Positions 1 through 64,000 of a DNA stretch of 64,000 nt are shown here, piece after piece. Numbering within the stretch: the first letter of the stretch is position 1; every line of letters starts with the position of its first letter. The position numbers and the translations under genes were made by a program. Source of the stretch: Patescibacteria group bacterium (GTDB lineage: Bacteria > Patescibacteriota > Patescibacteriia > 2-01-FULL-39-33). The stretch spans positions 359,156 to 423,155 of the forward strand of contig JBAZKF010000001.1 of assembly GCA_041650895.1 (NCBI GenBank). The letters are read 5' to 3'. The notes below the pieces were generated by a model, which saw nothing but the letters and a program-made list of their open reading frames with translations, was not told the DNA's origin and searched no databases.

Positions 1-3000
1 TGGCACACTTATTGGTTCCGGGATTGGAACAATGAGCGGAATCTTCACAATTCACAGCGCCACTCTCGCAAGAGCATGGCTCGGCGGTGATTTCGCAAAG
101 ATAAGTATAGTCCTTGATCGACTGCGCATAATTTTCGGCCAAATCAGCAGTGATACAATTATTATTGGAAGAAAAAGCCGCTATCGTATTACTGCAATTA
201 CTGGCGCTTCTACAAGTACTGCTATCAGCTTCATCCGCGCTATCGCATTGGCAAGACTTTAAACCACCGCCATAAGACGAATCATTAAGCGTAGCCAAAA
301 CGGAATACTCGCAAACTCTACCATTAGTATTGCCTTGCACCCAAGATTGCACTTCTTCTTGAGCTGGAGTGGTTACGCCTGTACCATCCGAAGTGGTAAT
401 CAGTCCATTGCCGGACGGAACGTAACAAATCGGCAAAGGAATAATGCCTAATGGCTTGGCGCAAACCAAGTTCTTCCACATACCGACTGACAAAACTCCG
501 CCGAACAGAGTATGGCTGGCCGTATCGCCGATAGCGATAAAAATGCCGTCAAATTGAAACTTATAAATAAAAGGATAGCGGAAAAGCGGCGACCAGGTCG
601 GACTAATATTGAATGAAGTGGCCTTAGTTTGTTTGGCATTGGTATCAAATTTTAACGATTCCATGCCGGATTCATTTACGCCTTCACCGAATAGGCCAAA
701 ATTACCCGTATACTGTGAGACGTCCAAAATCATGGTTTTTTTCTCTAAACAATAATACAAGGGATAACGTTCACTATAATAACTAGAGAAATCACTTAAA
801 GTTTCACCACGGATAGAATCAACCGGCCACCACTGCAAGCACTGTTGATTATTAGCCGGATCAGGCGTCAAACAATAGCCATACTGGCCATAAAAATAAT
901 TATTACCGTCATTATATTTGCAGGCCGGCGCATTCATACTGGGATAAACACGGCAAGTTCGATCAATATAACCGCTAGCGCTAGACTTGAGTAATGGTTT
1001 AAGATTGACGTTATCCCATAAAGTATAACCGCCGAGTTTAGAATTATCTATGCCTTTGCTTCCGTCGGGATTCATATTAAATAAGGCGAGCTGCACTCCA
1101 GAAACATTATCGCCCGTACGGAAATGCACGATCACTTGTTTCCAGGGCAAGCCGGTAGGGGTTTGCATTACCTCGCCCTTAACCCAGTCACCCTCGTAAA
1201 CACCGCCATCAACAGCGGCCAAATTAGGACGCGGTTGCCCCTTAGAATTTATAAACCGCAAGCGCAATTCCGCGTAAGGCAAACGGCCGGCAACGCCCGG
1301 ACCTTGCAAATCCTTGGTATGAACCCAGGCAGACAAGAAATAATCTTGATTGGGCAATATATCAACCGATTCAGAAATAACTCCCCAACCCGAGTTAATT
1401 TTCAAATATCCCACACCATCCTTGGCTTTTGCGCCATCACGACCAATAGTGGTATAACTAGCTTGCCAATTCTTATAAACAACATCGGGATTGCCGGCGG
1501 CGCAATCGGAGTTACTGGCGCAATAATAAACGGCCAAACGCCAGCCCAAAGGTTGAGTGGTAGCGCCGAAAGCCTCTTCAAAATTGCCATTAACCACATT
1601 GGACGATTGGCCGACTTGCGTCATAGCATCAAAAGAATAATACCCAACGCGAGAGAAGCCGGATTTATTGGCATCCAATGAAGGAGAATATTGATCGCTA
1701 CTAACAGCATCATTAGCCAGATAATTATTACAAATGCCATTGTCGCCCAAAGAATTACAGGCGCCAACCTCCAAACAGGAATCCTGATCGCTGAAAAAAT
1801 ACGGGGCTAAGGTGGATGATTGGCCCTCCTCTTTCTTTTCAAAAGTAGAGCAAGTCAGCCAATTGGCGCAAGCACGATTGGGTTGCGATTTTAAAATAAT
1901 ATTAGCGTCTTTAGGTTTGCCTGCTTCAGTCACAGCGGCCGGTGGAACCGAGCGGGATAAGCCATTAATACCTTGCGGATAATTATTATCCCGAGTCAGG
2001 CGACTGGAAAAAGACAATGAAGTAGTGGCGCTATTAATCAAATTACTGTAATCAAGCTGACTGCGGTCATTAAATAGAACACAACCCTTATGGTAATCAA
2101 CTTGGCCGTTACAATCACCGCTGCTAACCTTGGAACTTAAAATATAAGAAACGCTGGCTAATCCAACCTTATCCCTGACCAAATCTATTGATGACCCATC
2201 CTGAGTCTTGAAAGTTACACGGCAAGTCAATGACTTGGGATTATCCACAGCTAAATAAAGATAATGGCCAAGATTGTCGGAGAAACTATTGCTTACCCCC
2301 TGAACATCGCTACAAATTATATCGCCAACCTTTATATTATCGGACAAAACATACAGAATGTTTTTCTTAATGGACACATCAACACAGGTGTCCTGGCCTT
2401 CGCAACGTTGCGGAATAAGATTAGACGCCAAGTTTTCCAACGGATCAATGTATTCGCTACAACCGGATTGCTCAGTTGAGCACGCCCCGACCCAGCCACT
2501 ATAAGCCGGACTGGACGGTGCTTGCAAAGTCACTGCATTAATCGGGCCCAACGGCTGTAATTTGTCCGTTGCTGATTTATAACTTAAACCCAATGTTTGC
2601 TGATAAGTGGTGGGACAAGTCTCAACAGTGCCGGATTTAAACCATTTATCCAGGCCGTTGGAACTATCAGAGGAAGTGAATTGGCAAACTTTACCATGCG
2701 GATCCTTAAAGTAAATTAAGGTATTATTACCCGCCCACTCTTCACACCATAAATTCTCCGCCGAACATAAGTCAGTAGAATAACGATCCGGATCGTTTTT
2801 AACATAAATATCCCGATAACCAGTAATCTCATCCCACTTATCTATTAAGGGTAAGCCGTAGCGAGTACAGCCCTTATCCCCTTTAGCACAAGAATACTTG
2901 TCATAATTAACCAAATAGACCAGGGTATCGGTCGCCACAAAAATATCATCATGGTTAACGCTATTGGCGATGTTAAACGATTGCGCCTGAGGCGCACTGG

Positions 3001-6000
3001 AATTAAAGGTATCAATCAAAGCCTCGCAACCGGCCGCCTCCGGACGGCATAAAGAAGCAAAAGATCTTAAGTAAGACACTTTATTCTTACGATCCAGGTA
3101 ACCAGCGCAACCCAGCATCTCTCCAATAGAACAACGCCCAGACTGAGTATCTTGACAAACGCCTTCGGTCTTGGCCTTATTACCATCAGGATCATCTAAT
3201 TTATTATCGCAAGAAAGCGGAGTAAACCAGGAATTTTCGATGGCGTAAACTTGATTCGTAATTTCTTTAAGAATAATATTATCCAAATAAACAACCTGTC
3301 CGTTAGGCATAGAGAACTCCAAGTAATTGCCATCGCCCGGTTCCCAAGTTACAAATAGCGGTCCCAATTCATAACGTTTCCATTCCTCCGTTAATTGCGT
3401 CCGCGGATTAATCAAATTCTCCCCGAGTAAACGGCTGGCGGAAAAATAATTATTGCCGTTAGCGGCGGAATTATCATTCCAATTGATACCGCTCTTTTCA
3501 ACAAATCTAATATTATCAAGATAATAAGAAGCATTGCCTTTGGCCCAGAACGATAAAGTATAAGCTTTGTTCTTCTGAATTGTTATCGGGTAATGAATAG
3601 TAGGATTATTAACCTTATTAGACAGAGAATTACCGCCGGGGAAAGTCGATTCGGAAGAAATAAATAAGCCGTTTCTGCCGCCATTTGCGTCCTCCCACAA
3701 GTCCAAAGCAGTACTGCTGGCGGTAAAATTAACCACATTAATGGCGTTCTTAATATTATTACCTCGATTGCCGGTATAAGCACGACACCCCTGGGCGTTG
3801 GCCGGGCAAATTTTACCTTGTCCGGGGATGGCCATATAAATACATTCATTACTGCCGTTCCACCAACCACTATGGCTTTCGCAATTAGCCTTGGCCTCAG
3901 TAAATGAGGTTTCGGTCATGGTGCGGCGATACGGATGGCAATTATTGGAGACAGAAACGGTACGGGACAGTAAGCGATAATGGATATTGCCGTCTACATC
4001 GTATAATTCGCGGCAATCCGGATTGCTAACCATGTCATCCTTAGTACAAACGCCGAAATCATAACGACCGGCTTCTGCGCCATGGGTATTTGCGGAATCA
4101 TTACAAACAGCATTGCCCGAGGCGTTGTAAATCAAATTAGTGCAAGGAGCAGTGCCCTGGCCGACGCCGGCTGTTTCCGGATCACTGGCAACCTGTGATT
4201 TTTTCAAACTAAACGCTACCAACTGATAGCCGGTGATATCCGAACCCTCCCAAGTATAATAAGCTCCGTCATCAACTGATGGCTTTTGACAGGCTTGGAT
4301 TTGGCTATAGTATTCTTTTTGTTCTCCACCCTGTCCGGCAGTATCAAGGTTGGTAAACTCATCGCAACCGGCATAATTAGCGGAACAAGTCTTAAGTTTA
4401 CTGTCAGCAATAAATTGTCTGAAAGCTTGATTAATGAAACTGGTTTTCTCCTGGTTGTATAATTGATAACCGGCGCACTCCTTTGGGCAAGCATCGAAAT
4501 CCTGCGCCACGCCCGGTATTGACGGATCGCCATTAACGGGCCGATATAACTCACAGCCAACTTCTTGCGGCGTACAAACTCCGGCATAACGGGCGCAATT
4601 GGCATTTTTGTTTTTTAAGACGCTGGTTAACTCCTGTTGATTTTGCGGCCACTGCAAACCGGCAATATCCGGATAAGCGTCGTAACAGCTGAAATAGTCA
4701 GGGGCTTTCTTAAGATAAGCCACTTGTTCAACCGACCGAGCTGCCGGATTATAATCACTATAAATACTAGGATAAGTGGCATTGAAGGAAATCGCCTCAG
4801 TTTTGACATTATCAATAATCGCTTCTTGACCAGTTGCCCCAGTGGAAAACCACAGCTCCATCCTGGCTGCATTATCCGGTGCCTTAAACTTACAGAAGAA
4901 ACGACTAGAAGTCGCAAAAGAAGTAGGAGTGAACTTTAAGGCTAACGTCTGCGGGATGTTGCCATCTTTATCCTGAGCCCATTCGCAAGTCGCAGAAGAA
5001 GTGGCAACCGGCAAAACGGCCCCGGCTTTGGATTTGAATCTCAAGAAAGTTTCAATTAATGTCGCTTGATCGACAGAAATCTGATAACCATCAATAGCCA
5101 AAAAATAATACTGACCGGGAGTAACCTGGATCGTTTTATTGATATTGGCACTATCTAAGCCGCTTAAATAGCTGATTTTAGCTCTAGTGTTATCTGCCAA
5201 AATCAAATTGCTCCAATCATATAAAGTGCCGTCAAAACCGCCATTAATGACAACATTTCCGCCTAAATTTGATTTGGTGCGGATAAATTGGCTGCAACCG
5301 TCGCTCAAGGATGAGCAAGTCTGGGCATCACGATCAAAATACATCTCTGTCGCACCTTCGCGCGAGGAAACAAGAACCGACACGGCGCCGACGCCGCAAG
5401 CAGTACTGATAGGATAGAATTCAAAATCATCAAGATACAAATCAGCATAAACTCCGGCGGGATTACGGACTACCAGAATTATCTGCTCATTGTCGCCGGA
5501 ATTAAAATTAAGATTAGTTTCGCGCCAACCGGAAGAACCGCTGGTCAATTGCAGATTATTCAATAAGGAAGGCCACAAGGAACTATCTTGATCGAAAGAC
5601 GTAGCACCTTTACTGCCAGCCCGCACCTCCACATTAACACTGCCATTAATGGACCCTTTGTAATAGAACCTGACATTATAATTAGTGTTCTTCTCTACTG
5701 GTATGGCCGGTTCGTAACTGATCAGATCAGCCGGAGCATAAAGCGTCTTAATAAAAAGCGAAGCAACGCCACTGTGTTTCTCGGTGGTGACGCGAAGATG
5801 GCGATTATTATTATCAATGAACGCCAAAGTCCAGGAAGCGGCTTTCCACCCTTCCTGACTATTAAGCAATCCTTCCAAACCAAGGTTTGGCTTATTGGCT
5901 ACTTCGGCGGTATAAACGTCAGGGAATAATTTGGCATCATTACATAAACGCAACTGGCAGGACACGCCATTATCCGGAACATTACAAGAAGGATCGCGAG

Positions 6001-8251
6001 GAGCATAACTCGTCTGGTCTATAGCTTCTGAATATTGAAAACTGCAATAATTGCCTCCGGTGGTTTGATGAAAAACACAACCTTTGCCGGTAACATCCAA
6101 TTTGCACATATCCGAAGAACACGGCGAGGCTAAGCGCAAGCGGGAATTGGCGCTGACCTGGTGACCGGCCTGTATCCACCAATCCCTATCGCTTCTACTG
6201 AAAGTAATAACCTGATTGACGGCCTCGGGCGGAGTAAGTTGCGTACCACTACCCAGATTAGTCCAGGTCTGGCTGGAAGGATTATAATCTATGGCATACC
6301 AACGGCAACCAGCCACCTGCGCATTACAATTTCTAAAATCCAAAGTATTGGTTAAATAAGAGGAGGTACCGCCAGTACGCGAAGTATAGGTCTGACAGGA
6401 ATTAACTCTGGCCGGACAGGTTTTGCCTAAATCCCAAATGCGGCGCTCTTCATTGCAATAACCGTAAGCCAAGCAGGCGCCGTTTTCATCTTCTTGCAAA
6501 CATTGTTGCTCGTCAGAGCAGTATTCCAAACGGCCGATGGTTCCGCTTTGATCGTCTTTATTCAGATTTAAAGCGCCATACCCCTGGCGACGACAACTGG
6601 TTTCATACGCCTTAAGCGTCCAGTAGGGGTCAACCATGCCCTTAAAACTATTAGTGGTGCAACCGTTTTTGCCTAAACCCTCATAACAATTAATTAATTC
6701 ACCTAAAGTATATTCGCGATTACTATTAGAATTCCTGATAAGATTAGCGGCCTCTTCCCAACCCACCGGCACGATACGGTATTGACGTAAAACCAAAATA
6801 GAACGGTAAGGAATAGCTGTCTGTAAAGAATTTGACTGTTCTGATCGAGGCGAGAAAACACGATTCTTGATCTGATCAGGCAAATCAATCACATAAGTTT
6901 TGCTTTTAATCACTTGCGCCAAGGAACCATCAATAATACAATCCATTGGTCCGGGATTGGTCTTAGACGAATCATCGCAAGAAGAAAGTCCGACTATTAA
7001 ATCAACCTTCCCGCCTTGTTGACCTTGACTGCCGGAGATGGCATTATTGATTCTCTCTTCAGCTCCTTTAGTGCCTTCGGTTATTATCGGACTGGCCGAA
7101 GGATTAAACAAGGCAGTCAAAGCGCCGGAAAGTATGTTGGAACCTTGACTAGTCAAGGGATTGGAACTACCGCCGGAAGAACCGCCAGATGATGACTGTG
7201 TCAAAGAAAACAAGCCTTCTTTTAACAACCCCAATGATTCAGCCACAACTGTATCCATGAACTCAAATGGCACGGCCATGGCTGTTTCCGTCCAGGTAAT
7301 AGAATATTGGGAGTTACCCTTCTTCAACATAGCATCGGTCATCATGTCATGAAGCATGGTGCCAGGAGTAAGAATTTTACCGTTGAACGTCACCTTACTC
7401 AGCCAACCCTGATTGGTGCTGGCTTCATAGGTCTTAGACTTGACTTGCTGATTGACCGCCAAATCGCGCAAATCCAAAGCCAACAATGAAGCAGTAATGT
7501 CATTTTCCCCGGGCCGTAAAGCCAGAGTGTATTCCAAGGGGAAGGTAGGGTTAGTTACGGCCTCTTGCCAATTAGTCATGATCTCAGAAAAAGTACATCT
7601 GACGCGAGGAGCTGTTCGGCCCAGTTGAATATTGATCAACAACTGGACTTGCAAATCAGGCTGGCAAATATCCACGCCATAATGCTGACTAAAATTATCA
7701 ATAAAATCACCGAGAGCCGAGTCGGCGGCGTTAAGTAAATAAGCATTCCATCCCTCGGTAATATAAGCCGGTTTCTGACCCTTAAGCGCAGTAAAAGCAA
7801 TCTTGGTAGCTTCACGCGTAACACTTCTAAGTAAAGTATCCAACGCTTTAGAAGCGGAATTACTTAAGGCATTTAGAAACTTTTTCCATCTGTCTTGATT
7901 TTTTGCCTTTCTTACTTCCGCCTTTAAATCAGCTTCTATTTGTTGCCCCGTACTATTATCAGAAACATATTTATTGCAGACGGTTTGAGCTTCAGCCAAA
8001 GCGCTTAATTTTGCGCTACAATCATAAAAGCCACAAGGGATGGCGGTTGCCGCCTTTTTTAACGCTTCACACATAGCCAAAGCCTGTTTAGCGGGAAGTC
8101 CAGCTTCAGCCTGACTCAAGGCTGTCTTTGCTTCGCCTAGTTGGGTCTCAAAAGCCGTCGCCGGATCTTGAGCTGAAACGCGTAATGGACAAAAAAAGTA
8201 AAAACAACAAAAAATTACCCCCAATAAGATCATTGGGTTATAAAGCTTCAT
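1..8251 (-). CDS. Giant secreted/cell-surface protein, Cys-rich, more than 2,750 aa; 5' end in window and 3' end beyond the left edge (partial)
   Basis: The ATG is at 8249-8251 (reverse strand) and the N-terminus reads MKLYNPMILLGVIFCCFYFF..., a signal-peptide/TM-like stretch. The minus-strand frame with top position ≡1 mod 3 has no stop in several spot-checked segments (1-61, 1501-1560, 3001-3058, 4202-4231, 6002-6058, 7502-7558) or in a manual read-through. The ORF track lists no complete ORF longer than 130 aa across these 8.2 kb, as expected for an ORF whose stop lies outside the window. Plus-strand ORFs here are short and antisense. Confidence 0.65.
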   Translation of the reverse strand, partial: MKLYNPMILLGVIFCCFYFFCPLRVSAQDPATAFETQLGEAKTALSQAEAGLPAKQALAMCEALKKAATAIPCGFYDCSAKLSALAEAQTVCNKYVSDNSTGQQIEADLKAEVRKAKNQDRWKKFLNALSNSASKALDTLLRSVTREATKIAFTALKGQKPAYITEGWNAYLLNAADSALGDFIDNFSQHYGVDICQPDLQVQLLINIQLGRTAPRVRCTFSEIMTNWQEAVTNPTFPLEYTLALRPGENDITASLLALDLRDLAVNQQVKSKTYEASTNQGWLSKVTFNGKILTPGTMLHDMMTDAMLKKGNSQYSITWTETAMAVPFEFMDTVVAESLGLLKEGLFSLTQSSSGGSSGGSSNPLTSQGSNILSGALTALFNPSASPIITEGTKGAEERINNAISGSQGQQGGKVDLIVGLSSCDDSSKTNPGPMDCIIDGSLAQVIKSKTYVIDLPDQIKNRVFSPRSEQSNSLQTAIPYRSILVLRQYRIVPVGWEEAANLIRNSNSNREYTLGELINCYEGLGKNGCTTNSFKGMVDPYWTLKAYETSCRRQGYGALNLNKDDQSGTIGRLEYCSDEQQCLQEDENGACLAYGYCNEERRIWDLGKTCPARVNSCQTYTSRTGGTSSYLTNTLDFRNCNAQVAGCRWYAIDYNPSSQTWTNLGSGTQLTPPEAVNQVITFSRSDRDWWIQAGHQVSANSRLRLASPCSSDMCKLDVTGKGCVFHQTTGGNYCSFQYSEAIDQTSYAPRDPSCNVPDNGVSCQLRLCNDAKLFPDVYTAEVANKPNLGLEGLLNSQEGWKAASWTLAFIDNNNRHLRVTTEKHSGVASLFIKTLYAPADLISYEPAIPVEKNTNYNVRFYYKGSINGSVNVEVRAGSKGATSFDQDSSLWPSLLNNLQLTSGSSGWRETNLNFNSGDNEQIILVVRNPAGVYADLYLDDFEFYPISTACGVGAVSVLVSSREGATEMYFDRDAQTCSSLSDGCSQFIRTKSNLGGNVVINGGFDGTLYDWSNLILADNTRAKISYLSGLDSANINKTIQVTPGQYYFLAIDGYQISVDQATLIETFLRFKSKAGAVLPVATSSATCEWAQDKDGNIPQTLALKFTPTSFATSSRFFCKFKAPDNAARMELWFSTGATGQEAIIDNVKTEAISFNATYPSIYSDYNPAARSVEQVAYLKKAPDYFSCYDAYPDIAGLQWPQNQQELTSVLKNKNANCARYAGVCTPQEVGCELYRPVNGDPSIPGVAQDFDACPKECAGYQLYNQEKTSFINQAFRQFIADSKLKTCSANYAGCDEFTNLDTAGQGGEQKEYYSQIQACQKPSVDDGAYYTWEGSDITGYQLVAFSLKKSQVASDPETAGVGQGTAPCTNLIYNASGNAVCNDSANTHGAEAGRYDFGVCTKDDMVSNPDCRELYDVDGNIHYRLLSRTVSVSNNCHPYRRTMTETSFTEAKANCESHSGWWNGSNECIYMAIPGQGKICPANAQGCRAYTGNRGNNIKNAINVVNFTASSTALDLWEDANGGRNGLFISSESTFPGGNSLSNKVNNPTIHYPITIQKNKAYTLSFWAKGNASYYLDNIRFVEKSGINWNDNSAANGNNYFSASRLLGENLINPRTQLTEEWKRYELGPLFVTWEPGDGNYLEFSMPNGQVVYLDNIILKEITNQVYAIENSWFTPLSCDNKLDDPDGNKAKTEGVCQDTQSGRCSIGEMLGCAGYLDRKNKVSYLRSFASLCRPEAAGCEALIDTFNSSAPQAQSFNIANSVNHDDIFVATDTLVYLVNYDKYSCAKGDKGCTRYGLPLIDKWDEITGYRDIYVKNDPDRYSTDLCSAENLWCEEWAGNNTLIYFKDPHGKVCQFTSSDSSNGLDKWFKSGTVETCPTTYQQTLGLSYKSATDKLQPLGPINAVTLQAPSSPAYSGWVGACSTEQSGCSEYIDPLENLASNLIPQRCEGQDTCVDVSIKKNILYVLSDNIKVGDIICSDVQGVSNSFSDNLGHYLYLAVDNPKSLTCRVTFKTQDGSSIDLVRDKVGLASVSYILSSKVSSGDCNGQVDYHKGCVLFNDRSQLDYSNLINSATTSLSFSSRLTRDNNYPQGINGLSRSVPPAAVTEAGKPKDANIILKSQPNRACANWLTCSTFEKKEEGQSSTLAPYFFSDQDSCLEVGACNSLGDNGICNNYLANDAVSSDQYSPSLDANKSGFSRVGYYSFDAMTQVGQSSNVVNGNFEEAFGATTQPLGWRLAVYYCASNSDCAAGNPDVVYKNWQASYTTIGRDGAKAKDGVGYLKINSGWGVISESVDILPNQDYFLSAWVHTKDLQGPGVAGRLPYAELRLRFINSKGQPRPNLAAVDGGVYEGDWVKGEVMQTPTGLPWKQVIVHFRTGDNVSGVQLALFNMNPDGSKGIDNSKLGGYTLWDNVNLKPLLKSSASGYIDRTCRVYPSMNAPACKYNDGNNYFYGQYGYCLTPDPANNQQCLQWWPVDSIRGETLSDFSSYYSERYPLYYCLEKKTMILDVSQYTGNFGLFGEGVNESGMESLKFDTNAKQTKATSFNISPTWSPLFRYPFIYKFQFDGIFIAIGDTASHTLFGGVLSVGMWKNLVCAKPLGIIPLPICYVPSGNGLITTSDGTGVTTPAQEEVQSWVQGNTNGRVCEYSVLATLNDSSYGGGLKSCQCDSADEADSSTCRSASNCSNTIAAFSSNNNCITADLAENYAQSIKDYTYLCEITAEPCSCESGAVNCEDSAHCSNPGTNKCA

Positions 8252-8287
8252 TTGTTTATACTTATTCAAAAACATAATCTACAATAT

Positions 8288-9334
8288 TTAAGTGGAGGTT
8301 GCCGTTGAAGAAACCACGCGCTTCTCTAATTCGCTAATAAATATCTGCTTCAGTTCATCATCGCCGGCGGCGTTTAAAATAGTGGAATCGCCGCCGGATT
8401 TAATCAGAATTTGTCTAATCTGCGCGCCGGACAACTCCTTAAAATCAGCCATAGTGGTAACACCGAATGATTCTAAATTAACATTAGCCCAACCGCTCGT
8501 AGCGGCGTCCGTCGTTTCTCCGATCAAGTCCGTTTGATCAATCAAATCATCTGTAGCACCCAAATCACCGCCAATTGCATAAGAAGAAAAAATAGTCGGG
8601 TCAATCAAGCCATATTGCTGTAATTGTTGCGCCATAGTCGGGTTATTCTGCAAATACTGGGCAAAAATCTGCATTAATTCATCGTCAGTGGTATCGGCTA
8701 AATCTTGATCACTAATGCCGCTGTCTTTTAACATTTGCCTGATAACGGACGGAGTCAAAGCCGAATAATTACTGGTCTGGCTAACAGTCGCTGTCGGAGT
8801 AGTCAAATCGGTGAGCTCAGAAGATAATGATCCGCTGACTGAAGGGCTGGCAGTAGAATCCATAGTGGGCAAACCAGTACATTTCTGGCCTTGCGGACAA
8901 TTCGGATCGGTGCCTCTATCCACTTCCATTTTATCATCCAAACCGTCAGAATCGCTATCTTTGAGGTAGGGACTGGTATGATAAACGCTTAACTCAAGAT
9001 TGTCGGCCAAACCGTCAGCATCCGTATCACGGGTCATCATGTCTCTAATCTGCGCCTGTTGCAAAGCCAGCCTTTCCGCGCGGGATTTGTTGCCGGCTTT
9101 AACTATATCCTGAAAAGGATTTTGACTGGCTAAAAAAAACTGCCAAAAACCAAAAACAAGGGCCATTAACCCGATTACTGCGATCAAAACTGTATGCATT
9201 TTTTCCTTGCCTGTAAGTGACTGGCTGATGCCTGAATCTTTGTTGGAGGCTATACTATTGCCTACTTCCAAATTTTTCAAATAATCAGGTTCTTTATCTT
9301 CACTTACCGGCTGGAATTTTTCACTACCTTCCAT
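8288..9334 (-). CDS. Membrane-anchored protein with thrombospondin-type-3-like Ca-binding Asp repeats (DTDADGLAD, DSDSDGLDD), probably co-transcribed with the giant protein gene
   Basis: 348-aa ORF with one TM helix (VLIAVIGLMALVFGFWQFFLA), DxDxDG motifs and a Ser/Thr-rich C-terminus. It ends 37 bp upstream of the giant ORF start. Confidence 0.6.
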   Translation of the reverse strand: MEGSEKFQPVSEDKEPDYLKNLEVGNSIASNKDSGISQSLTGKEKMHTVLIAVIGLMALVFGFWQFFLASQNPFQDIVKAGNKSRAERLALQQAQIRDMMTRDTDADGLADNLELSVYHTSPYLKDSDSDGLDDKMEVDRGTDPNCPQGQKCTGLPTMDSTASPSVSGSLSSELTDLTTPTATVSQTSNYSALTPSVIRQMLKDSGISDQDLADTTDDELMQIFAQYLQNNPTMAQQLQQYGLIDPTIFSSYAIGGDLGATDDLIDQTDLIGETTDAATSGWANVNLESFGVTTMADFKELSGAQIRQILIKSGGDSTILNAAGDDELKQIFISELEKRVVSSTATST

Positions 9335-9490
9335 TTAGAGGTGTGGATAAGTTATGTATTAATTATACCACAAAATCGTTTTCGTAAAAAGATTTATATT
9401 AGAACATTTAAATAATGAATAAATCAAGGAAACAAAAAAACAATAATTACCTATTCTGTTACCTTATCGCCTAATTATTGTCTTATTTTA

Positions 9491-10291
9491 TTATTTGATT
9501 GTTTCCGCCAATTTCACCCAATCTTCTACGCCCAAGTCTTGCGCGCGGATCTTCTCATCCATTCCTAACCCGATCAAAATCGAACGAACCTGCTTTTCCG
9601 GCAGATGCAATCCGCCGGACAAATTATTCTTCATTTGTTTTCTTTTGGCGGCAAAACCGATACGCGCCAAACGGAAAACCTGCTTGGCTCCAGCCGGCGA
9701 AGGTTGCTTTAACTTTATCCGGACTACCGCCGAATCCACCGCCGGAGCGGGCCAAAAACATCCGCGACCGACTTCAAACAATATCTGCGGCTCACCAAAA
9801 AGCTGGGCCGACAAACTCAACAAAGACATTTCTCCCGGCTTAGCCATCAGCCTTTTGGCCACTTCCTTCTGTAACATCAAAATCATTTCTGTTGGCTTTG
9901 GTCCGGTTTCCAAGAATAATTTTAGAAACGCCGCAGTAATGGAATACGGCAAGTTGGCAACAATGCGATAAGAAAAATCCGTAAATCCCTCAGCCGCCAA
10001 ATTAACCCGCAAAATATCACCGGCAATTAATTTGATCTTAGGAAAATTGGTTTTAATATAAGAGATTATTCTTTCGTCTAATTCCACTGCCACTAAATTG
10101 TCAGTGGCCTTAGCCAGCTCTTCGGTCAATACGCCCAATCCCGGTCCGACTTCCAAGATTTTTTCTCCTGGTTCAACGCCGGCGGCGACCATAATTTTTT
10201 TGACAATATTGGCATCAATTAAAAAATTCTGCCCCTTGGACTTGGACGGCCTGATATCATACTGCTGGCATAAGGATTTAACATCAATCAT
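9491..10291 (-). CDS. rsmA: 16S rRNA (adenine1518/1519-N6)-dimethyltransferase RsmA/KsgA
   Basis: Carries the GQNFL motif and an EVGPGLGVLTEEL SAM-binding motif; 266 aa. Confidence 0.85.
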   Translation of the reverse strand: MIDVKSLCQQYDIRPSKSKGQNFLIDANIVKKIMVAAGVEPGEKILEVGPGLGVLTEELAKATDNLVAVELDERIISYIKTNFPKIKLIAGDILRVNLAAEGFTDFSYRIVANLPYSITAAFLKLFLETGPKPTEMILMLQKEVAKRLMAKPGEMSLLSLSAQLFGEPQILFEVGRGCFWPAPAVDSAVVRIKLKQPSPAGAKQVFRLARIGFAAKRKQMKNNLSGGLHLPEKQVRSILIGLGMDEKIRAQDLGVEDWVKLAETIK

Positions 10292-11475
10292 AAACGATAA
10301 AACAAATAGAATAAAGTAAAAATTGCGCCAACGATGAACATCGTGTTCCAGCCCGGCGCCACCAACTGCAAAGCCAAGAAGCAGACAATCATGGCCGCTA
10401 TCTTGCCCAAAACCAAAGTCATCTCAAAAAACACAATGGAATTCATCACCGAACTGTCCCTGGCATCCTTATAAACAAAAGCGGTAATCGGCACCGTCAG
10501 GGAATCCTTGGAGATGCGGGAAAAAATATCCAAAAGCAGCACCCCCCAAGGCAAACGTGTTACCAATTTAAGCAACCAGCTAAAAAAATAAAAAACAATG
10601 CCGTAGCCTAAAATTTGCTGACGAGGGCTCCTATCCGTCCAACGGCCAATAAACAATAGGACGACCAAAGAAATTAAAGTTGATACTGCTGAGAGAATAC
10701 CAAGATTAAGATAAGTGCCGACCGCCAAAAAAACAAAAATCGGCCAAATGATCAAAATAATCCACTCTTCACCAAAGCCCAGATTAGCCCAGAACCTAAG
10801 TCTGTTTTCTTTGGCAAGGATACGCTTAAAAGCCTCGCGATAGCTGAATGGTTTAGGATCAAACTTTTCCTTAGTGATTAACATGGGAATATTAGAAACC
10901 AAAATGAGTATGGCAGTAACCACAAATAACACTTTGAAACCGTAAAATTGCACAATCAAACCACCGACTAAAGGAGAAATAACATAAACAATATTTAAAA
11001 TAACGTACAAATTGCTAATTTGCCTGCCCTGCTCGCCATCAGAGGAAAACTTAGCAAAATTAGAATGGTAAGACGGCCAATAAAGCATCTTAAAAATTAC
11101 ATAGGGTATGGTCGCCAGCCAAACCGCAGGTGCAAAACGATTAGCGGAAAACAACAAAAAATACATTAACACCATAAAAGGCGTAGACAGGGCAATGGAG
11201 TTCTCGTAACCGAAGCGGCGGGCAAATTTGGCGCCAAACGGCACTAAGAAAAAATACGGAATATAAACCAACAAATAAAAAAGAATGATTAACTCTAATG
11301 TATTTTGCAAATTATTAGTCTGTGAAAAAAAAATATATAAAAATACCGGTTCAAAAATACTAACCATACAGACGGCAAAATCCAAAATAATGGAAGAAGC
11401 ATAAAGCTCCTTCACCTGACGAGTCAACCGGTGAGCAAAAAATGACGATAAAACATTTAGTGGATTGCGGCTCAT
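10288..11475 (-). CDS. Polytopic membrane transporter (MFS-like)
   Basis: 395 aa with about 12 predicted hydrophobic helices; overlaps the rsmA start by 4 nt. Confidence 0.5.
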   Translation of the reverse strand: MSRNPLNVLSSFFAHRLTRQVKELYASSIILDFAVCMVSIFEPVFLYIFFSQTNNLQNTLELIILFYLLVYIPYFFLVPFGAKFARRFGYENSIALSTPFMVLMYFLLFSANRFAPAVWLATIPYVIFKMLYWPSYHSNFAKFSSDGEQGRQISNLYVILNIVYVISPLVGGLIVQFYGFKVLFVVTAILILVSNIPMLITKEKFDPKPFSYREAFKRILAKENRLRFWANLGFGEEWIILIIWPIFVFLAVGTYLNLGILSAVSTLISLVVLLFIGRWTDRSPRQQILGYGIVFYFFSWLLKLVTRLPWGVLLLDIFSRISKDSLTVPITAFVYKDARDSSVMNSIVFFEMTLVLGKIAAMIVCFLALQLVAPGWNTMFIVGAIFTLFYLFYRL

Positions 11476-12458
11476 GATCTTCTAATTGTTTTATAAATAA
11501 AATATAACAAAGGATTAGCGACCAGATCATAAGCCCCGGCATACTTAGTCAGCGGGAGCTGAGGGGCAAAACCGACCTTAAACCTAGTCACGCCCGGCCA
11601 TTTATCAGGATCGGCGCCAAAAAAGTCATAATGTTTGCAACCGCGGTTCTGTGCTTCCCTAATCATTTCCCATTGCAATAAGTATGGCGCCATTTTTTCC
11701 CGTGCCTCGTAAGCCGAAGCGCCATGCAGGTAATAACACCAACTACCATAGAACATCATAATGGCAGTAGCAACAGCTTGGCCATTAACTTGAGCAAAAA
11801 CTAATTTTATTTCCGGCTGTTCCAGCATTTTCCGATAATATTCTTCGGGATGAACGGCTATATTATCACGCTTAGCTGTTTGTTTCATTAACACCAGGAA
11901 CTCGCTTAATTCCTTTTGCGGATTAATGCTGGTTATTATTTTTACGCCGTGTTTCTGCGCCACTTTGATATTGTAACGGGTCTTAGGCTTCATCGCTTTC
12001 ATCAAATCCTCTGCAGATTCGGCCAAGTCCAAAACTAGAGTACTCCGAGGCTGGACTTGCCCGCTGGACTTTAATTCATTGGCTATCAAAATATCGTCCC
12101 CCTCCCAGGCCGGATCCATCCTGACAAAAATCGCTTTTTCTTCTTGTGCCAACTTCTTCAATCCTGATAAAACATTTTCAAAAATCTCCTGTCTCTCAAT
12201 CCTGGGCTCAGATTTGATTATCGGCCCTCGAGGCAGATAAAAATAACCCAGCCTGCCGGGCAGCGGCTGGCGAACAATCAGAGCCACGGCAATAATCTTA
12301 TTACCATCCAACCAAGCCAGGCGCCAAATCCGTCGGCCATAAGACCGCTGAAACTCCCCCCAATCCCAAGATTGTAATAAACCTCCGTCAGCGGCATTAG
12401 CCAAGACGAATTCTTCCCAAGAACGGCGATTAAGATTAAAAACTTTTTCTAATTTCAT
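11472..12458 (-). CDS. FemAB-family peptidoglycan aminoacyltransferase
   Basis: 328 aa with FemAB-like sequence (…YYLHGASAYEAREKMAPYLLQWEMIREAQNRGCKHYDFFG…). Confidence 0.6.
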   Translation of the reverse strand: MKLEKVFNLNRRSWEEFVLANAADGGLLQSWDWGEFQRSYGRRIWRLAWLDGNKIIAVALIVRQPLPGRLGYFYLPRGPIIKSEPRIERQEIFENVLSGLKKLAQEEKAIFVRMDPAWEGDDILIANELKSSGQVQPRSTLVLDLAESAEDLMKAMKPKTRYNIKVAQKHGVKIITSINPQKELSEFLVLMKQTAKRDNIAVHPEEYYRKMLEQPEIKLVFAQVNGQAVATAIMMFYGSWCYYLHGASAYEAREKMAPYLLQWEMIREAQNRGCKHYDFFGADPDKWPGVTRFKVGFAPQLPLTKYAGAYDLVANPLLYFIYKTIRRS

Positions 12459-12588
12459 TACTTATATCATAACATAAAAATTAAAAAGCCGCGAAACGCG
12501 GCAAAGTAAAAAACATTTTACCTTGACAAAGCGGCTAAAAATATTATATGATATTGTTTTGTCCCTAAATAACTGATACCATATTAAT

Positions 12589-13944
12589 ATGTCTGATAAA
12601 TTACCACAAGTAGCGATTGTCGGCCGAGCCAATATCGGCAAATCAACCCTATTTAATCGCCTAATCGAGCAGAACAAGGCAATAGTCTCTTCTATTGCCG
12701 GCACTACTCGCGACCGCAACATCGGCATAGCCGAGTGGCGCGGTATCAGGTTTACTTTAGTTGACACTGGCGGATTGGACGTAGACCTGATTGAAGGCGC
12801 ACCCGAAGAAATTGCGCAAGGTATCATTAAACAGGCTCAGCAAGCCATCAAAGCCGCCAAGGTGATTATTTTTGTCGTTGACCTGAAAACCGGCATTTTG
12901 TCTTCGGATAGAGAATTAGCCAAGGCCCTGCTTCAGCAAGGGTTAAGTTCAAAAATACTAGTGGTCGGCAACAAAGCGGAGACGGCTCGTTATGAAAAAC
13001 ACTCAGCGGGTGTAGAAAAGCTAGGCTTGGGCGAACCGTTATTTGTTTCTGCCGCTTCCGGCTCCGGTACCGGCGACCTGCTGGATGAAGTCGTTAAAAA
13101 GCTTCCACCGCAAAAAATCTCCGAACCGGACGAGCGAAAACCCATCCGCGTCGCATTGTTAGGCAAGCCCAATGTCGGCAAGTCGTCTTTGCTTAATTCC
13201 ATCCTGGGCGAAGAAAGGGTTATTGTCAGCCCCTTGCCTCATACCACTCGCGAAGCGCACGATACTGAATTTGAATATCATGATCACAAGTTTGTCATCA
13301 TTGACACGGCCGGCCTGCGCAAAAAAGCCAAAGTGGAAGGCGGACTGGAAAGGAAATCAGTTGATAAATCGCTTAGGGCGCTGGCCGAATGCGATGTGGC
13401 TGTCTTGGTTACTGAAGCGGACAAAAAAATTGACGTACAGGACAAAAAAATAACTCAGGCCATTTTAGAATCCGGCAAATCAGTGATCATTGTTGCCAAC
13501 AAATGGGACTTAATCGGCGATAAGGACACGGCGACGATTGACAAGTTCGTTGACTATTATCACCTGTCTTTTCCTTATTTATGGTGGGCGCCCTTGATCT
13601 TCGTTTCCGCCAAAGAAAATTTACGCAGCAAAAAGATCCTGGACGTTATCCTGGAAATAATCGCCTCGCGCACGGTGGAGATTTCCGATTCGCGCTTGGA
13701 TAAATTCCTAAAGTCCAAAATCAAGCAACACCGGCCGAGTCGAGGCAGAGGATTAAAAAATCCCTACATTTATAATATCCGCCAAGACGGCACCAATCCG
13801 CCCCGTTTTCTTATTAATGTTAATGATCCGGAGACTCTGCATTTTTCTTATTTGCGTTTCCTGCAAAACAACTTGCGCGAAACCTTCAAGATCATCGGCA
13901 CACCCATTCAGATTGAAATGAGAAAATGGCAAGTAAAAAAATAA
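12589..13944 (+). CDS. der: Ribosome-associated GTPase Der (EngA), with two GTPase domains
   Basis: Two G1 motifs are present: GRANIGKST and GKPNVGKSS; 451 aa. Confidence 0.9.
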   Translation: MSDKLPQVAIVGRANIGKSTLFNRLIEQNKAIVSSIAGTTRDRNIGIAEWRGIRFTLVDTGGLDVDLIEGAPEEIAQGIIKQAQQAIKAAKVIIFVVDLKTGILSSDRELAKALLQQGLSSKILVVGNKAETARYEKHSAGVEKLGLGEPLFVSAASGSGTGDLLDEVVKKLPPQKISEPDERKPIRVALLGKPNVGKSSLLNSILGEERVIVSPLPHTTREAHDTEFEYHDHKFVIIDTAGLRKKAKVEGGLERKSVDKSLRALAECDVAVLVTEADKKIDVQDKKITQAILESGKSVIIVANKWDLIGDKDTATIDKFVDYYHLSFPYLWWAPLIFVSAKENLRSKKILDVILEIIASRTVEISDSRLDKFLKSKIKQHRPSRGRGLKNPYIYNIRQDGTNPPRFLINVNDPETLHFSYLRFLQNNLRETFKIIGTPIQIEMRKWQVKK

Positions 13945-13988
13945 TCAAAGTTAAAAGTTTAATCATTAATTATCAGCAATCAATCCTT

Positions 13989-14555
13989 ATGTATTTAATA
14001 ATGGGTCTGGGAAATCCCGGCAAAAAATACGAATCCACCTGGCATAACCTGGGCTGGTTAACTGTTGAAAATTTTCGACAGTTGACTGATCTACCACAGT
14101 TTAAAAAGTCAGCCAAATTCCAGGCGGAAATCAGCGCCGGTGAAGTTAATGGCGAAAAAATTATCGTAGCTAAGCCGCTGACCTACATGAATAATTCCGG
14201 AATCAGCATCGGCGCACTGGCCAAATTCTATAAAATAAAAACCGAAAATATCATCATTGTCCACGACGATAAGGATTTGTCTCTGGGTCGGTTGCGTTTG
14301 TCGCAAGACTCTTCGGCCGGCGGACATAACGGGGTCAAATCGATTATTGAACATCTGAATAGCCAAAAATTCTTGCGTGTTCGTTTGGGCGTCAAAACGC
14401 CGCTGTTGGATAAAGTTTCTACCGCCGATTATGTTTTGATGAAATGGAACAAAAACGAAATGATGGCAATCAAAGAGCAAACAAAAAAAGCCGCAGAAGC
14501 GACTTTAGCTATTATTACCGACGGATTGGCCAAGGCCATGAATCAATATAATTAA
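13989..14555 (+). CDS. pth: Peptidyl-tRNA hydrolase
   Basis: Begins MYLIMGLGNPG… (Pth signature). The start used here is the internal Met of track ORF 13926..14555. Confidence 0.85.
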   Translation: MYLIMGLGNPGKKYESTWHNLGWLTVENFRQLTDLPQFKKSAKFQAEISAGEVNGEKIIVAKPLTYMNNSGISIGALAKFYKIKTENIIIVHDDKDLSLGRLRLSQDSSAGGHNGVKSIIEHLNSQKFLRVRLGVKTPLLDKVSTADYVLMKWNKNEMMAIKEQTKKAAEATLAIITDGLAKAMNQYN

Positions 14556-14792
14556 AAATGACGAGCATAATACTGTCTGCCAATAAGCGAAAATTATCAG
14601 GAGGGGGACAATAATCGCTAGTTAACAGACAGGATTATAACCGTCATTTGCTGTTTTTAATCAAATTATAGCCGATTTGTTTTACGACCCCATCTTAACA
14701 AATAACCCCAAACCCGTCAAGGCCTCGGGGTAAAAAATTAATAAATCATTAAAATTAAGATTTTTTCTTGATTTTTATCTTCTTAGTCGGCC

Positions 14793-15899
14793 ATGATTAA
14801 CGCGCCTTATTTAATAGCCTTGTCACAAATAAGTTTCTTAGGTCCTTCGCGTCTCAGGCGGCTGATTGATTTTTTTTCTGACCCCAAAGACGCTTGGACC
14901 GCCAAACTGCCGGAATTTTTGGCTGCAGGATTCAGTGAAAAGGAAGCGACTGATATAATTATAAAACGCCAGGAAATCAATCCGGAAAATGAATTAAAAC
15001 GATTAGAACAAGCCGGCATTGGATTCATCACTTCTGACGAAGCCGCTTATTCAAAATTGTTGAAAGAAATCTATAACACTCCCCCGCTATTGTATTATCG
15101 TGGCAACATCAATTGCCTGAACATGCCTTGCCTGGGCGTCGTCGGCGCTAGAAAACATACGGCCTACGGCCAGCAAGCAACAGAAAAGATTGTCGCCGGC
15201 ATTGCTCAGGCCGGAATCACAGTAATCTCTGGCTTAGCTTTGGGCATTGACGCTTTAGCGCACAAGATAACTTTGGATCAGGGAGGATTGACGGCGGCCG
15301 TGCTGGGGTCAGACTTAAGCTGGGATAATATCGGGCCTAAGACTAATTTCCATTTAGCTGAAAAAATCTTGGAATCAGCCGGCTGTTTGGTTTCGGAGTT
15401 CCCCTTAGGCGTCAGTGCTAATCGAGCGACTTTCCCCCAACGCAACCGCCTTATCTCCGGCTTATCTTCCGGCGTATTAGTCATTGAAGCCGGCGAGAGC
15501 TCCGGTTCATTGATTACCGCCGATTACGCTTTAGAACAAAATCGCGACGTTTTCGCCGTACCCGGAAGCATCTTTAGCCCCTACTCCGCTGGCACCAATA
15601 ATCTGATAAAAAAGGGGGCTAAGCCAGTCACCGGATCGGATGAGATTATTGAAGAGTACGGCTGGCAAAAACTGCCAAAAATAACAGTAACTGCTACAGA
15701 AAACGAACCGACTGAAACAGAAAAAGAAATTTTGGGGTACCTCTCCGCTGAGCCTCTTCACCTTGACAAAATCGTTCAAGTATGCAATATTAGGATTAAT
15801 ACTCTTTCGTCTTTGTTTATGATAATGTCTATCAAGGGATTAGTAAAAGACATCGGCGGAGGAAATTATATTAGAATCTATAAAAACAAAGACTCATAA
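14793..15899 (+). CDS. dprA: DNA processing protein DprA (Smf)
   Basis: Contains the Rossmann-like core LGVVGARKHTAYGQ…VISGLALGIDALAH; lies upstream of topA as in many bacteria. Confidence 0.85.
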   Translation: MINAPYLIALSQISFLGPSRLRRLIDFFSDPKDAWTAKLPEFLAAGFSEKEATDIIIKRQEINPENELKRLEQAGIGFITSDEAAYSKLLKEIYNTPPLLYYRGNINCLNMPCLGVVGARKHTAYGQQATEKIVAGIAQAGITVISGLALGIDALAHKITLDQGGLTAAVLGSDLSWDNIGPKTNFHLAEKILESAGCLVSEFPLGVSANRATFPQRNRLISGLSSGVLVIEAGESSGSLITADYALEQNRDVFAVPGSIFSPYSAGTNNLIKKGAKPVTGSDEIIEEYGWQKLPKITVTATENEPTETEKEILGYLSAEPLHLDKIVQVCNIRINTLSSLFMIMSIKGLVKDIGGGNYIRIYKNKDS

Positions 15900-16018
15900 A
15901 ATAAAAAGTTTGATAACGGTTTATCCCATCTTTGCCGGCCCCGACCTTAATAACCTTAGGGAAGTTCGACTCTTTTGTTTCTTAATTTAATCAATACGCA
16001 AAAATATTAATTTTTCTT

Positions 16019-18205
16019 ATGCCTCATAAACTTCTCATCGTTGAGTCCCCGGCCAAAGCCAAAACCATCGCCAAATACCTGAATAATGAATATACGGTCA
16101 AGGCATCGGTCGGCCACATTCGCGATCTGCCGAAATCAAACAAAAACGCCATTGATATCAAGGGCGGCTTCATACCGCATTACGAGATTGTCCCCGGCAA
16201 GGAAAAAATTGTCAGCGAATTGAAAAGTTTGGCGCATAAAGCCGACGAAGTGGTATTGGCCACCGATCCGGACCGTGAAGGAGAGGCGATCGCCTGGCAC
16301 ATCAAAGAAGCTATCGGCTTAAAGCACCCCAAAAGAATCGTCTTTCATGAAATTACCAAAGAGGCCGTGCAAGAAGCCATCAAGCATCCGCGCGAGATTG
16401 ATGAAAATCTAAAAGAAGCGCAGGAAGCGCGCCGCGTCCTTGATCGCTTGTTCGGTTACGATCTAAGCGCCTTAATCTGGCAGAAAGTCCGCTACGGGCT
16501 ATCCGCCGGTCGCGTCCAATCCCCGGCTTTGCGTATTCTAACGGAAAAAGAAAAGGAAATCCGCGCTTTCGTGCCGGAAACTTATTTTGTTTTGGAAGCC
16601 GATTTTGAAACGCCCCAAAATGATAAAATAAAATTCAAATGCAGTAAACAGCCCAAAACAGCCGAGGACTCGGAAGACATCCTGACCAAAGCCAAAAAAG
16701 CCGATTGGCAAGTCAAGGCCGTAGAAGAAAACGAGGCCACGCGTCGCGCCAAAGCGCCGTTTACCACCTCAACCTTACAGCAATCTTCCTCTTCACGCCT
16801 GGGTTATTCGCCCAGCCAGACTATGCGTTTGGCGCAAAAACTCTATGAAGCCGGGCACATTACTTACATGCGTACCGATTCCACCACTTTGAGCGGCCAG
16901 GCCATGAAAGAAATCAACAGTTTAATTACAGATAAATTCGGCAAAGAATATGCCAAACCGCAAAAATTCTTAACCAAAAGCAAGAACGCGCAAGAGGCGC
17001 ATGAAGCTGTCCGCCCGACGCATTTCTCTACCGTTGAAGCCGGACATACGCCGCAAGAGAAGCGACTCTACCAATTGATTTGGCAAAGGACTGTCGCCTG
17101 CCAAATGGCCGACGCCAAAACCCTGAAAACCAAAGCCATCGCCATCGTTAAAAACGAAACGGAAATGCCGGAATTTGTCGCCGAAGGCAGCCGCATCACT
17201 TTTGCCGGCTGGCTCAAGGCCGACCCCAAAGCCCGTGGCGAAGAAGTGGAATTGCCCAAAATGACGGCGGGAGAAAAATTAAAACTGCTGGATATTCTGG
17301 CCGAAGAAAAACAGACCGAACCGCCGCACCGCTACACCGAAGCCGGCCTGGTCAAAGAACTGGAAAAACGCGGCATCGGCCGTCCTTCCACTTATGCCTC
17401 TATTATTGACACCGTTATTAAGCGCGGTTACGTCACCAAAGAACAAAAATCACTCAAAGTAACAGAGATCGGCGAGTTGGTGGATGACTTTTTGGAAAAA
17501 AACTTCGGCGACTACATCTCTGACACCTTTACCGCGGAAATGGAAAACCAACTGGATGAAATCGCCCGAGGCCAAGACACTTATATCAAAACCCTGAAAG
17601 ATTTTTACAGTCCCTTTACTGAAACGGTCAAAAGCAAAAAATCCATCCCTAAAATCACTGATTTAGGCGATGCGCCGGCTGATATCAAATGCCCGGAGTG
17701 CGGAGCAAAAATGAAAATAAAACTGGGACGCGGCGGCAAATTCTACTCTTGCGAACGCTTCCCCGATTGTCAAGGCGCTTTGACCATGGAGGGCAAGGTC
17801 TTGGAACCGCCCAAAGACACAGGTGAAATCTGTCCTAAATGCGGCAAGGGCAAACTGATTGAACGCGAAGGCAAATACGGCAAATTCATTGCCTGCTCCA
17901 ATTATCCCAAATGCAAATTCATCAAAAAAGACGAGGTGGCCGAGGCGGAACGCATGAAGGCCGCCGATACCGGCGTGCAATGCCCGGAATGCAAAAAGGG
18001 CACGATGATAGAAAAACGCGGTCGCTTCGGCGTCTTCTACGGTTGCAGTAATTATCCGGAATGCAAAAATATCGTCAAAGCCAAACCCACGGGCAAGCTC
18101 TGCCCGCAATGCGGCAAGCTGATGATGGAAGGAACCAAAACTATTCCGGAAAGATGTTCAGACAAAAACTGCCCTAACCATAATCCGCAAAAACTCAAAA
18201 AATAA
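16019..18205 (+). CDS. topA: DNA topoisomerase I, with repeated C-terminal zinc-ribbon domains
   Basis: Has a Toprim domain N-terminally and four CxxC…CxxC zinc-ribbon repeats at the C-terminus; 728 aa. Confidence 0.9.
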   Translation: MPHKLLIVESPAKAKTIAKYLNNEYTVKASVGHIRDLPKSNKNAIDIKGGFIPHYEIVPGKEKIVSELKSLAHKADEVVLATDPDREGEAIAWHIKEAIGLKHPKRIVFHEITKEAVQEAIKHPREIDENLKEAQEARRVLDRLFGYDLSALIWQKVRYGLSAGRVQSPALRILTEKEKEIRAFVPETYFVLEADFETPQNDKIKFKCSKQPKTAEDSEDILTKAKKADWQVKAVEENEATRRAKAPFTTSTLQQSSSSRLGYSPSQTMRLAQKLYEAGHITYMRTDSTTLSGQAMKEINSLITDKFGKEYAKPQKFLTKSKNAQEAHEAVRPTHFSTVEAGHTPQEKRLYQLIWQRTVACQMADAKTLKTKAIAIVKNETEMPEFVAEGSRITFAGWLKADPKARGEEVELPKMTAGEKLKLLDILAEEKQTEPPHRYTEAGLVKELEKRGIGRPSTYASIIDTVIKRGYVTKEQKSLKVTEIGELVDDFLEKNFGDYISDTFTAEMENQLDEIARGQDTYIKTLKDFYSPFTETVKSKKSIPKITDLGDAPADIKCPECGAKMKIKLGRGGKFYSCERFPDCQGALTMEGKVLEPPKDTGEICPKCGKGKLIEREGKYGKFIACSNYPKCKFIKKDEVAEAERMKAADTGVQCPECKKGTMIEKRGRFGVFYGCSNYPECKNIVKAKPTGKLCPQCGKLMMEGTKTIPERCSDKNCPNHNPQKLKK

Positions 18206-18243
18206 TATTTGCTACGTAGCATGTTACGTAACATGCAGATAAC

Positions 18244-18271
18244 AAAATCCCGCCGGCCGGCGGGATTTTTT
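18244..18271. terminator. Bidirectional intrinsic terminator (perfect 13-bp palindrome aaaatcccgccgg/ccggcgggatttt followed by a T-run)
   Basis: Lies between the convergent topA (+) and the GC-rich minus-strand gene at 18390–19188. Confidence 0.7.
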
Positions 18272-18389
18272 GAAATTAAAAAAGACGCAAAGATCGACCG
18301 AAGCCGCTCTTTGCGCCTTAATAATGAGCGTCGTTCCTGCGAAATCAGGGACCAAAATCCAAAAATCAGATCAATGACCGAGCTCGACA

Positions 18390-19188
18390 TTACCCGATGA
18401 GCAGAAGCCCGCTGGAAAAATCGCAAAACGTGTAAGCCAAGTCGTCGATGCGACCGAGGACGAGACAGTCATCGCGGGCCTCGAAGTAGAGCGAATACGC
18501 TGGCGACTGTAAAGTATTGGACGCGCAATCATTGCCAGGGACACGATGGTCGCGAGCCATTACATCAGGATAGCCGATAATGGCGTGGCCGTGAATGATG
18601 ACGTCCGGCAGGACGAACCTCAGGCCTTGCGGTAGCGTCTCCATCTGCCTGCGAGCATCGAGGATGGACCACGACCGCAAAGCATCCGGGAAATACGCCG
18701 CCACGACCGGACCGGCGTCCATGGCTTCGAGGAACAATCTGAAGTTGATCTCGGGCACATAGTTGACCTGATGTTTGACCTGTCTAGCTATATTGAACGG
18801 CCGTCCTGCGAATTGGCCTTCATAGGCAGACCTGACGCCAGCGAGCACTGTGTTTTCCAGATACGTACCCAAGTCAATCTTGATCGCGCCAGCAGCAAAA
18901 ACGAGTGGCAAGCACGGACCGTTGAGAATATTACACACGTCCTCACGGCCGCTGACGGTTTCGATGATCGCCATGAAGCGAAAGTAGAAATCATTGAGTT
19001 GGGGCAGTTCGGAACCCGCTGGCAAATGCCTCTTGAACTGACTCAGGGCCTGGGCGAAACGCGACTTGCCGAAAAACTGCGGTACAACAAATCGGAAATC
19101 CCAATTGGGCGTGTTGGCCTGATTATTGAGGTCATTATAAGGAATACGGACTCCGTTTTCGTCAAACAAACTGGGTTGCTTGGTCATG
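18390..19188 (-). CDS. Hypothetical protein with anomalous GC (about 58–60%), likely horizontally acquired
   Basis: Track ORF 18390..19367. The true start is probably the ATG at 19186-19188 (MTKQPSLFDENG…), preceded by the RBS AGGAGA and lying downstream of a mapped promoter. GC of a 60-nt sample is 60%, against about 45% locally. Confidence 0.55.
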
Positions 19189-19337
19189 ATCGTTCTCCTA
19201 TTTACCTCGCCAATTTCTTGACGTAGGCCCGGTGTTAGTTTGGGGCCATTCCCCCTTCTTTTTTGGATTGTTTTATAGGTACTGCCACCACTAAGCCGAC
19301 TGGGCCAAGCGGATTGCTTCCAATTTATGGAATATAT

Positions 19338-19366
19338 AATTGTAGCATATCTATTACAATTTGTCA
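19338..19366 (-). promoter_or_regulatory. Sigma70-type promoter: TTGACA-17nt-TACAAT (minus strand)
   Basis: The reverse complement of 19338-19366 reads TTGACAaattgtaatagatatgcTACAAT. It is about 140 nt upstream of the predicted start, implying a long 5' UTR. Confidence 0.55.
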
Positions 19367-19479
19367 ATAGTTATAACAAAAAAGTCTAATTTTAGATATT
19401 TATTTATAAAAAATAAACAAAAAATATAACACTTAATAGACAGCCGACTGTTTATTGCTTATAATAAGCTTACACCAAT

Positions 19480-20943
19480 ATGGCTATCCTTAATCCGCAA
19501 AAAGAGTTTGATAAACTGCTCAAAACCGTTCAGGAAAAACAGATCGGCGGTGATTTGGATATGTTAAAGCTAGCTTATGACTTCGCTTCCGAAGCTCATA
19601 AAGGGCAAATGCGCGCCTCCGGCAACCCCTACATCGTTCATCCGCTGGCGACCGCCCAAAAATTAGCGGAGATGAATTTGGACTTGACGACGATTATTGC
19701 CGGCCTGCTCCATGACATTCCCGAAGATACTGATGTAACACTACAAGAAATAGAAAAAAATTTCGGTCCGGAAGTATCTCAATTAGTTGAGGGTATCACT
19801 AAGCTGGGCAAACTCAAATACCGCGGTATGGAACGCTACGCCGAGAATCTGCGCAAGATGTTCGTAGCCATGTCAGATGACATCAGGGTTATCCTAATAA
19901 AATTCGCCGATCGCTTGCATAACCTGAAAACTTTGGACGCTCTGCCCGCGGACAAACGCTTCCGCATCGCCAAAGAGACCCTGGAGATCTATGCACCCAT
20001 CGCTGATCGTCTGGCTATCGGGCAAATCAAAGGCGAGCTGGAAGATCTATCCTTCCCCTATGTTTATCCTGAAGATTACAAATGGATTACTGCGATTATT
20101 CCGCACGAATATAAAATCAAAGAAAAATACTTGCAAGAAGTCAAAGACAAAGTTAAGAAAAAATTAGCGGAAGAAGGAATCACGATTGATGAAATTTCCA
20201 TCCAAGGCCGCACCAAGCATCTTTACTCGCTATACAAAAAACTTTTGCGACCGCATATCAACCGCGATTTGTCCAAAATATACGATCTAATCGCCTTGCG
20301 CCTGATTGTGCCGACCCTTACCGATTGTTACAGCGCCTTGGGAGTCCTGCACAGCGTTTACCGGCCCATGCCCGGACGCATTAAGGATTATATCGCTAAT
20401 CCCAAACCTAACGGCTACCAATCACTGCACACCACTGTCTTCACTGATGATGGGGAAATCGTGGAATTCCAAATCCGCACCAGAAAAATGCACGAACAAG
20501 CCGAATACGGAATTGCCGCCCATTGGAGTTACAAAGAAGACGGGGGCAAAACCGGCAACACTAACTTAAAATGGCTGAGCGAACTGGTGAAGTGGCAGAA
20601 AAAAGTCAAAGACAACGATCAATTCCTGCAAACCGTCAAGTTGGACGTCTTTCAAAACCGCATTTTCGTTTTCACGCCTCACGGCGATGTCATTGACTTG
20701 CCGGAAGGCGCTACACCGGTTGATTTTGCCTATCATGTCCATAGCTCTCTGGGCGATAAGTGCGTCGGCGCCAAGGTTAACGATCAGTTGGTCAGTTTGG
20801 GCTATCAGCTTAAATCCGGCGATATCGTAGAAATCATTACGGACAAAAACCGCAAAACTCCCAACGCCGACTGGATGGAAACAGTCAAGACTTCCATGGC
20901 CAAAAGTAAAATCAGAGCGGCTATCAATAAGCTAAAAAAATAA
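19480..20943 (+). CDS. rel: (p)ppGpp synthetase/hydrolase, RelA/SpoT family (HD + synthetase + TGS domains; short form)
   Basis: HD motif (HDIPEDT), a synthetase core and a TGS domain (…TPHGDVIDLPEGATPVDFAY…); 487 aa. Confidence 0.85.
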   Translation: MAILNPQKEFDKLLKTVQEKQIGGDLDMLKLAYDFASEAHKGQMRASGNPYIVHPLATAQKLAEMNLDLTTIIAGLLHDIPEDTDVTLQEIEKNFGPEVSQLVEGITKLGKLKYRGMERYAENLRKMFVAMSDDIRVILIKFADRLHNLKTLDALPADKRFRIAKETLEIYAPIADRLAIGQIKGELEDLSFPYVYPEDYKWITAIIPHEYKIKEKYLQEVKDKVKKKLAEEGITIDEISIQGRTKHLYSLYKKLLRPHINRDLSKIYDLIALRLIVPTLTDCYSALGVLHSVYRPMPGRIKDYIANPKPNGYQSLHTTVFTDDGEIVEFQIRTRKMHEQAEYGIAAHWSYKEDGGKTGNTNLKWLSELVKWQKKVKDNDQFLQTVKLDVFQNRIFVFTPHGDVIDLPEGATPVDFAYHVHSSLGDKCVGAKVNDQLVSLGYQLKSGDIVEIITDKNRKTPNADWMETVKTSMAKSKIRAAINKLKK

Positions 20944-20987
20944 AAGACCGCGGAAGCGGCCTTTTATAATTTTTATAATATTTAAAG

Positions 20988-21869
20988 TTAAGAGATTTTG
21001 TTGACTATGCTGCGCAGTTCTTCATTGGAAAAAAACTTAATGGTAATCTGTCCCACCCCGCCATGGCGCCTGATCTCTATCTTGGTGCCCAAGGCCGAAG
21101 CTAAATCTTCCTCCATTTGTTTTGTTTCCGGATCAAATGATACTTTGCGCAAATTCCTCTTGACGACAATGACTTTGGCCGCCTTTTCGGCTTCGCGCAC
21201 GCTCATCTTGTTCTCCAGTATTCGCTGTAAGCCGTCAAACTGCTCATCCTGAGGCAGTCCGGCCAAGGTACGCGCATGCCCTTCAGACAACCGGCCGTCA
21301 ACAATCGCCTCTTTGACTTCCGGTATCAAATTCAGTAAACGCAAACTGTTAGCTACGGAGGAAGTGCTTTTGCCGACTTTTTTGGCCAACTCCGCTCGAC
21401 TAAGATTGAATTCATCCTCTAATTTCTTATAAGCCATGGCCACCTCCAGCGAATTCAAATCCTCGCGCTGCAGATTCTCAATCAAAGCCAACTCCATTTT
21501 TTTCTGTTCGCTTACCTCGCGGATAATCGCCGGAACTGTCCTAAGGCCGGCCAGCTTGCCGGCCTTAAGGCGGCGTTCGCCGGCAATCAACTCATAGTCT
21601 TCGCCGCGCTTAGTAACGATTAACGGCTGAATTATGCCATGTTCCCTAATAGACTCTGCTAATCCTTCCAACGCTTCCGCGTCAAAACTCTGCCGCGGTT
21701 GATGCGGATTAGGCAATATCTTCTCAACCGGCAGTTGATTGATTCTTTCGTGGCTTTCAATCACTTCTTTAATTGTCGGATCGATCAAGCCGATGTTGCT
21801 GTCGGATTTTTTGCCGGCAGGTATAAGTGAACCCAGGCCGCGGCCCAAGCCAGAAGGACGGGTGGACAT
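20988..21869 (-). CDS. parB: Chromosome partitioning protein ParB/Spo0J
   Basis: Contains the ParB box LIAGERRLKA and an HTH. Confidence 0.85.
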   Translation of the reverse strand: MSTRPSGLGRGLGSLIPAGKKSDSNIGLIDPTIKEVIESHERINQLPVEKILPNPHQPRQSFDAEALEGLAESIREHGIIQPLIVTKRGEDYELIAGERRLKAGKLAGLRTVPAIIREVSEQKKMELALIENLQREDLNSLEVAMAYKKLEDEFNLSRAELAKKVGKSTSSVANSLRLLNLIPEVKEAIVDGRLSEGHARTLAGLPQDEQFDGLQRILENKMSVREAEKAAKVIVVKRNLRKVSFDPETKQMEEDLASALGTKIEIRRHGGVGQITIKFFSNEELRSIVNKIS

Positions 21870-21925
21870 AAAATTTAAATTTATATTCTATCTATATCAT
21901 TCCCGCGTAGGCGGGCAAATCGTAA

Positions 21926-22690
21926 TTATTTTTCAGTCAAATACACAAACTCGCGAGCTAAGCGTTCGTAAGCCTTAGCCCCCTTAGATTTAGGGTCGTA
22001 CCCCAAAATAGTCTTGCCATGACTGGGTGCTTCTGATAAACGCACACTGCGAGGGATTACTGTGCGGAATATTTGATTGGGAAAATAATTATACAACTCA
22101 CTTAAAACATCATTAGCCAGCTTGAAACGACTGTCATACATCGTCAGAACCACACCCAAGATATCCAATTCCGGCTTAAGATTTTCGCGGATTAAACCGA
22201 TGGTATCAACTAACTGGCCCAAGCCCTCCAAGGCAAAATATTCGGCTTGCACTGGAATCATCAATTTATCGGCCGCAGTTAGGCCGTTTAAAGTCAAAAG
22301 CCCCAATGATGGCGGACAGTCAATGATAATATAATCATAGTTTTTCTTGACTTCCAATAAATTATCATAAAGCCGGAATTCACGGCGGTCAAGATTGACA
22401 AATTCCACGTTGGCGCCGGCCAAAGAAGTAGTGGAGGGGGCCAGATGATAATTTTCATGGCCGGTTTCTACGGCTACATCAGAAAAAGAGTAGGGACCGG
22501 TTAAAACCTCATACACGCCACGGTCTAAATTCTTGGCTACGCCCAAATGCGAAGTAGCGTTGGACTGAGGATCAAGATCAACCAAAAGCACGCGTTTACC
22601 CAGGCGGCTTAAAAACGCGGCTAAATTAACGGAGGTGGTGGTCTTGCCGACTCCGCCTTTTTGATTAACAACGGAAATTACTTGTCCCAT
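21926..22690 (-). CDS. parA: Chromosome partitioning ATPase ParA/Soj
   Basis: Contains the deviant Walker A motif KGGVGKTT. Confidence 0.9.
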   Translation of the reverse strand: MGQVISVVNQKGGVGKTTTSVNLAAFLSRLGKRVLLVDLDPQSNATSHLGVAKNLDRGVYEVLTGPYSFSDVAVETGHENYHLAPSTTSLAGANVEFVNLDRREFRLYDNLLEVKKNYDYIIIDCPPSLGLLTLNGLTAADKLMIPVQAEYFALEGLGQLVDTIGLIRENLKPELDILGVVLTMYDSRFKLANDVLSELYNYFPNQIFRTVIPRSVRLSEAPSHGKTILGYDPKSKGAKAYERLAREFVYLTEK

Positions 22691-22773
22691 AACGGATTAA
22701 TTATAACACAAAATTACTGAGCGGGCAAAATAAAAAAAATAAAAGCCAGCGTAATGCTGACATTTCATTCCAG

Positions 22774-22845
<72 letters not shown>

Positions 22846-22934
22846 CTAACCAATCACTGATTAATAATTACTAATTACGAATATAATTATTTTAATTCGT
22901 AATTTGAAATCCGTAATTTGTAATTGACATTTGT

Positions 22935-23007
22935 TGCGGGGGGCGGATTCGAACCGCCGACCTCTTGGTTATGAGCCAAGCGAGCTGCCGGACTGCTCTA
23001 CCCCGCG
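22935..23007 (-). tRNA. tRNA with CAU anticodon and a C1·A72 mismatch (initiator-like tRNA-fMet)
   Basis: Reverse complement reads CGCGGGGTAGAGCAGTCCGGCAGCTCGCTTGGCTCATAACCAAGAGGTCGGCGGTTCGAATCCGCCCCCCGCA. The acceptor stem 5' C pairs against 3' A, as in bacterial initiator tRNA. Confidence 0.7.
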
Positions 23008-23052
23008 ATAATATTTTATTTTCCATCTCTCCCTAAATAGATGAGATTGATG

Positions 23053-23134
23053 TGCCCGAGGAGAGACTCGAACTCTCACATATTGCTATACACGATTTTG
23101 AGTCGTGCGCGTCTACCAGTTCCGCCACTCGGGC
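23053..23134 (-). tRNA. tRNA-Leu (CAA), type II with long variable arm
   Basis: Reverse complement reads GCCCGAGTGGCGGAACTGGTAGACGCGCACGACTCAAAATCGTGTATAGCAATATGTGAGAGTTCGAGTCTCTCCTCGGGCA. Confidence 0.8.
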
Positions 23135-23234
23135 AATTTAGACTTTATTTATTTTATACTATTTTTTGAAAATTGTCAAATATTTCAAGGTTTGATATAA
23201 TTAAGTCATTGCAAATCTGCTTATTCCAAGTATA

Positions 23235-23750
23235 TTGTCAACTAAACAGGCAAACCAAAACCATATGTTTATAACCGTACACGCGGCCGCTTCAGCTGTT
23301 ATTGGCAAGGAAATCGCCAACCCCTTTATTGCTTTTGTCATCAGCTTCGTCCTGCATTTTATCTTTGACATCATCCCACATGGCGACAAAGATTATTGTA
23401 CCCGGTTTTTCGGCTTGCAATTCAAGCGCGCCAGCGAGGAAGCAAAATTCAAATCCATGGCCTTATACAGTTTGATTGATACTGTAATCCTGGTTTTTTT
23501 CTTACTCTATTTGTTTAAAAACTTCACTTGGGCCAAGGATGACAGTGTTATCTGGGCGATTATCGGCGGCATTATTCCCGACTTCATTGTGGCACTCTAT
23601 ATGCTGACCAAGTCCCGCTGGCTTAAAGGCTTCTTCGTTTTCCACCATGAAAACCATAGTTTGATCAAACGAGATTTTTCTCTTTACGCCGGCATGATTT
23701 TCCAAGCCGTAATCCTTCTTGGCTTAATCTCATCTCTTTACCTGCTGTAA
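23235..23750 (+). CDS. Small integral membrane protein (hypothetical)
   Basis: 171 aa with four hydrophobic helices; the start may be the internal Met (MFITVH…). Confidence 0.4.
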   Translation: MSTKQANQNHMFITVHAAASAVIGKEIANPFIAFVISFVLHFIFDIIPHGDKDYCTRFFGLQFKRASEEAKFKSMALYSLIDTVILVFFLLYLFKNFTWAKDDSVIWAIIGGIIPDFIVALYMLTKSRWLKGFFVFHHENHSLIKRDFSLYAGMIFQAVILLGLISSLYLL

Positions 23751-24845
23751 CCCCTCCAATAATTCCTTTGTCTGTTGCGCGCATTTATCCCAAGTAAACT
23801 CTCGGGATTTTTGTTTTCCTTTTTCTGCCAACTGCTGTCGAAAATTTTCGACAGTAATTACTTTTTTAATCGCTAAACATATCTCTTCTTCTTTTAAGGG
23901 GTTCACATAGAGCACCGCTTCTCCGCCAATCTCCGGCAAAGAACCGGCGTCGGAAGTTATAACCGGCAAGCCACAAGCCATCGCCTCTGCCACCGGCAAG
24001 CCGAATCCCTCATACAAACTCGGAAAAACAAACACCTCAGCGTGGCTTAATAATTCATGTTTTCTTTCTGGCGTAACATAGCCCAGATACTTTATCGCTT
24101 CTTCCTGCAATTCAGCGTTAGCTTGTCTTAATCCTCTGAATATCTCTTCATTCTTCCAGCCGTTTTTACCGGCCAGAATTAATTTTAAGTCACGCGCCAC
24201 CGGCTCTTCCTGCTTAAGTTTTTTAAACGCCCCGATCAATCGCGTCAGGTTTTTCCGCGGTTCAATAGTACCCAGATACAAAATATATTTCTCTTTGCCT
24301 TTTTGATAAGTCGCTTCTCTGTCGGCCACGCCCTCATAGATCACCTCAATCTTTTCTGGCGCAATGCCAAATAGCTTAATAATATCTCGTTTAGTACTGT
24401 TAGAAACGGCGATAATCTTATCTGCTTGTTTTAAGGATTGCGGTACCAAATAACGCCGATCAAAATTGATCAACCGATCCAGAAATAACTCCGGATAAAG
24501 ATAAACTGCCAAATCATGAATTGTTACCACGGCTTGGCCGCGATAGCCCAAGGGAATAATATTGGCGGGAAACAGGCAGACATCAAGCTTTTGCCGGTTG
24601 ATTAACTTACCAACTATCAACTGGGAATAAAAAAACGGCAAATAACGACGATAACGCGACAACGGAAAACGCTTTATTTCATAATCGCCTGCCACTATTT
24701 CCGGAGGCAGTTTTTCATCTTCATTCAAAAACAAGACATAATGATTATGCTTGTCCTGAATCAATAGATTTTTAACCAACTGCCTGCCGTACTCGCCGAT
24801 TCCCGCCGAGGCAACCAGAGTCCGGCAATCAATCCCGATTCTCAT
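23730..24845 (-). CDS. Glycosyltransferase family 1 (GT4-like)
   Basis: C-terminal motif EGFGLPVAEAMACGLPVITS. Confidence 0.8.
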   Translation of the reverse strand: MRIGIDCRTLVASAGIGEYGRQLVKNLLIQDKHNHYVLFLNEDEKLPPEIVAGDYEIKRFPLSRYRRYLPFFYSQLIVGKLINRQKLDVCLFPANIIPLGYRGQAVVTIHDLAVYLYPELFLDRLINFDRRYLVPQSLKQADKIIAVSNSTKRDIIKLFGIAPEKIEVIYEGVADREATYQKGKEKYILYLGTIEPRKNLTRLIGAFKKLKQEEPVARDLKLILAGKNGWKNEEIFRGLRQANAELQEEAIKYLGYVTPERKHELLSHAEVFVFPSLYEGFGLPVAEAMACGLPVITSDAGSLPEIGGEAVLYVNPLKEEEICLAIKKVITVENFRQQLAEKGKQKSREFTWDKCAQQTKELLEGLQQVKR

Positions 24846-24846
24846 A

Positions 24847-26103
24847 TTATTTGATTAAGCGTCGCAGTTTATCGGCATTTAAGCCCGGCCCGATCAAAGC
24901 TAGATTGACGCGTTTAAAATCAAAAATATCCTTGGCCACCCGTTGCACTTCTTTGGCCGATACTGCAAAAATCTTTTTTAATTTCTGCTCCGGCGTCATT
25001 AACGGCTTATTCATTAATTCCTGATTGACATAAAACTGCGCAATAGACATGGAATCCTCCAAATCCAAAGCGGTCTTTCCGGCAACGAATTCTTTGGCTC
25101 GATTCAATTCCTCAGCAGTCACGCCGCCAGCCAGGATACTTTTAATTTCTAAAATAATCGCCTCTAAAGCCAACTCCAACCGCGCCTTGTCCAAGCCTGC
25201 CTGAATCACTAATAACCCGGTATCCTCATACAGATTCGGCCAGGAACGGATAAAGTAAGCTAGGCCCTTTTGTTCCCGTATGTTAATGAATAAACGCGAA
25301 CTCATATTGCCACCGAGAATAATCGCTAGAAGATTCAAGGCGGGAACGCGTTTATCATGAGTGGACCAAGCAGGAAAACCCAAAGCCAACTGTACTTGTT
25401 CTGTCGCCTTATCCTTGATTTTTATCCTCGGCTTTTGTTGTTTAATTATTGATCGTTTAATGGCTGACTTTTTTCCGCCGGGCAAAGAGAATTTAGCCGA
25501 GATTTCCTTGATCTGCTTATCGCTGAATTTTCCAGCCAAACCGATAACGACATTGGCGCCGTTATAATAATTACGTTTGTAGGCCAAAAGTTTTTTTCTG
25601 TCCAGTCCCCTGACTGTTTTCTTACTGCCGGCAATCAGATGACCCAGCTGCCCGCCGTCAAAGACTAATTCCTCCAACATCTCCTCCACATGCATCAAGG
25701 GATTATCCTCATACATATTGATCTCTTCCACAATCACACCCTTCTCTTTTTCCAACTCAACGGCATCAAATTTAGAATTAATAACCATGTCCGACAGCAT
25801 ATCAATAGCCAGTGGCAAGTGCCGAGCATCGGATTTGATATAATAACCGGTCATATCCTTGCCGGTAAAAGCGTTGTATTCCGCACCAATGCCGTCCAGC
25901 TCCTTGGACAAATCCAAGGTCGTCGGACGCCGATCCGTCCCCTTAAACATCATATGTTCAATAAAATGAGAAACACCTCTAAGCTGTGGCGTTTCCTGGC
26001 GGCTACCCACCTTAAACAGCACCAGCAAGCTGGCAGTCTGAGTATCATGAAGCGGCGCCGTAATCAATCTGATGCCGTTTTTCAGGGTTTGCTTTTTATA
26101 CAT
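24847..26103 (-). CDS. M16-family zinc peptidase (insulinase/pitrilysin-like)
   Basis: HxxEH motif (HFIEHMMFKGT); 418 aa. Confidence 0.8.
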   Translation of the reverse strand: MYKKQTLKNGIRLITAPLHDTQTASLLVLFKVGSRQETPQLRGVSHFIEHMMFKGTDRRPTTLDLSKELDGIGAEYNAFTGKDMTGYYIKSDARHLPLAIDMLSDMVINSKFDAVELEKEKGVIVEEINMYEDNPLMHVEEMLEELVFDGGQLGHLIAGSKKTVRGLDRKKLLAYKRNYYNGANVVIGLAGKFSDKQIKEISAKFSLPGGKKSAIKRSIIKQQKPRIKIKDKATEQVQLALGFPAWSTHDKRVPALNLLAIILGGNMSSRLFINIREQKGLAYFIRSWPNLYEDTGLLVIQAGLDKARLELALEAIILEIKSILAGGVTAEELNRAKEFVAGKTALDLEDSMSIAQFYVNQELMNKPLMTPEQKLKKIFAVSAKEVQRVAKDIFDFKRVNLALIGPGLNADKLRRLIK

Positions 26104-26156
26104 AAACTTATTTTTGCTAAATTTACAAAGTATTTTAATATTTTCGCTATTTTCCT

Positions 26157-26185
26157 ATTGACAAATAATATGGATATGCTATAAT
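26157..26185 (+). promoter_or_regulatory. Strong sigma70 promoter TTGACA-16nt-TATAAT, orphan (points into the 3' end of the convergent NYN gene)
   Basis: Sequence ttgacaaataatatggatatgctataat; there is no plus-strand CDS downstream. Confidence 0.5.
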
Positions 26186-26191
26186 TACGAT

Positions 26192-26252
26192 AGAATCACG
26201 ACGAGAGAGGTTCTCTAAGGGTTTCGTCCCGACGAGAGCCTTTTTCATTTGT
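26192..26252 (+). ncRNA. Candidate small RNA (about 60 nt) driven by the orphan promoter, with nested stem-loops and a 3' T-run
   Basis: acgatagaatcacGACGAgagaggttctctaagggttTCGTCccgacgagagcctttttc: imperfect hairpins followed by TTTTT. Confidence 0.3.
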
Positions 26253-26781
26253 GTTTATTTTTATACTCCAACTTACCCTTCAAAGCATTTAAAAAAATCA
26301 AAATATTATTTGCCGAGGAACTTAAGCGATCCAAAAGACAAGAATAATTATTTTGATTCGGAATTAACACTCTCTTGAGTTTTGAGTTATTAATTAGATA
26401 TTCTACCAAACAATAAAAATCACCATCACCGGAAACAATAATGGCCTTATCATAATTAGAATATTCAATCATGGCGTGCAATACCAATTCGGCATCTACG
26501 TTACCCTTAACTGTGCCATCAGCTAATTCCAGTGTCGGTTTAAATACGCAAATATAGCCATACTCCTGTAATTTTGTATACATCGCTTGATTACCGGGTT
26601 TAAAGCCGATGAATAGGAAGGCCTTTTCAATGCCATATTTATCTTTAAGATAAATCCTGAATCTTCTATAATCAAGCTGCCAGCCGGAATAAATCTTCCG
26701 GTCTTTTTTATAAATGTCTTTTGACAAGCTTTGATATAAATTATTGCTGTCAATAAAAGCGTAGTTTTTTCCTTGTGGCAT
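26245..26781 (-). CDS. NYN-domain (LabA/DUF88, PIN-like) putative RNase, immediately downstream of the DGR RT on the same strand
   Basis: NYN hallmarks YAFIDSNNLY…, KAIIVSGDGDF; 178 aa. Confidence 0.65.
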   Translation of the reverse strand: MPQGKNYAFIDSNNLYQSLSKDIYKKDRKIYSGWQLDYRRFRIYLKDKYGIEKAFLFIGFKPGNQAMYTKLQEYGYICVFKPTLELADGTVKGNVDAELVLHAMIEYSNYDKAIIVSGDGDFYCLVEYLINNSKLKRVLIPNQNNYSCLLDRLSSSANNILIFLNALKGKLEYKNKHK

Positions 26782-26801
26782 ATTATTTTATATAGATAAT
26801 C

Positions 26802-27788
26802 TTAGCAAGTATAAGCCAAATTAGCAATTTTTCGTTGTAATTTATAGCTCTGGCCGTGACTCAATAAACCCAAATATGAATTCATGGTTTCCGGGTTATG
26901 ATTTTTCCTCACTCGCCTGAACATCCTTCTTTTACTCGCCGTCCGAAACACCCGATGATCAAAAAAATTCACCCAACCCAGAAAGTCTAAGCCGGGACTT
27001 AAAGTTTTGATAAATAGCTTATCGGGATGAAGCGTCAGTTTCATTTTATCTCTCAAATAAGCATCAACCGATGGAATTATTTTTTCCAAATAATTTTTAT
27101 CATCAGCCATAATCACGAAGTCATCGGCATAGCGGATATAATATTTTACTTTCAGTTTATGCTTAACAAATTGATCAAATCTGTTCATATAAATATTAAC
27201 CAATAACTGCGAAGTTAAATTCCCCAACGGCAAACCTCCGTTAAAACTGTCAATCGCCTCGTCTAATAAACCCAAAATCTTTTTATCCGGAATATACTCG
27301 GCCAGGATATTTTCCAATATCCCATGATCGATATTGGCAAAAAATTTCCTGATGTCACCCTTTAAAATCCAACAAGTGTGGGTGTTATTCTGGCTGGCTT
27401 TGTAAGCAAATTTCTTGAATCTGGCCAAGGCCTTATGCGTGCCCTTGCCCAGCCGGCAGGAATAAGAATCGACGATGAAAGTCCGGTCAAAAAACGGATA
27501 CAAAATCCGATAAATCGCATGATGAACCAACCTATCACTGACCGACGCCTTATGGATTTGCCGCGACTTGGGATCGCAGATCTTAAAGGCCTGGTAGCCG
27601 CCATGGCGATAAGCGCCGGTTGCCAAATCCCGATGCAATGCGATAAGATTATCCATAAGGCGCAATTGGAATTCCTGCACGTCTTTTCTATTCCTTTTGC
27701 CCCTGACAAACTCCTGCCAAGCCAACAATAAATTATCAAGACAGATAATCTCTTCAAAAGTATGGCTCAACTTGATTTTCCCGTTCAT
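26802..27788 (-). CDS. Diversity-generating retroelement (DGR) reverse transcriptase
   Basis: RT domains with a YADD catalytic box (YIRYADDFVIM) and motif 4 LPLGNLTSQLLVNIYM (the DGR-specific xGxxxSQ, not the QGxxSP of group II/retron RTs). 328 aa, no maturase or endonuclease domain. Adjacent TR/VR pairs are present. Confidence 0.9.
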   Translation of the reverse strand: MNGKIKLSHTFEEIICLDNLLLAWQEFVRGKRNRKDVQEFQLRLMDNLIALHRDLATGAYRHGGYQAFKICDPKSRQIHKASVSDRLVHHAIYRILYPFFDRTFIVDSYSCRLGKGTHKALARFKKFAYKASQNNTHTCWILKGDIRKFFANIDHGILENILAEYIPDKKILGLLDEAIDSFNGGLPLGNLTSQLLVNIYMNRFDQFVKHKLKVKYYIRYADDFVIMADDKNYLEKIIPSVDAYLRDKMKLTLHPDKLFIKTLSPGLDFLGWVNFFDHRVFRTASKRRMFRRVRKNHNPETMNSYLGLLSHGQSYKLQRKIANLAYTC

Positions 27789-27815
27789 AATGATTCCTTT
27801 AATTTACCCCCCCCC

Positions 27816-27825
27816 CAACGGAAAA
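27816..27825. repeat. C10 homopolymeric tract between the divergent RT and avd1 genes
   Basis: cccccccccc in an AT-rich intergenic/5' region; a candidate slipped-strand phase-variation site. Confidence 0.6.
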
Positions 27826-27834
27826 TTTATCCCG

Positions 27835-28140
27835 TTGATTCAAAAAACCAAAACGCTATACATAGTATGGCATGGTTACTACCAATCTCTACCCAAAACC
27901 CATAAATACTCATTGGGTCAAAAAATCGACATCTTCTTTATTGAGGCGATTGAAGCTATGGCTACCGCCAGTTTCCTGCCACCACAAGCCAAACCGCCTC
28001 ATATCTGCCTAGCAATTCAAAAAATTGATTTGATAAAAATCATGCTAATGATTCTATGGGAGATAAAGGCGATTGATAATAATAAGTATTTAAATCTATC
28101 GCAACCACTAGACGAAATCGGCCGGATGCTAGGCGGCTAG
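27835..28140 (+). CDS. Avd-like four-helix-bundle (23S rRNA IVS protein family) accessory protein, copy 1 (start uncertain; no in-frame ATG until 27958)
   Basis: The C-terminus …LWEIKAIDNNKYLNLSQPLDEIGRMLGG matches the Avd/four-helix-bundle family C-terminal helix (…EIGkmLggW). It is paralogous to copy 2 with synonymous third-position differences in this frame. It is on the strand opposite to the RT and TR. Confidence 0.45.
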   Translation: MIQKTKTLYIVWHGYYQSLPKTHKYSLGQKIDIFFIEAIEAMATASFLPPQAKPPHICLAIQKIDLIKIMLMILWEIKAIDNNKYLNLSQPLDEIGRMLGG

Positions 28141-28149
28141 TACAACAAA

Positions 28150-28185
28150 CTGACAAAACAAAACTCCCCGGATAAACTCAGGGAG
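28150..28185 (-). terminator. Hairpin CTCCC-N12-GGGGAG plus T-run immediately 3' of TR1 (minus sense): DGR RNA 3' structure or terminator
   Basis: Minus-sense sequence …cgcaac tctctttatttttCTCCCtgagtttatccGGGGAGttttgtttt. The same element follows TR2. Confidence 0.5.
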
Positions 28186-28199
28186 AAAAATAAAGAGAG

Positions 28200-28320
28200 T
28201 TGCGGAGCGCAGCCGGATTATCGACGTTGAAGTCGTTATCAAGCCAGTTGTAGTTCCAGTTCCATCTGTCGCCATTCCAGTACAGGTAACGCACATACAG
28301 GTTGTCGTCCGAGTTGCGAT
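28200..28320 (-). repeat. DGR template repeat TR1 (cognate to VR1 at 28702-28822)
   Basis: 121-nt match to VR1. All 20 mismatches fall on TR adenines in the minus sense (TR AAC, GAC, TAC, AAT or AGA codons against G, D, C, R or F codons in the VR). Minus-sense TR1 encodes …RNSDDNLYVRYLYWNGDRWNWNYNWLDNDFNVDNPAALRN. Confidence 0.9.
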
Positions 28321-28576
28321 TTTCGCAAAATTCCGCCTAAACCACCATCCGTTGATCCGCCGACTGGCGGAATCTCCAGATTGAATCTTATGCGTGAGCT
28401 AAACTCACATAGAACATTGCGCCAAGTATCTTTACTTTAATTAGGCATTAATATATTACGCTACTACTGACATTGATCAGTAATATTCTGAATAATACTA
28501 ACACCGGCTGAGGTAGCGGATAGCCGTAACCAACCGCGGATTTACCTGTGGCTATTTACATAATAGCAGAATAATT

Positions 28577-28619
28577 TGAAAAAATAAATCCTGCACAAGT
28601 CAGATGACCGATGCAGGAT
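28577..28619 (-). terminator. Intrinsic terminator of target gene 1 (hairpin atcctgca…tgcaggat plus T-run on the minus strand)
   Basis: An 8-bp perfect stem followed by TTATTTTTT in the minus sense. Confidence 0.6.
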
Positions 28620-28697
28620 ATTTTGTACAAAATTTAGGGCTAAGGACTAAAGTTTAAAATTTCAAGAACTGAAAATCAAAATTCTAAGTCCAAAGGA

Positions 28698-29255
28698 CTA
28701 CTTGCGGAGCGCAGCCGGATCACCGACGCCGAAGCCGCCATCAAGCCAGCCGTAGCCCCAGTCCCATCCGCCGCCACCCCAGCACAGGTAACGCACAAAC
28801 AGGCGGTCGTCCGAGTCGCGATAAATAGTCCCCCAAAAGAAAATACATTTGCCTTTCCATTCTTCCGGAATCAACTCGAGATGTGCGAGTAAATAGTCAA
28901 GAACATTAGCGTTCAAGACCAGCTTGCCGGCCAACAACTTACGCAAAGCGTGACCTTTGACGATGTTATTCTTCTGGTCATTGGCCAGATAAAGCTCAAT
29001 CAATGCCGGATTCCACTCCAGTTGACCGCCCTTCTGGTGTTCTTCAACTTTCCAGCCGGACGGAACGAAAGGATGAACGTCGCAGTCAATAATGTACTTG
29101 GTCACGATGATTTCCGCCAAGCCATGCAGCACTTTCTTGAATTCCGCCAAACTCTTAAACTGCTGGAGCTTCGTCATCTCCTCCGGCGTATAACCAGCAG
29201 CTTCAAAAGCATCCATTACCTTGTTGGCTTGGCCTACCGAGTAAAGCGTGGACAT
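28698..29255 (-). CDS. DGR target (variable) protein 1; C-terminal VR at 28702-28822
   Basis: Probable start MSTLYSVGQ… with RBS AGGAGA; the track ORF extends to 29285 via GTG. The C-terminus …FVRYLCWGGGGWDWGYGWLDGGFGVGDPAALRK differs from the TR1-encoded peptide only at Asn/adenine-containing codons. It is paralogous to target 2 (shared core …VLDYL…IPEEWK…FFWGTI…). Confidence 0.85.
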   Translation of the reverse strand: MSTLYSVGQANKVMDAFEAAGYTPEEMTKLQQFKSLAEFKKVLHGLAEIIVTKYIIDCDVHPFVPSGWKVEEHQKGGQLEWNPALIELYLANDQKNNIVKGHALRKLLAGKLVLNANVLDYLLAHLELIPEEWKGKCIFFWGTIYRDSDDRLFVRYLCWGGGGWDWGYGWLDGGFGVGDPAALRK

Positions 29256-29338
29256 AGTCCATCTCCTTTTTGCGGACACGTTCACTTTGGAACCCGTCCA
29301 GTTTGAGGTGCGAATTGGCCTTGCATACAGAGCAATTC

Positions 29339-29367
29339 CAATATATTAAGTATAGCACGTATTATAT
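29339..29367 (-). promoter_or_regulatory. Promoter of target gene 1: TTGACA-17-TATACT (minus strand), with a TTTATCCAC motif just upstream
   Basis: Reverse complement reads TTGACAaaatatataatacgtgcTATACT. Confidence 0.5.
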
Positions 29368-29455
29368 ATTTTGTCAATAGATTTATCCACTCTACCAACT
29401 AACTAATTATTTTTATCTAAATTTAAACAAAAAATCACCACTATCTATTGGGATA

Positions 29456-29701
29456 ATGGAAGCAATTGCCACGGCCAGTTTCCTGGACAAACTGAGTAAG
29501 TCGCCGTATGTGGAAACAGCGATCAGAAAAACTGATATTTTAAAAATATTATTATTACTTTTGTGGGAGACAAAATCATTAGATAATAATAAATATTTGG
29601 CCTTATCAATTAAGATTGATGAGGTGGGCAAAATGCTTGGCGGCTGGAAAGGACAATTACTAAGTAAAAACTCCCCCGACAATAAAGCGGGAGAGAAATG
29701 A
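29456..29701 (+). CDS. Avd-like four-helix-bundle accessory protein, copy 2 (81 aa)
   Basis: MEAIATASFL…LWETKSLDNNKYLALSIKIDEVGKMLGGW…; resembles the BPP-1 Avd C-terminus (…EVGRILGSW…). A 40-nt upstream element (aaatttaaacaaaaaatcacc…ttgggataATG) is shared with a truncated third copy at 31508-31556. Confidence 0.5.
   Translation: MEAIATASFLDKLSKSPYVETAIRKTDILKILLLLLWETKSLDNNKYLALSIKIDEVGKMLGGWKGQLLSKNSPDNKAGEK
29663..29695 (-). terminator. Hairpin CTCTCCCGC-N-GGGGGAG plus T-run immediately 3' of TR2 (minus sense), homologous to the element after TR1
   Basis: Minus-sense sequence …gcaactcacttcatttCTCTCCCgctttattgtcGGGGGAGttttta. Confidence 0.5.
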
Positions 29702-29707
29702 AGTGAG

Positions 29708-29829
29708 TTGCGAGAACCGCAGCCGGATTATCGACGTTGAAGTCGTTATCAAGCCAGTTATAGTTCTCATTCCACTGGCTGTCGTTCCAATACAAGTAAC
29801 GGACGTAGAGGTTGCCATCAGAGTTGCGG
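29708..29829 (-). repeat. DGR template repeat TR2 (cognate to VR2 at 30184-30305)
   Basis: 122 nt, with no indels against VR2. The minus-sense sequence encodes RNSDGNLYVRYLYWNDSQWNENYNWLDNDFNVDNPAAVLA against the VR2 peptide RRSDGRLYVRCLFWSGSQWRGCYSWLDSGFVGGSPAAVLA. Most mismatches fall at TR adenines, and four non-adenine mismatches cluster at the 3' end (IMH/IMH*-like). Confidence 0.85.
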
Positions 29830-30065
29830 TTGTATGTGGCGCGCCGCCGATATCACTGCCCGTCGAATACTCTCTGGGCTGGATCTTATTTGTGATCTTA
29901 AATCACTTAGCGCTCCGCACCAAGTATCTTCATTTTTGAAGTTTCTACAGGCGCCACACTGCCTGAAGCCTTGACCGCAGGCATTCTCGGCGACTGGACA
30001 CTGGATTCGGTGGCAAGCAGCCATAACCGCTTGCTGATATTCACCTAATACCTTTTTTATTTTAG

Positions 30066-30101
30066 CATAAAAAATAATCCCGAACCATTGCTGATTCGGG
30101 A
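30066..30101 (-). terminator. Intrinsic terminator of target gene 2 (ttcccgaa…ttcggga plus T-run)
   Basis: A 7-bp stem followed by TTATTTTTT in the minus sense. Confidence 0.6.
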
Positions 30102-30169
30102 ATATGTTCAAAAAAATTGCATTAAGGTCAAATTTCCCAAGGATCCATATAGATCCAGGAAATCAAGAC

Positions 30170-30847
30170 CTAAGCGCTGATACTTGCGAGAACCGCAGCG
30201 GGGCTGCCGCCGACGAAGCCGCTATCAAGCCAGCTATAGCACCCACGCCACTGGCTGCCGCTCCAAAACAAGCAACGGACGTAGAGGCGGCCATCAGAGC
30301 GGCGGAAAATTGTGCCCCAGAAAAAGATAAAGATAATATTTCCTTTTTCATTTTTTTCCTTCCACTCTTCGGGGATGTACTCCTGATTGGCCCTAAGAAA
30401 GTCCAGAACGCTTGCCGACAACACCGGCCGGCCGTCAAGTTCTTTACGTAGTTCATGGCCGACAATAAATCGACCGTTAACCTGGAGCGTTGAGCGATAC
30501 AAAACGACTTTCTGTCCGTCAATGTATAAACCGTCAAATCTCTTTTCAATTGAAATCTTGCCCTGGCGGGCATGTTTCTCAACTGTTGCGTCAGTAAATG
30601 GCGGTCGCGGATCATTGTCCGTATCAATTACCGCCCGAAGGATCGGCGTTGTCTGGCGCAGAAATTCCTCGCCGATTTCCTTGAGTTTCTCAACAAAAAA
30701 ACTCTTGCCCGGACCAGTCGCCCAATCAATCACTTCGGCGCCGACCTTGATTTTCTTCAGAGTTGCGGCTATCAGCGAGAATAGATTGGCGAGCGCCGCC
30801 ACAAACTGCCCGACTTCCTTCCAATTCAAACTCTTTTTCGTCGACAT
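30170..30847 (-). CDS. DGR target (variable) protein 2; C-terminal VR at 30184-30305
   Basis: 225 aa; paralogous to target 1, and its C-terminus matches the TR2 product apart from differences at Asn codons. Confidence 0.85.
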   Translation of the reverse strand: MSTKKSLNWKEVGQFVAALANLFSLIAATLKKIKVGAEVIDWATGPGKSFFVEKLKEIGEEFLRQTTPILRAVIDTDNDPRPPFTDATVEKHARQGKISIEKRFDGLYIDGQKVVLYRSTLQVNGRFIVGHELRKELDGRPVLSASVLDFLRANQEYIPEEWKEKNEKGNIIFIFFWGTIFRRSDGRLYVRCLFWSGSQWRGCYSWLDSGFVGGSPAAVLASISA

Positions 30848-30974
30848 CTTTCACGTCCTTTCTATCTCCCCCATTACTGGCTCCTGGCCAACTCCGGATT
30901 GATATATTGAACTTCATGCAACAATTGGCTCTGCCGGAATGACAGCTTGCCAATATACTATTTTGTATCATACA

Positions 30975-31003
30975 TCAATAATTTTGTCAAGGGGTTTATC
31001 CAC
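30975..31003 (-). promoter_or_regulatory. Promoter of target gene 2 (TTGACA -35 box; weaker -10), with a TTTATCCACTCC motif upstream as for target 1
   Basis: Reverse complement reads …gtggataaaccccTTGACAaaattattgatgtatgaTACAAA. Confidence 0.4.
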
Positions 31004-31098
31004 TCCACTGAACTTTTTATCCGTGATTCAATGATTAATAGCCTATAATTACCAAAAAACAATAAAAAAGCCATCCGTCAACGGGTGGCTAAAGAACC

Positions 31099-31431
31099 TT
31101 ATTTACTCTGCAGACATGGTAACGCCGAAAGCCATTTATCAAATTTCCTATAAATCCGCCCCAAAAACCTGTTCCATTTTTTCTCACCATAAAAATCTAT
31201 GTACCTTTGCCTAAATTCAAGAAAAGACACTCTGGGAGCTAACCGTGGAACTCCAATCATCGCCTTGATCCTATTGGGATATTCTTTGATAAATCTCCTG
31301 GGGAATCGTTGGTGAATAAAAGCAATCGTATACGGGTCATCATCATGATTGCCCAATAACGGAACCACGAGCCTTTCATAAAGATCTTGACCATGCAACC
31401 CAATAAATTCAGACTTACTCATTACGTCCAT
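31099..31431 (-). CDS. Hypothetical 110-aa protein with its own TTGACA-17-TATGCT promoter and GGAGG RBS
   Basis: Has an ORF, an RBS and a promoter at 31450-31480 (reverse complement). The ORF shows no similarity to the DGR targets. Confidence 0.45.
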   Translation of the reverse strand: MDVMSKSEFIGLHGQDLYERLVVPLLGNHDDDPYTIAFIHQRFPRRFIKEYPNRIKAMIGVPRLAPRVSFLEFRQRYIDFYGEKKWNRFLGRIYRKFDKWLSALPCLQSK

Positions 31432-31580
31432 GACGCCCTCCTTTGTTTTTATTGTTTCTTAGAAAGCATAGACGACTTTAGAAAAAATGTCAATAATTTT
31501 GTTACTATTCAAATTTAAACAAAAAATCACCGCTATCTTTTGGGATAATGATGATTTTTAGTCAATCTCTGATTTTATAA

Positions 31581-32981
31581 TTATTTTAATCTCTTTTTCA
31601 CCCATTCCTTCAATTCTTCCGTCTTAACCTTATCCTGCTTCATAGTGTCGCGATTGCGGACAGTCACCTCGCCTTTTTCCAAGGTGTCAAAATCAACGGT
31701 AACGCAAAACGGCGTACCCACCTCATCTTGCCGGCGATAGCGTTTGCCCACATTGCCGTTATCATCAAATTCACATTTAAATTCACTGCGCAGATCGTCA
31801 AATATCTCCCGCGCCTTAGCCACTAGTTCCGGCTTGTTTTTCAGTAACGGGAAAACCGCGACCTTAACCGGGGCGATTTTGACTGGGAACTTCAATACCA
31901 CTCGGGAATCGCCTTCGTCCAAGTCCTCTTCAGTATAAGCGGCTGACAAAGCCACCAGCACCGAACGATCCAAACCAAAAGTTGGCTCTAGGACATGAGG
32001 CAGATATTTTTTGCCGGCTTGCTGATCAAAATAACTCAAGTCCGTGCCGGAAAATTTCTGATGCTGACTCAAATCAAAATCCCCGCGATGCGCCAAGCCG
32101 AACAATTCGGCAAAACCAAAGGGAAAATTATACTCAATATCCACAGTCTTACGGGAATAATGCGACAATTTTTCTTTCGGATGCTCATAATGCTTCAAGT
32201 CTTCTTTTTTAGCTCCCAATTCCAGGGCAAATTCTTCTTGCGCCTTCAGCCAATCCTTAAACAACGATTTCCACTCGGCATCCGGTGAAATAAAATATTC
32301 TATCTCCATTTGCTCGAATTCACGCACGCGAAAAATAAAATTACGCGCCACGATCTCATTGCGAAACGCCTTGCCGATCTGCCCGATGCCAAACGGCACC
32401 TTCACCCGACAAGAATCAACCACATTCTTAAAATCGGAAAAGATCGCGCCGGCCGTTTCCGGTCGCAAGTAAACCGGCTCATCAATGCCATTCATTTCCG
32501 TCTTAAACATCATATTGAAAAACCGGGCCTCAGTCCAATTCTTCTTGCCACAATTAGGGCAACTAATCTTTTCTTGAATAACTTTACTCATTTCATCCAA
32601 TTTTCCCTCTAAGTCTTCCCCCAAGACCTCACTGATCAAATTATCAGCCCGATAACGCATTTTGCAATTCTTACAGTCAACCATCGCATCATTAAAACCG
32701 CTCAAATGACCGGAAGCCTCCCATAACTTAGGATGCAACATGATTGGGCCGTCAATTCCCACCATATCCTCACGCTCGGTAACGAACATCTTCCACCATA
32801 AGGCCTTAATGTTATTCTTGAGTTCTACGCCATACGGGCCATAGGAGTAAGCATTGGCAAAGCCACCATAAATCTCACAGGCCGGAAAAACAAAGCCTTT
32901 CCGCTTGCATAAAGCCACAATTTTCTCCATCTTGTCATTCTGTTGCTGTTTATTAGCCATAAAAATAAAGTTATTTAACAA
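31581..32981 (-). CDS. glyQS: Glycine--tRNA ligase (class II, dimeric GlyQS type)
   Basis: …GFVFPACEIYGGFANAYSYGPYGVELKNNIK… and class II motifs; 466 aa (the start may be a later Met). Confidence 0.85.
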   Translation of the reverse strand: MLNNFIFMANKQQQNDKMEKIVALCKRKGFVFPACEIYGGFANAYSYGPYGVELKNNIKALWWKMFVTEREDMVGIDGPIMLHPKLWEASGHLSGFNDAMVDCKNCKMRYRADNLISEVLGEDLEGKLDEMSKVIQEKISCPNCGKKNWTEARFFNMMFKTEMNGIDEPVYLRPETAGAIFSDFKNVVDSCRVKVPFGIGQIGKAFRNEIVARNFIFRVREFEQMEIEYFISPDAEWKSLFKDWLKAQEEFALELGAKKEDLKHYEHPKEKLSHYSRKTVDIEYNFPFGFAELFGLAHRGDFDLSQHQKFSGTDLSYFDQQAGKKYLPHVLEPTFGLDRSVLVALSAAYTEEDLDEGDSRVVLKFPVKIAPVKVAVFPLLKNKPELVAKAREIFDDLRSEFKCEFDDNGNVGKRYRRQDEVGTPFCVTVDFDTLEKGEVTVRNRDTMKQDKVKTEELKEWVKKRLK

Positions 32982-33011
32982 GGTAAATCTTAACTAAAAT
33001 CGCCGGTTTAG

Positions 33012-33653
33012 TCAAAAACCGGCTTGATCCGTTCCTCCGGCCACTCGACCTCGCCGTTTTATGAGGTTGTATTTAATTAACCGTTCTATTTTGTCTGTTA
33101 TAACCTCATCATTAATTTTAACCAAAACTTTTTGATTTACTAACTCCACCGGCGCTCGGTAAACCGCTTGAGCGGCCGGAATAAAAGTATAATTCAAAAA
33201 ATATTTAGAACAATAAACCAACAAATAAGAATTACGCGGTATAAAACTGACAACTAATCCGGCTACGACTAACGCCGTTACGGCCACCAAAGCCGCTTCG
33301 CCCGCCAAATGACGCCAAAAAAAACTTTTCTTCCCCGACGATTTAACGCGCTTAGTTTGCACCCAGACCGAAGGACGCGATTGCAGATGGCGTTCCAATT
33401 CTTTATCCAGATGCTGATGGAAGCCGGACAAAAATTCAGCCAAACGCTTGGGCTCAGTGTACCATTCTAAACCGACTTTAAAAGCTTTGAGCCTACCCTT
33501 AACCGCCAAGCCAACCAAGTATTCCTGGCGCACATTAAACTTTTTGGCAGCATCAGACAAGGCAACCAATTCGGCTTGCAATAAATCCGCCAGTTGTTGT
33601 TTTAACTCTTGAGTCATAGCCATATTATAGCACAAATAGACGGCCGGCGGCAA
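33012..33653 (-). CDS. Hypothetical membrane protein
   Basis: 213 aa with one TM segment; a terminator hairpin (ccggttt…aaaccgg) overlaps the stop codon. Confidence 0.4.
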   Translation of the reverse strand: MPPAVYLCYNMAMTQELKQQLADLLQAELVALSDAAKKFNVRQEYLVGLAVKGRLKAFKVGLEWYTEPKRLAEFLSGFHQHLDKELERHLQSRPSVWVQTKRVKSSGKKSFFWRHLAGEAALVAVTALVVAGLVVSFIPRNSYLLVYCSKYFLNYTFIPAAQAVYRAPVELVNQKVLVKINDEVITDKIERLIKYNLIKRRGRVAGGTDQAGF

Positions 33654-33696
33654 AACAAAAAGACCACCCCGTAAGGGGCGGCCTCGTTATAAAACA

Positions 33697-34242
33697 TTAT
33701 TTGGTTGCTGTTTTTTGATCGCTGATATATTTGCTGATGGCCTGTACCACGCGAGAATCCTTCTTCAACTTTTCCGTCAAAAGAATCATATCGCGATTAA
33801 TGACCATGCGATCAGACGGCCCATGGATTTCATTGCCTAATTTGATCAAAGTCAGCTCTTGCTGGGATTGATCGCCGGTAGCGGTAGCGCTCTGTTGGGT
33901 TTGCTGCAAAGGCTTAGTAACGACTTGCAAGTAATAGATGTCAGTCAAAGTCAGAGTCTTTCTGCCGACAGCAGTAACTTTACCGAAGTAAACTTGGCCA
34001 TTGCCTAAGAAAACCGCCTGCCAATCGGCTGATGTAACATGAGCAATAGGATCACCGCCTAAAAGCGAACCGCCCCAGCGCATAACTGCGCCGACGGCCA
34101 GAATCGCGATAATCAATACGATAATAATACTGATGATTGATTTCCAAACGCCTCTTTTTCTGCGTCCGGCCATCGGCATTTCTGAAGGCAGACCCGCCTC
34201 AGGCATATCATCATCCATAGAACGAAATTTTGCGTAAGCCAT
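33697..34242 (-). CDS. Hypothetical membrane-anchored protein
   Basis: 181 aa with one N-terminal TM segment. Confidence 0.4.
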   Translation of the reverse strand: MAYAKFRSMDDDMPEAGLPSEMPMAGRRKRGVWKSIISIIIVLIIAILAVGAVMRWGGSLLGGDPIAHVTSADWQAVFLGNGQVYFGKVTAVGRKTLTLTDIYYLQVVTKPLQQTQQSATATGDQSQQELTLIKLGNEIHGPSDRMVINRDMILLTEKLKKDSRVVQAISKYISDQKTATK

Positions 34243-34344
34243 GTTATTTTCTCCTCAATGCGGCAAAATAGAAGCCGCGTTAATTTTTAATATTTAGTTT
34301 ATTGATTGCAATTAGTATAAAATAAAATTTATAATTTCGCCAAA

Positions 34345-35382
34345 TTATTTTGATTTCCGATGCTCCAAATAATCACCTAGGCCCACGCCGATCGCCGTGG
34401 CTACCGGTACGGATAGTATAATACCCATCAATCCGCTTAATTTAAAACCGATCATCATGACAATAATGGTAATAACCGGATTAAGACCGATCGCCTTGCG
34501 CATGACTTGCGGAGTAATAAAATAATTTTCCGATTGCTGGACAACGATGAACAAAATCAAAACCGCTAGGCCCAACCAAGGCGACTGAGTAGAAGCGATA
34601 AATACTGCCGGAATGCCAGCCATAAAAGGCCCGAGATAGGGAATGATTTCGGTTATGCCGGCGATTAATGCCAAGACCCAGGCATACTTAACCCCTAAAA
34701 CCAGCAAGCCAACCAAAGACATGATAAAAATAATCAAACACAGCAAAAGCTGGCCGCGCAACCATAAGCCGATCTTCTCTTGCATACGATCAATCAGATG
34801 GTCAAAGTAATCACGATGATTGGCAGGCAAAAAATTCCGAGCCACTATTTTCATCTGCCGATCATAAACCGCCAAATAAAAAGTCATGACCAATATTACC
34901 AATAGAGAGAACACGCCACCAATAAAAGAAACCAAGCCACCGACTAAATTTGTTGCCAGCGAAGTCAAGCCGGCTTGCATGGCTGACAAAGCATCTTCAA
35001 TATTCTGTTTCAAGCCGTGGCTTTGGGAAAACGCCGCCACATGATTCCAACCGGAGGAAACATTCTGCCAATAAACCGGAAAATCCTCAGACAAGTTTTT
35101 GATTTCCGAACTAATAGGATTAATCAAGAGGAAAAAAGCCATAAACACCGCCCATAATCCGATCAAATAAATTATCAAAATCCCCAAAGAGCGCGGGACC
35201 TTGTTTTTGGCAAACCAATCCACCCAAGGTTTAATAGCCGAGGCCAAAATCAAAGAAACAAAGACCATTAACAAAATATCGCGGATATAAAACAACAAAA
35301 GCAATGCCAAACAGACGACGGCTATCTTCAATAGTGTAGATAAGTTAAAATCAATAGTAAATTTTTTGTTGCTGACTTGCAT
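34345..35382 (-). CDS. AI-2E family transporter (PerM/UPF0118)
   Basis: Eight TM helices and the characteristic …ITEIIPYLGPFMAGIPAV… region. Confidence 0.7.
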   Translation of the reverse strand: MQVSNKKFTIDFNLSTLLKIAVVCLALLLLFYIRDILLMVFVSLILASAIKPWVDWFAKNKVPRSLGILIIYLIGLWAVFMAFFLLINPISSEIKNLSEDFPVYWQNVSSGWNHVAAFSQSHGLKQNIEDALSAMQAGLTSLATNLVGGLVSFIGGVFSLLVILVMTFYLAVYDRQMKIVARNFLPANHRDYFDHLIDRMQEKIGLWLRGQLLLCLIIFIMSLVGLLVLGVKYAWVLALIAGITEIIPYLGPFMAGIPAVFIASTQSPWLGLAVLILFIVVQQSENYFITPQVMRKAIGLNPVITIIVMMIGFKLSGLMGIILSVPVATAIGVGLGDYLEHRKSK

Positions 35383-35455
35383 GGGTGGGTTGTAATATCC
35401 CTTAGATATATTATACTATAAAAGTACTGGGAGTGCAAAACTAATTATTTTAATT

Positions 35456-35905
35456 ATGTCGGTGATCACCAAAAACAAAGAAGGCTTGTTCGGTTATGAG
35501 ATTATTGACACCTGGCGAGCCGGCATTGTTCTGTCCGGTCCGGAAGTTAAGGCGGTTAAGTTGGGACAAATCAGCCTGAAAGGAAGTTTTGTTCAAATTG
35601 ACAATAAAAACGAAGCTTGGATAGTTAATTGCCATATCAGCCCCTATAAACCGGCTAAAGGCCACCAAAACGGCTATAACCCCGATAAAAGCCGTAAACT
35701 CCTCCTAAACAAAAAAGAAATCGCCTCAATTATAGGCAAAAAAGCCCAAAAGGGGTTGACAATTATCCCCATTTCGGTATATACTTATAAAAGACTAATC
35801 AAGGTGGAAATCGGACTGGCCCGCAGCCGAACCAAGGTAGACAAGCGAGAGGTCGTCAAAAAACGAGAGCAAGAACGGGAGATAGAAAGAACGTTGAAAA
35901 AGTAA
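35456..35905 (+). CDS. smpB: SsrA-binding protein SmpB
   Basis: …GYEIIDTWRAGIVLSGPEVKAVK…; 149 aa. Confidence 0.85.
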   Translation: MSVITKNKEGLFGYEIIDTWRAGIVLSGPEVKAVKLGQISLKGSFVQIDNKNEAWIVNCHISPYKPAKGHQNGYNPDKSRKLLLNKKEIASIIGKKAQKGLTIIPISVYTYKRLIKVEIGLARSRTKVDKREVVKKREQEREIERTLKK

Positions 35906-36007
35906 ACTGGGTCAGAGACCTGCCGGCAGGCAAGTCCGTAAAATCTACGCTTGTAACTTTAGACCTGCTTAATCGGCAAATAAGCTTTCGACCCGCGACT
36001 TAATTTT

Positions 36008-36395
36008 GGGGATGTTTTGCTTTGATAGAGATAATGTTTTCCTATTAGCAAACCGAGCATGGCGGCAAACTCGTTAATCCGTCGCCACAGGCAAAAATGC
36101 CAAAAACATCTTAGCTAAAGTCCAATCTGCTTTTAGCAGCCTGGCTTTGGCTCCTGTTCTCGCTTAATATCGAGAACCATCGCCGCGCCCATTCCCGGTA
36201 AGCGCTAAGCGGTGTTATATTATCGGGATCGCCACTGACGTCGCCAGAGCGCCCTTGGTCAAACTTTTCTGGATCGCTTAAGGATTTTTTGCCGCTTTTT
36301 CAGTCCTTAAGTCAGAATATAAAACGGCTAAGTTTGTATCACTTTAGGGGATAATTTATTTCTAGACAGGGGCTCATTACCCCTCATCTCCACAC
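36008..36395 (+). ncRNA. ssrA: Candidate tmRNA (ssrA) downstream of smpB
   Basis: The 5' GGGGATG pairs with the 3' CATCTCC, followed by a discriminator A (acceptor stem). An internal ORF …AKNILAKVQSAFSSLALAPVLA ends with TAA inside the loop of the hairpin gttctcg-cttaatat-cgagaac. A T-arm-like GGGG-ctcatta-CCCC lies just before the 3' end. The length, about 388 nt, is typical. The region is a 575-nt non-coding gap. Confidence 0.45.
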
Positions 36396-36489
36396 AAAAT
36401 TAAAAAGTCATTGAAGTCATAAAGTTAAACATCAACATCATTGCTTTAAATTTTATGGGCTTTAGACTTTAATAGACTAAATTAATACC

Positions 36490-37059
36490 ATGCGTAAATC
36501 ATTCAGAGGACGCCATCAAAAGCCGGAAGGCCCCAAGGAATTCCGCATCAATGAAAAAATCTTTTCTCCGGAATTGATGATTATTGATGAAAACGGAGCC
36601 AATCTCGGGGCCATGAGCCGTGATCAAGCGCTTAGCGAAGCTCGCGAACGGGAGCTTGATTTGGTTGAAGTTTCACCCAAGGCCAATCCGCCCATAGCCA
36701 AATTCATGGATTATGGCAGTTTCAAGTATCAGCGCGAAAAACAAGAGCGCAAAGCCAAGGCCAAACAAAAAACCACCGAAACAAAAACAGTCAAAATCTC
36801 GCCACGCATCGGCCAGCACGATTTGGAGGTCAGAGCGTCACAAGCCGCCGGATTCTTGGCTGACGGCGACAAAGTCAAAATAGAGCTGCAACTTCGTGGC
36901 CGGGAAAACCAACATACTGATTTAGCCAAAGGAAACATCCGCGAACTGGTTGAGGCTATCAAAGTCAGACTGATTGAGAAAAAAGAAGAACAGCCGATCA
37001 GGATTGAATCCGACATCACCAAGCAAGGCGGCCGTTTATCCATGACCATCACCTTATAA
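36490..37059 (+). CDS. infC: Translation initiation factor IF-3
   Basis: …MIIDENGANLGAMSRDQALSEARERELDLVEVSP…; the true start may be a non-ATG codon. Confidence 0.85.
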   Translation: MRKSFRGRHQKPEGPKEFRINEKIFSPELMIIDENGANLGAMSRDQALSEARERELDLVEVSPKANPPIAKFMDYGSFKYQREKQERKAKAKQKTTETKTVKISPRIGQHDLEVRASQAAGFLADGDKVKIELQLRGRENQHTDLAKGNIRELVEAIKVRLIEKKEEQPIRIESDITKQGGRLSMTITL

Positions 37060-37163
37060 ATAAAAAAATAATAAAAATCTGAATTCCCGAAAAATTCCAG
37101 TCCGCTAACGCCCGCTGCAAATTTTAGAGAATAACAAAATAAGGATAAATACTATTTTATAAT

Positions 37164-37364
37164 ATGCCTAAAATCAAGAGCAAGCAATCTATTGCTAAAA
37201 GATTCAAAATCACCAAAAAGAAGAAGGTTATCAAGCGTTCCACCGGTCAAAACCACTTTAACGCTAGAGAAACCGGCAAGACCAAACGCGCCAAAAGATC
37301 AGACGTTTCTTTGCAGGGCAAACAAACAGCGGCCAATATCCGCCGTCTTTTACCGTATAATTAA
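37164..37364 (+). CDS. rpmI: 50S ribosomal protein L35
   Basis: MPKIKSKQSIAKRFKITKK…; 66 aa. Confidence 0.85.
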   Translation: MPKIKSKQSIAKRFKITKKKKVIKRSTGQNHFNARETGKTKRAKRSDVSLQGKQTAANIRRLLPYN

Positions 37365-37437
37365 TTAATAACTAACAGTCCATAAAGTCCAAACTTTCAA
37401 CTTTACAGGCTTTAAAGACTTTCAATTTTATTACCAT

Positions 37438-37782
37438 ATGCCTAGAGTAAAACGCGGCGTCATGCATGCCAAAAGACGAAAAAACTTATTAAAAACCACC
37501 AAAGGTTTTGAACGAGGCCGCAAAAAGCTAATCAAACTGGCCAAAACCGCCTCCATTAAAGCCGGCGCTAACGCTTTACGCGACAGGCGCGCCAAGAAAC
37601 GAACAACCCGCACCCTCTGGCAAATCCAGCTTAATGCGGCTGTCCGCGAATACGGCTTGTCCTATTCCAAATTCATCGCCGGCCTCAAAAAAGCCAAAAT
37701 TGATTTGGATCGCAAAGTGCTGGCTCAACTGGCCCAGAAAGAACCGGCGGTCTTTGCCAAAATTGTGGAAAAAGTTAAATAA
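37438..37782 (+). CDS. rplT: 50S ribosomal protein L20
   Basis: MPRVKRGVMHAKRRKNLLKTTKGF…. Confidence 0.9.
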   Translation: MPRVKRGVMHAKRRKNLLKTTKGFERGRKKLIKLAKTASIKAGANALRDRRAKKRTTRTLWQIQLNAAVREYGLSYSKFIAGLKKAKIDLDRKVLAQLAQKEPAVFAKIVEKVK

Positions 37783-37790
37783 AAAAAGTA

Positions 37791-37828
37791 GGTCGCTCCG
37801 ATATTGCATCGGGGCGATTTTTTTATAA
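37791..37828 (+). terminator. Intrinsic terminator after rplT
   Basis: tcgctccgat…atcggggcga followed by TTTTTTT. Confidence 0.6.
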
Positions 37829-37916
37829 CGCAAATATTATTCTGACAAAAAACCGTGTCAGACAATGCCGACACGGCGTAAAGAACAAAAAAATTCAACA
37901 ACTCATAAAGAAAGAG

Positions 37917-38843
37917 TTAAAAATCAAACTTCCGGAAAAGACAGACGCGCAAATCAAAACTCGGTCTGCTGTGTTTGTGATTTTCGACACGGAGGCCGTA
38001 AGCATGGAAAAAGCCGACGGAAACGAACCAGTTAAAACTATCAGTCACGCTTGAACAATGTTGCCAATCTTCAGCTAAACGCTCTCCATTGATCATGAAA
38101 TTAGTCAGAATCGCTTCGCTAAAGATGGCGGGATTGACGCGCTCGTAAAGCGATTCGGGCTTCTGCGATTCCGCTTCCCGTTGGCCCCAATTGTGCCCAA
38201 CCCATCGACCCTTAAAGTCAATCAGATGGTAGCCACTGGCCGGCTGATGCTTAACCCAATAACCCTCTTTGTCGTGCAACCACCAGGTATAACCACTATG
38301 AAAACATGGCTGTTTTTCTTTCTCCCCGCCCTTACCGCGGATTTCGTACTGCTGGCGCAGGGATTTGCCGCTGACAAACACCAGGCGCCAATCAGTCCGG
38401 CCGGAGTAATTTTCAGCGGCCGCCTGTTTCAGTGTTGCTTTGGTGTAACGGATAGGTCCGTTAACAATCGGCTGACGCCAAACTCTAGCTGTGGCACGAG
38501 CCATGATCACCTTATTGGCACCAAGGATTCTAATCGCCTGTCGTACTGACAGATTAATCTGCACCGTTGCTTCATTTTGTGCTTGTGTTTGTATTGGATT
38601 AATCTGCACCGTTACTTCATTCCGCAATATGGCAGCGATCATAGCCGCCTGACCATCTCTTGGCACATCAGCCAAAACACGATTCAATACGGCTTCAAGC
38701 TGGCCGAGGTCAATATCGCCATATTTAATCGGTTTCCCGGCCTTGGCAGCTAAAAGCCGCGCCGCAGGCACGCCCAAGTGCTCAAGCAGAGCATAAACTT
38801 CATGTAATGTAAAAGTTCTGCAATCTTTCTTTTCATCTTCCAT
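37917..38843 (-). CDS. Hypothetical protein, moderately GC-rich, with an internal 22-bp direct repeat and a W/G/Y-rich segment
   Basis: 308 aa; RBS AAGGAGA. The consensus promoter TTGACA-17-TATAAT lies at 38960-38990 (reverse complement). attaatctgcaccgtt[g/a]cttcatt is repeated at 38559 and 38606. Confidence 0.5.
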   Translation of the reverse strand: MEDEKKDCRTFTLHEVYALLEHLGVPAARLLAAKAGKPIKYGDIDLGQLEAVLNRVLADVPRDGQAAMIAAILRNEVTVQINPIQTQAQNEATVQINLSVRQAIRILGANKVIMARATARVWRQPIVNGPIRYTKATLKQAAAENYSGRTDWRLVFVSGKSLRQQYEIRGKGGEKEKQPCFHSGYTWWLHDKEGYWVKHQPASGYHLIDFKGRWVGHNWGQREAESQKPESLYERVNPAIFSEAILTNFMINGERLAEDWQHCSSVTDSFNWFVSVGFFHAYGLRVENHKHSRPSFDLRVCLFRKFDF

Positions 38844-39194
38844 CTCATTCTCCTTTCAGGCGATTGGCCCGATTGATGGAATTTTTCCCCTACCCGAGGA
38901 TCAGGGTAACTCGACAATCACAATGCCAAGCCAACGAGTCATTATATCAAAAACAATATAATTTGTCAATAGTGTAAAGTAATAACAAAAAATTAGTAAT
39001 AAAATATCTAATTTTAGACAAAATTAACCATCTTGACTTTACCCAAACAATACGATATAATGATAACACAACTTAACCCTTTCCCATTCCCTTTTCAGGG
39101 GCTCTTAAGCGCCAAACGACTTAAGAAAAGGCAAACAACCACGATTCCTACGAGAATTCCAGGCTTGCCTTGGGATTTTTTTAATGTCTCGCTT

Positions 39195-39356
39195 GTCATT
39201 CCGACTAAGCGAGCAAGGCGAACGCGTGGAGGAATCGCTTGTTCTTCTTTGTCATTCCGACTAAGCGAGCAAGGCGAACGCGTGGAGGAATCGCTTGTAT
39301 TAAATAATTAAGGAATTCCTCGACTCCACTCCCGCTTCGCTTACGTTGCGCTCGGA
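39195..39356. repeat. Tandem direct repeat (2 × about 55 bp: ttgtcattccgactaagcgagcaaggcgaacgcgtggaggaatcgcttgt) plus a diverged inverted copy, upstream of rpsF
   Basis: Exact duplication at 39195-39249 and 39250-39304. Each unit is itself hairpin-forming (ATTCC…GGAAT). An inverted partial copy lies at 39320-39356. Confidence 0.7.
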
Positions 39357-39403
39357 ATAACAATGAGGAAAAACGCTGAATATTAATATAATTAACTCAT
39401 ACT

Positions 39404-39877
39404 ATGAACAATTACGAATTACTCTACATCATCTCCAATCAGTACACTGATGATGAAGCCGCCAAAATCAAAGCTAAAATCGACGGCATGCTTAAGGGCT
39501 TTGGCGCCGTTATCGGACTAGAAGAAAACTTAGGCAAAAAAAAATTAGCCTACCCCATCAATCGTATCGCCCACGGTTATTATTTACTCAATGAATTTGA
39601 ATTGGAAGACGGCAATCAACTCAAACAAATCAACGAGTTCTTACGCTTAGACAAAGAGATCCTGCGCGCGCAAATCGTTATCAAAAAGAAACTGTCTCCC
39701 GAAGAAATCGAAAAACAGAAAAAGCGCGAACAAGCCGCTGAGTTGCGCCGAGCCGCCGGAGAAAAAACCGAGGAAAAAGCCAAGCCGGCCGAAGCCAAAA
39801 AAGAAAGCAAGAAGGTAGACATTAAGGACTTAGACGAAAAATTGGAGGAGATTTTAAAAACCGACGATTTAGTGTAA
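39404..39877 (+). CDS. rpsF: 30S ribosomal protein S6 (with Lys/Glu-rich C-terminal extension)
   Basis: MNNYELLYIISNQYTDDEAAKIKAKIDGMLKGFG…. Confidence 0.85.
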   Translation: MNNYELLYIISNQYTDDEAAKIKAKIDGMLKGFGAVIGLEENLGKKKLAYPINRIAHGYYLLNEFELEDGNQLKQINEFLRLDKEILRAQIVIKKKLSPEEIEKQKKREQAAELRRAAGEKTEEKAKPAEAKKESKKVDIKDLDEKLEEILKTDDLV

Positions 39878-39991
39878 ACTGTAATAGTCCAAAGCTCATA
39901 AAGCCACAAGCCAAAACATCAAAAGGGGCTTCAACTTTATAAATTTTCGGACTTTATAAACCCAATAAATAATTACTCTAAATAAAATCGT

Positions 39992-40468
39992 ATGAACCTA
40001 AACAAAGCCATTATCATTGGCAATCTCACCGCCAATCCCGAGGTCAAAAAAACCGCTTCAGGTCAAACCATTGCCAATTTCTCCATCGCCACCAACCGCG
40101 TCTGGACCAACCAGCAGGGTGTTAAGCAGGAACAAGCCGAGTTTCATGCCATCGTCGCCTTCGGCCGCCTGGCCGAGATCGTCGGCCAATACCTGGCCAA
40201 GGGTCGCCTCTGTATGGTGGAAGGCCGTATCCAAACCCGCAACTGGATGGATACCAGTAATGTTAAACATTGGAAGACAGAAATCGTCGCTGAAAATATC
40301 CAATTAGGACCGCGTAGCACCACTTCCGCTAATGGCGGTTACGGCCAAGAGAGACCGAGTAACGGCGGCTATGATGCCGCTCCGGCTTATGAAGTTGAAC
40401 AGGTAGCTGCCGCTCCTGTAGCCAACGATAATGAAGAAGAAATAAAAGTTGAAGATATTCCATTTTAA
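39992..40468 (+). CDS. ssb: Single-stranded DNA-binding protein
   Basis: An OB-fold and the C-terminal acidic tail …EEEIKVEDIPF. Confidence 0.9.
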   Translation: MNLNKAIIIGNLTANPEVKKTASGQTIANFSIATNRVWTNQQGVKQEQAEFHAIVAFGRLAEIVGQYLAKGRLCMVEGRIQTRNWMDTSNVKHWKTEIVAENIQLGPRSTTSANGGYGQERPSNGGYDAAPAYEVEQVAAAPVANDNEEEIKVEDIPF

Positions 40469-40561
40469 ACCATCATTAAGTCAAAAGTCCATAAAGCCCG
40501 TGGAGTTAATTAATTTTGATTTTAACTTTGCGGACTTTGACTTTAAAAGACCACCAATATT

Positions 40562-40804
40562 ATGATCCAAAATAAAAAAAACACCAGTGCCGCAACACCG
40601 CAAAAACGCTATTGCCATTTTTGCGTCCACAATGTCAGCGACATTGATTACAAAAACGTTAATTTATTGCGCCGTTTCATCTCTTCTTATTCCAAAATCG
40701 TACCGCGCAAAAGAAGCGGTGTCTGCGCCTTCCATCAACGCAAACTCTCTAACGCCATTAAGCGCGCCAGAATCATGGCCCTGTTGCCGTTTGTTACAAA
40801 ATAA
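40562..40804 (+). CDS. rpsR: 30S ribosomal protein S18
   Basis: …[26 protein letters not shown]…. Confidence 0.85.
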
Positions 40805-40916
40805 ACAGTTATAAGCCTGAAAAATCATAAGTCATAAATCATAAAACCAAACATTTTATGAACTTGCAGATTTTTAATTTTAAGGGCTTTATAAACTTTT
40901 CACCAGAACTACTCCT

Positions 40917-41486
40917 ATGTCAATTTCCACCTTAAATGATATCAAAAAAGGCGTGAGTGTTATTTATAATGGCGAACCCTATGCCGTTGTTGAAGCCAAC
41001 TTTGTCAGAATGCAACAGCGCAAACCGGTCATGCAAACCAAACTGCGCAATCTATTAAACGGCAAAATAGCCGAATACAGCTTTCATCAAGGCGAGAGAG
41101 TCGACGAAGCCGACATGACCAGAAAAAAAGTCGACTACCTGTATAACGACGGCACCAGCTATTATTTCATGTCGCAAGATGATTTTGAACAATTTGCTTT
41201 GTCCGGCGAAAGCTTAAGCGACAAAGTCGGCTATCTGAAAGAAGGCGACAAGGTTGACGCTCTCTACTGGAACAATAATCCTGTTTCCGTTTCCCTACCG
41301 CCGAAAGTAGAGTTTAAAGTAATATCAGCTCCGGAAGGCGTTAAAGGCAACTCCGCCCAAGGCCGTGTCACCAAAACCGCTGAAATAGAAACCGGCCTCT
41401 CCGTACAGGTCCCCCTGTTCGTCAAGGAAGGCGACACTATTAGAATCAATACCGACACCGGCGAATACGTGGAGCGAGTCAACTAA
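40917..41486 (+). CDS. efp: Elongation factor P
   Basis: MSISTLNDIKKGVSVIYNGEPYAVVE…; 189 aa. Confidence 0.85.
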   Translation: MSISTLNDIKKGVSVIYNGEPYAVVEANFVRMQQRKPVMQTKLRNLLNGKIAEYSFHQGERVDEADMTRKKVDYLYNDGTSYYFMSQDDFEQFALSGESLSDKVGYLKEGDKVDALYWNNNPVSVSLPPKVEFKVISAPEGVKGNSAQGRVTKTAEIETGLSVQVPLFVKEGDTIRINTDTGEYVERVN

Positions 41487-41488
41487 CC

Positions 41489-41533
41489 CCGAGATATATA
41501 AAACAGCTCCGAGATAATCGGGGCTGTTTTTAT
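41489..41533. terminator. Bidirectional terminator between efp and recA
   Basis: ccccgagat…atcggggctg followed by a T-run. Confidence 0.5.
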
Positions 41534-41541
41534 ATATAATT

Positions 41542-42630
41542 TTATTCTTTCATTGCCGGTTCATCTTCATAACCATCATTGTTGGCTGGTGGCGGAGCAA
41601 CGCCCGCTTGTTCAGCCTCTCTAAGCTTTTTTACCTCTTCCAGAATCTGTTTCCTAATTATAGTCATCAGCTTGGGATTAGCCTTAAGATAAGCCTTGGC
41701 ATTTTCACGGCCTGTGCCTAGCTTTTCTTCGCTGAAAGTATAAGTATTGCCGGCTTTGCTGATAACGCCTTTCTCTAAACCGACATCCAGTAAATCGCCG
41801 GAAACAGAAATGCCTTCATTATACATGATATCAAATTCGCAAGTCTGAAAAGGCGCGGCCACTTTATTCTTAACCACTTTAACCTTAACCCGATTGCCGA
41901 TATTTTTATCGCCCTGTTTTATTTGCGCGGCGCGACGGACTTCAATGCGGACTGAAGAATAAAACTTCAAAGCGGTGCCGCCGGTAGTGGTCTCCGGATT
42001 ACCGAAAAACACGCCAATCTTCATGCGGGTCTGGTTAATGAAAATCAATACGGTTTTAGATTTGGAAATGGCGCCGGTCAGTTTCCTCAATGCTTGACTC
42101 ATCAGACGCGCCTGCAGGCCCATGTGGGAATCACCCATATCACCTTCAATTTCCGCTTTAGGCACCAAAGCCGCCACCGAATCTACTACTACGACATCAA
42201 CGGCATTGGAGCGAATCAGGGTTTCTACTATCTCTAAAGCCTGTTCGCCGGTATCGGGCTGAGAAATAAACAACTCATCAACCTTCACGCCGATTTTTCT
42301 GGCATAATCGGGATCCAACGCATGCTCTGCGTCAACGAAAGCGGCCACGCCACCCAATTTCTGCACCTCAGCCACAATATGCTGAGCCAGAGTGGTTTTG
42401 CCTGATGCCTCCGGTCCGAAAACCTCCACAATCCTGCCTCGAGGCACTCCACCCACGCCTAAGGCGATATCCAATGACAGAGCGCCTGTGGACACGGCAT
42501 CAACTTCCATAGCCCGAGCCTCACCGAACTTCATAATGGCTCCATCGCCAAAACGCTCTTTAATCTGGCTGATAGCCGATTCTACGGCCTTGAACTTCTC
42601 ATTTCCCTCCTCGCTGGTCTTTTTAGGCAT
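41542..42630 (-). CDS. recA: Recombinase RecA
   Basis: Walker [10 protein letters not shown] and RecA signature sequences; 362 aa. Confidence 0.95.
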
Positions 42631-42641
42631 AAATATAAAAA

Positions 42642-43277
42642 TTACTGATTAATCTCGTTAAATAGCACACGGATGATCGCTTCGGACTGGCGACTGTAAC
42701 GCTTCTTCGCAGTTATTTTAATCAAATTCAAGCCCTTTTGCAAGTCAACAGTAGTGGAAAAATTACCGCCGGTATCCACAAACACCGCTCGGTTATTAAT
42801 GACAATTTCCGCCTCGCGCGAAGACGTACCAGTCACTTCCAACTGGCGATTAACTGTTATCAATCCGTCAGTCGGGTGTAACACCGTCAACTGCGGCGGC
42901 CGAAAAATTTCATTGACCCGCCAAATCAAAAAAGCCAGAAGCGCAATAATACCGATAATAACCACTGCCTGGGAAATAAAATTAGACCAGACAAACAAAT
43001 TTTTGTTCTTCAACGATTTATAAGACAAGGAATGCAGTTTATCGGCGGCCTCTTGGCAAACAGGATGGTCCAAACCCAAGTAGTCACAGTAAGTCTTGAG
43101 AAATTTAGGCAGATAGTCTTTACCCGGCAAGAGCCAAGGTTGATTCTGCTCCAAGGCCTCCAGATATTTAGTGGCGATTTTGGTTTCTCCTGATGCCTTA
43201 AGTAAGCTCACGCCCTTTTTGAGGCGCGCCTCTTTTAAATTATCCCCCAAATTTTCAATAAAACCTTTTTCTAACAT
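42642..43277 (-). CDS. HTH (XRE-type) domain membrane protein, RodZ-like
   Basis: An N-terminal HTH ([30 protein letters not shown]), a TM helix and a C-terminal β-rich domain. Confidence 0.5.
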
Positions 43278-43295
43278 AAAATAATTGATTTATAA

Positions 43296-43378
43296 AGTCA
43301 AAAGTCCATAAAGTCCATAAAGTCAAGACTTCCAATATTTAATGACTTTAGACCTTATGGACTTTCAACTTTTAACTT
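43296..43378. repeat. REP-like intergenic palindrome (GTCCATAAAGTC … GACTTTATGGAC family), one of at least six copies
   Basis: aAGTCCATAAAGTCCATAAAGTCaagacttcc…GACTTTAGACCTTATGGACTTTc. Related hairpin units occur at 36405-36475, 37375-37435, 39878-39960, 40470-40555 and 40805-40910. Confidence 0.6.
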
Positions 43379-43384
43379 AAAAAG

Positions 43385-46255
43385 CTAAGCCCATTCGTCA
43401 TCGTCAAAGTAATTCTTTGACGATCCTTTTGTTGATTTTTTAATTTTAACTTCCTCTTCTTCTGGCTCCTCCGGCTGGTTATCGGCGGTAAACGGTTTTT
43501 CCTCCTCTTCTTCCTTTATTATTTCTTCTTTTGATTCTTCCCGCATTTCCTCCGTCTTCTCCGGCTCTTGCGGGGTTTTCTCAAACGCCGGCTTTATTCT
43601 TTCCTTCTTTTCTTTCTTCTCAACTTTGTTCGGCTTATCTTTGTACGATACTTGTTCAAATTCTTCCACTTCCGCAAACTGAGCCATAGGCAATTCTTCC
43701 TCTTTTTCGCCTTTTTCTTCCTGGATCAACGAAACGTCTTCCGGCTCATTCAATTCCTTCTCCAAAAAATCCGGCGATTCTTCATCTGACTCTGCTAATT
43801 CCTCGCTGGATCCAAACAGATCGTCACTATCATCCTCCGGTGGACGGAAGGCGGTAAAACTCGGCTCTTCTTCGGCTTCATCGGAATCAGCCTCCACAAA
43901 AGGATTATCATCCAATGGCCTTAGCTCTCCGGTTAAGCCGTGTTCGCGGGCAGCAAACTCTACCGGGTCAGCTCCGCCTAATTTATCCAAAAATATCTCT
44001 CGGGGTTTGGCGCCGTCAGCCGGACCAATCACGCCTCGTTCTTCCAATAAATCAAGAATTCTGGCCGCCCGAGCATAACCCAATTTCAAACGGCGTTGCA
44101 ACAACGAAGCCGAGGCTTTGCCATTCTGTTTGATTACCTCAACCGCCTCGCCCAGAAGCGGCTCGTCATCGCTATCAAAACTGCCATTACCGCCACCGCC
44201 GAAACTGCCACCGGTCGTGGCCAAATCATCAATATAGTCGGCTTGGCCTTGTTTCTTAATATAGCTAACCACGTCATTAATCTCATGGTCAGACAAGAAT
44301 ACCCCTTGAATGCGTTTGGACTTGGCGAATTCCGCTCCCAAATACAGCATATCGCCGCGGCCCACTAACTTCTCTGCGCCAGTACCGTCAAGAATAGTGC
44401 GCGAATCAATGGAAGAAGCAACAGCAAAAGAAATACGCGTAGGAATATTTGCCTTAATCAACCCGGTGATAACCTCGGTGGAGGGGCGTTGAGTAGCCAA
44501 AACCAAATGAATGCCCACGGCGCGAGCCATTTGCGCCAATCGCACAATACCCGCTTCCATATCATTAGGATTGGAAGCCATCAAGTCGGCCAGCTCGTCA
44601 ATAATCACGACAATGTAAGGCATCTTCTCGGCATGGGTTTGGTTATAAGACGCGATATTGCGATTACCGAATTTAGCCAGAAGTTCAAAACGCCTTTCCA
44701 TTTCTGTAATCAGCCATTTCAAAGCGCCAACAGTCTTTTTGACATCAGTAACAACCGGAGTAAGCAGATAAGGAATATTATTATACACCGGCATTTCTAC
44801 GCGCTTGGGATCAATTAAAATGAATTTCAACTCGTCCGGACTGTTCTGGTACATTAAAGAAACAATAATGGAATTAACACAGACGGATTTGCCGCTGCCC
44901 GTCTGGCCGGCGATAAGTAAATGAGGCATACGGCCCAAATCAGCAAAAATCGGCTTACCGGACACATCTTTGCCCAAGGCCAAAAATAAATTATTGCCCC
45001 GCTCTTTGAATTCCTTGCTGGCCAGCACTTCTCCCATAGTCACCTTGGCCGCGGTTTGATTGGGAATCTCTATGCCCACCAAGGCCTTGCCAGGGATAGG
45101 CGCTTCAATACGAATCGGATGAGCGGCTAAAGCCAAGGCCAAATCAGCATTAAGCGTAGTCAAACGCGCCAACTTTATTCCGGCAGCCGGACGCATGGTG
45201 TATTGAGTGACAGTCGGACCGACATTGACTTCGCCCATTTCCACATCCACACCAAAATTAGCCAACGTACGCCTAATGATTTCTTGATTGGCCTTAATAT
45301 CTCCGGAAGTAGGTTTGCCTGATTTGGCAGACAGTAAACTCAAAGGCAAATCTAGTCGGCCGAACTTGCGACGCTTGGCTTCAGGCGTAAATTCATCCCT
45401 AATGCCGGAATCAGTCAGCGGTTTGTTGGTAAAATTCGGGCTATCGTCGTCAGTCGGCATAACCGATCCATCCTCTTCGGTACCTTCCTCTTCGGCCGAT
45501 TCACCTACCGCCTCTTCCTCATAATCTTCTTCGGCCGCCAGATTGGCCAGTTTGCGCTCGTTGCGCTTAAGCCGATAATAAAAATACCAATCCTTCAGTT
45601 TTCCAAAAACAAATTTAAATAATTTTATCGGCCACATCAAACCGTAAAAAGAAGTTTCTAAAGCCAACAGAATGCCGACCAAAAGCAAAGCGATCAAAAC
45701 TACCAGGGCACCCCAAAAACTCATCAGCCGTACTAAGGGCAAAGCGACAAGCGCTCCGAGATAACCGCCGCCTTGGCCGATCTTAGCCATCTCTAACGCC
45801 TGCCAGGAATCGTATTGCAAATGGAATAAGCCACACAAGCTGACGACCAAAAATAAGGCGCCTAAATAATTAATAAAACTGATGGGATATTTTTCCTCGT
45901 AAAGCAAGAAAAAAATCAAAGCAGCCAAAAGAACCGGAATCAGCCATTTAACACTGCCGAAGACTATGGCCAGGACATAAGCCGCCACCTGCCCTATTTG
46001 GCCGGACAAATCAAACAAGCCCAAAATAGTCAGGGCGGCAAAGACAAACAGGAAAATAATAAATATCCCCTTTTTGGTCTCCGGCGACAAACCGCGCCAA
46101 TAATCAAAAAAATTAAAACGCGGTGCCGTGTAATGGCCGCGATTGGATTTTCCCCGGCCCCAGAAGGCGCGGTTGGTTTTACGATAATGACGAGGCATGA
46201 AAAATAGAGACGTTTCTTTTGCCTTATTATACCACAAAAAGCAAAAAAGCGCCAA
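43385..46255 (-). CDS. ftsK: DNA translocase FtsK/SpoIIIE with an approximately 230-aa acidic low-complexity C-terminal extension
   Basis: N-terminal TM helices, the motor Walker A GQTGSGKS and a γ winged-helix (…LLQRRLKLGYARAARILDLLEERGVIGP), followed by a D/E/K-rich tail. Confidence 0.9.
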   Translation of the reverse strand: MALFCFLWYNKAKETSLFFMPRHYRKTNRAFWGRGKSNRGHYTAPRFNFFDYWRGLSPETKKGIFIIFLFVFAALTILGLFDLSGQIGQVAAYVLAIVFGSVKWLIPVLLAALIFFLLYEEKYPISFINYLGALFLVVSLCGLFHLQYDSWQALEMAKIGQGGGYLGALVALPLVRLMSFWGALVVLIALLLVGILLALETSFYGLMWPIKLFKFVFGKLKDWYFYYRLKRNERKLANLAAEEDYEEEAVGESAEEEGTEEDGSVMPTDDDSPNFTNKPLTDSGIRDEFTPEAKRRKFGRLDLPLSLLSAKSGKPTSGDIKANQEIIRRTLANFGVDVEMGEVNVGPTVTQYTMRPAAGIKLARLTTLNADLALALAAHPIRIEAPIPGKALVGIEIPNQTAAKVTMGEVLASKEFKERGNNLFLALGKDVSGKPIFADLGRMPHLLIAGQTGSGKSVCVNSIIVSLMYQNSPDELKFILIDPKRVEMPVYNNIPYLLTPVVTDVKKTVGALKWLITEMERRFELLAKFGNRNIASYNQTHAEKMPYIVVIIDELADLMASNPNDMEAGIVRLAQMARAVGIHLVLATQRPSTEVITGLIKANIPTRISFAVASSIDSRTILDGTGAEKLVGRGDMLYLGAEFAKSKRIQGVFLSDHEINDVVSYIKKQGQADYIDDLATTGGSFGGGGNGSFDSDDEPLLGEAVEVIKQNGKASASLLQRRLKLGYARAARILDLLEERGVIGPADGAKPREIFLDKLGGADPVEFAAREHGLTGELRPLDDNPFVEADSDEAEEEPSFTAFRPPEDDSDDLFGSSEELAESDEESPDFLEKELNEPEDVSLIQEEKGEKEEELPMAQFAEVEEFEQVSYKDKPNKVEKKEKKERIKPAFEKTPQEPEKTEEMREESKEEIIKEEEEEKPFTADNQPEEPEEEEVKIKKSTKGSSKNYFDDDEWA

Positions 46256-46422
46256 AAGATTTTGACGCTTTTTACAGCCGGTAAGGCGCTTTAATAATTG
46301 CAGAGATCAAAGCGCCCAAACCGCCAATATCAGAAGGGGCACGACAAGCCAAATTAAATCGATCAGGGCCTTTCTCGGATCCTTGCGTTTCTGGTAAGTT
46401 TCGATGTTTAGGAAGGTCATAA

Positions 46423-46668
46423 TCAGCGGCGAAAATACTTTTTTATTTCCCTGATAGTCAAACGACGAGCGGTTTGCAATCGCTGTATTTCCTTGAGCCG
46501 TTTCAAGGCCCAAGACCGGTCATACAGGCGATAACCGCCTGGTGATTGATCGGCGAATTTAAGCAACCCTTCCCGCGTATAGTAATGGATGGTGGAGGGC
46601 AAAACTCTGGCCGCTTGGGCCAATTCCCCGATTTTTAACAACTCAGCCAACCGGCCGCTCTTGTCCAT
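46423..46668 (-). CDS. MerR-family HTH transcriptional regulator (short, 81 aa)
   Basis: LAELLKIGELAQAARVLPSTIHYYTREGLL matches a MerR HTH. A possible small TM peptide overlaps its 3' end (46307-46420). Confidence 0.55.
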   Translation of the reverse strand: MDKSGRLAELLKIGELAQAARVLPSTIHYYTREGLLKFADQSPGGYRLYDRSWALKRLKEIQRLQTARRLTIREIKKYFRR

Positions 46669-46899
46669 AATTATAGCTTCCCGGTATTGCCGTCTCAGCT
46701 GTATTCAAATACAACGATCCGGCATAACGGTAAGGGGTGACACTAACCATAAAGTATGAAGTACGAAGTACGAAGTACGAAGTAATAAGGCATACTTTAT
46801 AGTTAGTATATTACAGCAATTTTTTCTTTCTGACAAGAGACGGTTATCCACAGGGGAAAACTCATTGTTCAGAACAAATTAAAACAATAAAAAAAACCG

Positions 46900-46935
46900 C
46901 TCCCCCGAAGGAGAGCGGTTTTTATAGTAAACTTA
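46900..46935 (-). terminator. Intrinsic terminator of rpoC
   Basis: ccgctctccttcgggggagcgg plus a T-run in the minus sense. Confidence 0.7.
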
Positions 46936-46943
46936 ATTTAGTT

Positions 46944-49900
46944 TTAGAGCTTGCCGTAAACAAAGCCGGTACCGGCCGGAATCTTGCGACCGATGATAAT
47001 GTTTTCTTTCGGTCCGGTCAAATCGTCTGTTTTGCCGGTAATAGCGGCGTTAATTAACACTTTAGCCGTCTCTTGAAATGAGGCGGAAGCCAGCCAGGAA
47101 CGAGTAGACAAAGAAACCTTGGTAATGCCCATAAGCAACTGCTCATATTGGGCCAAAGTCTTTTTATGCTTCTTTAATTCGTTATTGGCATTGGCGACAT
47201 CCACATATTCCACCACTTCACCCGGCATGAAATCGGAATCACCGGAATCCAGCACATACACCTTGGAAAACATCTGACGCACGATCACTTCAACGTGTTT
47301 GTCATTGATCTTCTGGCCCTGACTGGAATAAATATGCTGAATTTCCTTCATGATATACTTCTTGGTGAAATCAGCTTCTTTTAATTTATGCAATTGATGC
47401 AAATCAAGAGGGCCTTCAGTCAACTGGTCGCCGGCCTCAACTTTGGAATTATCCTTAACCATAATTGATTTAACCGAGGCTACCAAATATTCTTTAACGC
47501 CCAACTCATTACCCAACAAAGTCAGGGAGTGTCCATCAATTTTGACCGTGCCGGCAAACGGTGAAAAATATTTATTTTCGCCGTTCTCATACAAGACCTG
47601 GCCGTCTTTGACTTCATCGCCGTCTTTGACCTGCAGGACAACCTTCTTGCCTTTAGGTATATTGATTTTCTTTTCTTTATCCTGATCAAAGGAAATCTCC
47701 AAAATCCTCTCTTTGCCCGAGGTCTTGATTATGGGCTGGCCATCCTCGCTGATGATTTCTCGCTGGCGCGGTTCCTTGATATGCACAATACCGGAAACAT
47801 CGGCAATAATCGCCTTGTTCTTCGGCGTGCGCGCCTCAAAAATTTCCTCCACGCGCGGCAAACCTTGCGTAATATCGCTTTCAGAAGCCACACCGCCGGT
47901 ATGGAAAGTTCTCATGGTCAGCTGAGTACCGGGTTCGCCCACGGATTCAGCGGCGATAACGCCCACGGCCACGCCCAATTCCACTGGTTTATTATAAGCC
48001 AAGTCATAACCATAGCATTTGGAACAAACACCGCGAATATTCTTGCAAGTCATGACTGAGCGATAGGTCGCTTCTTCAATCTCCGCCGAACCGATCTTAG
48101 CCGCTACTTCTTCCGTCACCATCTCTCCGGCCTTGGCCACCACCTTCTTGCCGGCGATCAAATCCTTAACCAGATAACGTCCCAGCAAGCGGTTAGCCAA
48201 CTTATCGCCCATGACTTCTGATTCGGCCTTAGTAACAGTCAAACCGGAAGTATCATGGCAATCCTCATTATTAATAACTATGTCTTGCGCCACATCCACC
48301 AAACGGCGAGTCAAGTAACCGGCAGAAGAAGTACGCAAAGCCGTATCGGATAAGCCCTTTCTGGCACCATGGCTGGAAATAAAGAATTCCAAAACATTAA
48401 AGCCGCGCTTGAAATTGTTTTTGACCGGTAATTCAATAACTTCGTAATTAGGATTGACCACCGGGCCCTTCATGCCGATCATCTGCGACAACTGTCCCCA
48501 GGAACCGCGGGCGCCCGAATCAATCATGGACAAAATGGAATTGCCTTCGGTCATGCAATGTTTGACCTTATCTAAAATCTGAGTATTGATGCGCAACCAA
48601 TTTTCCACAATCTTCTCATGGCGTTCGTCTTCGGTCAGAAGACCCATCATATACTGACTGTCAATAACATCAACCTCCTTGTCCCCTTTCGCCACCAATT
48701 CATCACGACCTTCTACATTGACTAAATCGGCAATACCGAAAGATTGAGCGGATAAGGTCAAATATTTAAAACCGGTATCTTTCATGGCGTCCAAAGTCTT
48801 AACGGTCGCTTCGGGACCGAATTGATAAAGCACGTCAGCCAAAATTTTAGACAAATCTTTCTTACTCACGCGTTTATTGACAAAGTCAAACTCCGCCGGC
48901 AGAACCGCATTGAAAATAATACGTCCGACGGAAGTCTCCAATAATTCTTTCTTGGAACGTTTATCGGTTTTTCTGGCGTATAAAACCTTAATCTTTGATT
49001 GCAAAGAAATAATATGCTTATCAACGGCCAAAATCGCCTCATCCAAAGAAGAAAATGCCCGGACCGGCTGGCTTTCATCCAGAGTAGTCAAATAGTAACA
49101 GCCCCAGACGATATCTTGGTTAGGCGTAACAATTGGTTGTCCGCTGGCCGGTTTCAATAGATTTTTAGAAGCCAGCATTCTCTCGGCCGCCTCTTTATTG
49201 GCGTCCTCAGATAACGGTACATGGACGGCCATCTGGTCGCCGTCAAAGTCAGCGTTGAAAGCGGCGCAAACCAAAGGATGGATTTGAATAGCCAAACCCT
49301 CAATCAAAATCGGTTTAAACGCCTGGATACCCAAACGATGTAAAGTCGGAGCACGATTCAATAAAACATGAGCGCCTTTGACCACTTCCTCCAAAATGTC
49401 CCAGACTTCGTCATGCTTGGCGTCGATATAACGATTGGCGCTTCTGATATTATGCACAATACCGCGCTCGATTAATTTGGAAATAATAAACGGTTTAAAT
49501 AACTCCAAAGCCATAATCTTAGGAATACCGCATTGATCCAAACGCAATTTTGGGCCGACTACGATAACTGAACGGCCGGAATAATCGATGCGTTTGCCCA
49601 ACAAGTTCTGACGAAAACGGCCCTGTTTGCCCTTAAGAATATCGGCTAAGGATTTAAGCATGCGCTTCTGCCCGGTCGAGGCCACTACAGTCTTGCCATG
49701 GCGCGCATTATTATCGATTAGAGAATCTACCGCTTCCTGCAACATGCGTTTCTCGTTTCTAGTGATAACTTCGGGCGCATTAAGCTCCTGCAACTGTTTT
49801 AAACGATTGTTGCGGTTAATAACGCGACGATACAAGTCATTCAAATCGGAAGTGGCGAAACGTCCGCCATCAAGCGGTACCATAGGACGCAAATCCGGCG

Positions 49901-50831
49901 GGATTACCGGAACGGCGGTCAAAACCATCCATTCGGGACGGAGGCCGTTCTTGATCAAGTTGTTAAAAAATTTGACACGGCGGATCAGCTTATCTTTCTT
50001 GGCGCCGACTGTAACGATGATTTGCTTATCAAGCTCTTCCACGGTCTTAGTCAAATCAATACGCGACATCAACTCGCGAATCGCTTCCGCGCCGATGCCC
50101 GCTTCAAAAATATGACCGTATTTCAATGACAACTCATGAAAGGTATGCTCGGAAATAATCTTTAAGGGGCGGATTTCTTTGAGTTCGCTTTCCGCCATCA
50201 AGACAGTCTCTTCCAATTCCTTCAATTTTTCATCGCGCAACTTGGCAAAATTCTCCAAGGCTTCGGACTTTTCCGCCTCAGGATTGCCGGAAGCGCTCAG
50301 CTGTTTGACTTTATTATCATAATCAGCTTCAATCTGCTTGCGGTATTGCTTATACTCCCCTCGCAACTGTTCAAATGTCTGACTCTTTAAATCTTCATTG
50401 ACATTGGTAATGATAAAATCAGCAAAATAAATAACTTTTTCCAAATTCTGGACAGACATGTCCAACGCCAAGCCGATCTTGGACGGAATACCGCGCAAGA
50501 ACCAAATATGCGAAACCGGGGACGCCAAATCAATATGACCCATGCGTTCGCGGCGTACCACGGCGCGAGTCACTTCTACGCCACATTTGTCGCAGATAAT
50601 GCCCTTATACCGAATTTTCTTGTATTTGCCGCAATAGCATTCCCAATCTTTAATCGGACCAAAAATACGTTCGCAGAATAAGCCGTCTTTTTCCGGCTTC
50701 TGCGTACGGTAATTAATGGTTTCGGGACGCGTCACCTCGCCGTGCGACCAGGTATGGATATCCTCGGGCGATGCCATTTTTAACCGAATAGAGTCAAAAT
50801 GGATGTTGGGCACTTGTTCTTGGTTGAACAT
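46944..50831 (-). CDS. rpoC: DNA-directed RNA polymerase subunit beta'
   Basis: 1295 aa with a Zn-binding CxxC…CxxC region, the NADFDGD catalytic motif and other conserved blocks. Confidence 0.95.
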
Positions 50832-50859
50832 ATTATGTTAGTAATTAGGAATAAAGAAA

Positions 50860-53800
50860 TTAAGCGTCTATTTCCTCATCGTCTTTTATCATGCCGGACT
50901 CGATCTTATCATCAGCGTTCCTGATCGGCTTATTATTTTCCAACAATTCCACATTAAGCGCCAATCCCTTAAGTTCACGAATCAAAACGTTAAACGATTC
51001 CGGAATATATAAGTTAGTAATAGGTTCACCCTTGATGATGTTTTCGTAAGTCTTGCTGCGGCCGACCACATCATCGGATTTGATGGTTAAAATCTCCTGC
51101 AAGGTCGCGGCGGCGCCATAGGCTTCCAGCGCCCACACTTCCATTTCGCCGAATCTTTGTCCGCCGAATTGCGCTTTACCGCCCAAAGGCTGTTGAGTAA
51201 TCAAGGAATAAGGGCCGATAGAACGAGCATGAATCTTATCTTCCACCAAATGATTCAACTTCAACATATACACCATGCCGACAGTTGATTTCTTGGCAAA
51301 GGATTCACCGGTACGGCCATCATACAATTGAATACGCCCATCTTCCGGATAACCAGCGGCTTTAAGCTGTTCACGGATATTATCTTCGGTCGCGCCATTA
51401 AAGACGTTGGTCGCCACTTTATAACCCAAAGCTTTGGCGGCCAGACCCAAATGAGTCTCCAAAATCTGTCCCAGGTTCATACGGGAAACAACGCCTAAGG
51501 GAGACAGGATAATATCAACCGGTGTGCCATCAGCCAAATGCGGCATATCTTCTACGGGCACAACCTTGGAAATAACACCCTTATTGCCGTGACGGCCGGC
51601 CATTTTATCGCCGACTTGCACCTTGCGCAAAGAAGCGACAGTCACCTGAACCATCTTAATCATGCCGGCTGACATCTTATCGCCGTTCTCGCGGGAGAAA
51701 ATCTTGATATCAATCACCTTGCCGGAAGAACCATGCTCCAAGTATAAAGAAGAATCGCGGACGTCTCGAGCTTTTTCACCAAAAATGGCGCGCAACAATT
51801 TCTCTTCGGCCGACAGTTCGGTTTCGCCCTTTGGCGTAATCTTACCGCACAGAATATCGCCGGACTTGACGGTGGCGCCGATGCGCACAATTCCTTCCTC
51901 ATCCAAATCTTTTAACTTTTCTTCACTAATATTAGGAATATCGGAAGTAACGATTTCCGGACCCAGTTTAGTCTCACGCACTTCGCAAGTATAATTTTCA
52001 ATATGAATCGAAGAATAACGATCCTTCTGCACTAATTTTTCCGACAGGATAATCGCGTCTTCATAGTTATATCCCTGCCACGGCATGAAAGCGACCAAAA
52101 CATTCTGACCCAAAGACAGTTCTCCCTGATCGGTGCCGGGCCCGTCAGCCAAAACATCACCCTTCTTAATTTCCTGATCAATACTGACAATCGGCTTCTG
52201 GTTAATGCAGGTGGAAGCATTAGAGCGGGTATATTTGGTCAAACGGTAAGTATCTATTTTATTATTTTTATTCAAAATTTCAATCTTGTCGCCATGCAAA
52301 CCGATGACTTTGCCGTCTTCTTTGGCTAAAGCCACATGGCCGGAATCGCGAGCGGCGATGCGCTCCAGTCCGGTGCCGATCAGAGGCGCTTGCGGCCTGA
52401 CCACGCAAACAGCTTGGCGTTGCATGTTCGTACCCATCAACGCGCGGACAGCGTCATCATGTTCCAAAAACGGAATACAAGAAGTGGCAATAGAAACAAT
52501 CTGGTTGGACGACACGTCCATATAATCAACTTGATTGGTGGGAGCGACAGTCGGATTCAATTTAACGCGAGCCTCCACTTTATCAGATTTAAAATATCCC
52601 CCTTCATCCAATTCCGTATTATACGGAGTGGTAGTGGAACGAGATTCCTCAAAAGCATCAATATATTTAATTTCATCGGTCACGCGCGGCTTAACGCTGA
52701 TCTTTTTCAATTCGGCGTTTTCTGCCAAAACCTTGGCGATTTCTTTAGAAATTTTCTCTCCGGCCTTGACTGCGACCGAACCGCTTCCGTCTTTCAGATC
52801 AACTTGGGCGATTTCGCCGACAGCGGCCTTGCCATCATTAACCAAAGTATGGGCCACTTTATAATAAGGGGCTTCAATAAAACCATATTCGTTAATACGG
52901 CAATAACCGGCCAAATGGCCGACCAAACCGATATTGGGACCTTCCGGAGTGGCAATCGGGCAGATTCTGCCATAATGAGTCGGGTGTACGTCGCGCACTT
53001 CAAAACCGGCGCGTTCGCGGGATAAGCCGCCCGGACCAAGCGCCGAGATTCTGCGTTTATGCTCCAGCTCGGCCAAAGGATTGACCTGATCCATAAACTG
53101 CGACAGCTGGGAAGACATGAAAAATTCCTTGACCACCGACATTAATGGTCGCGCGTTGATTAATTTTGACGGGTTTAAGGTGGTAACATCCAAAGTGGAC
53201 ATGCGATCTTTAATGATCCTCTCCATTCTAGCTAAACCGATGCGGAACTTAGCCTGGACTAATTCGCCTACGGCCTTAACCCGGCGATTTCCCAGATGAT
53301 CAATATCATCAGCTTGCTCCTGAGTCAAAGTCAGGCGCATGATTTCTTTCAAAATATTAATAATATCTTCTTTCAGCAAGACTCTGCTCTCTTTATTGAT
53401 TTCGCGATCGCTTTCAAAACGCTGATTCATCTTATAGCGACCCACTGAACCGAAATCGTAACGCGAAAAATTAAAAAACATGTTATCAATCAACTGTTTG
53501 GCATTATCGGGCGCAGCCAGATCTCCCGGACGAATACGCTTATAGACTTCAATCAAGCCTTCGGCTTCATTTTCTGAGACGTCTTTCTTGATGGTCGCCT
53601 CAATAAACTCTTCGGCGCCTTCAAAATCAGTGAATTGGCCAAGTATTTCTTCATTGCTGGAAAAACCGAAAGCGCGCAACAAAGCGGTTGCGGCTACTTT
53701 TCTTTTGCGGTCAATCTTAACCCAAAGCACTTTATTCAAATCAGTTTCAAACTCCAGCCAAGAACCGCGATTAGGAATGACTTTAGCACCGTATAATTTG

Positions 53801-54264
53801 CGATCAACTGCCGGAGTGGAAGTAAAGAAAACACCGGCCGATCGGACTAATTGAGAAACAACGACACGCTCAATACCATTAACGATAAACGTACCGCGAT
53901 CGGTCATCAAAGGATAATCGCCCAAATAAATCTCCTGTTCCATGCTTTGGCCGGTCTTTTTATTAACCAACTTAACATTAACGCGTAATGGCGCTTCATA
54001 AGTAATATTCTTCTCCTTGGAGGCCACTTCATCAAATTTGGGTTCATCCATGTAATAATTCATGAAATACACCTCTAAATCTCGGCCGATAAAGTCGGTA
54101 ATCGGTGAAAATTCATCCAAAAGCTCGCGCAAACCAACTTTCCAGAACCAGTCATAAGACCATTTCTGCAATTCAATCAAATCAGGCGCCTGAAACAAAT
54201 TTTTTGTTAGAGGCGCAAAATTAACTCGACCGTTAACCACGTTCAAATTATTTTTATTAGACAT
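50860..54264 (-). CDS. rpoB: DNA-directed RNA polymerase subunit beta
   Basis: 1134 aa with conserved β-subunit blocks. Confidence 0.95.
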   Translation of the reverse strand: MSNKNNLNVVNGRVNFAPLTKNLFQAPDLIELQKWSYDWFWKVGLRELLDEFSPITDFIGRDLEVYFMNYYMDEPKFDEVASKEKNITYEAPLRVNVKLVNKKTGQSMEQEIYLGDYPLMTDRGTFIVNGIERVVVSQLVRSAGVFFTSTPAVDRKLYGAKVIPNRGSWLEFETDLNKVLWVKIDRKRKVAATALLRAFGFSSNEEILGQFTDFEGAEEFIEATIKKDVSENEAEGLIEVYKRIRPGDLAAPDNAKQLIDNMFFNFSRYDFGSVGRYKMNQRFESDREINKESRVLLKEDIINILKEIMRLTLTQEQADDIDHLGNRRVKAVGELVQAKFRIGLARMERIIKDRMSTLDVTTLNPSKLINARPLMSVVKEFFMSSQLSQFMDQVNPLAELEHKRRISALGPGGLSRERAGFEVRDVHPTHYGRICPIATPEGPNIGLVGHLAGYCRINEYGFIEAPYYKVAHTLVNDGKAAVGEIAQVDLKDGSGSVAVKAGEKISKEIAKVLAENAELKKISVKPRVTDEIKYIDAFEESRSTTTPYNTELDEGGYFKSDKVEARVKLNPTVAPTNQVDYMDVSSNQIVSIATSCIPFLEHDDAVRALMGTNMQRQAVCVVRPQAPLIGTGLERIAARDSGHVALAKEDGKVIGLHGDKIEILNKNNKIDTYRLTKYTRSNASTCINQKPIVSIDQEIKKGDVLADGPGTDQGELSLGQNVLVAFMPWQGYNYEDAIILSEKLVQKDRYSSIHIENYTCEVRETKLGPEIVTSDIPNISEEKLKDLDEEGIVRIGATVKSGDILCGKITPKGETELSAEEKLLRAIFGEKARDVRDSSLYLEHGSSGKVIDIKIFSRENGDKMSAGMIKMVQVTVASLRKVQVGDKMAGRHGNKGVISKVVPVEDMPHLADGTPVDIILSPLGVVSRMNLGQILETHLGLAAKALGYKVATNVFNGATEDNIREQLKAAGYPEDGRIQLYDGRTGESFAKKSTVGMVYMLKLNHLVEDKIHARSIGPYSLITQQPLGGKAQFGGQRFGEMEVWALEAYGAAATLQEILTIKSDDVVGRSKTYENIIKGEPITNLYIPESFNVLIRELKGLALNVELLENNKPIRNADDKIESGMIKDDEEIDA

Positions 54265-54753
54265 AAAAAAGCCCTCATTTCCCTTATTTTAGCCAAATAC
54301 TTGGCCATGAGCGTTAGAAATGAGTTCGATTATTTATTTATTGAGTTGTATTTTTAGAATAAGACACTAATTTTTACGGCTTATTAGTGTTCACAAGCAC
54401 TCTAAATGACTTCTCCGCCCGTTAGCGGATAAAGATTTAATATAATTATATTAACAGAAACGATAAAAGAAGTCAACACTTTTTTTGACCACTTGAGCAA
54501 GATTTTATTATTTGTCAAATAATAATTAATTATTATCTAAATTTAGCCAATAATAGGTATAAAATATCTAAAAAATTAAAATTATAAATTAAAAAATATT
54601 TGAGTTATCCACAGGTAGATTACTAATCTAATCAGTAGTCAAACTGCAATAGTTGATTTTTATGCTTCTTAGGATTATACTTACCAATACATTTTAGCAA
54701 AAAATGAGGCACTTTACAAAATCATTGCACAAAACGCAAAGGAGTAAAAAACG

Positions 54754-56472
54754 ATGATAGTCCCACGAGTTAAGCTTTTACGCCTGATTATCCCCGCCTA
54801 TCCCCCATTTAATCCTTATAATCAGTTTTATAGCCGTACGACCGCCCTGGGAGCGATCCTGACTGCCTCGGCGGCTAACAAAATACCGGATTGGGAAGTT
54901 GAGGTAATTGACGAAAATAACTGCCCCAATACTCCTGCCTGGCTGAAATTGACACCCGATGGCCGGATTGACCATCAAACCTTGCAAAAAGAACGGCCGG
55001 CAGATATTGTCGCTTTATGCGCCTCACTCAGTTCAACCATGCCCCGCGTCTTTGAATTGGCCGAGACTTACCAATCATGCGGAATACTAACGGTGGCTGG
55101 CGGTTATCACGTTACCGCTTTACCCGAGGAAGCGCTTGATCATTATCTGGATATCGTGATTACGGATGACGAAGAAAAAACAATCATGCAAGTCATGAAA
55201 GTTTACGATTCTTTATGTCAGGATATTAATTATGACTTATACCTGGCAAACAGAGCGATAGAAACCTATAAAAATAATCGCTCGTCTCATTTTTATGAGC
55301 TGGAAGAAAATATAAAGAACTATTGGCTTAAAGTGGACGGCATTGCCTTTCGGCATATTAATGAAACCATAATCAACCCGCTTGCCAACCGACCATACAA
55401 CTGCCGACCGGCATCATTGCCTGATTTTAGTTTGTTGCGTTACGCCAAATTGGAAGTCTATCCTATTAATTGGCACCGTGGCTGTCCGCTTAGATGCGAG
55501 TTCTGCGCCGTCAGAGAAAAACCCAGCAAGGAGTCGGCTCTTGATCTGTTTAAAGTTGTCCGACATTATCATGAAAAATTCGGGGCTGATAACTTTTTTA
55601 TCGTTGACGATCGTTTTGGCGGCAATCTAAACAACAAAACAGAACGCGATGAACTGATCTCGGCCTTGAAACTGCTCATCACTTACCAAAAAAAAGTCAG
55701 GCGGAACTTTAGCTTCAGCGCCCAATTGGAACTTAATGCTTCAGATGATACCAAACTTCTTTTATTACTATATCAAGCAGGAATAAACACCGTACGCTTA
55801 AGCTATGATTCGTCCATTATTGAGGCTCCGGAGATTAATGATGGAACCCACCATCAAGCGACCAAAGGCCACACTATAAAATGGCGCACTATGGTTTATT
55901 ATACTCGGCAATGGCATCAGGCGGGATTTCTCGTCCATGGCATGTTTATTTTCAATTATCCCCAAAAGGCGGAAACGATTGCCGATTGGGCTAATGAATT
56001 AAAACAACACGGGGAGTTGAGCGCCGAAACAGAAAAGATTATTAATCTTGTGGCCGAAGCCGAACAAACCTGCGGCCTCAACGAGTTGCCGACAATAAAA
56101 GATCGAGTCCGCGCCGTAAAAGAATTCATCAAATGGGCGAGAATAGATACAATACAAGTAACTCTGGCTGTGCCTTCGCCGGGAACCGCATTGCGCTCCC
56201 GATTGGAAAAATCAGGACAACTCTTCTCTCCGACAGAAGTCGGCTGGGAATACTATGACGGGCAATTCCCGCTATACCAGCCAAGCAACTGCGAAGCGGA
56301 AGAAATGTGGCAAGGAGCTCAAGACATTATGTCCGGCTTCTATGGCTTGAAGAATCTCTTCCGTCAACTTTCCGTAAGCGGTTGGGCGATCAAGAGAAAC
56401 CGGATGAATGAATCGGTACGCCATAATTTTTTGGGCAAACTAAAAAGAGCCAAAACAGCTCTTAACAAGTAA
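54754..56472 (+). CDS. B12-binding-domain radical SAM protein (class B-like), function unknown
   Basis: Carries the Cx3Cx2C motif (GCPLRCEFC) and an N-terminal cobalamin-binding-like Rossmann region. 572 aa. The track start may be a non-ATG codon. Confidence 0.65.
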   Translation: MIVPRVKLLRLIIPAYPPFNPYNQFYSRTTALGAILTASAANKIPDWEVEVIDENNCPNTPAWLKLTPDGRIDHQTLQKERPADIVALCASLSSTMPRVFELAETYQSCGILTVAGGYHVTALPEEALDHYLDIVITDDEEKTIMQVMKVYDSLCQDINYDLYLANRAIETYKNNRSSHFYELEENIKNYWLKVDGIAFRHINETIINPLANRPYNCRPASLPDFSLLRYAKLEVYPINWHRGCPLRCEFCAVREKPSKESALDLFKVVRHYHEKFGADNFFIVDDRFGGNLNNKTERDELISALKLLITYQKKVRRNFSFSAQLELNASDDTKLLLLLYQAGINTVRLSYDSSIIEAPEINDGTHHQATKGHTIKWRTMVYYTRQWHQAGFLVHGMFIFNYPQKAETIADWANELKQHGELSAETEKIINLVAEAEQTCGLNELPTIKDRVRAVKEFIKWARIDTIQVTLAVPSPGTALRSRLEKSGQLFSPTEVGWEYYDGQFPLYQPSNCEAEEMWQGAQDIMSGFYGLKNLFRQLSVSGWAIKRNRMNESVRHNFLGKLKRAKTALNK

Positions 56473-56479
56473 TCGTACT

Positions 56480-56788
56480 TTATACCGTTCGCTTCGACGA
56501 ACGGTTTTTCTTTTGCCAAAATTCTTCAATCTGCTTGGCGATTATTCCCGGTTTAGCGGTGTAAACAAATAAAAATTGCCTGGCGTTAATTCCGCGAACC
56601 ATCAGTTTCAACCCCGCCTCAATCGCTGTTATCTTTATCCGGCGCGGACCATGCTCAATGGACTTTATTTCACCGGTGACAATTTTCGTTACTAACGACT
56701 GGCGATATAGAAATTTCACCAACTTATCCGCTTCATCAATAACAGTAGAATGGCCCGAAGCGACTTTTTTTCCGGCAATATGCGGCAT
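56480..56788 (-). CDS. Hypothetical 102-aa protein
   Basis: Has an ORF; convergent with the rSAM gene. Confidence 0.35.
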   Translation of the reverse strand: MPHIAGKKVASGHSTVIDEADKLVKFLYRQSLVTKIVTGEIKSIEHGPRRIKITAIEAGLKLMVRGINARQFLFVYTAKPGIIAKQIEEFWQKKNRSSKRTV

Positions 56789-56812
56789 AAATAAATCAGC
56801 TAAAAAAACTAA

Positions 56813-58123
56813 TTAAAGTTGTTTAAGCAATTCCCTGACCACTCCCCGTTCATCCCATTTCAACTTACGGCCGTTAGCAACACAAATCGCCTGCTCCGAA
56901 CCCTTGCCGGTCAAAAGAACCAAATCGCCAGCCTGGGCCAGATCCAAGGCGAACTTGATAGCCTCGCGCCGATCCAAAATCCTAAACAAATTTTCGCCCT
57001 CAAGCTTGCCGGACTTACTGGCGCCCTCGGCCACCTGATCAATAATCATCTGCGGATCATCATCGTAAGGATCCTCATTAGTTATCACGCAAACGTCGGA
57101 ATTCTTTGCCGACAATTCTCCCAAAATCGGACGACGACTAATATCCCGGCCCCCGCCACAAGAACCAAAAACATGGATTATTTTGTTGTCAGTACCGACT
57201 AATTGATGGTCTTTGACGGTGGCGAACAATTGCCGCATCGATTCCGGTTCCGGCGCATAATCAACCAAAACCTTAAACGGCTGGCCAACAGCGATAAACT
57301 CCATTCGGCCGGGCACGCCAGCAACTTGCTCCAGAGATCCCCGGCATTGCGCGAGAGCCACTCCCTGCGACTGCGCCACGGCAATCGCCGCCAAAGAATT
57401 ATAAATATTGAATCTGCCGAACAGCTTAAGATCGAATTTTTCATCTCCGACAGTAAAACCGACACCATTGGGCTGATAAGAAACATTTTCCGCTTTGATT
57501 TGGTTGCTGTCAGCTAAACCAAAAATAGTTTTTTTATCAACTTGAAAATTCAAAAATTCTTTGGCATAACCGTCATCGCCGTTAGCGATTATGGCTTTAG
57601 TTATTTTTCGTCCGGCGATTATTTTAACCGGAGAATCCTCCAAATGCTGGAACAGCTTTAATTTGGCGTTTTTGTAATTTTCAAATCCGCCATGCGCTTC
57701 AATATGCTCCGGTGTCAAATTGGTAAAAACGCAAACGTCATAGTGAATCCCTAAATGGCGATACTGCTCAATACCCTGGGAGGAGGTTTCAATCACGGCA
57801 TACTGACAACCGGCGGAAACCATCTGAGAAAGCAGTCTTTGCAAGGCCAACCGCCCCAACATAGTCATTTTTTTATCATTCAGCTTCTCCTTATCAGCAA
57901 TTTTAAACAAGGTCGTAGAAGCGGCACCGACTTTATAACCGGCGCCTTCAAGAATTTCAGCGATCAGACTGACTGTGCTGGATTTGCCATTAGTGCCGGT
58001 TACCCCGATAACGATCATTTTTTCCGACGGCCGGCCATAAATAATATTGGCCAAAAGCGCCAAACACTTATGGTAAGTATTCAGCCAGGATACAGGAATG
58101 ACTTTTTTTATTTTAGCTAACAT
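56813..58123 (-). CDS. murE: Mur ligase family protein (MurE-like UDP-MurNAc-tripeptide synthetase)
   Basis: GVTGTNGKSST P-loop and the Mur ligase middle and C-terminal domains. Confidence 0.75.
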   Translation of the reverse strand: MLAKIKKVIPVSWLNTYHKCLALLANIIYGRPSEKMIVIGVTGTNGKSSTVSLIAEILEGAGYKVGAASTTLFKIADKEKLNDKKMTMLGRLALQRLLSQMVSAGCQYAVIETSSQGIEQYRHLGIHYDVCVFTNLTPEHIEAHGGFENYKNAKLKLFQHLEDSPVKIIAGRKITKAIIANGDDGYAKEFLNFQVDKKTIFGLADSNQIKAENVSYQPNGVGFTVGDEKFDLKLFGRFNIYNSLAAIAVAQSQGVALAQCRGSLEQVAGVPGRMEFIAVGQPFKVLVDYAPEPESMRQLFATVKDHQLVGTDNKIIHVFGSCGGGRDISRRPILGELSAKNSDVCVITNEDPYDDDPQMIIDQVAEGASKSGKLEGENLFRILDRREAIKFALDLAQAGDLVLLTGKGSEQAICVANGRKLKWDERGVVRELLKQL

Positions 58124-58137
58124 AGAATTTTAACGGG

Positions 58138-58761
58138 TTATCTTCCCAAAATCTTCAACGCTTCCTTAATCTTATCACCGGCGTCCAACGATTGGCACTG
58201 GCTAAGCGCCTCGCGCGCCTGGCCGGCCGAATAACCCAAGGACACCAGCGCTTCCAGGGCGTCGCCAAAGCTATCATTCCAAGAGGCGGCGGCGCCAGTC
58301 ATTGTTCCGCCCAATTTATCCTTAAGTCCTGTTACGATTTTTTCCGCGGTCTTAGGACCGATGCCGGAAACTTTAGCCAGAATCTCGTGATTACCGCTTT
58401 GCACGGCGGTAATAATATCATCGATCTTAGCTTTACGCAGAATATCCAAAGCGCTTCTGGGGCCGATGCCGGATAAGGATAGCAGTAACTCAAAAAATTC
58501 CAATTCCTCGTGAGTGGCAAAGCCGTACAAATCCAACACGCCTTCGGCCACTTGCGTATAAATAAAAGCTTCTGCCGTCTGGCCGATAGCTAAATCATTC
58601 AATAATCTGTCCAAAACATAAACTTTATAGCCGACCCCGCTAACATCAATCACCGCGAAGTTTTCCCTCTTCAGCTGATTGGATTTTAAGCGGACTTGGC
58701 CTTTAAGATAAGCAATCATAAACGCTTGACAAATGTTATTTACCTCATTATAATACAGCAA
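58138..58761 (-). CDS. ruvA: Holliday junction DNA helicase RuvA
   Basis: Contains the HhH motifs (…LLSLSGIGPRSALDIL… and …AKVSGIGPKTAEKIV…). Confidence 0.85.
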   Translation of the reverse strand: MLYYNEVNNICQAFMIAYLKGQVRLKSNQLKRENFAVIDVSGVGYKVYVLDRLLNDLAIGQTAEAFIYTQVAEGVLDLYGFATHEELEFFELLLSLSGIGPRSALDILRKAKIDDIITAVQSGNHEILAKVSGIGPKTAEKIVTGLKDKLGGTMTGAAASWNDSFGDALEALVSLGYSAGQAREALSQCQSLDAGDKIKEALKILGR

Positions 58762-58810
58762 AACAGAACATTTTACAACCTCAAAAAATCAAACCTTAAA
58801 GGAGGTAACT

Positions 58811-59014
58811 ATGCCCGACAATTGCCGACATATCCCGAAATTCGTAACAAAAGATGAGAGGGTTTGCCGATTATGCGGAAAAAAATTCGGAAGACATGAA
58901 GTGCTTACGCCGGAAGAAATAGCCGCATTGCTCGGGGCCGAACCGCCGACAAAAAAAAGATTCGTCGTGACCGGCGGACTCGGAGCATTTTTCTTATCTT
59001 GGCTTAAAAGGTAA
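58811..59014 (+). CDS. Small CxxC…CxxC protein with a C-terminal hydrophobic segment (hypothetical)
   Basis: Strong SD (AAAGGAGGtaactATG); 67 aa; followed by a terminator. Confidence 0.45.
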   Translation: MPDNCRHIPKFVTKDERVCRLCGKKFGRHEVLTPEEIAALLGAEPPTKKRFVVTGGLGAFFLSWLKR

Positions 59015-59050
59015 TTTTAATCGAACATTTAACTACTAGAATAAAAGCTG

Positions 59051-59085
59051 TCGAAAATTTTCGACAGCTTTTTATTTTTCTTATC
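59051..59085. terminator. Bidirectional terminator: perfect palindrome agctgtcgaaaattttcgacagct followed by a T-run
   Basis: The same 21-bp palindrome also occurs inside the glycosyltransferase gene at about 23833-23853. Confidence 0.6.
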
Positions 59086-60052
59086 TTTTGACTCTGATTA
59101 ACCCGGAAAACGGCGAAACTTCCACGCTGTGCTTCTCCAGCTCATCCAAGAACAGATTAACGCCCAGGGAATCGGAAGACATGTGTCCGGCGATTACTAC
59201 ATTGACATGGTATTTTTGCGCTTCTTTCTTATGCTCCTCGCTCATATGCATGCCGACAATCGTGCCGATGCCGGCTTGCGCCATCTTCTCATAAATATCT
59301 TTGGAGTTGGAAGTACCACCGGTGATTTCCGTCAAGACAACCCGGCCGCAATAGTTATCCTCACTGCCGGCAAAAATTTTCGGACCGGTTTTCTGCTTGG
59401 CCGCCAACTGATATTCAGTAATCTCTTTCAATAGTTTCATTAGTTCGCCAACCGTCTCCAACTCTCCGGCTTCCACCTTGCCCTTCAAAAATCTCGCCGC
59501 CAAGTTGTCGCAGGGAGTATGAAGGCAAACCAGATTAATATCTAATAGTTTCGCCGCGTCCACCGAACGCTGATGGTTGGCCGGCGAAACCCCGCGCGCC
59601 ACCTCGGAAATCCGCTCTTTGGTAATGGCTTGCGCCACATTAATCGGCACGCCATATTGCGCCAGCACTTCCGCCTGCAAATGCATAACATCGCCCAAGT
59701 CAGCCAAAGCCTCGCCTTCCGGGTGATGAGCGATAACCGTGTCATAACCCAATTGCTTGGCCAAAATCAACTCCGGCGTTTCAATGTCAATGCCGCACAT
59801 AACTTTCTTCACCTCTCGGCCGTTGTCGTACAAAATCCTGGAGTCGGCATAAGGGTTGATGAGTTTCTCCGTATCAAAATCATTCTTCTGTTCCTCGCTC
59901 AGTTTATCAAATTTCTCTTTAGCTTTGGCCAGGTTTTTCCTCACCCGCTCCTCGCCTCGCAGATCCGCTTCAATGCCCATTTTAATCGCCAGGGCGTAAA
60001 TGTCTTTAAGCAACATAAAGTTAAAATTAAAATTATTAGTTAATCTAACCAT
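59081..60052 (-). CDS. Nif3-family dinuclear metal-centre protein (YqfO/GTP cyclohydrolase I type 2-like)
   Basis: …DTVIAHHPEG… and …VIAGHMSSDSLGVN… are His/Asp metal-ligand blocks typical of the NIF3 family. Confidence 0.6.
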   Translation of the reverse strand: MVRLTNNFNFNFMLLKDIYALAIKMGIEADLRGEERVRKNLAKAKEKFDKLSEEQKNDFDTEKLINPYADSRILYDNGREVKKVMCGIDIETPELILAKQLGYDTVIAHHPEGEALADLGDVMHLQAEVLAQYGVPINVAQAITKERISEVARGVSPANHQRSVDAAKLLDINLVCLHTPCDNLAARFLKGKVEAGELETVGELMKLLKEITEYQLAAKQKTGPKIFAGSEDNYCGRVVLTEITGGTSNSKDIYEKMAQAGIGTIVGMHMSEEHKKEAQKYHVNVVIAGHMSSDSLGVNLFLDELEKHSVEVSPFSGLIRVKR

Positions 60053-60121
60053 TAATTAGAAAAAAAGTCAAAAAAAACATCCCGAGACCACAGTGGCTCG
60101 GGATGATGGTAAGATAAGGGT

Positions 60122-61165
60122 TTATATTTCCTTGCCCATAATTACCTGAGGCAACTCGCGAAAATCCTGCACCACCCTTTCCAGTTTGCTGGTTTCTTCA
60201 TTGCCCGCCAACCGGTCAAACAACACTGTCCAACCCGCCCACTGAAAAGTTGTAATCAATCCAGTGACGACAAAAATTATCAGCAGAATGGCGATCAGAC
60301 AAATCAAAGAGATAATCATTTTGATCCAAAAAACCAAGAAAGGAAAATACAGGGGAATGACTACGACTGAAACGGCAATAAAAACCAAAACCAAAAAAGT
60401 TACAACGAAAGCGGCAATCATATAAGCCAAAAACATAAACAAAGCCATCTCCAAAGAAATCAGCCAATTAGCCTTAAACAACTCCCAAGCGGAGATCAAA
60501 GCGGTTCCCATTTTTTGCTTTTTAAGCAGGATGAAAAAAATTTGATATTTAATGACGAAAGACACGACCAAAGCCAAAATAACAAAAATCAGAAAAGATA
60601 GAATATAAATCGCCACGCCCCACATACCCAAGCCGGAAATCAACCCTGCCTGCCAACCCAATAAAGAGAATAAAACAAATAAAACCAATTTTAACAGGAC
60701 AACTGCGCCAAAAACCGGCCAAAAATTAGCCCAAGCAAACTGCCAGGCCTCCTTGAGGATCGGTTTCTTGTTGCGATTATACAAAGCGATATTGCGAATA
60801 AGCCCCGACTGACATAAAACAGCAACAGCAATAACCGCAAAAATTATAGCCAAGGAAACCAAAAGTATTAATAGGGCTACGCCCAAAAGAATAGCGCTGG
60901 ACGGCCAAGCAGATTGAAAAGCCGACCAACTCAAGGTAGCGCCACTGGCCACAGCCGTAGCTGCACCCTCTTGAAAACCGCTGATAACCGAGCTGACGAT
61001 ATTAGTGGATGAATTATTAAGGAAAGCGCGGGAAATAATTTCGTATTCTCCGCCCGAGGAAATCAAAACGGCGACAAGTCCCAGCCACCAAAGTTTTTTG
61101 TAGCGCCAGGTGATTCCCCAGGCCCGTTTTAAAACGGGACGATAAAGATAATTGGTTGTTTGCAT
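60122..61165 (-). CDS. Polytopic integral membrane protein (hypothetical)
   Basis: 347 aa with at least eight hydrophobic helices. Confidence 0.5.
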   Translation of the reverse strand: MQTTNYLYRPVLKRAWGITWRYKKLWWLGLVAVLISSGGEYEIISRAFLNNSSTNIVSSVISGFQEGAATAVASGATLSWSAFQSAWPSSAILLGVALLILLVSLAIIFAVIAVAVLCQSGLIRNIALYNRNKKPILKEAWQFAWANFWPVFGAVVLLKLVLFVLFSLLGWQAGLISGLGMWGVAIYILSFLIFVILALVVSFVIKYQIFFILLKKQKMGTALISAWELFKANWLISLEMALFMFLAYMIAAFVVTFLVLVFIAVSVVVIPLYFPFLVFWIKMIISLICLIAILLIIFVVTGLITTFQWAGWTVLFDRLAGNEETSKLERVVQDFRELPQVIMGKEI

Positions 61166-61403
61166 ATACTTGGTTAAATTGCTTACTTATATATTATAGC
61201 ATAAAAAACAACAAGGTAAAAAGACGGCGGAGTAACAAATAATAGATAGAAGATAAAAAAACATAATTAAAAAAATAAAAAGAAGGGGCTATCCACGATA
61301 TTACTGCGGACAACCCCTTGGGATGTAGCGACCGCCTACGGCGGAAAGTGCAAGGATCAAATGACAAGGAGTCAAAAAATCCAATGGTTCAAGCGTTCAA
61401 AGC

Positions 61404-62141
61404 TCAAATTACTGCGAGAGAAGCCCGGAAGCCGAACCGTAGAGGTCGTGGGCAAGGACCCAGAGCGTGTCGAACCAGACCCCGGCCGCCGTCGAACCCG
61501 AAGCAGAAGCACGGAGACTCCGAGAAGTCGCCATCGGCAACGAGAGCATATTCGTCGCCGGGGCAATCAATGTGGAGTTGTTCGCATTGAACGAGCCGTT
61601 CGGGATGAGCGATGAGCATACAGCCCACGATGAATGACCCGAGGCCGAACTCGCCGGGGGCATACACGACTCGCACGCGCCGAACCGAACGTCCGCGGTG
61701 GCTGAAACCGAATTGCGCCGGGATGAGTAGGAAATCGCCCTTCTGCTTTTCGCCGAGCATCTGGAGAGCGACCGCCGTCCGTTCCGTAAGCCGCAAATAC
61801 TTCTCGTCGAGCTTGCCCTTGCGGAAGTTGTAAAGCGTCCGCGTTTTGCCGATGATGTCTATCACTCGTTCAACGGCGTCGTTGTAGTCCTTGCCGACCT
61901 TCTCAAACTTCGGTACGGCGAACCATCTCTCTGCTCCTGATGGCAGGATCGGCAATTCCTTGGAACTGTTCAATGCCGAGCTAGCATCAAGGTTGGGGAG
62001 ATGCCTGGATAACGCCACGAGCTGTTCGGCTATCGGCTTCACGGCATATCCTTGCGGATAACCGTAATTGGATTGCACTTCCTCGTTGGCGTAAAACGGG
62101 CAGGCAGCGGCCATGGCCGGTGCTGCAACGTGAGTCGTCAT
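61404..62141 (-). CDS. Hypothetical protein with anomalous GC (about 58%), likely horizontally acquired
   Basis: 245 aa. A consensus promoter TTGACA-17-TATACT lies at 62308-62336 (reverse complement); a GTTATCCACAG motif at 62412-62422 lies upstream. Confidence 0.5.
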   Translation of the reverse strand: MTTHVAAPAMAAACPFYANEEVQSNYGYPQGYAVKPIAEQLVALSRHLPNLDASSALNSSKELPILPSGAERWFAVPKFEKVGKDYNDAVERVIDIIGKTRTLYNFRKGKLDEKYLRLTERTAVALQMLGEKQKGDFLLIPAQFGFSHRGRSVRRVRVVYAPGEFGLGSFIVGCMLIAHPERLVQCEQLHIDCPGDEYALVADGDFSESPCFCFGFDGGRGLVRHALGPCPRPLRFGFRASLAVI

Positions 62142-62520
62142 GATGACAACATCCTTCTTCTTTTGGATCTGCCAGAGTCGCTCTGGCTGACGTCTTGCCT
62201 CTATCTATATGAGGCGAGCATATTAGACACGAATAATTCATGTCCGATACGCTTGCCTCATAATCCTATAAGCCTAAATTTAATGCTTTTAAGGAACAAT
62301 AACTATCATATTAGTATAGCAAATATGGTAAATTTTGTCAAGCATTTTAGGTATGGTCTACGGACATATCCGACACTTTCGTGGTAATATTTAGCCAAAA
62401 CAAGCTAAATGGTTATCCACAGAAATTTCCAAGCAACAGCAATCCATAAGAATCTATTAAATAAAAAGGCCCGACTAAGAATTAATCAGGCCTCATTAAA
62501 AATTCAATCGTGATACTAAA

Positions 62521-64000
62521 CTAAACAAACAACTGTTTGAATTCTTCAGATTCTATGGTTTCTTTTTCTATCAAAGTATTGGCAATCTTATCCAGATATT
62601 CCCGCTTTTCGGTGATGACTTTTAAAGCCAGTTTGGCGGCCTCATCCAGCAAGCGACTGATTTCTTTATCAATCTCTTCGGCTGTCCGATCGGAATAATC
62701 GCGTTCCTCATGAAGTTCTCGGCCCAAGAAAATCAACTCTTCCCGTTCGCCGAAAGTTCTTAGTCCCATCTTCTCGCTCATGCCGAAATCGGAAATCAAG
62801 CGACGCGCCAGCTTAGTGGCTTGACGCAAATCATTCTGGTCGCCGGTAGTCACTTCATTAAACACCTCTTCTTCGGCGATACGGCCGGCCAGCATTACTG
62901 CCAAATCCTCCAAAAATTCGCTCTTGGTATGAAGCTTCTTGTCTTCTAACGGCAGTTTCAAAGTATAACCGGCAGCCGAACCGCGGGCGATAATAGAAAC
63001 TTTCCTGACCGGATCAGTATGAGGCAACTCATGAGCGAGCAGGGCATGGCCGGCTTCATGATAAGCCGTAATCTTTTTTTCCTGGTTGTTCAAGATGTGG
63101 CTCTTGCGTTCCGGCCCAAGCAAAACTTTATCAATGCAGGATAAAATATCATTTTGAATCACTGATTTCTGATTGGTTAAGGCGGCTTTAATCGCCGCTT
63201 CATTCAGCAAGTTCATCAAATCAGCGCCGGAAAATCCCGGCGTGCGCTCCGCTATTTGGCGCAAATCAACATCCTTGGCCAAGGGTTTTTTCTTGGCATG
63301 GACTTTCATGATGGCTTCGCGATCATTAATGTCAGGCAAATCCAAAGTCACTCGGCGATCAAAACGTCCCGGCCGCAATAAAGCGGCATCAAGGACATCG
63401 GGCCGATTAGTGGCGGCCATAACAATGACATTATCTGACGGTTCAAAGCCGTCCATTTCGGTTAAAATCTGATTCAAAGTCTGCTCGCGTTCATCATGCG
63501 ATCCGCCCAGTCCGGCTCCGCGCTGTCGGCCGACAGCATCAATCTCATCAATAAAAATAATGCACGGAGAATGCTTCTTGGCTTTCTTGAACAAGTCGCG
63601 CACGCGGGACGCGCCCACGCCCACAAACATTTCCACGAATTCCGAGCCAGAGATAGAAAAAAAAGGCACACTCGCTTCGCCGGCGACCGCTTTGGCCAGC
63701 AAAGTTTTGCCGGTGCCGGGAGAACCCAAAAGCAAAACGCCTTTGGGAATAGTCGCGCCCATAGCCAAAAACTTTTTCGGGCTTTTCAAAAAATCAACCA
63801 CCTCCAATAATTCCTGTTTAGCTTCCTTAACGCCGGCCACATCCTTGAAAGTGACCTTATTATCCTTATCCGGATTAAACTGTCGCGCGCCACTCTGGCC
63901 GAAAGACATAGCTTTGTTGTTGGCGCCCGAAGCCGACTTCAGCATGAACCAAAAAAAAGCTAAGATTATGACAGCGGGGATAACGATGGGTAAAAGCGTA
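62521..64000 (-). CDS. ftsH: ATP-dependent zinc metalloprotease FtsH; N-terminus beyond the right window edge (partial)
   Basis: AAA+ Walker A GSPGTGKT, an SRH region and the HEAGH zinc motif. The frame upstream of the listed Met stays open and encodes a TM helix (…[17 protein letters not shown]…) that runs to position 64000. Confidence 0.9.

Follow-up and report, generated by a model that had tools for sequence, protein, structure and literature searches.

The window, i.e. the whole 64-kb stretch of Patescibacteria DNA that was analysed, contains a reverse transcriptase (RT) gene, genes for the accessory variability determinant (avd), and two target genes with their template (TR) and variable (VR) repeats, see Table 1. 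These are the parts expected of a diversity-generating retroelement (DGR), in which a reverse transcriptase alters the end of one small protein at positions encoded with adenine. Across the whole window, a scan for this repeat family detects four members only, namely TR1, VR1, TR2 and VR2. In total, the locus has two tandem TR/VR cassettes, one RT and one complete avd. Cassette 1 is about 2.5 kb long and has the order target(VR1) - TR1 - (avd, opposite strand) - RT.

Table 1. Features of the two cassettes, with coordinates as positions in the window; P0 to P3 are the helices and hairpins of the RNA around each TR.
Feature	Coordinates	Strand	Remarks
DGR reverse transcriptase, 328 aa	26802..27788	-	Pfam RVT_1 E 1e-22; PHROG reverse transcriptase E 1e-102
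avd1, accessory variability determinant	27790..28140	+	between TR1 and RT, head to head with the RT start codon
GC-rich hairpin and T-run after TR1	28154..28185	-	hairpin 28164-28185, T-run 28154-28163; from the terminator scan
TR1 RNA, P0 3' strand	28188..28196	-	TCTTTATTT; begins 4 nt past TR1, pairs with 28429-28437, helix brackets the TR
TR1, template repeat	28200..28320	-	non-coding donor; rich in A (33 in total), with AAC at 7 codons of the VR frame
TR1 RNA, structured 5' domain, ~115 nt	28323..28437	-
TR1 RNA, P1	28411-28422 (5' strand); 28323-28334 (3' strand)	-
TR1 RNA, P3 hairpin	28347-28381	-
TR1 RNA, P2 hairpin	28394-28408	-
TR1 RNA, P0 5' strand	28429-28437	-
Terminator-like hairpin and T-run	28588..28619	-	~80 nt past VR1; read from the sequence
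Candidate target-side hairpin/cruciform	28687..28699	-	AGTCC-TTT-GGACT, short (5 bp); 3 nt past the VR1 end, overlaps the stop codon; read from the sequence
Target gene 1, 185 aa + stop	28698..29255	-	ATG start at 29255, preceded by AGGAG; VR1 is its 3' end
VR1, variable repeat	28702..28822	-	final 40 codons (146-185) of target gene 1
Promoter-like site ahead of target gene 1	29349..29377	-	TTGACA-17-TATACT, TG before the second hexamer; 11/12 matches
avd2, N-terminally truncated Avd remnant	29390..29701	+	beside TR2; first ATG 29456; no adjoining RT
TR2 RNA	29662..29935	-	flanking structure as that of TR1
TR2 RNA, 3' hairpin and T-run	29671-29695; 29662-29670	-
TR2 RNA, P0	29927-29935 (5' strand); 29696-29704 (3' strand)	-
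TR2, template repeat	29708..29829	-	122-nt match to VR2
TR2 RNA, P1	29909-29920 (5' strand); 29834-29845 (3' strand)	-
TR2 RNA, P3 hairpin	29858-29879	-
TR2 RNA, P2 hairpin	29892-29906	-
Target gene 2, 225 aa	30170..30847	-	42% identical to target 1; VR2 is 30184-30305

Genes of cassette 1

The RT reading frame is intact. Its top PDB match is 8ub7_A, a 328-aa chain (E 4e-40; group II intron RTs reach 4e-19), and aligned to this chain it shows both the DGR-typical motif LGNLTSQ (LGxxxSQ/GxxxSQ) and the catalytic YADD (YxDD). We take chain 8ub7 to be the DGR RT (bRT) of Bordetella phage BPP-1; a literature search for the PDB code 8UB7 found no paper naming it. The avd1 product matches NCBIfam DivGenRetAVD (E 9e-14, 51.7 bits, curated cut-off 80), Pfam bAvd (E 4e-8, 34 bits, cut-off 40) and the PHROG "Avd protein of DGR" (E 1e-9). 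These scores are significant by E-value, yet they lie under the curated Pfam and NCBIfam cut-offs. The gene spans positions 2-101 of the 104-position NCBIfam profile and ends at a TAG where its homologues have TGG and about 18 further residues.

The DGRs of CPR/Patescibacteria were reportedly first surveyed by Paul et al. in 2017. With TR and RT on one strand, the TR upstream, and with avd between them on the other strand, cassette 1 has the B3 architecture, "TR-(avd)-RT", found in 90% of the CPR DGRs (Wu et al. 2018, PMC5758913). The inverted avd was also considered as a possible novelty, which we rejected because it is part of this published architecture. The CPR DGRs make up clade 2 of Roux et al. 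2021, and their targets have no recognisable domains (PMC8144416).

More than 1150 small Patescibacteria proteins, all without annotation, make up the family of target 1. In alignment A2 the N-terminal 140 aa are conserved, while the VR codons are hypervariable. The protein has no match in Pfam, NCBIfam or PHROG, and it is small and lacks a recognisable domain, signal peptide or membrane segment. Its AF2 model has a pLDDT of 93.6, and Foldseek finds nothing significant for this fold in PDB and BFVD. An identical 185-aa protein (P0001) is present in an NCBI Patescibacteria MAG. The protein cluster of target 1 has this one member, hence no near-identical VR variants are on record.

Two hairpins follow VR1. 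The first, a candidate target-side hairpin, has counterparts in comparable short palindromes after the VRs of relatives; such an element downstream of the VR is not universal, being found in 34% of DGRs (Wu et al., PMC5758913). The second, terminator-like hairpin was missed by the automatic terminator scan because its loop exceeds 8 nt. It probably ends the mRNA of target 1, and the TR RNA would then be a separate transcript.

Substitutions between template and target

Read on the minus strand, TR1 (28320 to 28200) and VR1 (28822 to 28702) align over 121 nt without gaps, and the homology ends at these bases on both sides. The original prediction had placed the repeats at exactly these coordinates and had put the number of differences at about 20, each of them at a TR adenine. 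The exact count is 21, and all 21 are indeed at TR adenines (19 A>G, 1 A>C and 1 A>T). Expressed per site, 21 of the 33 adenines are altered against none of the 88 other bases, and the chance of all 21 differences falling on the 33 A positions is 2e-15 (hypergeometric). As none of the changes is on T, G or C, an even spread over the four TR bases is absent from the substitution spectrum.

The changes are restricted to codon positions 1 or 2, and the TR1 adenines are distributed over codon positions 1, 2 and 3 as 10:19:1. The in-frame translation of TR1 is RNSDDNLYVRYLYWNGDRWNWNYNWLDNDFNVDNPAALR and that of VR1 is RDSDDRLFVRYLCWGGGGWDWGYGWLDGGFGVGDPAALR (followed by K and the stop). These translations are as originally predicted; Cys, however, derives from Tyr (TAC>TGC) and not, as had been proposed, from Asn. 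The further residue changes are Asp>Gly, Arg>Gly and Tyr>Phe. Up to 20 codons are variable (7 AAC, 4 GAC, 3 TAC, 2 AAT, 2 GAT, 1 TAT and 1 AGA), from which about 1e17 protein variants are theoretically reachable, whereas the Trp, Leu, Arg and Val scaffold codons of the VR are adenine-free. No ORF of at least 60 aa was found over TR1.

The final 17 nt of the repeat, from CCGGCTGCGCTCCGC on, are GC-rich, adenine-free before the closing AA and the same in TR1 and VR1. The repeats part directly after CGCAA, with G in the VR and C in the TR. [quoted passage not shown] In 9 of 29 cassettes, A-type mismatches occur close to the terminus, 2-5 nt from the end of homology. This is weak evidence for a cDNA start outside the TR; these mismatches may be fixed differences, because the same positions and the same base recur.

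Cassette 1 has relatives at 27 GTDB loci. At these loci the RT is preceded, on its own strand, by the VR at a distance of about 1 kb and by the TR at about 0.4-0.5 kb, and avd is inverted between TR and RT in all relatives with sufficient flank. Over the 27 loci, 455 mismatches are at A sites and 8 elsewhere. A>C and A>T together make up 40% of the 455 changes at A sites; A>G accounts for 60% in the clade against 90% in VR1, a surplus that could be due to selection or chance.

An ortholog of cassette 1 (L159/L160), about 87% identical at the nucleotide level, was compared with it. At 8 of 8 sites where the two TRs differ, each VR matches its own TR. The two VRs have no differences at 82 shared non-A sites, while 13 of 31 shared A sites differ. 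The comparison shows that transfer from TR to VR went on after the two lineages split, and cassette 1 looks recently active.

Cassette 2 has 24 mismatches between TR2 and VR2, of which TR adenines account for 20 and other bases for 4. Two cognate TR/VR pairs at one locus were found at none of the 27 related genomic loci with a TR/VR pair.

Cassette 1 very probably represents the functional core of a DGR of the Patescibacteria (CPR) type that resides on the chromosome. The DGR signature, originally read from the repeats, is supported by the adjoining RT and Avd genes, by the position of VR1 at the 3' end of the target, by the relatives and by the ortholog. The DGR belongs to a type that is already known and common in Patescibacteria.

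It is unlikely, although not negligibly so, that this real DGR is now a fossil, i.e. that it was once active and VR1 has since been frozen, for example by the shortened avd1 or by lost expression. Such a fate would fit the single VR1 allele in the public protein collection, the early TAG of avd1 through which the relatives read, and the signs of decay in the neighbouring cassette 2, namely its four non-A mismatches and truncated avd2. It would also fit the metagenomes, where an exact 26-mer from the P3 insert of cassette 1, used to seek other VR1 alleles, matched no contigs. Against it stand the 88 non-A sites without a mismatch, the intact RT with its catalytic YADD, the nearly full coverage of the Avd profile by avd1, the helices of the cassette 1 RNA, which are all intact, and the fact that the VR followed changes of the TR after the split from the ortholog.

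The idea that the repeats are ordinary paralogous or duplicated DNA, changed by neutral drift or transition-biased mutation without reverse transcription, has almost no probability left and is effectively refuted. The 19 A>G transitions would agree with it, but drift is expected on both strands and at third codon positions, whereas here all changes are on the adenines of one strand. The frequent A>C and A>T changes in the clade, the RT and Avd genes that adjoin in every relative, and an ortholog unchanged at the 82 shared non-A sites while the surrounding DNA is 13% diverged also speak against it. That an adenosine deaminase, by A-to-I editing or by deamination of DNA, changed the target gene in place of an error-prone RT is just as improbable: such an enzyme would explain the A>G excess of VR1, but no deaminase gene was seen among the ORFs beside the cassette, A>C and A>T changes, here and in relatives, cannot be obtained by deamination, and both the copying of each TR's non-A changes into its VR and the retention of a non-coding A-rich copy with a conserved RNA scaffold would be left unexplained.

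The RNA scaffold around the template repeat

The TR lies in a conserved RNA structure. When RNAalifold was run on the concatenated flanks, the resulting structure was messy, yet it hinted at P0, which was then defined by hand and tested. The P0 helix is 88% paired, with compensatory changes in 7 of its 9 pairs. Over the RNA flanks of set A5, 94% of cells are paired against 77% in shuffles (compensatory changes in 26 of 33 pairs), and in the independent set A6 the values are 97.2% against 82.4% (19 of 24 pairs).

The hairpin and T-run after the TR are present in 28 of 29 clade TRs, with differing stem sequences. In the MAFFT alignment 3' of the TR the hairpin arms are out of register, and the hairpin was therefore scored per sequence and excluded from the covariation counts. 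Probably the TR RNA terminates at this hairpin, which by its position corresponds to the Avd-binding stem-loop of phage DGR RNA. A consensus scan detected no promoter for the TR RNA, and by eye no segment of the 5' domain pairs consistently with the TR 3' end itself in the style of the BPP-1 primer duplex.

None of the RT-associated motifs of Rfam 15 (RT-1 to RT-19, among them RT-10 of DGRs) reaches its gathering score, either at the locus in the window or at 11 loci related to it. A match to RT-7 upstream of the RNA domain was disregarded (26.6 bits against a gathering score of 116.8, and not reproduced). We found no description of the TR-flanking structure in the accessible DGR literature, and the published survey of DGR RNA elements would miss most of the scaffold, because only 40 nt upstream of the TR were examined. 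Used alone as a query, the RNA motif finds at least 119 metagenome contigs. Where the flank is long enough, these contigs contain an RT (69/78), an inverted avd (92/98) and an A-specific TR/VR pair (81/87).

Proposed mechanism and comparison with known systems

Mostly from the DGR of Bordetella phage BPP-1, we infer the enzymology, the RNA ends, the priming site and the present-day activity of the DGR at cassette 1. A small non-coding RNA would be made from the minus strand, roughly from 28450 to 28154. It would consist of the structured 5' domain, TR1, a 9-nt strand base-paired with the 5' end, and a hairpin with a U-run. RT and Avd would bind this RNA, and TR1 would be copied to cDNA with random bases opposite adenines. 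In the target gene, VR1 would then be exchanged for this cDNA; the GC-rich 3' end common to both repeats, which is free of A, would guide the exchange, probably together with the small hairpin past VR1. As an outcome, up to 20 codons in the C-terminal sheet of a cytoplasm-like protein would be re-randomised, and the adenine-free scaffold codons would remain fixed.

Among known systems, the CPR/Patescibacteria B3 DGRs (PMC5758913, PMC8144416) have the same order, target(VR)-TR-(avd inverted)-RT, and are likewise hosted by a Patescibacteria chromosome, with adenine-specific mismatches and small targets that lack a domain, signal peptide or membrane segment. Unlike them, the present locus has two cassettes for one RT and one complete avd. 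The prototype BPP-1 DGR (mtd-avd-TR-brt) shares the homologous RT and Avd, the VR at the target 3' end, A-to-N mutagenesis concentrated in AAC codons, the GC-rich A-free repeat end and the hairpin downstream of the VR. It differs from the present DGR, in which avd is inverted and placed between TR and RT, the element resides on a chromosome and not on a phage, and the target is a 185-aa protein and not a tail-fibre tip. Further, the conserved RNA structure here is mostly 5' and not 3' of the TR, and a terminator about 45 nt past the TR seems to mark the end of the RNA. The DGR variable proteins of C-type-lectin fold (Mtd 1yu0, TvpA 2y3c and TaqVP 5vf4) also count among the closest known systems.

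In BPP-1 the TR-RT spacer is the Rfam motif RT-10 (PMC5737381), and in the cryo-EM structure of bRT-Avd-RNA the Avd-binding stem-loop comes directly after the TR (10.1101/2023.10.23.563531). The RNA of cassette 1 resembles this RNA in the stem-loop right after the TR, in a duplex of about 12 bp just upstream of the TR (in BPP-1 the cPRT Stop), and in a strand that pairs at the TR 3' end (in BPP-1 the primer strand). The order of elements is also the same: primer-like strand, stop strand, short stem-loop, conserved adenosines, single strand and long stem-loop. However, in the CPR clade this block is 5' of the TR, the partner of P0 is just outside the TR and not inside it, and there is no sequence or covariance-model similarity. 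It is thus from topology only that the two blocks may be regarded as functionally equivalent.

From this comparison it can be speculated, with somewhat less than even confidence, that the Patescibacteria B3 DGRs use a circularly permuted DGR RNA, in which the block that is 3' of the TR in BPP-1 has come to lie 5' of it. The permuted block would hold (i) the primer strand, (ii) a strand of the stop duplex, (iii) the short stem-loop with its adenosines, (iv) a single-stranded "thumb ring" and (v) the RT-binding stem-loop. P0 would then be the template:primer duplex, with priming from the terminal adenosine at 28429, and P1 would be the stop duplex at which the cDNA ends, at the 5' edge of the TR. 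The hairpin after the TR would be the Avd-binding site and an intrinsic terminator at once, and the terminator would stop the TR transcript from running antisense through avd. As the TR2 RNA keeps the scaffold beside a truncated avd and without an RT, the one RT and Avd of the locus would act on it in trans.

Taken as a DGR, the locus is nothing unusual: Patescibacteria are enriched in DGRs, and both the architecture and the kind of target are already catalogued. The value of cassette 1 is that of a clean and compact example, small in its target and free of non-adenine mismatches, and the comparison with its ortholog catches a template still overwriting its target after the lineages diverged. 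A side result may perhaps be weightier: the TR is set in a strongly covarying RNA scaffold that matches no Rfam model, and this motif is a simple sequence marker for finding Patescibacteria-type DGRs in metagenomes. If the scaffold is a permuted form of the phage DGR RNA, it would offer a second, independent arrangement in which RT priming, stopping and template restriction could be tested.

Template and variable repeats and genes of cassette 1

On the minus strand, the template repeat TR1 and the variable repeat VR1 form an ungapped alignment of 121 nt, and the repeat ends in the original prediction are the exact limits of this homology. The alignment contains 21 differences (19 A>G, one A>C and one A>T). 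Changes are found at 21 of the 33 adenines of TR1 and at none of its 88 other bases, and the chance that 21 random differences would all fall on the adenine positions is 2e-15. The substitution spectrum thus bears out the claim that the differences are confined to TR1 adenines (21/21). Translated in the ORF frame, TR1 reads RNSDDNLYVRYLYWNGDRWNWNYNWLDNDFNVDNPAALR and VR1 RDSDDRLFVRYLCWGGGGWDWGYGWLDGGFGVGDPAALR. TR1 has seven AAC codons, and its adenines are distributed 10:19:1 over codon positions 1, 2 and 3. The predicted residue changes were found as listed, except that Cys comes from Tyr (TAC>TGC) and not from Asn.

The closest solved structure to the reverse transcriptase (RT) is chain 8ub7_A (E 4e-40), with the LGNLTSQ and YADD motifs aligned; the match to group II intron RTs has an E-value of 4e-19. 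We take 8ub7 to be bRT, the RT of the Bordetella phage BPP-1. The accessory variability determinant, avd1, has matches in Pfam (bAvd, E 4e-8), NCBIfam (DivGenRetAVD, E 9e-14) and PHROGs (E 1e-9 for "Avd protein of DGR"); its Pfam and NCBIfam scores fall under the curated cut-offs. The start codons of RT (ATG 27788, minus) and avd1 (ATG 27790, plus) lie head to head, 1 nt apart (27786-27792), and are equally tight or overlapping in relatives. As this leaves no intergenic room for promoters, these would lie within the partner genes, or RT would be expressed by read-through of the TR terminator.

Features of the two cassettes (window numbering)
Feature	Position	Strand	Remarks
TR1	28320->28200	minus	
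VR1	28822->28702	minus	last 40 codons of target gene 1
Target gene 1	28698-29255	minus	185 aa; ATG with AGGAG ahead
Promoter-like site, target gene 1	29377-29349	minus	TTGACA-17-TATACT
avd1	27790-28140	plus	3' of TR1 in TR sense; matches Avd in three libraries
RT	26802-27788	minus	328 aa; RVT_1 E 1e-22; beyond avd1
TR2	29829->29708 (29708-29829)	minus	1.5 kb from cassette 1
VR2	30305->30184 (30184-30305)	minus	end of target 2
Target 2	30170-30847	minus	225-aa paralogue, 42% identical to target 1
avd2	29390-29701	plus	beside TR2; N-terminally truncated, first ATG 29456
Third avd fragment	~31497-31550	plus	~16 codons; just after glycyl-tRNA synthetase gene
Direct repeat	29407-29458 and 31499-31550		52 bp, 87% identical; flanks cassette 2
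Block shared by TR1 and TR2	28207-28248 (TR1) and 29717-29758 (TR2)	minus	42 nt, AACTGGCTTGATAACGACTTCAACGTCGATAATCCGGCTGCG, 100% identical; coordinates counted from printed sequences
Post-TR hairpin (T-run follows), TR1	28185-28164	minus	
Post-TR hairpin (T-run follows), TR2	29695-29671	minus	
Structured RNA	28154-28437 (TR1) and 29662-29935 (TR2)	minus	helices P0-P3 and terminator-like hairpin

The nearby genes for glycyl-tRNA synthetase, SmpB, tmRNA and tRNAs place the element on a cellular chromosome. The context is an ordinary one, with the tmRNA gene (36008-36395, plus) directly 3' of smpB (35456-35905, plus) and a cluster of three tRNA genes (22774-23134, minus). A protein identical to target 1 is recorded on a 957,791-bp contig of a MAG that NCBI lists as "Patescibacteria group bacterium".

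The family of target 1 has more than 1150 proteins, about 185-190 aa long; its named members are all from Patescibacteria, and no member has a Pfam annotation. Conservation is good over the first 140 residues when 47 members are aligned. The VR segment keeps a scaffold of W, L, R, V and F but is hypervariable where the TR codons carry adenines.

Relatives and signs of recent activity

With the RT as query, 38 loci were found among GTDB species representatives, each in a CPR-type (Patescibacteria) MAG. In 27 loci with sufficient flank, an unbiased scan for adenine-specific repeat pairs places both repeats upstream of RT and on its strand, TR at a distance of about 0.4-0.5 kb and VR at about 1 kb; avd is found between TR and RT, on the opposite strand, in every relative with sufficient flank. 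Of the mismatches in the 27 pairs, 455 fall on TR adenines (60% are A>G, 24% A>T and 16% A>C) and eight on other bases. The layout of cassette 1 and its relatives is architecture B3, "TR-(avd)-RT", which makes up 90% of the CPR set of Wu et al. (PMC5758913). The inverted avd, considered as a novelty, was therefore rejected as such, the arrangement being already published. Roux et al. place Patescibacteria DGRs (diversity-generating retroelements) in clade 2, whose targets are without recognisable domains (PMC8144416). The element is a standard Patescibacteria DGR.

Some loci vary on this plan. In the relative L002 (JBAZRV010000004.1), compared with window 26245-29255, the NYN-domain neighbour is 96% identical and the RT 83%, but homology of its DGR target to target 1 is undetectable, which indicates that the target or the cassette has been replaced between close relatives. 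Another locus (L005, 4386-4497 and 5058-5184) has one TR and two VRs, and a third (L021) has an extra adenine-specific repeat pair (2119-2206 and 7032-7119), with a TR-like copy downstream of RT. The 3' flanks of the VRs, in the relatives and in the window (28620-28700, 30100-30183), contain short palindromes with T-rich loops, e.g. GGATC-TTTTG-GATCC, and CTTGG, CTTAA and CTTTG motifs about 10 nt apart; both may be target-site recognition elements.

No other VR1 allele of the same strain is on record in the protein cluster or in the metagenome contigs searched. The closest homologue of target 1 (P0002, 79% amino acid identity) belongs to a cassette collinear with cassette 1 at about 87% DNA identity over 2.6 kb (L159, L160). 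Its TR equals TR1 at 113 of 121 positions, and its VR departs from that TR at 18 positions, every one an adenine. The two TRs differ at eight sites, five of which are non-A in both, and at each of the eight the VRs have the base of their own TR. Between the two VRs there are 13 differences at the 31 shared adenine sites and none at the 82 where both TRs have the same non-A base, so the predicted restriction of variability to TR adenines also holds between lineages. TR information was thus still passed on to VR once the two lineages had split, and the variation keeps to adenine sites. This is good comparative evidence that the element has been active recently. The original observation and its reading of the pair as a DGR are both correct.

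The second cassette

Beyond the catalogued DGRs, the element has a tandem second cassette without enzyme genes of its own, and a well-supported RNA scaffold around TR. No RT lies beside TR2, only the truncated avd2. The avd remnants and the 52-bp repeat around cassette 2 suggest duplication, and the array seems to have expanded in this way with breakpoints inside avd. The duplicated unit also holds a 110-aa ORF (31099-31431, minus) upstream of target 2, with no match in Pfam, NCBIfam or PHROGs.

TR2 and VR2 differ at 24 sites, 20 of them TR adenines and four other bases. All four non-A mismatches fall within the 42-nt block identical in TR1 and TR2, the surroundings of which are only about 75% identical. 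The simplest reading of these sequences suggests that TR1 converted the 3' part of TR2 when VR2 had already received its last homing; cassette 2 would then not have been rewritten since the conversion.

The stop of avd1 (TAG, 28138-28140) is replaced by TGG (Trp) in avd2, whose frame continues for about 18 codons through the TR terminator hairpin; this tail is also covered by matches in several relatives. One stretch of DNA thus encodes the Avd tail on one strand and the RNA hairpin on the other.

RNA structure around the template repeat

A conserved domain of about 115 nt lies 5' of TR. It consists of P1, a long-range helix of 12 bp with a 3' strand that stops a few nt short of TR; P2, a hairpin enclosed by P1; a conserved single strand, (G/A)AATAAGATTCA; and P3, a hairpin whose loop, GAGAGTATTCAA, is conserved. 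In addition, nine nt about 120 nt upstream of TR, AAATGAAGA, pair with TCTTCATTT, starting 3-4 nt after TR, to form the helix P0, which encloses TR. Over 25 sequences, 94% of cells are standard pairs, a level that none of 500 shuffles attains (77% after shuffling), and compensatory changes occur in 26 of 33 pairs, including seven of nine in P0. Sliding the 3' partners by 1-3 columns leaves 37-55% paired.

Metagenomes were scanned independently for two conserved unpaired segments alone (GAAGATACTTGG and, 38-58 nt further on, GAGAGTATTC). At least 119 contigs carry this signature, where chance would give about one match on a rough hand estimate. Among the matches listed, and counting contigs with sufficient flank, RT lies downstream on the same strand in 69 of 78, avd on the opposite strand in 92 of 98, and an adenine-specific TR/VR pair is present in 81 of 87, with VR 419-556 nt upstream and one at 1406 nt. 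For P1-P3, the 103 distinct sequences among the matches listed are 97.2% paired against 82.4% when shuffled, with compensatory changes in 19 of 24 pairs. The RNA has no Rfam match at the gathering score, either in the window or in 11 relatives. An earlier published survey of DGR RNA elements covered 40 nt upstream of TR, so most of the 5' domain was beyond its view.

The sequences show the parts list, the adenine-only transfer pattern and the conserved RNA scaffold. By analogy with BPP-1, RT and Avd would bind the TR RNA and copy it, misincorporating at adenines, and the cDNA would substitute for VR1. The RNA of the BPP-1 RNP, as described from cryo-EM, starts with the primer strand, a 2-nt linker and the stop-duplex strand, followed by a short stem-loop, two adenosines, the single-stranded thumb ring and the long bRT-binding stem-loop (10.1101/2023.10.23.563531). 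Here the order is similarly P0 5' strand, 6-nt linker, P1 5' strand, P2, A-rich single strand and P3, and in both systems the stop-duplex partner (here the P1 3' strand) is just upstream of TR. However, the whole block is 5' of TR here and 3' in BPP-1. From this order we tentatively propose, at somewhat less than even chances, that the TR RNA is a circularly permuted DGR RNA, in which P0 would serve as template:primer duplex and P1 as stop duplex.

Finally, 28 of 29 clade TRs are followed after 6-16 nt by a GC-rich hairpin of 7-12 bp and at once by a T-run, the stems differing in sequence. By position it matches the "Avd-binding stem-loop just downstream of TR" reported in 207 of 278 DGRs (10.1101/2023.10.23.563531). 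Read in the TR sense, the hairpin resembles an intrinsic terminator, which would halt the TR transcript before antisense passage through avd.

Follow-up and report, generated by a model that had tools for sequence, protein, structure and literature searches.

We found that the two target genes of a Patescibacteria DGR are each followed, directly behind the stop codon, by one and the same type of element, a stretch of about 60 nt (50 to 65) made up of five or six helices of 2 to 6 bp and T-rich linkers. We have high confidence in the existence of this element, in its position, in its conservation and covariation, and in its specificity for the 3' ends of target genes. With slightly less than even confidence, we propose that it is the lineage's own counterpart of the DGR target-site hairpin, with a role in retrohoming that we infer.

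The window, i.e., the whole 64-kb stretch of DNA that was analyzed, harbors a DGR composed of a reverse transcriptase (RT), Avd, and two TR/VR pairs with adenine-specific mismatches, the targets being on the minus strand. This bears out the initial annotation, which had read the two cassettes as a DGR with its targets. The components are as follows.

26802..27788, minus strand: DGR reverse transcriptase (RVT_1, E value of 1e-22)
27790..28140, plus strand, opposite to the RT: Avd (bAvd-like)
28198..28319, minus strand: TR1, with no element behind it
28698..29255, minus strand: target gene 1 (185 aa, WC473_01885), with VR1 at 28700-28821 and the stop codon TAG at 28698-28700
29456-29701, plus strand: second, truncated copy of Avd
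29708..29829, minus strand: TR2, with no element behind it
30170..30847, minus strand: target gene 2 (225 aa, WC473_01895), with VR2 at 30184-30305 and the stop codon TAG at 30170-30172

All 21 mismatches between TR1 and VR1, and 20 of the 24 between TR2 and VR2, are located at TR adenines, and the adenine content is 26% in the TRs versus 9 to 10% in the VRs. Avd and RT are arranged in the orthologous systems as they are in the window.

Two short palindromes, one after each stop codon, had been noted first. Both are present on the minus strand with the sequences claimed, and analysis of 80 orthologous target loci revealed that both are parts of one conserved element. The features behind the target genes are listed below.

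28687..28699, minus strand: hairpin 1, AGTCC-TTT-GGACT (5 bp, 3-nt loop), which has two bases in common with the stop codon
28635..28699, minus strand: element 1, an imperfect hairpin of ~65 nt with T-linked units of 7 to 8 nt, directly behind VR1 and starting from the second base of the stop codon
28660..28674, minus strand: apex of element 1, TTTCA-GTTCT-TGAAA, matching the "zone 2" hairpin enriched in orthologues
28644..28648, minus strand: distal AGTCC of element 1, the partner of GGACT (28691..28687) in the long hairpin
28588..28619, minus strand: intrinsic terminator of target 1, ATCCTGCA...TGCAGGAT and then TTATTTTTT
30141..30156, minus strand: hairpin 2, GGATC-TATATG-GATCC, the apex of element 2
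30125..30171, minus strand: element 2 (47 nt, 19 bp), starting from the A of the stop codon (covariance-model match at 30117-30177)
30078..30101, minus strand: intrinsic terminator of target 2, TCCCGAATCA-GCAA-TGGTTCGGGA and then TTATTTTTT, conserved in the orthologue L087
61345..61411, minus strand: degenerate third copy of the element type (model R2, 14.7 bits, E value of 0.09); the target that it follows is frameshifted, is of a second family, and has TAA at 61409-61411 as its true stop codon

Taken on its own, hairpin 1 is no better than chance. By chance, a 12-nt zone contains a perfect hairpin of 5 bp or more with a probability of ~0.057, such hairpins occur at 4.9 per kb across the window (6 of its 49 long ORFs have one at the stop codon), and folds of 61 to 66 nt around hairpin 1 yield z scores of -1.3 to -1.95. 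For hairpin 2, the earlier claim was an understatement, as it is the tip of an imperfect hairpin of 47 nt and 19 bp (30171..30125) with an energy of -10.5 kcal/mol as DNA and -22.5 kcal/mol as RNA (z score of -5.5, equaled by none of 200 shuffles). The proposal that the two palindromes occupy equivalent places held insofar as one type of element lies behind both stop codons, but they are different parts of that element: hairpin 1 consists of the two basal segments of the 5' arm, and hairpin 2 is the apex. Hairpin 1 is the MFE structure with DNA parameters, and covariation in favor of its local pairing is weak; GGACT preferentially covaries as a partner of the distal AGTCC. The 13-nt mini-hairpin was thus abandoned as the functional unit, the conserved unit being the ~60-nt composite element.

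The two copies in the window differ in strength. Element 1 is thermodynamically weak, with no helix longer than 5 bp and a GC content of 31%; as RNA, it folds into a nested long hairpin (-12.4 kcal/mol, z score of -1.75), which is the MFE structure with RNA parameters and not with DNA parameters. The helices of element 2 (5, 8, and 6 bp, 41% GC) are interrupted by loops. The covariance model R2, from which the window sequences had been left out, recovered element 1 with 47.1 bits and an E value of 1e-11 (56.9 bits with the seed model R1). Element 2 obtained 25.3 bits and an E value of 5e-5 with R2, a borderline score, since unrelated T-rich tandem repeats reach 27.7 bits. R2 gave only these two significant matches in the 64-kb window (28635-28699 and 30117-30177), in addition to the weak third one. 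The ORF at 61404-62141 was considered as a third VR of TR1/TR2 and rejected; it is a frameshifted member of another target family. Among the orthologues, the 79%-identical L081 displays a compensatory AA-to-GG/T-to-C change in element 1, and element 2 is kept in L087/L088 with A:T-to-G:C and G:T-to-G:C changes. A search of Rfam 15 with either element, or with 8 orthologous loci, returned no match at an E value of ≤1.

Conservation in orthologues was the check set by the initial annotation, and the element was found to be kept there at the same position, not absent. It starts 0 to 12 nt past the end of the TR/VR homology (IMH). In 32 of the 66 loci, the first nucleotide of the model match is the second base of the stop codon; most of the remaining matches begin no more than ~10 nt away from it. 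The downstream end lies just short of the intrinsic terminator of the target gene. The element itself was rejected as an intrinsic terminator: no T-run follows it, and separate terminators are present at 28588-28619 and 30078-30101. On both strands of 638 kb, all 66 matches with an E value of <0.01 were located at target stop codons, with none after a TR or elsewhere. On the coding strand, linkers of the sequence CTTTG, CTTAG, or CTTGG recur each 7 to 8 nt (autocorrelation peaks at 7, 14 to 15, and 21 to 22), and their strand bias is pronounced, with 104 occurrences of CTTTG versus 1 of CAAAG. Arrays of at least five CTT[TAG]G units per 60 nt were found at target stop codons in 21 out of 22 cases, and at least three units were present in the 3' flanks of 48/69 targets versus 1/302 controls.

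The 3' flanks of the TRs contain a different conserved sequence, CTCTCTTCATTTCTCTCCC, together with a terminator, and share no homology with the VR 3' flanks beyond common T-richness. Targets that have no TR within 4 kb (L050 and L019) nevertheless possess a strong element, which indicates that the element travels with the VR. We also found a similar element behind a second, unrelated target family with the same DGR architecture (L333 and L334). It is absent from L335, a relative of this second family without a nearby DGR, and degraded in L086, which is syntenic with the window but is without the DGR core. The single phage DGR that we inspected (L331, with a 36%-identical RT) contains no such element. 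Exact occurrences of the 14-mer AGTCCTTTGGACTT in metagenome and viral contigs were chance matches only, none with the full element; viral contigs gave no match to a two-block pattern; and no score above 22 bits was obtained across 458 kb of unrelated metagenome DNA in which the core 14-mer occurs.

We then analyzed the pairing. A threefold enrichment of hairpins with 5 bp or more was seen at positions -6 to +12 and +13 to +32 from the stop codon, with no enrichment at +33 to +52. The folds of the flanks have z scores below -2 in 31/69 cases and are no better than shuffles (z score above -1) in 26/69. In an alignment that was fitted to the structure (a raw MAFFT version was also counted), 67.9% of the cells were paired, versus 60.5 ± 0.6% in shuffles and 23 to 53% in slid controls, and double-sided changes numbered 164, versus 75 ± 8 in shuffles. 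RNAalifold gave no consensus structure on a plain MAFFT alignment of 24 hairpins because the repeated units shift the register, and a named structure and covariance models were used in place of its consensus. The number of units does not correlate with fold strength. Since only ~68% of the model pairs are formed and since some unit-rich flanks fold poorly (z score above -1 in 9/37), pairing may not be the primary constraint. Guide-like pairing of either strand of the element with the DGR RNA (leader, TR, or tail) was rejected, with a mean z score of ~0 and no consistent position.

We propose that in this Patescibacteria DGR lineage the palindromes are parts of a cis element that belongs with the targets. 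This element would tell the recipient VR from the donor TR, which does not have it, and would make cDNA integration at the VR 3' end more efficient. Given the strong strand specificity of the linkers (T on the coding strand), what is recognized would more probably be the coding strand, folded as a single strand, than a symmetric cruciform. The hairpin of BPP-1, on which efficient homing depends, lies 4 to 34 bp past the VR and has no counterpart after the TR (PMC3240598), an asymmetry described for the Bordetella phage DGR (PMC3240598, PMC5758913). The position of our element, a short distance downstream of the VR, agrees with that of characterized DGR hairpins. The likeness to a DGR hairpin put forward earlier therefore holds for placement, in that the VR/IMH of either target, and no TR, has the element right behind it, but not for structure, as the element is not a canonical hairpin. 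The latter has one GC-rich stem of 7 to 10 bp and a 4-nt GRNA loop, for a total of ~20 to 24 nt (PMC3240598). It extrudes from supercoiled DNA as a hairpin or cruciform. The loops in the cassettes are GTTCT and TATA(TG), not GRNA, and a GRNA loop on a stem of 6 bp or more was found in only 1/69 family loci, where it is the terminator. We consider that the T-linked element is most likely a differently built version of this known class of target hairpins.

Some observations count against a homing role. The element is located in the 3' UTR of the target and is transcribed, and a role at the RNA level is equally compatible with this. Also, the element falls outside the structural definition of the known hairpin. 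T-rich loops inactivate the BPP-1 target, where a CTTT loop abolishes function, and a 2-bp deletion in the stem cripples it (PMC3240598). The weak fold of element 1, the borderline score of element 2, the incomplete pairing, and the fitting of the alignment to the structure weigh in the same direction.

The element may instead belong to the 3' UTR of the target mRNA, as a U-rich hairpin that would control termination of translation, mRNA stability, or processing and have no part in retrohoming. We grant this reading a minor but appreciable probability. Its location downstream of the stop codon but ahead of the intrinsic terminator, hence within the transcript, supports it, as do the strand-specific T (U) linkers and the better fold obtained with RNA parameters, which allow G:U pairs (the long hairpin of cassette 1 is the MFE structure as RNA only). 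However, the two strands differ little in fold energy (-16.7 kcal/mol for sense versus -15.7 kcal/mol for antisense), and the excess of G:T (166) over A:C (99) wobble pairs is the one predicted from base composition, so that these two measures give no verdict between DNA and RNA. Moreover, the element is found behind no other gene in 543 kb, it accompanies two unrelated target families served by the same DGR type, and the TR, although also transcribed, is without it. A reading that we regard as distinctly unlikely places the array of 7- to 8-nt units (G-N-N-C-T-T-T-G) first, as a row of sites for a protein that would bind the coding strand in single-stranded form (DNA or RNA), with Avd/RT or a cold-shock-domain protein as candidates and the palindrome as secondary. 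It would account for the extreme strand bias, the periodicity, the 59% T in unpaired columns, and the unit-rich flanks that do not fold, and the unit resembles the Bacillus CspB consensus 5'-GTCTTTG/T-3' (PMC1904285), a resemblance in sequence only. The covariation argues for selected pairing, however, and cassette 2 forms a strong hairpin with a single strict CTT[TAG]G unit.

That the functional DGR hairpin is the downstream intrinsic terminator, with its GC-rich stem of 8 to 10 bp (and a 4-nt GCAA loop in cassette 2), and that the T-linked element is a spacer with another function or none, appears very unlikely. Terminator-like hairpins do occur behind 55/69 targets, but they start at a median of +64 nt from the stop codon (range, 5 to 109), mostly beyond the reported 4 to 34 bp; a GRNA loop is present in 1/69 only; and this reading does not account for why the intervening 60 nt are conserved, covary, and keep a fixed register. 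Functionless chance palindromes are extremely improbable: hairpin 1 alone is within chance, but 66 divergent loci carry the element at the same position, with covariation and with matches to the leave-out model, and the orthologues contradict this explanation. A bolder form of the target-site proposal, which we hold to be unlikely, is that the VR 3' boundary is marked, instead of by a GC-rich cruciform, by a strand-specific T-linked array that folds as a mismatched coding-strand hairpin and is read by an Avd/RT ribonucleoprotein or by a host single-strand-binding protein. This would be a second, mechanistically distinct mode of target recognition and, together with a self-contained TR transcript (~230-nt structured leader), would amount to a minimal portable target tag.

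The lineage belongs to the CPR, whose members are reported to be rich in DGRs (PMC6602519, PMC5758913), and annotation tools that use the myDGR rule of a 7- to 10-bp GC-rich stem with a GRNA loop (PMC6602519) would report no hairpin for this lineage. Conservation of an element of different build at this position suggests that the machinery needs a foldable landmark next to the IMH, not one particular hairpin, and the strong strand bias points to a single-stranded recognized form. The element would define the cis requirements for retargeting such a DGR. It is short, is sharply bounded by the stop codon and the terminator, and comes with many natural variants, and swaps of stems or linkers are easy to design.

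Like the hairpin of BPP-1, the element is an inverted repeat that adjoins the VR 3' end and includes or abuts the target stop codon, its stem sequences vary while pairing appears to be kept, and its unpaired sequence is strand specific. Unlike that hairpin, it spans ~60 nt, with 5 to 6 short helices, T-rich internal and apical loops, and moderate GC content. The nanoarchaeal DGR hairpins with GRA triloops (Paul et al. 2015, PMC4372165) offer a parallel, as they too are a lineage-specific departure from the GRNA rule in ultrasmall uncultivated hosts and overlap the end of the target gene, but they are single hairpins with GRA loops inside the coding sequence, whereas our element is composite and T-rich. 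With the intrinsic terminators that group IIC introns target, it shares a stem-loop form, a place at the 3' end of a gene, and possible use as a landmark by a retroelement (PMC3240598), yet it has no T-run and is followed by a separate canonical terminator. Finally, its pyrimidine-rich units with a CTTTG core on one strand are reminiscent, in sequence only, of the heptanucleotide sites of CspB, but in contrast to those sites, the units of the element are also base-paired with each other.

The DGR region is read on the minus strand and comprises two cassettes, each with a target gene and a TR/VR pair:

26802-27788, minus strand: DGR reverse transcriptase (RT; RVT_1, E 1e-22)
about 27790-28140, plus strand: bAvd-like gene, opposite to RT, TRs, and targets
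28198-28319, minus strand: TR1, pairs with VR1
28588-28619, minus strand: canonical intrinsic terminator of target 1, separate from the palindrome, followed by TTATTTTTT
28700-28821, minus strand: VR1, 3' end of the 185-aa gene
29255..28698, minus strand: target gene 1 (185 aa), paralog of target gene 2
29456-29701, plus strand: truncated second Avd copy
29708-29829, minus strand: TR2, pairs with VR2
30078-30101, minus strand: canonical intrinsic terminator of target 2, separate from the palindrome, followed by TTATTTTTT
30184-30305, minus strand: VR2, 3' end of the 225-aa gene
30847..30170, minus strand: target gene 2 (225 aa), paralog of target gene 1

The sole annotation of both target genes is as hypothetical proteins of a Patescibacteria MAG. 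Mismatches between TR and VR fall at TR adenines in 21/21 cases for pair 1 and in 20/24 for pair 2, and adenine makes up 26% of the TRs versus 9 to 10% of the VRs. Avd is antisense to target, TR, and RT, convergent with TR and back to back with the start of RT, an arrangement kept in relatives from two target families (L081, L082, L085, L089, L333, and L334). Cassette 2 contains a TR of its own along with the truncated Avd and lacks an RT, so one RT apparently serves two TRs. A gene with an NYN domain (26245-26781, minus strand) lies directly downstream of RT and also adjoins RT in L084 and L085; it may be a recurrent neighbor of this DGR type.

The initial annotation had proposed two short palindromes after the target stop codons as a cruciform-like DGR hairpin. 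Both exist as written:

28699..28687, minus strand: palindrome 1, AGTCC-TTT-GGACT, sharing two bases with the stop codon
30156..30141, minus strand: palindrome 2, GGATC-TATATG-GATCC

The window has 4.9 perfect hairpins (at least 5 bp) per kb, the probability of finding one in a given 12-nt zone is ∼0.057, and 6/49 long ORFs have one at the stop. The 61 to 66 nt around palindrome 1 fold with z scores of -1.3 to -1.95, and palindrome 1 alone is within chance. Palindrome 2 is part of something larger than had been described, as it caps an imperfect hairpin of 47 nt and 19 bp extending from 30171 (the A of the stop) to 30125 (DNA, -10.5 kcal/mol; RNA, -22.5 kcal/mol; z -5.5, no shuffle as good).

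We then examined the family of the two targets, which has >1,100 homologs; wherever a source name or record title gives a lineage, it is Patescibacteria/CPR, but most give no lineage and other taxa appear in many MAG titles. In our sample of 80 genome loci, together with contigs from the closest relatives, a conserved module of 316 to 457 nt extends from VR to TR. It consists of the IMH end (..GCAAGT) with the stop codon, ∼60 nt of A-poor, T-rich sequence, an intrinsic terminator, a promoter-like box, a conserved leader of ∼230 nt, and TR, after which come CTCTCTTCATTTCTCTCCC-loop-GGGAGAG-TTTTG and the antisense Avd. The 60 nt past the target stop are built of 7- to 8-nt units with the core CTT(T/A/G)G on the coding strand, with a strong strand bias (CTTTG 104 versus CAAAG 1; CTTGG 65 versus 1) and autocorrelation peaks at 7 to 8, 14 to 15, and 21 to 22 nt. 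Target 3' flanks have T 0.39 and A 0.18, against A 0.30 and T 0.31 in the flanks of 302 other genes from the same DNA, and contain 3.28 units per 60 nt versus 0.18 in these controls. In 543 kb, 21/22 arrays with five or more units per 60 nt were directly after a target stop.

Hairpins of at least 5 bp were found in 21/78 loci in the zone from -6 to +12 and likewise in 21/78 from +13 to +32 (shuffles about 7±2.4 in each), with no enrichment from +33 to +52 in the 78 loci. In fixed 68-nt windows from 69 loci, the mean fold z was -1.9, with 31/69 below -2 and 17 below -3, but 26 above -1. Individual folds form a single long hairpin rather than separate mini-hairpins, with nested 2- to 6-bp helices, symmetric T-rich internal loops, and an apex ∼25 to 30 nt past the stop. 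Each unit has its C and G paired to G and C in the unit facing it, with Ts opposite Ts, so that CTTTG reads in the same sense on both arms.

The first pair count applied the named structure to 24 clear cases, chosen for folding and aligned with plain MAFFT, in which 72% of cells were paired versus 64.9±0.9 after shuffling, with 40 double-sided changes versus 16.8±3.4. Because these cases had been chosen for folding, we made a covariance model (R1) from them and ran it on all loci unselected. Of 80 matches at E up to 1, the 66 with E<0.01 were all at target stop codons and on the target strand, and none at that threshold lay after any TR or elsewhere in the 638 kb. The 80 aligned matches had 67.9% of cells paired versus 60.5±0.6 after shuffling and 23 to 53% when partners were slid by 1 to 3 columns, and 164 double-sided changes versus 75±8 in an alignment that, being model fitted, favors the structure. 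Despite this fitting, the slid controls and the MAFFT count speak for a genuine signal.

In cassette 1, GGACT has two possible partners, the preceding AGTCC or another AGTCC (28648..28644) that lies 45 nt downstream; the DNA MFE gives the local pairing, and the DNA centroid and RNA MFE give the distal one. The local pairing (segment 1 with 2), as drawn in the initial annotation, covaries weakly (74.4% of cells paired versus 71.7±1.2 in shuffles; 19 double-sided changes versus 13.6±3.1), and the distal pairing (segment 2 with 3) does so more strongly (81.9% versus 75.0±0.9; 26 versus 9.1±2.5). The flank of the nearest target 1 ortholog (79% amino acid identity; L081 to L083) differs at six positions, among which an AA-to-GG change in the 5' arm is compensated by T to C in the 3' arm and an A·C mismatch becomes G:C. 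A target 2 ortholog (74% identical), whose ORF extends into the 5' arm, keeps the long hairpin with A:T-to-G:C and G:T-to-G:C changes.

A leave-out model, R2, built solely from the matches in L001 to L080, was searched against the window (64 kb):

28635-28699: match 1, 47.1 bits, E 1e-11
30117-30177: match 2, 25.3 bits, E 5e-5
61359-61413: match 3, 14.7 bits, E 0.09

Intergenic T-rich tandem repeats of 7 to 10 nt in unrelated metagenome contigs (e.g., ggtatttggagcttgg and ctttgtgcttaac; L091 943-1120, plus strand, and L151 432-595, minus strand) reach up to 27.7 bits with R2, so weak scores are unspecific and that of cassette 2 is borderline; for cassette 2, position, fold strength, and the ortholog thus carry most of the weight.

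Targets with an adjacent TR have a median of 40.6 bits versus 23 bits without one, and nine family members with no model match also lack an adjacent TR, 7 of them having a divergent 3' end and no GCAAG IMH. The element is strong at some targets without a TR within 4 kb (L050, 61.8 bits; L019, 54.5 bits) and therefore travels with the VR. A Buchananbacteria contig (L086) is syntenic with 24800-33000 of the window. GlyRS, a target-2-like gene, a gene for 184 aa, and peptidase M16 keep their order there, with TR, Avd, RT, and the NYN gene all missing between them, which suggests that the DGR core was gained or lost at this site. The target 2 ortholog of L086 retains just a T-rich remnant of the element (15 to 16 bits).

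R2 match 3 lies at a third target-like gene (61404-62141, minus strand; true stop TAA at 61409-61411) of a second, unrelated family with 252 homologs (about 285 aa), which allows an independent comparison. The gene carries a frameshift within its VR-like end, which is A-poor (8% A), has no cognate TR within the window, and is followed by a degenerate unit array. Either it is an orphan target in decay or the assembly is wrong here. Among the handful of second-family loci compared, L333 and L334 have the layout of the DGR in the window (target, TR, antisense Avd, RT) and carry T-linked units and a long imperfect hairpin after the stops (-20.7 kcal/mol in L333), precisely where R2 matches, weakly, whereas L335, without a nearby DGR, has no element.

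Directly 5' of each TR lies a conserved structured RNA of ∼230 nt (28320-28555 and 29830-30065, minus strand), which begins past the promoter-like box, itself downstream of the target's terminator. In 26 orthologous loci (alignment A6; RNAalifold), it has 53 predicted pairs, 42 with compensatory changes, among them a 12-bp long-range helix closing just 5' of TR. It matches no Rfam 15 family at gathering score (sole match, a partial RT-7 at 26 to 28 bits versus 116.8). This leader is a candidate for the RT/Avd-recruiting domain of the DGR RNA, which would then lie 5' of TR, whereas that of BPP-1 lies 3'. TR 3' flanks (37 loci) carry a conserved terminator-like hairpin, CTCTCTTCATTTCTCTCCC-loop-GGGAGAG-TTTTGTTTT:

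28164-28185, minus strand: hairpin after TR1
29671-29695, minus strand: hairpin after TR2

The TR RNA thus looks like a transcript in its own right, ∼400 nt long (leader, TR, and terminator) and not cotranscribed with RT. A c-di-GMP-II riboswitch (60.2 bits, above the Rfam gathering score) lies ∼2 kb from a DGR at L009 6658-6777 (plus strand), in a genome titled Gammaproteobacteria with CPR-type genes.

The best-supported reading, to which we give slightly less than an even chance, is a target-side cis element acting as a DGR hairpin. It would be a foldable landmark beside the IMH that would tell recipient from donor and promote cDNA integration at the VR 3' end. The linkers are strongly strand specific, and for this reason we prefer a coding strand folded in single-stranded form to a symmetric cruciform, whose extrusion would also be costly given a mismatch every 5 bp. 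Sense and antisense strands have about equal fold energies and wobble pairs are as frequent as base composition predicts, so DNA and RNA forms are not separable. Among the rival readings, we consider it rather unlikely that the element is a 3'-UTR RNA element. An array of 7- to 8-nt protein-binding units would draw on the likeness of the unit to the CspB site GTCTTTG/T (PMC1904285), a resemblance in sequence, and seems improbable beside paired units that change on both sides. That the terminator is the actual landmark we regard as very improbable. We looked for pairing of the element with the DGR RNA and found none.

The known DGR hairpin, as defined by Guo et al. from work on Bordetella phage BPP-1, combines a GC-rich stem of 7 to 10 bp with a 4-nt loop that reads GRNA on the sense strand and lies 4 to 34 bp past VR; stem structure counts and stem sequence does not, whereas loop size and sequence are critical, GAAA to CTTT abolishing activity (PMC3240598). 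It is absent after TR (PMC3240598, PMC5758913), and the annotation tool myDGR applies an identical stem/loop rule. Our element resembles it in position and in VR-versus-TR asymmetry but differs in stem and loop; its covariation agrees in part with a rule on pairing. The DGR-hairpin interpretation is partly supported: it had the place and the system right, but the structure departs from the canonical one. A GRNA loop on a stem of 6 bp or more occurs within 150 nt at 1/69 loci, where it is the terminator, and no Rfam 15 family matches the element. A lineage-specific loop rule is already known from nanoarchaeal DGRs, which have GRA triloops (PMC4372165). The element may be a variant of this known kind of DGR hairpin, possibly one already mentioned in the CPR DGR literature.

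Follow-up and report, generated by a model that had tools for sequence, protein, structure and literature searches.

A Patescibacteria DGR with two templates and one RT, in which a patch of mismatches probably records template-to-template conversion

Within a window of 64,000 nucleotides, the whole stretch of DNA analysed here, lies a chromosomal Patescibacteria DGR comprising a single RT, a single intact Avd on the opposite strand and two cassettes, each consisting of a target gene, an RNA domain and a template repeat (TR). The second cassette is a genuine donor/recipient pair, TR2 and its variable repeat VR2, whose differences are adenine-specific apart from a compact cluster of four other mismatches near the 3' end. 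On balance, we read this cluster as the probable footprint of a short conversion of TR2 by TR1, 11–43 nt long, since which the 3' end of VR2 has not been rewritten; a role as a dedicated IMH/IMH* directionality signal is not supported. The element is laid out as follows.

26802–27788, minus strand: DGR RT, the only one at the locus, 328 aa, with LGNLTSQ at residue 188 and YADD at residue 220
27790–28140, plus strand: avd1, the sole full-length Avd, 116 aa, on the strand opposite the RT and TRs
28198–28319, minus strand: TR1, the cassette 1 template by repeat comparison and the putative donor of the patch in TR2
28698–29285, minus strand: target gene 1 (database start ATG at 29255, 185 aa, P0172)
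28700–28821, minus strand: VR1, within target gene 1
29456–29701, plus strand: avd2', a remnant with the Avd C-terminal half only (bAvd profile positions 65–104 of 107)
29829 to 29708, minus strand: TR2, the template repeat, 122 nt, with 32 adenines and 7 in-frame AAC codons
30170–30847, minus strand: target gene 2, an intact ORF of 225 aa (P0001, MFA5124562.1)
30305 to 30184, minus strand: VR2, the variable repeat, 122 nt, encoding the final ~40 codons of target protein 2 (...RRSDGRLYVRCLFWSGSQWRGCYSWLDSGFVGGSPAAVLA)

The RT carries the [I/L]GxxxSQ and YxDD motifs of DGR-type enzymes and matches RVT_1 (E = 1.1e-22); it has 8000+ relatives among Patescibacteria RTs, which include its nearest ones, and relatives at 60–83% identity are confined to Patescibacteria MAGs. 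The start codon of avd1 directly adjoins that of the RT, and its product aligns to bAvd over positions 4–102 of 107 and to NF033474 over positions 2–101 of 104 (E = 8.7e-14), with scores below the curated cut-offs of both profiles at near full-length coverage. The avd2' remnant, truncated at a junction with a copy of the target-upstream region (~29446–29458), closes cassette 2. Target 2, whose AF2 model has a pLDDT of 85, is one of a family of DGR targets that spans the Patescibacteria and shares the C-terminal pattern FFWGTIYR...WL...PAAVLAS; VR2 sits at the 3' end of the ORF, 12 nt from the stop codon. The order target–RNA–TR–avd (reverse)–RT recurs in ~40 related loci; the window holds two tandem target–RNA–TR units plus the avd remnant, and among 80 related loci checked only L046 has a second VR/TR pair, ~7 kb off. 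Patescibacteria (CPR) DGRs were reportedly a subject of Paul et al. in 2017.

The anatomy of the second repeat pair bears out much of the preliminary description: TR2 and VR2 form a 122-nt pair on the minus strand that aligns without indels, and 20 of their 24 mismatches fall at the 32 TR2 adenines, leaving 4 at the 90 other bases (Fisher p = 3.5e-11). Fourteen of these adenines are replaced by G, three by C and three by T, and 31/32 TR2 adenines occupy codon positions 1–2. Adenine specificity extends to both cassettes; in cassette 1 (TR1 28319–28198, VR1 28821–28700) all 21 mismatches within the repeat are at adenines, in agreement with the earlier claim that this cassette is free of other divergence. 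Read from TR2 to VR2, the four exceptions in cassette 2 comprise T>G at position 96, two T>C changes at 100 and 103, and G>C at 106. They are confined to the following intervals, the last line giving the sequence that follows them.

29734–29724, minus strand: non-adenine mismatch cluster, TR2 side, repeat positions 96–106
30200–30210, minus strand: non-adenine mismatch cluster, VR2 side, reading GGCGGCAGCCC, common to orthologous VRs in the relative L002
30184–30199, minus strand: terminal 16 nt of VR2, GCTGCGGTTCTCGCAA, the same as the TR2 end; homology ends after it

A span of 10 nt or less is improbable for four non-adenine sites placed at random (P = 0.0016), and the clustering near the 3' end, as opposed to scatter along the repeat, is as previously claimed. 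Its placement in the last roughly 20 nt needs correction, the cluster lying 17–27 nt from the repeat end, and so does the TR2 string that was quoted with it: the four mismatches stand, whereas the string had lost a GTC and correctly reads GTCGATAATCCGGCTGCG. Positions 1–95 hold 18 A-to-N differences and no others, and outside the 11-nt cluster 0/82 non-adenine sites differ between TR2 and VR2. One of the four mismatches is non-synonymous (GTC>GGC) and the other three are silent third codon positions; A>G changes at 99 and 102 sit amid them. The TR1/VR1 end, GCTGCGCTCCGCAA, is unlike the VR2/TR2 end, and the terminal 16 nt of VR2 and TR2 could serve as a cassette-specific 3' match.

Surveys assign the label IMH/IMH* to an imperfect, GC-rich TR/VR stretch past the last A-to-N site (PMC5758913), and in this loose sense a putative IMH/IMH* would fit positions 103–122, so far in line with the preliminary description. 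That description went further and saw in the cluster a directionality determinant, for which we find no support. Under such a reading the GC-rich GGCGGCAGCCCCGCTGCG of VR2 would be the recipient IMH, and the AT-richer version in TR2 an IMH* that sets direction and protects TR2. The 3' grouping of the mismatches, the higher GC content of the VR2 version and the retention of the VR2 bases at 96, 100 and 106 in orthologues all fit, as does the GC-rich start (GGCGGCAGCCCCGCTGCGG) with an inverted repeat after the VR only (hairpin 30171–30125), an arrangement also seen in Bordetella phage (PMC5758913). VR1 and many VRs of the clade run on into AGTCC-TT(T)-GGACT, and TRs carry a different conserved flank.

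The wider clade argues otherwise. Across 39 TR/VR pairs, the terminal 17 nt are identical in 30/39 and differ in the rest by 1–2 bases, mostly at adenines, while between loci the same 17 nt are only 66% identical; a difference between IMH and IMH* is therefore no feature of this clade. Since A-to-N changes reach into the terminal GCAA/GCAG in L023, L019, L084, L064, L070 and L031, transfer spans the whole repeat. A 3' cluster of non-adenine mismatches was found in none of the 38 other pairs, among them cassette 1, which has the same RT and Avd. Within cassette 2 the stretch does not lie beyond the A-to-N region so much as within it, the changes at 99 and 102 being interleaved with the cluster, and it is hypervariable at codon positions 1–2, the central codons of three VR2-type VRs reading GGC/CAC/AGC and AGC/GAC/GAT. 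Together with the three silent mismatches out of four, and with the identity of TR2 to TR1 set out below, to which the cassette 2 difference traces, these observations make a directionality signal improbable. Homing may well have run a different course in each cassette; the norm implied by the preliminary description is reversed, cassette 1 representing the norm of the clade and cassette 2 the exception.

If the VR did not evolve a signal, the template may have changed, and the comparison of TR2 with TR1 delimits where.

29718–29760, minus strand: TR2 block the same as TR1, the maximal conversion tract, repeat positions 70–112
29724–29734, minus strand: the minimal conversion tract, in the context GTCGATAATCCG, repeat positions 96–106

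At the five informative sites (96, 98, 100, 103 and 106) TR2 has the TR1 base in 5/5 cases and VR2 has the bases of orthologous VRs in a relative, which therefore indicates a changed template and not an evolved IMH; under independent change, all five would match TR1 with P = 0.004. The two TRs are identical over 42 nt and only 73% identical over the preceding 70 nt, the most extreme case of 741 TR pairs, and the block is native to cassette 1 because VR1 agrees with it. Of the VR2 bases at 96, 100, 103 and 106, the orthologous VRs in L002 share 4/4 (P0002) and 3/4 (P0007). At position 98 TR2 has G and the three VR2-type VRs have G, C and A, from which it follows that they were written from a template with an adenine there; the TR of the closest RT-bearing relative (L006) reads AAC..AAC AAC at the cluster. 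We infer the direction and mechanism of conversion from these agreements: an older TR2 stretch, GGC AAC AAC CCC, would have been overwritten by the TR1 stretch GTC GAT AAT CCG, and VR2 would retain the product of the older template, GGC GGC AGC CCC. Every adenine in the block is unmutated and the donor was therefore TR1 DNA, not VR1 or mutagenised cDNA; DGR-mediated homing of TR1 cDNA into TR2 was rejected as the origin of the patch on the same ground. We know of no earlier description of TR-to-TR patch conversion.

Several observations weigh against conversion. The ancestral TR2 is a reconstruction, and no genome turned up that still has the TR2 from before the conversion. Across the clade the 3' block is fairly well conserved, unrelated TRs agreeing at up to 93%; ordinary constraint therefore explains some of the identity between TR1 and TR2, and only five sites are informative; at one of them, position 106, the TR of L006 has G, as TR2 does. 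A tract of 11–43 nt is also short.

The patch could in principle have been made by the assembler, through collapse or crossover between repeats, and Logan contigs of SRR8542065 do break within the block shared by TR1 and TR2. Cassette-2-anchored unitigs that end there nevertheless read through positions 96–100 (L094) and 83–122 (L093), and an independent JGI contig (L092) covers VR2, TR2 and target 1 with the same sequence, its one difference lying outside the repeats near the contig end. With the Logan unitigs and the JGI contig both reading through with cassette-2-specific flanks, the TR1-like patch in TR2 is real, and an artefact is very improbable indeed.

The sequences that flank the repeats bear on whether cassette 2 still works.

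29830–30059, minus strand: structured RNA domain directly 5' of TR2, 46/50 consensus pairs kept
28320–28549, minus strand: structured RNA domain 5' of TR1, 46/50 pairs kept, with compensatory differences from the cassette 2 copy
29928–29935, minus strand: predicted long-range duplex bracketing TR2, upstream strand AAATGAAG
29696–29703, minus strand: downstream strand of this duplex, CTTCATTT, inside the clade-conserved TR 3' flank CTC(T/A)CTTCATTTCTCTCCC
29671–29694, minus strand: hairpin TCTCCCGC...CGGGGGAG followed by a T-run (TR1 equivalent 28164–28185)
30125–30171, minus strand: imperfect inverted repeat (hairpin) beginning at the target 2 stop codon, z = -3.9
30078–30101, minus strand: predicted terminator-like hairpin and T-run past target gene 2

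Each template RNA would thus begin with a structured 5' domain of ~220 nt, continue through the TR into a CU-rich linker that folds back to pair with this domain, and close with a hairpin and U-run; the hairpin at 29671–29694 could be terminator-like or the Avd-binding stem-loop of the TR2 RNA. The long-range duplex was judged by a partner-permutation test, the pair count being set aside because its register cannot be fixed without fitting to the structure; in the regex census of RNA motifs two mismatches proved too permissive and only exact or one-mismatch matches were used. A 97-aa Cys-rich ORF in the VR–TR spacer (29818–30111) was rejected as a protein, similar peptides appearing across loci in different frames and broken by stops, and the spacer is read as structured RNA. 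Rfam returned nothing at gathering score for the window and 11 related loci; the one weak, partial match, to RT-7 in cassette 1, scored 26.6 bits where the gathering score is 116.8, did not recur at E <= 0.5 in 7 related loci, and was dismissed as chance or distant resemblance.

Judged by its sequence, with 46/50 pairs, the 8-bp long-range duplex and the terminal hairpin all kept, the TR2 RNA is still under selection. Because both TRs keep the covarying 5' domain and the 3' hairpin, TR2 is probably still a competent donor, in which case adenine-mutagenised cDNA from TR2 would replace VR2 and with it the last 40 codons of the 225-aa target. This bears directly on the possibility that cassette 2 is a dead duplicate whose non-adenine differences are drift. 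Its avd is indeed a fragment, and no allelic variant of target 2 turned up in a 15-billion-protein collection or in three assemblies, although exact-protein look-ups return identical sequences by construction; the target protein clusters have 1 member each, and a single metagenome scan gave the L007-type relative only. L002, too, keeps VR-bearing genes, with RT, avd and TR absent within 10 kb of either VR. (An RT from the same sample, L087, 83% identical, was rejected as the RT of L002: it comes from another organism, whose target, of 631 aa, is different.) Drift, however, would scatter changes along the repeat rather than leave the 82 sites outside the cluster untouched, the VR2 bases are ancestral rather than new, the ORF of the target is unbroken, the 5' RNA domain keeps its 46/50 pairs with compensatory changes relative to the cassette 1 copy, and Avd1 and the RT can work in trans. 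We consider decay quite unlikely. Past variation of the VRs is supported by comparison of orthologues, which differ at 17–18 of the 32 TR adenine sites and at 3–4 of the 90 others, the rest of the gene being 11.6% divergent. In L002 the inverted repeat at 30125–30171 has a conserved counterpart past the P0007 VR.

A live cassette is also what a shifted integration boundary would leave: however the mismatches arose, TR2 cDNA would now join VR2 upstream of position 96, so that positions 1–95 are still diversified and the 3' end is frozen. The 18 A-to-N differences in that interval, with no other kind among them, and the intact TR2 RNA elements suit it, and in Bordetella the 3' transfer boundary falls within the GC-rich part of the IMH (PMC5758913). 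Set against these are the clade, in which transfer normally extends to the repeat end, and the fact that recent VR2 variation is not directly seen in the databases and assemblies searched; we hold this explanation unlikely, if less so than decay or a directionality signal. It touches conversion as well, in that mismatches could persist in an active cassette, resembling an IMH boundary, if cDNA integration at VR2 normally stops upstream of 96.

For conversion of TR2 by TR1, the reading we prefer, the consequences reach beyond this locus. A 3' cluster of non-adenine mismatches, routinely labelled IMH/IMH* by survey pipelines, can be an accident of template-to-template conversion. Since TR and VR in this large Patescibacteria clade are normally identical up to the final ...GCAA, donor/recipient discrimination must lie in the flanking RNA or DNA structure: the TR runs into CTCTCTTCATTT and a hairpin (CTCACTTCATTT on the TR side), the VR into the stop codon and an inverted repeat (GTATCAGCGCTTAG on the VR side). 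Tentatively, and as a possibility only, a single RT/Avd pair might run two template RNAs with separate addresses, cassette-specific terminal bases (GGTTCTCGCAA versus GCTCCGCAA) matching each to its own VR, and the templates might swap short patches by gene conversion. Were this so, codon programmes would move between cassettes, re-specifying which target residues are randomised. On the same view the covarying ~220-nt 5' domain, together with its long-range duplex to the TR 3' flank, would be an undescribed family of RNA organising the Patescibacteria DGR RNP. The locus is in any case a natural two-template, one-enzyme DGR whose mismatch patch is a built-in marker from which read data alone would show where cDNA integration ends, and the conserved 5' RNA domain offers a concrete handle for reconstitution of CPR DGRs.

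Like the DGR of Bordetella phage BPP-1 (mtd-avd-TR-brt), the element combines an RT and Avd with adenine-specific TR-to-VR transfer from an AAC-rich template, and has its VR at the 3' end of the target gene, an inverted repeat past the VR and RNA elements flanking the TR. Unlike BPP-1, it has avd on the opposite strand, one RT for two TRs, a ~220-nt structured domain upstream of the TR in its template RNA, and TR and VR normally identical to the final repeat base, hence no maintained IMH/IMH* difference. For BPP-1, cryo-EM defined a stem-loop that binds Avd on the downstream side of the TR and a duplex, 'cPRT Stop', formed by sequences upstream and downstream of the TR; the same paper (Handa et al., bioRxiv 10.1101/2023.10.23.563531) predicts similar elements in CPR DGRs. 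Here a hairpin likewise lies just 3' of each TR, and a predicted 8–10-bp duplex between a conserved upstream segment, AAATGAAGA, and the TR 3' flank TCTTCATTT, with compensatory changes, resembles the 'cPRT Stop'; in contrast to BPP-1, its upstream strand is set ~100 nt 5' of the TR within an extensive covarying domain of 50 pairs, for which the BPP-1 description offers no counterpart and Rfam no model. The small chromosomal cassette with unannotated targets is typical of Patescibacteria DGRs (the 'CPR set' of Wu et al. 2018, PMC5758913; DGR clade 2 of Roux et al. 2021, PMC8144416), from which the two tandem target–RNA–TR units and the avd remnant set it apart. Compared by description, it shares more than one TR per DGR and several VRs with the DGR of Stenotrophomonas sp. 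SKA14, which has two TRs and several VRs (Yan et al. 2019, PMC6642488) and differs in phylum and in its target family, DUF1566.

Between 28198 and 30305, a 122-nt repeat occurs four times on the minus strand, and the copies form two template repeat (TR)/variable repeat (VR) pairs of a diversity-generating retroelement (DGR).

Features of the two cassettes (window coordinates; repeat positions 1–122 are counted 5' to 3' on the minus strand)
26802-27788, minus strand: reverse transcriptase (RT) gene, motifs LGNLTSQ and YADD
27790-28140, plus strand: avd1 (accessory variability determinant), full length
28164-28185: hairpin following TR1
28319-28198, minus strand: TR1, pairing with VR1
28320-28549, minus strand: conserved structured RNA domain 5' of TR1, ~220 nt
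28821-28700, minus strand: VR1, pairing with TR1
between avd2' and target 1/VR1 in minus-strand order: copy of the target-upstream region
29456-29701, plus strand: avd2', the avd remnant of cassette 2, C-terminal half only
29671-29694: hairpin following TR2
29928-29935 with 29696-29703: long-range duplex bracketing TR2, AAATGAAGA / TCTTCATTT
29829-29708, minus strand: TR2, pairing with VR2
29830-30059, minus strand: conserved structured RNA domain 5' of TR2, ~220-230 nt
30305-30184, minus strand: VR2, pairing with TR2
between glyS and target 2: 505-bp insertion with a 110-aa ORF

TR2 and VR2 differ by 24 mismatches and no indels, 20 on the 32 adenines of TR2 and four on its 90 other bases (p = 3.5e-11); codon positions 1 and 2 hold 31 of the 32 adenines, and seven in-frame codons are AAC. 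The four non-adenine mismatches (TR2 to VR2: T>G at 96, T>C at both 100 and 103, G>C at 106) are confined to 11 nt (chance P = 0.0016), interspersed with two A>G changes and followed by 16 identical bases, GCTGCGGTTCTCGCAA, beyond which homology ends. In cassette 1, all 21 differences within the repeat fall at adenines. The alignment thus bears out the preliminary description, which had an indel-free pair of 122 nt diverging mostly at adenines, four clustered rather than scattered non-adenine mismatches near its 3' end, and no such divergence inside the repeat of cassette 1; its sole error in describing the repeats was a shortened TR2 3' string.

The source contig of this Patescibacteria MAG spans 957,791 bp, and its minus-strand order runs glyS, insertion, target 2/VR2, hairpin and terminator, structured RNA, TR2, avd2', target-upstream copy, and then cassette 1 (target 1/VR1, structured RNA, TR1, avd1, RT, NYN-domain gene). 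The element belongs to the Patescibacteria DGR clade (PMC5758913; PMC8144416): its RT has more than 8000 close relatives, all Patescibacteria wherever the source is named, and the target family counts 277 relatives among GTDB species representatives. No fold assignment was reached for the target protein. Because about 40 of 80 fetched loci share the layout target, 350-500-nt spacer, TR, avd (reverse strand) and RT, cassette 1 with the RT represents the standard element of the clade; cassette 2 comes in addition to it and terminates in an avd remnant. Multi-cassette arrangements may recur in the clade. One related locus, L046, carries a second VR/TR pair (15402-16009) ~7 kb from its first target gene. 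From another phylum, a two-TR DGR has been reported in Stenotrophomonas SKA14 (PMC6642488).

Several features of the surroundings were also recorded. The avd lies opposite in strand to RT and TR, with divergent start codons that abut or overlap (27788-27790; 8001-8017 in the related locus L086) and zero intergenic space; the arrangement recurs throughout the clade, and the promoter of the RT must therefore be located within avd or on its far side. A gene for an NYN-domain protein, a predicted RNase, directly follows the RT here (26245-26781, minus strand) and in syntenic relatives (L001, L086, L088), which may reflect mere synteny or an accessory role. By comparison with the syntenic locus L002, the insertion (window 31006-31510) interrupts the glyS-to-target-2 intergenic region, and its ORF (31099-31431) has no family match. 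A 52-nt piece of that region is duplicated upstream of target 1 at 87% identity (29407-29458 and 31499-31550), adjoined there by a strong promoter-like site (29377-29349). The window also holds a tmRNA gene adjoining smpB and three tRNA genes (36008-36395, plus strand; 22774-23134, minus strand).

The preliminary description had read the four mismatches as an IMH (in the VR)/IMH* (in the TR) directionality determinant, following a survey rule that so labels the imperfect, GC-rich stretch after the last A-to-N site (PMC5758913) and that would place it at positions 103-122 of cassette 2. In an alignment of 40 TR/VR pairs of the clade, homology always ends at ...GCAA. Beyond that point the TR side has a conserved CTCTCTTCATTTCTCTCCC and a hairpin; the VR side has GT and a stop codon, in many cases with an AGTCC-TT(T)-GGACT hairpin. 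Starting from the conserved Pro codon, the terminal 17 nt show no TR/VR difference in 30 of 39 pairs and one or two differences, chiefly at adenines, in the rest; between loci, identity over these 17 nt is only 66%. As several loci also show A-to-N changes within the last bases of the repeat, information flow from TR to VR spans the whole repeat, and the clade maintains no difference between TR and VR ends. Further evidence of homogenisation through the terminal bases comes from identical indels in the ends of TR1 and VR1 (28198-28215 and 28700-28717), which read ...GCG CTC CGC AA(G TAG), or PAALRK* versus the family's PAAVLAS*. Among the aligned pairs cassette 2 alone has a 3' cluster of non-adenine mismatches, located in four codons that precede the conserved PAAVLAS motif and are hypervariable across the protein family. 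The DGR cassette and its 3' clustering stand; an IMH/IMH* function is not supported.

What, then, produced the cluster? TR1 and TR2 are identical over 42 nt (AACTGGCTTGATAACGACTTCAACGTCGATAATCCGGCTGCG), whereas the preceding 70 nt are only 73% identical and differences resume directly after. Although this 3' block is conserved in the clade generally (mean 75%, other maxima 93%), the TR1/TR2 identity is the highest of 741 clade TR pairs. VR1 matches the block at every non-adenine position, indicating that it is native to cassette 1. L002, from a Candidatus Buchananbacteria relative (contig 300,510 bp), has lost RT, avd and TRs but kept two VR2-type genes, whose VRs agree with VR2 at the mismatch sites (4/4 in the gene for P0002, 3/4 in that for P0007). 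Among the three VR2-type VRs, pairwise differences number 14-18 at the 32 TR-adenine sites against just 3-4 at the other 90; together with 11.6% divergence in the rest of the gene, this indicates that a DGR wrote them after the lineages split.

Position 98 is the sole non-adenine site with three states among these VRs (G, C, A), and is G in TR2 and TR1. Their two central codons (GGC/CAC/AGC and AGC/GAC/GAT) fit an AAC AAC template, not the present GAT AAT; in L006, which is closest to cassette 2 among the relatives with an RT, the TR has AAC TCG AAC AAC in this stretch. We infer that the template that wrote VR2 resembled GGC AAC AAC CCC. Present TR2 would differ from it at five sites in 11 nt, each matching TR1 (P = 0.004 if independent). 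No adenine of the block has been altered, which excludes VR1 or mutagenised cDNA as donor. The most economical account of these sequences is a short TR1-to-TR2 gene conversion, of at least 11 and at most about 43 nt, in which a TR1 stretch would have overwritten the older TR2 stretch, VR2 retaining the bases of the older template. Assembly artefact was ruled out as a source of the patch: SRR8542065 unitigs and an independent JGI contig traverse it with cassette-2-specific flanks. The mismatches show that the VR2 3' end has not been rewritten since conversion, which may reflect a recent conversion, a shifted integration boundary or a silent cassette. Each of VR1 and VR2 has one and the same sequence in three assemblies, the clusters of target proteins 1 and 2 have a single member each, and one metagenome scan matched only an L002-type relative.

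The orphan VR genes of L002 (2618-3349 and 10001-10678) have no adjacent NYN gene, which in this RT-less relative is located elsewhere. The N-terminal ~60-85 residues of P0007 are common to the window's 308-aa protein beside rplT (37917-38843, minus strand), and the C-terminal portion of P0007 is a VR domain of the target-2 kind, so that the protein looks like a domain swap. In L086 (5244-9616) and L088 (5147-9597), a DGR with RTs 83% and 76% identical is found at this same position in the chromosome (glyS ... RT-NYN-peptidase M16) with a different, 631-671-aa target, implying target replacement at a fixed locus; their TR/VR are unrelated, yet also end at GCAA.

Both TRs are preceded by structured RNA. 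Over 40 loci, the RNAalifold consensus of this 5' domain comprises 50 pairs, a 12-bp long-range stem among them; compensatory double changes affect 42 of the pairs, and one single-stranded stretch, AAAATGAAGATACTTGGT, is invariant. The domains of cassettes 2 and 1 are ~70% identical and keep 46 of the 50 pairs each (clade median 48), and the domain is also present where the target differs (relatives L086-L089). Rfam gave no match to it beyond a single weak, partial RT-7 hit (28439-28492). Within the domain, the conserved and single-stranded AAATGAAGA is the complement of TCTTCATTT, which lies directly 3' of the TR; the loci show compensatory variants (for example TAAAGA/TCTTTA in cassette 1) and better pairing between own than permuted partners (0/5000 permutations). 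Each TR is followed by a terminator-like CTCCC...GGGAG hairpin and T-run. With the intact target 2 ORF, the conserved RNA domain, duplex and hairpin suggest that TR2 is still a selected, competent donor RNA, which would use RT and Avd1 in trans. The more interesting by-products of this analysis are the patch in TR2 as a natural marker, the evidence for TR/VR homogenisation to the last base, and the 5' RNA domain.

Compared with a Bordetella-type determinant, cassette 2 has in common only GC-richness and a downstream inverted repeat; its defining properties, namely a mutagenesis boundary, TR and VR ends that are kept different, and a sequence conserved among recipients, are absent here. The TR hairpin and long-range duplex are similar to the Avd-binding stem-loop and the cPRT Stop duplex, which have been described in the DGR RNA of the Bordetella phage and predicted in CPR DGRs (bioRxiv 10.1101/2023.10.23.563531).

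Follow-up and report, generated by a model that had tools for sequence, protein, structure and literature searches.

Intergenic palindromes of a Patescibacteria genome are probably gene-less copies of a selfish cassette resembling 23S rRNA intervening sequences

In the Coxiella 23S rRNA the intervening sequence (IVS), which has been described as selfish, has an S23p open reading frame (ORF) enclosed by a terminal-repeat stem of 28 bp, and RNase III excises it (PMC4990558). The family of intergenic palindromes analysed here, from a 64 kb window (the whole stretch of 64,000 nucleotides under analysis), shares several features with the S23p/PF05635-bearing IVSs of Coxiella and Leptospira: terminal inverted repeats forming a stem of ~20-30 bp, an ORF coding for a four-helix bundle of ~115-120 aa, short ORF-less versions, a sporadic, 'selfish' and optional distribution, location, here predicted, inside a host transcript, and the availability of RNase III in the lineage (PMC4990558). 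It differs in that it sits in mRNA spacers or after the tmRNA gene rather than in 23S helices 9, 25 and 45, in that its stems consist of tandem units of 7-9 nt whose number grows and shrinks, and in having many insertion sites per lineage, while excision by RNase III is putative here.

A second likeness is to co-transcribed hairpin MITEs of bacteria (Correia/NEMIS of Neisseria, RUP and ERIC), which also have terminal inverted repeats, a length of about 100 nt, an intergenic position, presence/absence polymorphism, two size classes and, often, TA at their ends. Correia elements are substrates of RNase III. In the present family, however, the product of the larger form is a four-helix-bundle protein and not a transposase, the arms are tandem-repetitive, one-armed arrays are common and target duplication is putative. 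Proteobacterial REP and BIME elements are likewise extragenic palindromes, often lie just after stops and may form mRNA stem-loops, but REPs are 20-40 bp long, GC-rich, headed by GTAG or CGTC and dependent on a REP-associated tyrosine transposase (RAYT; PMC3733652), and none of these four features applies to the window family. The TAACTGA heptamers of Beggiatoaceae, cyanobacteria and Bacteroidetes, for which no dispersal mechanism is known, are also short tandem intergenic units near gene boundaries, often without a Shine-Dalgarno sequence and including ribosomal protein operons (PMC4679880); their unit is a different one, occurs only as direct repeats and is anchored to the downstream start, whereas our units form inverted pairs, have a linked ORF and are anchored to the upstream stop. 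Finally, the RHEs of sponge mitochondria and the palindromic microsatellite repeats of Fusarium are AT-rich hairpins that have invaded spacers between genes in small genomes, where they are optional among close relatives and accompany indels (PMC2800124, PMC7218506), though unrelated in sequence and host and without an associated ORF.

An earlier note on this DNA had proposed a repeat family in at least six spacers of translation and recombination gene clusters. A covariance model (R1), trained on 11 elements including window elements A, D and F and run over the whole 64 kb with filters off, picks out exactly these six sites (Table 1), with no further site at E<0.1 in the window. The flanking genes had been named correctly, Pfam identifying IF3, L35, L20, S6, SSB, S18, EF-P, RecA, an HTH_25 RodZ-like protein and FtsK in the window, and what precedes infC is the tmRNA gene. 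The word GTCCATAAAG occurs exactly four times in the window, always on the + strand (37378, 40487, 43304 and 43313; shuffles, 0.12), but its exact complement CTTTATGGAC is absent, the nearest being CCTTATGGAC in element F. The exact word thus marks only three spacers (rpmI/rplT, ssb/rpsR and ftsK/rodZ-like), and the remaining three have degenerate units such as GTCATAAAG, GCTCATAAAGCC and AGTCATAAATCATAAAAC. Allowing up to two mismatches, the 14-mer AAGTCCATAAAGTC has seven matches in the window against 0.34 expected. All six elements fold, as had been anticipated, into long imperfect hairpins, with z-scores against dinucleotide shuffles between -2.3 (for B, a weak fold) and -7.1 (for F). Outside the elements the core words show no over-representation, which excludes a general effect of AT-rich composition, the low-complexity explanation weighed earlier, as their source. 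The six dispersed intergenic palindromic repeats are a genuine family.

Table 1. Elements of the palindrome family and context features in the 64 kb window
Feature	Position	Strand	Description and flanks	R1 match	RNA fold
Element A	36405..36478		Imperfect palindrome; tmRNA gene (36008-36395) / infC (start 36490)	36388-36479, 59.6 bits (training-set copy)	-16.8 kcal/mol, z -3.6
Element B	37376..37428		Short degenerate palindrome; rpmI (stop 37362-37364) / rplT (ATG 37438)	37360-37449, 36.5 bits, E=3.9e-4 (outside training set)	z -2.3 (weak)
Element C	39885..39958		Palindrome; rpsF (stop 39875-39877) / ssb (ATG 39992)	39875-39978, 34.4 bits, E=9.4e-4 (outside training set)	z -3.0
Element D	40476..40550		Palindrome; ssb (stop 40466-40468) / rpsR (ATG 40562)	40468-40567, 65.8 bits (training-set copy)	-21.4 kcal/mol, z -4.1
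Element E	40807..40900		Degenerate palindrome; rpsR (stop 40802-40804) / efp (ATG 40917)	40812-40898, 28.6 bits, E=0.011 (marginal; outside training set)	z -2.7
Element F	43290..43378		Best-preserved copy; ftsK (stop 43385-43387) / RodZ-like HTH_25 gene (ATG 43277), both minus strand	43285-43378, 83.3 bits (training-set copy)	-36.5 kcal/mol (sense = minus strand), z -7.1
Candidate decayed seventh copy	35919..35965		14 nt past smpB stop	none	
GC-rich intrinsic terminator	37790..37820	+	Ends infC-rpmI-rplT operon; 13-pair stem, 6 GC pairs, then T-run (terminator scan); context, outside family		
Best sigma-70-like promoter	39033..39061	+	Upstream of rpsF-ssb-rpsR-efp operon; TTGACT-17-TATAAT, 11/12 positions matched (promoter scan); context		

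The window elements are imperfect palindromes of 70-100 nt with a GC content of 0.24-0.32, and consist of two arms and a loop of 17-35 nt only. Units of 7-9 nt, AAAGTC(C)NN, build up the 5' arm, and the complementary units the 3' arm; element F has four A-type units plus complements, with inverted repeat arms of 22 nt that are 86% complementary. Polarity is close to invariant, the A-arm lying 5' of the T-arm by 22 to 0 in one count and by 65 to 2 in a second. Elements begin 0-15 nt (median 9-10 nt) past the upstream stop and have the ends TAGTC/TAAGTC...GACTA: element C begins TAGTCC and element D TAAGTC, each 7 nt past the stop, and element A closes in TAGACTAA, 11 nt before the ATG of infC. 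In eight cases the first G of the element itself completes a TAG stop codon. The dinucleotide preceding the terminal GTY is TA at 53 of 136 ends and AA at 46 of 136; TA flanks are found at only about 40-60% of ends and are not clear at L223 and L224, two sites on one contig. It is possible that copies arrive preferentially at a TA at or beside stop codons. One-armed direct arrays of AAAGTC-type units also exist, with up to 31 units.

At other loci the same arms surround a gene. At least ten motif-seeded loci in at least five gene contexts have the order A-array, PF05635 ORF, T-array, and loci fetched starting from the protein have the same arms in eight of nine cases, genes in fetched loci being crude longest-ORF calls. 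The enclosed gene codes for a ~115 aa four-helix bundle (PF05635/TIGR02436, '23S rRNA intervening sequence protein') homologous to PDB 2GSC, and nearly always points the same way as its neighbours. The two sites L223 and L224 share 401 nt at 98% identity. Arm spacing is bimodal, at 0-60 nt or about 340-460 nt, and all 30 arm pairs spaced 339-516 nt apart enclose the ORF. This consistent enclosure, together with the bimodal spacing, leads us to read the window copies as ORF-less derivatives. The 64 kb window has no PF05635 gene, no transposase was found in association with the elements, and the compared sites yielded no clean filled/empty pair that would fix the ends or a target duplication. 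At L052 and L140, PF05635 genes are bracketed by inverted repeats of a different sequence. RNase III genes are present on contigs bearing arrays or cassettes.

The explanation we favour as probable is that the window copies are MITE-like versions, lacking the gene, of an IVS-like selfish cassette common in Buchananbacteria-like Patescibacteria. Their descent from full cassettes is the preferred reading of the shared arms, ends, polarity and position; a reverse history, in which the ORF was inserted into hairpins already there, is the less favoured possibility. A full cassette runs from the upstream stop through (T)A-GTC and a 5' array of AAAGTC(C)NN repeats, across the PF05635 gene, to a 3' arm of complementary GACTTT units closing in GACTA(A), 3-30 nt before the next ATG. 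Elements would be transcribed by read-through within host operons, and the RNA may form an imperfect stem of 20-30 bp that links the upstream stop to the downstream start. By analogy with the stems of 23S rRNA intervening sequences, RNase III probably cleaves this stem, so that the polycistronic mRNA would be split and its new ends capped by stems. For the host the effect may be small or neutral, and replication slippage would lengthen and shorten the arms.

The family occurs widely among Candidatus Buchananbacteria-like Patescibacteria. R1 matches occur in 10 related reference genomes, a motif scan of metagenomes gave at least 120 stretches with the family, and R1 recognises 42 two-armed copies in 83 motif-seeded loci. 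The earlier note had asked whether these copies might be the only ones; the distribution reaches far beyond the window. The association with translation and recombination genes, by comparison, is local, since neighbours in the motif-seeded metagenome sample are assorted housekeeping genes. Turnover is evident at orthologous sites, where unit number differs, a hairpin may correspond to a one-armed array, and unrelated hairpins may substitute. An independent read-assembly contig (L001) carries element C unchanged. Element A has orthologues in L003 and L005, while the L002 site holds an unrelated hairpin; element B has longer orthologues in L002 and L003 and none in L005. In many relatives the ssb/rpsR spacer of element D is 3-21 nt long and lacks an element, and element E is missing from the closest syntenic relative (L003, about 82% nucleotide identity), where the spacer is 20 nt.

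The most serious alternative, which we nonetheless consider unlikely, is that the hairpins are intercistronic RNA of benefit to the host: processing sites, stabilisers, or stop-to-start bridges that couple translation without a Shine-Dalgarno sequence. All six elements lie between co-directional genes, 7-15 nt past a stop and 9-33 nt from a start lacking a Shine-Dalgarno sequence, and short tandem repeats upstream of starts in Shine-Dalgarno-poor spacers of Beggiatoaceae have been proposed as translational signals (PMC4679880). In one-armed arrays there is a bias of the A-type units towards the sense strand of transcription (41 versus 17, p=0.002), so these arrays are constrained by transcription or translation. 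Moreover, in the clade of W, L002, L003 and L005 the same spacers persistently hold some hairpin even where the sequence family changes, and a hairpin could be useful at those sites. Against this, the orthologous spacers are only 1-26 nt long and element-free in about half of relatives, that of element E among them, so the element is dispensable. Nor does the RNA bear the marks of selected structure: compensatory change is seen in only one of 16 consensus pairs, arm mismatches (25 of sense G-U type, 38 of antisense type, 95 transversions) show no sense-strand G-U bias, and the comparison of sense and antisense folding energies is mixed, the antisense often folding better. Conservation of the arms is in sequence, beyond pairing alone, some arrays lie in frame within ORFs, and in the motif-seeded sample the mix of spacer types follows the background (co-directional, divergent and convergent, 26/5/4 against 311/82/80). 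Rfam has no match to the family.

There is a slimmer chance that the AAAGTC units are DNA or RNA sites for a trans-acting protein, forming a regulatory, defence or mobility complex. The most obvious candidate would be the protein of the cassette, whose homologue 2GSC is a pentameric structure (PMC4990558). The unit, unlike loops and flanks, is kept across genomes in which SSB identity is only 60-70%, genomes differ in their predominant variant (CCAT in W and L005, CCTT in L003, TTAT in L008 and L053), and an arm typically has about four units. Relatives of the cassette protein also include the Avd proteins of diversity-generating retroelements, which bind nucleic acids. However, the window has six arrays with no PF05635 gene, hairpin families of unrelated units take the same sites, the 7-9 nt spacing gives no obvious helical phasing, and the cassette protein matches no PADLOC defence model.

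That these are true REP/BIME elements mobilised by a RAYT, the resemblance first suggested for them, is very improbable. They are intergenic, palindromic and repeated, and share with many E. coli REPs a place shortly after stop codons, but their length, AT-rich composition, 7-9 nt sub-repeats and TAGTC/TAAGTC...GACTA ends do not fit, the GTAG or CGTC head of the REP definition (PMC3733652) is missing, one-armed direct arrays occur, and no Y1 transposase is among the best 25 of 80 Pfam families from 50 flanking proteins. REP/BIME identity was rejected; the closest relation is to the cassettes with a PF05635 gene between the same arms.

Scarcely credible, too, is a role as promoters, terminators or attenuators of adjoining genes: the T-arm makes TTGACT words, with two weak promoter-like matches (in D and F), and the elements follow gene ends with a U-rich 3' arm, but in both matches the -10 hexamer (TATGAT, TATGTT) overlaps the start codon, so that the transcript would begin inside the gene, TATAAA is without the final T that is conserved in the -10 hexamer, the AT-rich stems have no free U-tract, and many relatives lack elements. 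The elements contain no canonical promoter or terminator, these lying elsewhere in the window, and the terminator role and association with operon ends raised earlier do not hold there: elements lie inside operons, whose ends carry separate, ordinary GC-rich terminators. Elements C, D and E lie between the promoter of Table 1 and a terminator-like hairpin at 41500-41530, so co-transcription is expected.

A decayed seventh copy of the family is possible behind smpB, where a GC mini-palindrome CCTGCCGGCAGG is followed by AAGTCCGTAAAATC...ACTTTAGACC and the 14-mer AAGTCCATAAAGTC is matched with two mismatches. The orthologous smpB/ssrA spacer of L003 has an R1 match at 6266-6371 (41.5 bits).

The word GTCCATAAAG occurs four times in the window, where 0.12 occurrences are expected, and the 14-mer with up to two mismatches is found seven times against an expectation of 0.34; the exact complement of GTCCATAAAG does not occur in the window. 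An earlier note on this DNA had placed hairpin-forming units of the repeat word in at least six spacers, here tmRNA-infC (element A), rpmI-rplT (B), rpsF-ssb (C), ssb-rpsR (D), rpsR-efp (E) and that between ftsK and the RodZ-like gene (F). The exact word is present in only three of these, so we built a covariance model, trained on 11 clear elements from several genomes, and scanned the whole window with filters off. The model bears out membership of all six spacers, with no other match at E<0.1, and elements B, C and E, absent from the training set, score 36.5, 34.4 and 28.6 bits (rough E-values of 4e-4, 9e-4 and 0.011), B and E being the weakest members of the set. The observation of a six-member repeat set is thus confirmed. 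Each element folds, as had been proposed, into a single long imperfect hairpin (z -2.3 to -7.1), and AT-rich composition fails as an explanation of the similarity, since outside the elements the core words are no more frequent than expected. The window copies are extragenic: within the 64 kb covered, six lie in 7 kb and none in the remaining 57 kb.

The closest public relatives of the window genome are labelled Candidatus Buchananbacteria, with 92-94% identity in SSB and about 82-84% in syntenic DNA. Between 35.4 and 46.3 kb the window carries smpB, the tmRNA gene, infC-rpmI-rplT and rpsF-ssb-rpsR-efp, together with recA, the RodZ-like HTH_25 gene and ftsK on the minus strand, and the neighbours of the elements were all identified by Pfam. 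The same segment holds a minus-strand ORF of 308 aa between the infC and rpsF operons, which has no Pfam match, is absent at the same position in locus L002 and in L003, the closest syntenic relative, has a match of 39% similarity along part of its length; the region is a small variable island. The canonical TTGACA-17-TATAAT promoters and GC-rich terminators of the window are at operon borders, outside the element spacers. An Rfam scan of the window at the gathering threshold returned the tmRNA and three tRNAs only, and matched no element.

The elements are 70-100 nt long, with a GC fraction of 0.24-0.32 and arms of 20-35 nt that are built from 7-9 nt sub-repeats. AAAGTC(A/G) and AAAGTCC(A/T)T units in the 5' arm (the A-arm) combine to give a 16 nt compound unit, the 3' arm (the T-arm) is complementary, and the loops of the window elements span 17-35 nt and are not conserved in sequence. 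Left outer ends usually read TAGTC or TAAGTC, and right ones GACTA(A). On either strand the A-rich arm stands 5' of the T-rich arm (22 to 0 among SSB-centred loci, 65 to 2 among those from metagenomes), and this constant polarity indicates that the elements descend from one kind of element and are not arbitrary hairpins. In the window they begin 7-15 nt past the upstream stop codon or the tmRNA 3' end and finish 9-33 nt ahead of start codons without a Shine-Dalgarno sequence. The gap from stop codon to element has a median of 9-10 nt, the gap to the next start is variable, and in eight cases a TAG stop codon is completed by the element's own first G. About 80 motif matches are not hairpins but one-armed direct arrays of 3-31 units, in which the A-type strand is the sense strand by 41 to 17 (p=0.002); this bias, together with the abutting of the upstream stop, points to constraints from gene expression. 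In-frame AAAGTC arrays of four to five units, encoding ...SQKSIKS..., are also seen in two apparently intact ORFs that by eye are LeuRS-like and YchF-like, so the repeats can persist in coding sequence.

The family extends well beyond the window copies. Covariance model matches were obtained in ten related loci (L002, L003, L005, L008, L021, L022, L023, L024, L029 and L053), at least 120 stretches were matched when metagenome contigs were scanned for AGTCRAAAGTCCWTAAAGT, and 42 two-armed copies were confirmed by the model in 83 loci searched; viral contigs gave three isolated motif matches and no array. A specific tie to translation genes is not supported, for in the metagenome sample, seeded with one 19-mer variant, the flanking housekeeping genes are of many kinds, and co-directional, divergent and convergent spacers occur in proportions similar to those of the background. 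Genomes can do without the elements: the rpsF-ssb, ssb-rpsR and rpsR-efp spacers are 1-26 nt long and element-free in about half of the related genomes, and element E is missing in L003. Orthologous sites differ in unit number, in the presence of a hairpin in one genome and a one-armed array in another, in replacement by hairpins of unrelated units (e.g. CATATGGCT or AGTTAGT in L002), and in a 22 nt GC palindrome inside an arm, the flanks of the compared contigs being 91-98% identical. The predominant unit variant likewise differs genome by genome. A GC-rich mini-palindrome, CCTGCC(N0-4)GGCAGG, adjoins the AT-rich elements or sits within them. L134 has it and L189 lacks it, although the flanks of these two loci are 91-98% identical, and it has the look of a further mobile palindrome of very small size, nested in the AT-rich element.

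A search for wider-spaced arm pairs revealed repeated brackets of A-array and T-array around an ORF of about 115 aa. The bracketed ORFs are homologous to one another and match PF05635, '23S rRNA intervening sequence protein' (E=3e-33), corresponding to TIGR02436, 'four helix bundle protein', and related to PDB 2GSC. Ten motif-seeded loci, drawn from five or more gene contexts, share one layout, with genes called in the fetched loci simply as longest ORFs: an upstream stop, TAGTC and the A-array, ATG and the ORF, whose stop lies within the first T unit, then a T-array ending in GACTAA and, a few bases on, the next ATG. Starting from the protein instead, we retrieved more than 5,000 homologues, many annotated from Patescibacteria; eight of the nine fetched loci have the same arms, with the ORF co-directional with its neighbours. 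One contig carries two copies of this cassette at different sites (L223 and L224), which share 401 nt at 98% identity, a stretch that runs from the A-array through the ORF into the beginning of the T-array. The arm-to-arm distance is bimodal, with 56 pairs at 0-60 nt, about 30 at 339-516 nt and five only at 60-300 nt, and in related DNA all 30 pairs in the wide class hold a PF05635 ORF. PF05635 genes of other Patescibacteria are surrounded by inverted repeats of unrelated sequence. The 64-kb window has no PF05635 homologue, the sole long form bounded by these arms holds the four-helix-bundle ORF, with no transposase-bearing form found, and the PADLOC defence models do not match the protein. 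In several lineages the cassette recurs between an ABC-2 permease gene and an ABC ATPase (Wzt-like) gene, which points to an insertion of long standing or else to a site preference; one of these loci, L211, has a second PF05635 gene 5 kb off.

Since every wide arm pair holds the ORF, the window copies would be ORF-less derivatives, that is, gene-less copies in mRNA spacers of a PF05635 cassette family resembling the 23S rRNA intervening sequence (IVS). The window copies and the full cassettes share with IVSs an inverted-repeat stem, of the same arm polarity in both, and the full cassettes also resemble them in having a terminal-repeat stem around an S23p ORF. They differ in that the window copies carry no PF05635/TIGR02436 ORF, and in that IVSs lie in 23S rRNA helix 9, 25 or 45, whereas the elements here are found in spacers that separate protein-coding genes or follow the tmRNA gene. 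Being located within operons, the window elements would be co-transcribed, and by analogy with IVSs RNase III may cut their stems: these are 20-30 bp long, and related contigs (L123, L165 and L208) carry RNase III genes. The Coxiella IVS has been described as a selfish element that is excised by RNase III (PMC4990558). As to movement, TA precedes the terminal GTC at 53 of 136 ends, and TAAGTC is likewise common; such TA flanks may hint at how the elements move. The boundaries of L223 and L224 show no clear target-site duplication, and no clean pair of filled and empty alleles was found.

A more far-reaching reading, which we regard as improbable as a whole, is that the PF05635 gene, together with the AAAGTC-type arrays on either side, represents a class of mobile 'operon hitch-hikers' that has so far escaped recognition. 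Such an element would insert at or just past stop codons, be expressed by host read-through and leave gene-less hairpins behind, with the classical 23S rRNA IVS as a special case. The pentameric protein of the cassette would recognise the tandem units, e.g. (AAAGTCGAAAGTCCAT)n, as RNA or DNA, and thereby promote excision, processing or spread.

The main rival to descent from an IVS-like cassette is that the hairpins benefit the host, for example by keeping stop and start close or by providing processing sites. Persistent occupation of the same spacers in the nearest relatives speaks for such a benefit, and the many relatives that have no element at all speak against it. MITEs are similar in their terminal inverted repeats, small size, size classes and presence or absence between relatives, but the larger form here encodes a four-helix-bundle protein and no transposase. 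The REP- or BIME-like nature first put forward for the hairpins fails on size, GC content, sub-repeat arms and end motif. REPs and BIMEs are usually GC-rich imperfect palindromes of 20-40 bp, in contrast to the longer, AT-rich elements here, and one of their ends bears a conserved tetranucleotide, GTAG or CGTC (PMC3733652); this head is absent from the six window copies, which have TAGTC/TAAGTC...GACTA ends instead. The associated Y1 transposase (RAYT) is not among the 25 listed of the 80 Pfam families matched by 50 flanking proteins. TIGR-Tas arrays, considered because they occur in Patescibacteria, are tandem 36 nt units with edge and loop repeats and an adjacent Nop-domain Tas gene (PMC12045711), and were rejected because the units here are of 7-9 nt or 16 nt (compound), in single scattered hairpins with no Tas gene. 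Looser analogues are the TAACTGA repeats of Beggiatoaceae (PMC4679880) and organelle hairpin repeats (PMC2800124, PMC7218506).

Roles as RNA or signal fared no better. An RNAalifold consensus has essentially invariant pairs and no covariation; the arm mismatches are mostly transversions (95), with 25 of sense-strand G-U type against 38 of antisense type and hence no sense-strand G-U excess; and folding energies of the two strands are mixed, the antisense often folding better. A selected RNA structure was rejected on these three grounds. None of the six elements received a terminator-like call, there being no GC-rich stem with U-tract, and an association with operon ends is contradicted by their location within operons, the borders of which carry separate GC-rich terminators. 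A promoter scan gave no canonical signal in the elements, its two weak promoter-like matches overlapping start codons, and a DNA uptake or Chi-like signal was dismissed on the background frequency of the core words. Finally, the ACTTTATAAAC 7-mer set shows the strongest enrichment ahead of start codons, owing to the elements' own right arms; as a functional upstream motif seeding local expansion it was rejected, the elements being anchored to the upstream stop and not to the downstream start.

For thirty years, the label 'selfish' has been attached to 23S rRNA IVSs and to the 'S23p' four-helix-bundle ORFs that they carry, and to our knowledge neither a source population nor a way of moving has been identified for them. 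The IVS architecture at many mRNA-spacer sites of Patescibacteria offers a concrete system for studying spread and the role of the protein, with gene-less derivatives, variation in unit number, turnover of sites and a near-identical duplicate within one contig. For the annotation of reduced bacteria, it accounts for a large share of the puzzling long spacers in conserved operons, which should not be read as regulatory RNAs. That no such family was known in this lineage agrees with our full-text literature searches, which turned up no account of this kind of repeat in Patescibacteria and none of PF05635 cassettes flanked by arrays there.

Coordinates of features in the window and in compared loci
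Feature	Sequence	Positions	Remark
ORF of more than 2,750 codons	window	2-8275 (minus)	runs off left window end
tmRNA gene	window	36008-36395
308 aa ORF	window	37917-38843 (minus)
Canonical terminators	window	37790-37820, 46892-46923
Best promoter	window	39033-39061	upstream of rpsF
TTGTCATTCCGACTAAGCGAGCAAGGCGAACGCGTGGAGGAATCGCTTGT direct repeats	window	39193-39242, 39249-39298
TTGTCATTCCGACTAAGCGAGCAAGGCGAACGCGTGGAGGAATCGCTTGT, diverged reverse copy	window	around 39312-39360	by eye
TTATCCAC, intergenic	window	9343-9350 (minus), 29383-29390, 30996-31003, 46844-46851, 54605-54612, 62413-62420	near minus-strand promoters: 29383, 30996, 46844
TTATCCAC, inside ORF	window	2241-2248
(A/C)TGTCGAAAATTTTCGACAG palindromes	window	14057-14086, 23830-23859, 59043-59072	last copy between convergent genes
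TAATTAC-type hairpin	window	22851-22926	between minus-strand tRNA-Met genes
MerR-family gene	window	46423-46668 (minus)
(GAAGTAC)x4 hairpin	window	46742-46807
CCTGCC(N0-4)GGCAGG	window	35919-35930
CCTGCC(N0-4)GGCAGG	L003	7664-7679
CCTGCC(N0-4)GGCAGG	L002	13254-13269
CCTGCC(N0-4)GGCAGG	L134
In-frame AAAGTC array	L114	1828-1856
In-frame AAAGTC array	L103	382-420
AATAACCAATAATCAAGNTACAATAATCAAA	L002	within 8324-8429
Cassettes at ABC-2 permease/ATPase site	L211, L218, L126, L170, L212, L213, L219

Several other repeats came to light. The DnaA-box-like word TTATCCAC occurs seven times in the window against 1.7 expected, six times in intergenic DNA; at several sites its reverse complement GTGGATAA is followed within a few bases by the TTGACA-like -35 of a minus-strand promoter, and the word may act near promoters as a common operator or activator site. 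The palindrome (A/C)TGTCGAAAATTTTCGACAG has three copies, the third a perfect palindrome of 30 nt between convergent genes, and could serve a regulator as its operator or resemble a terminator working in both directions. The long leader that separates the best promoter from rpsF holds a perfect direct repeat of 50 nt, TTGTCATTCCGACTAAGCGAGCAAGGCGAACGCGTGGAGGAATCGCTTGT, in two copies, followed by what by eye is a diverged copy in reverse orientation; similar GTCATCCCGAGCGGAG... sequences are found in the rpsF-ssb spacers of L021 and L017, and these repeats are a second, GC-richer family.

Two hairpins stand apart from elements A to F. One, downstream of a promoter-like site and upstream of the MerR-family gene, has arms ACTAACCATAAAGTATG and CATACTTTATAGTTAGT that are 94% complementary (z -5.2) and a loop of four GAAGTAC heptads; L002 and L003 have kept this hairpin, but with loops of about two heptads, and it may be a real 5'-UTR RNA structure, judging from G-U in the sense against A-C in the antisense strand. 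The other, AT-rich and between two minus-strand tRNA-Met genes, is like the elements in its tandem-unit palindrome style and unrelated in sequence. Lastly, two genomes carry nearly the same 30 nt sequence, AATAACCAATAATCAAGNTACAATAATCAAA, in spacers that are not orthologous, one in L002 and the other the rpsR-efp spacer of L011, which points to a further dispersed hairpin family.
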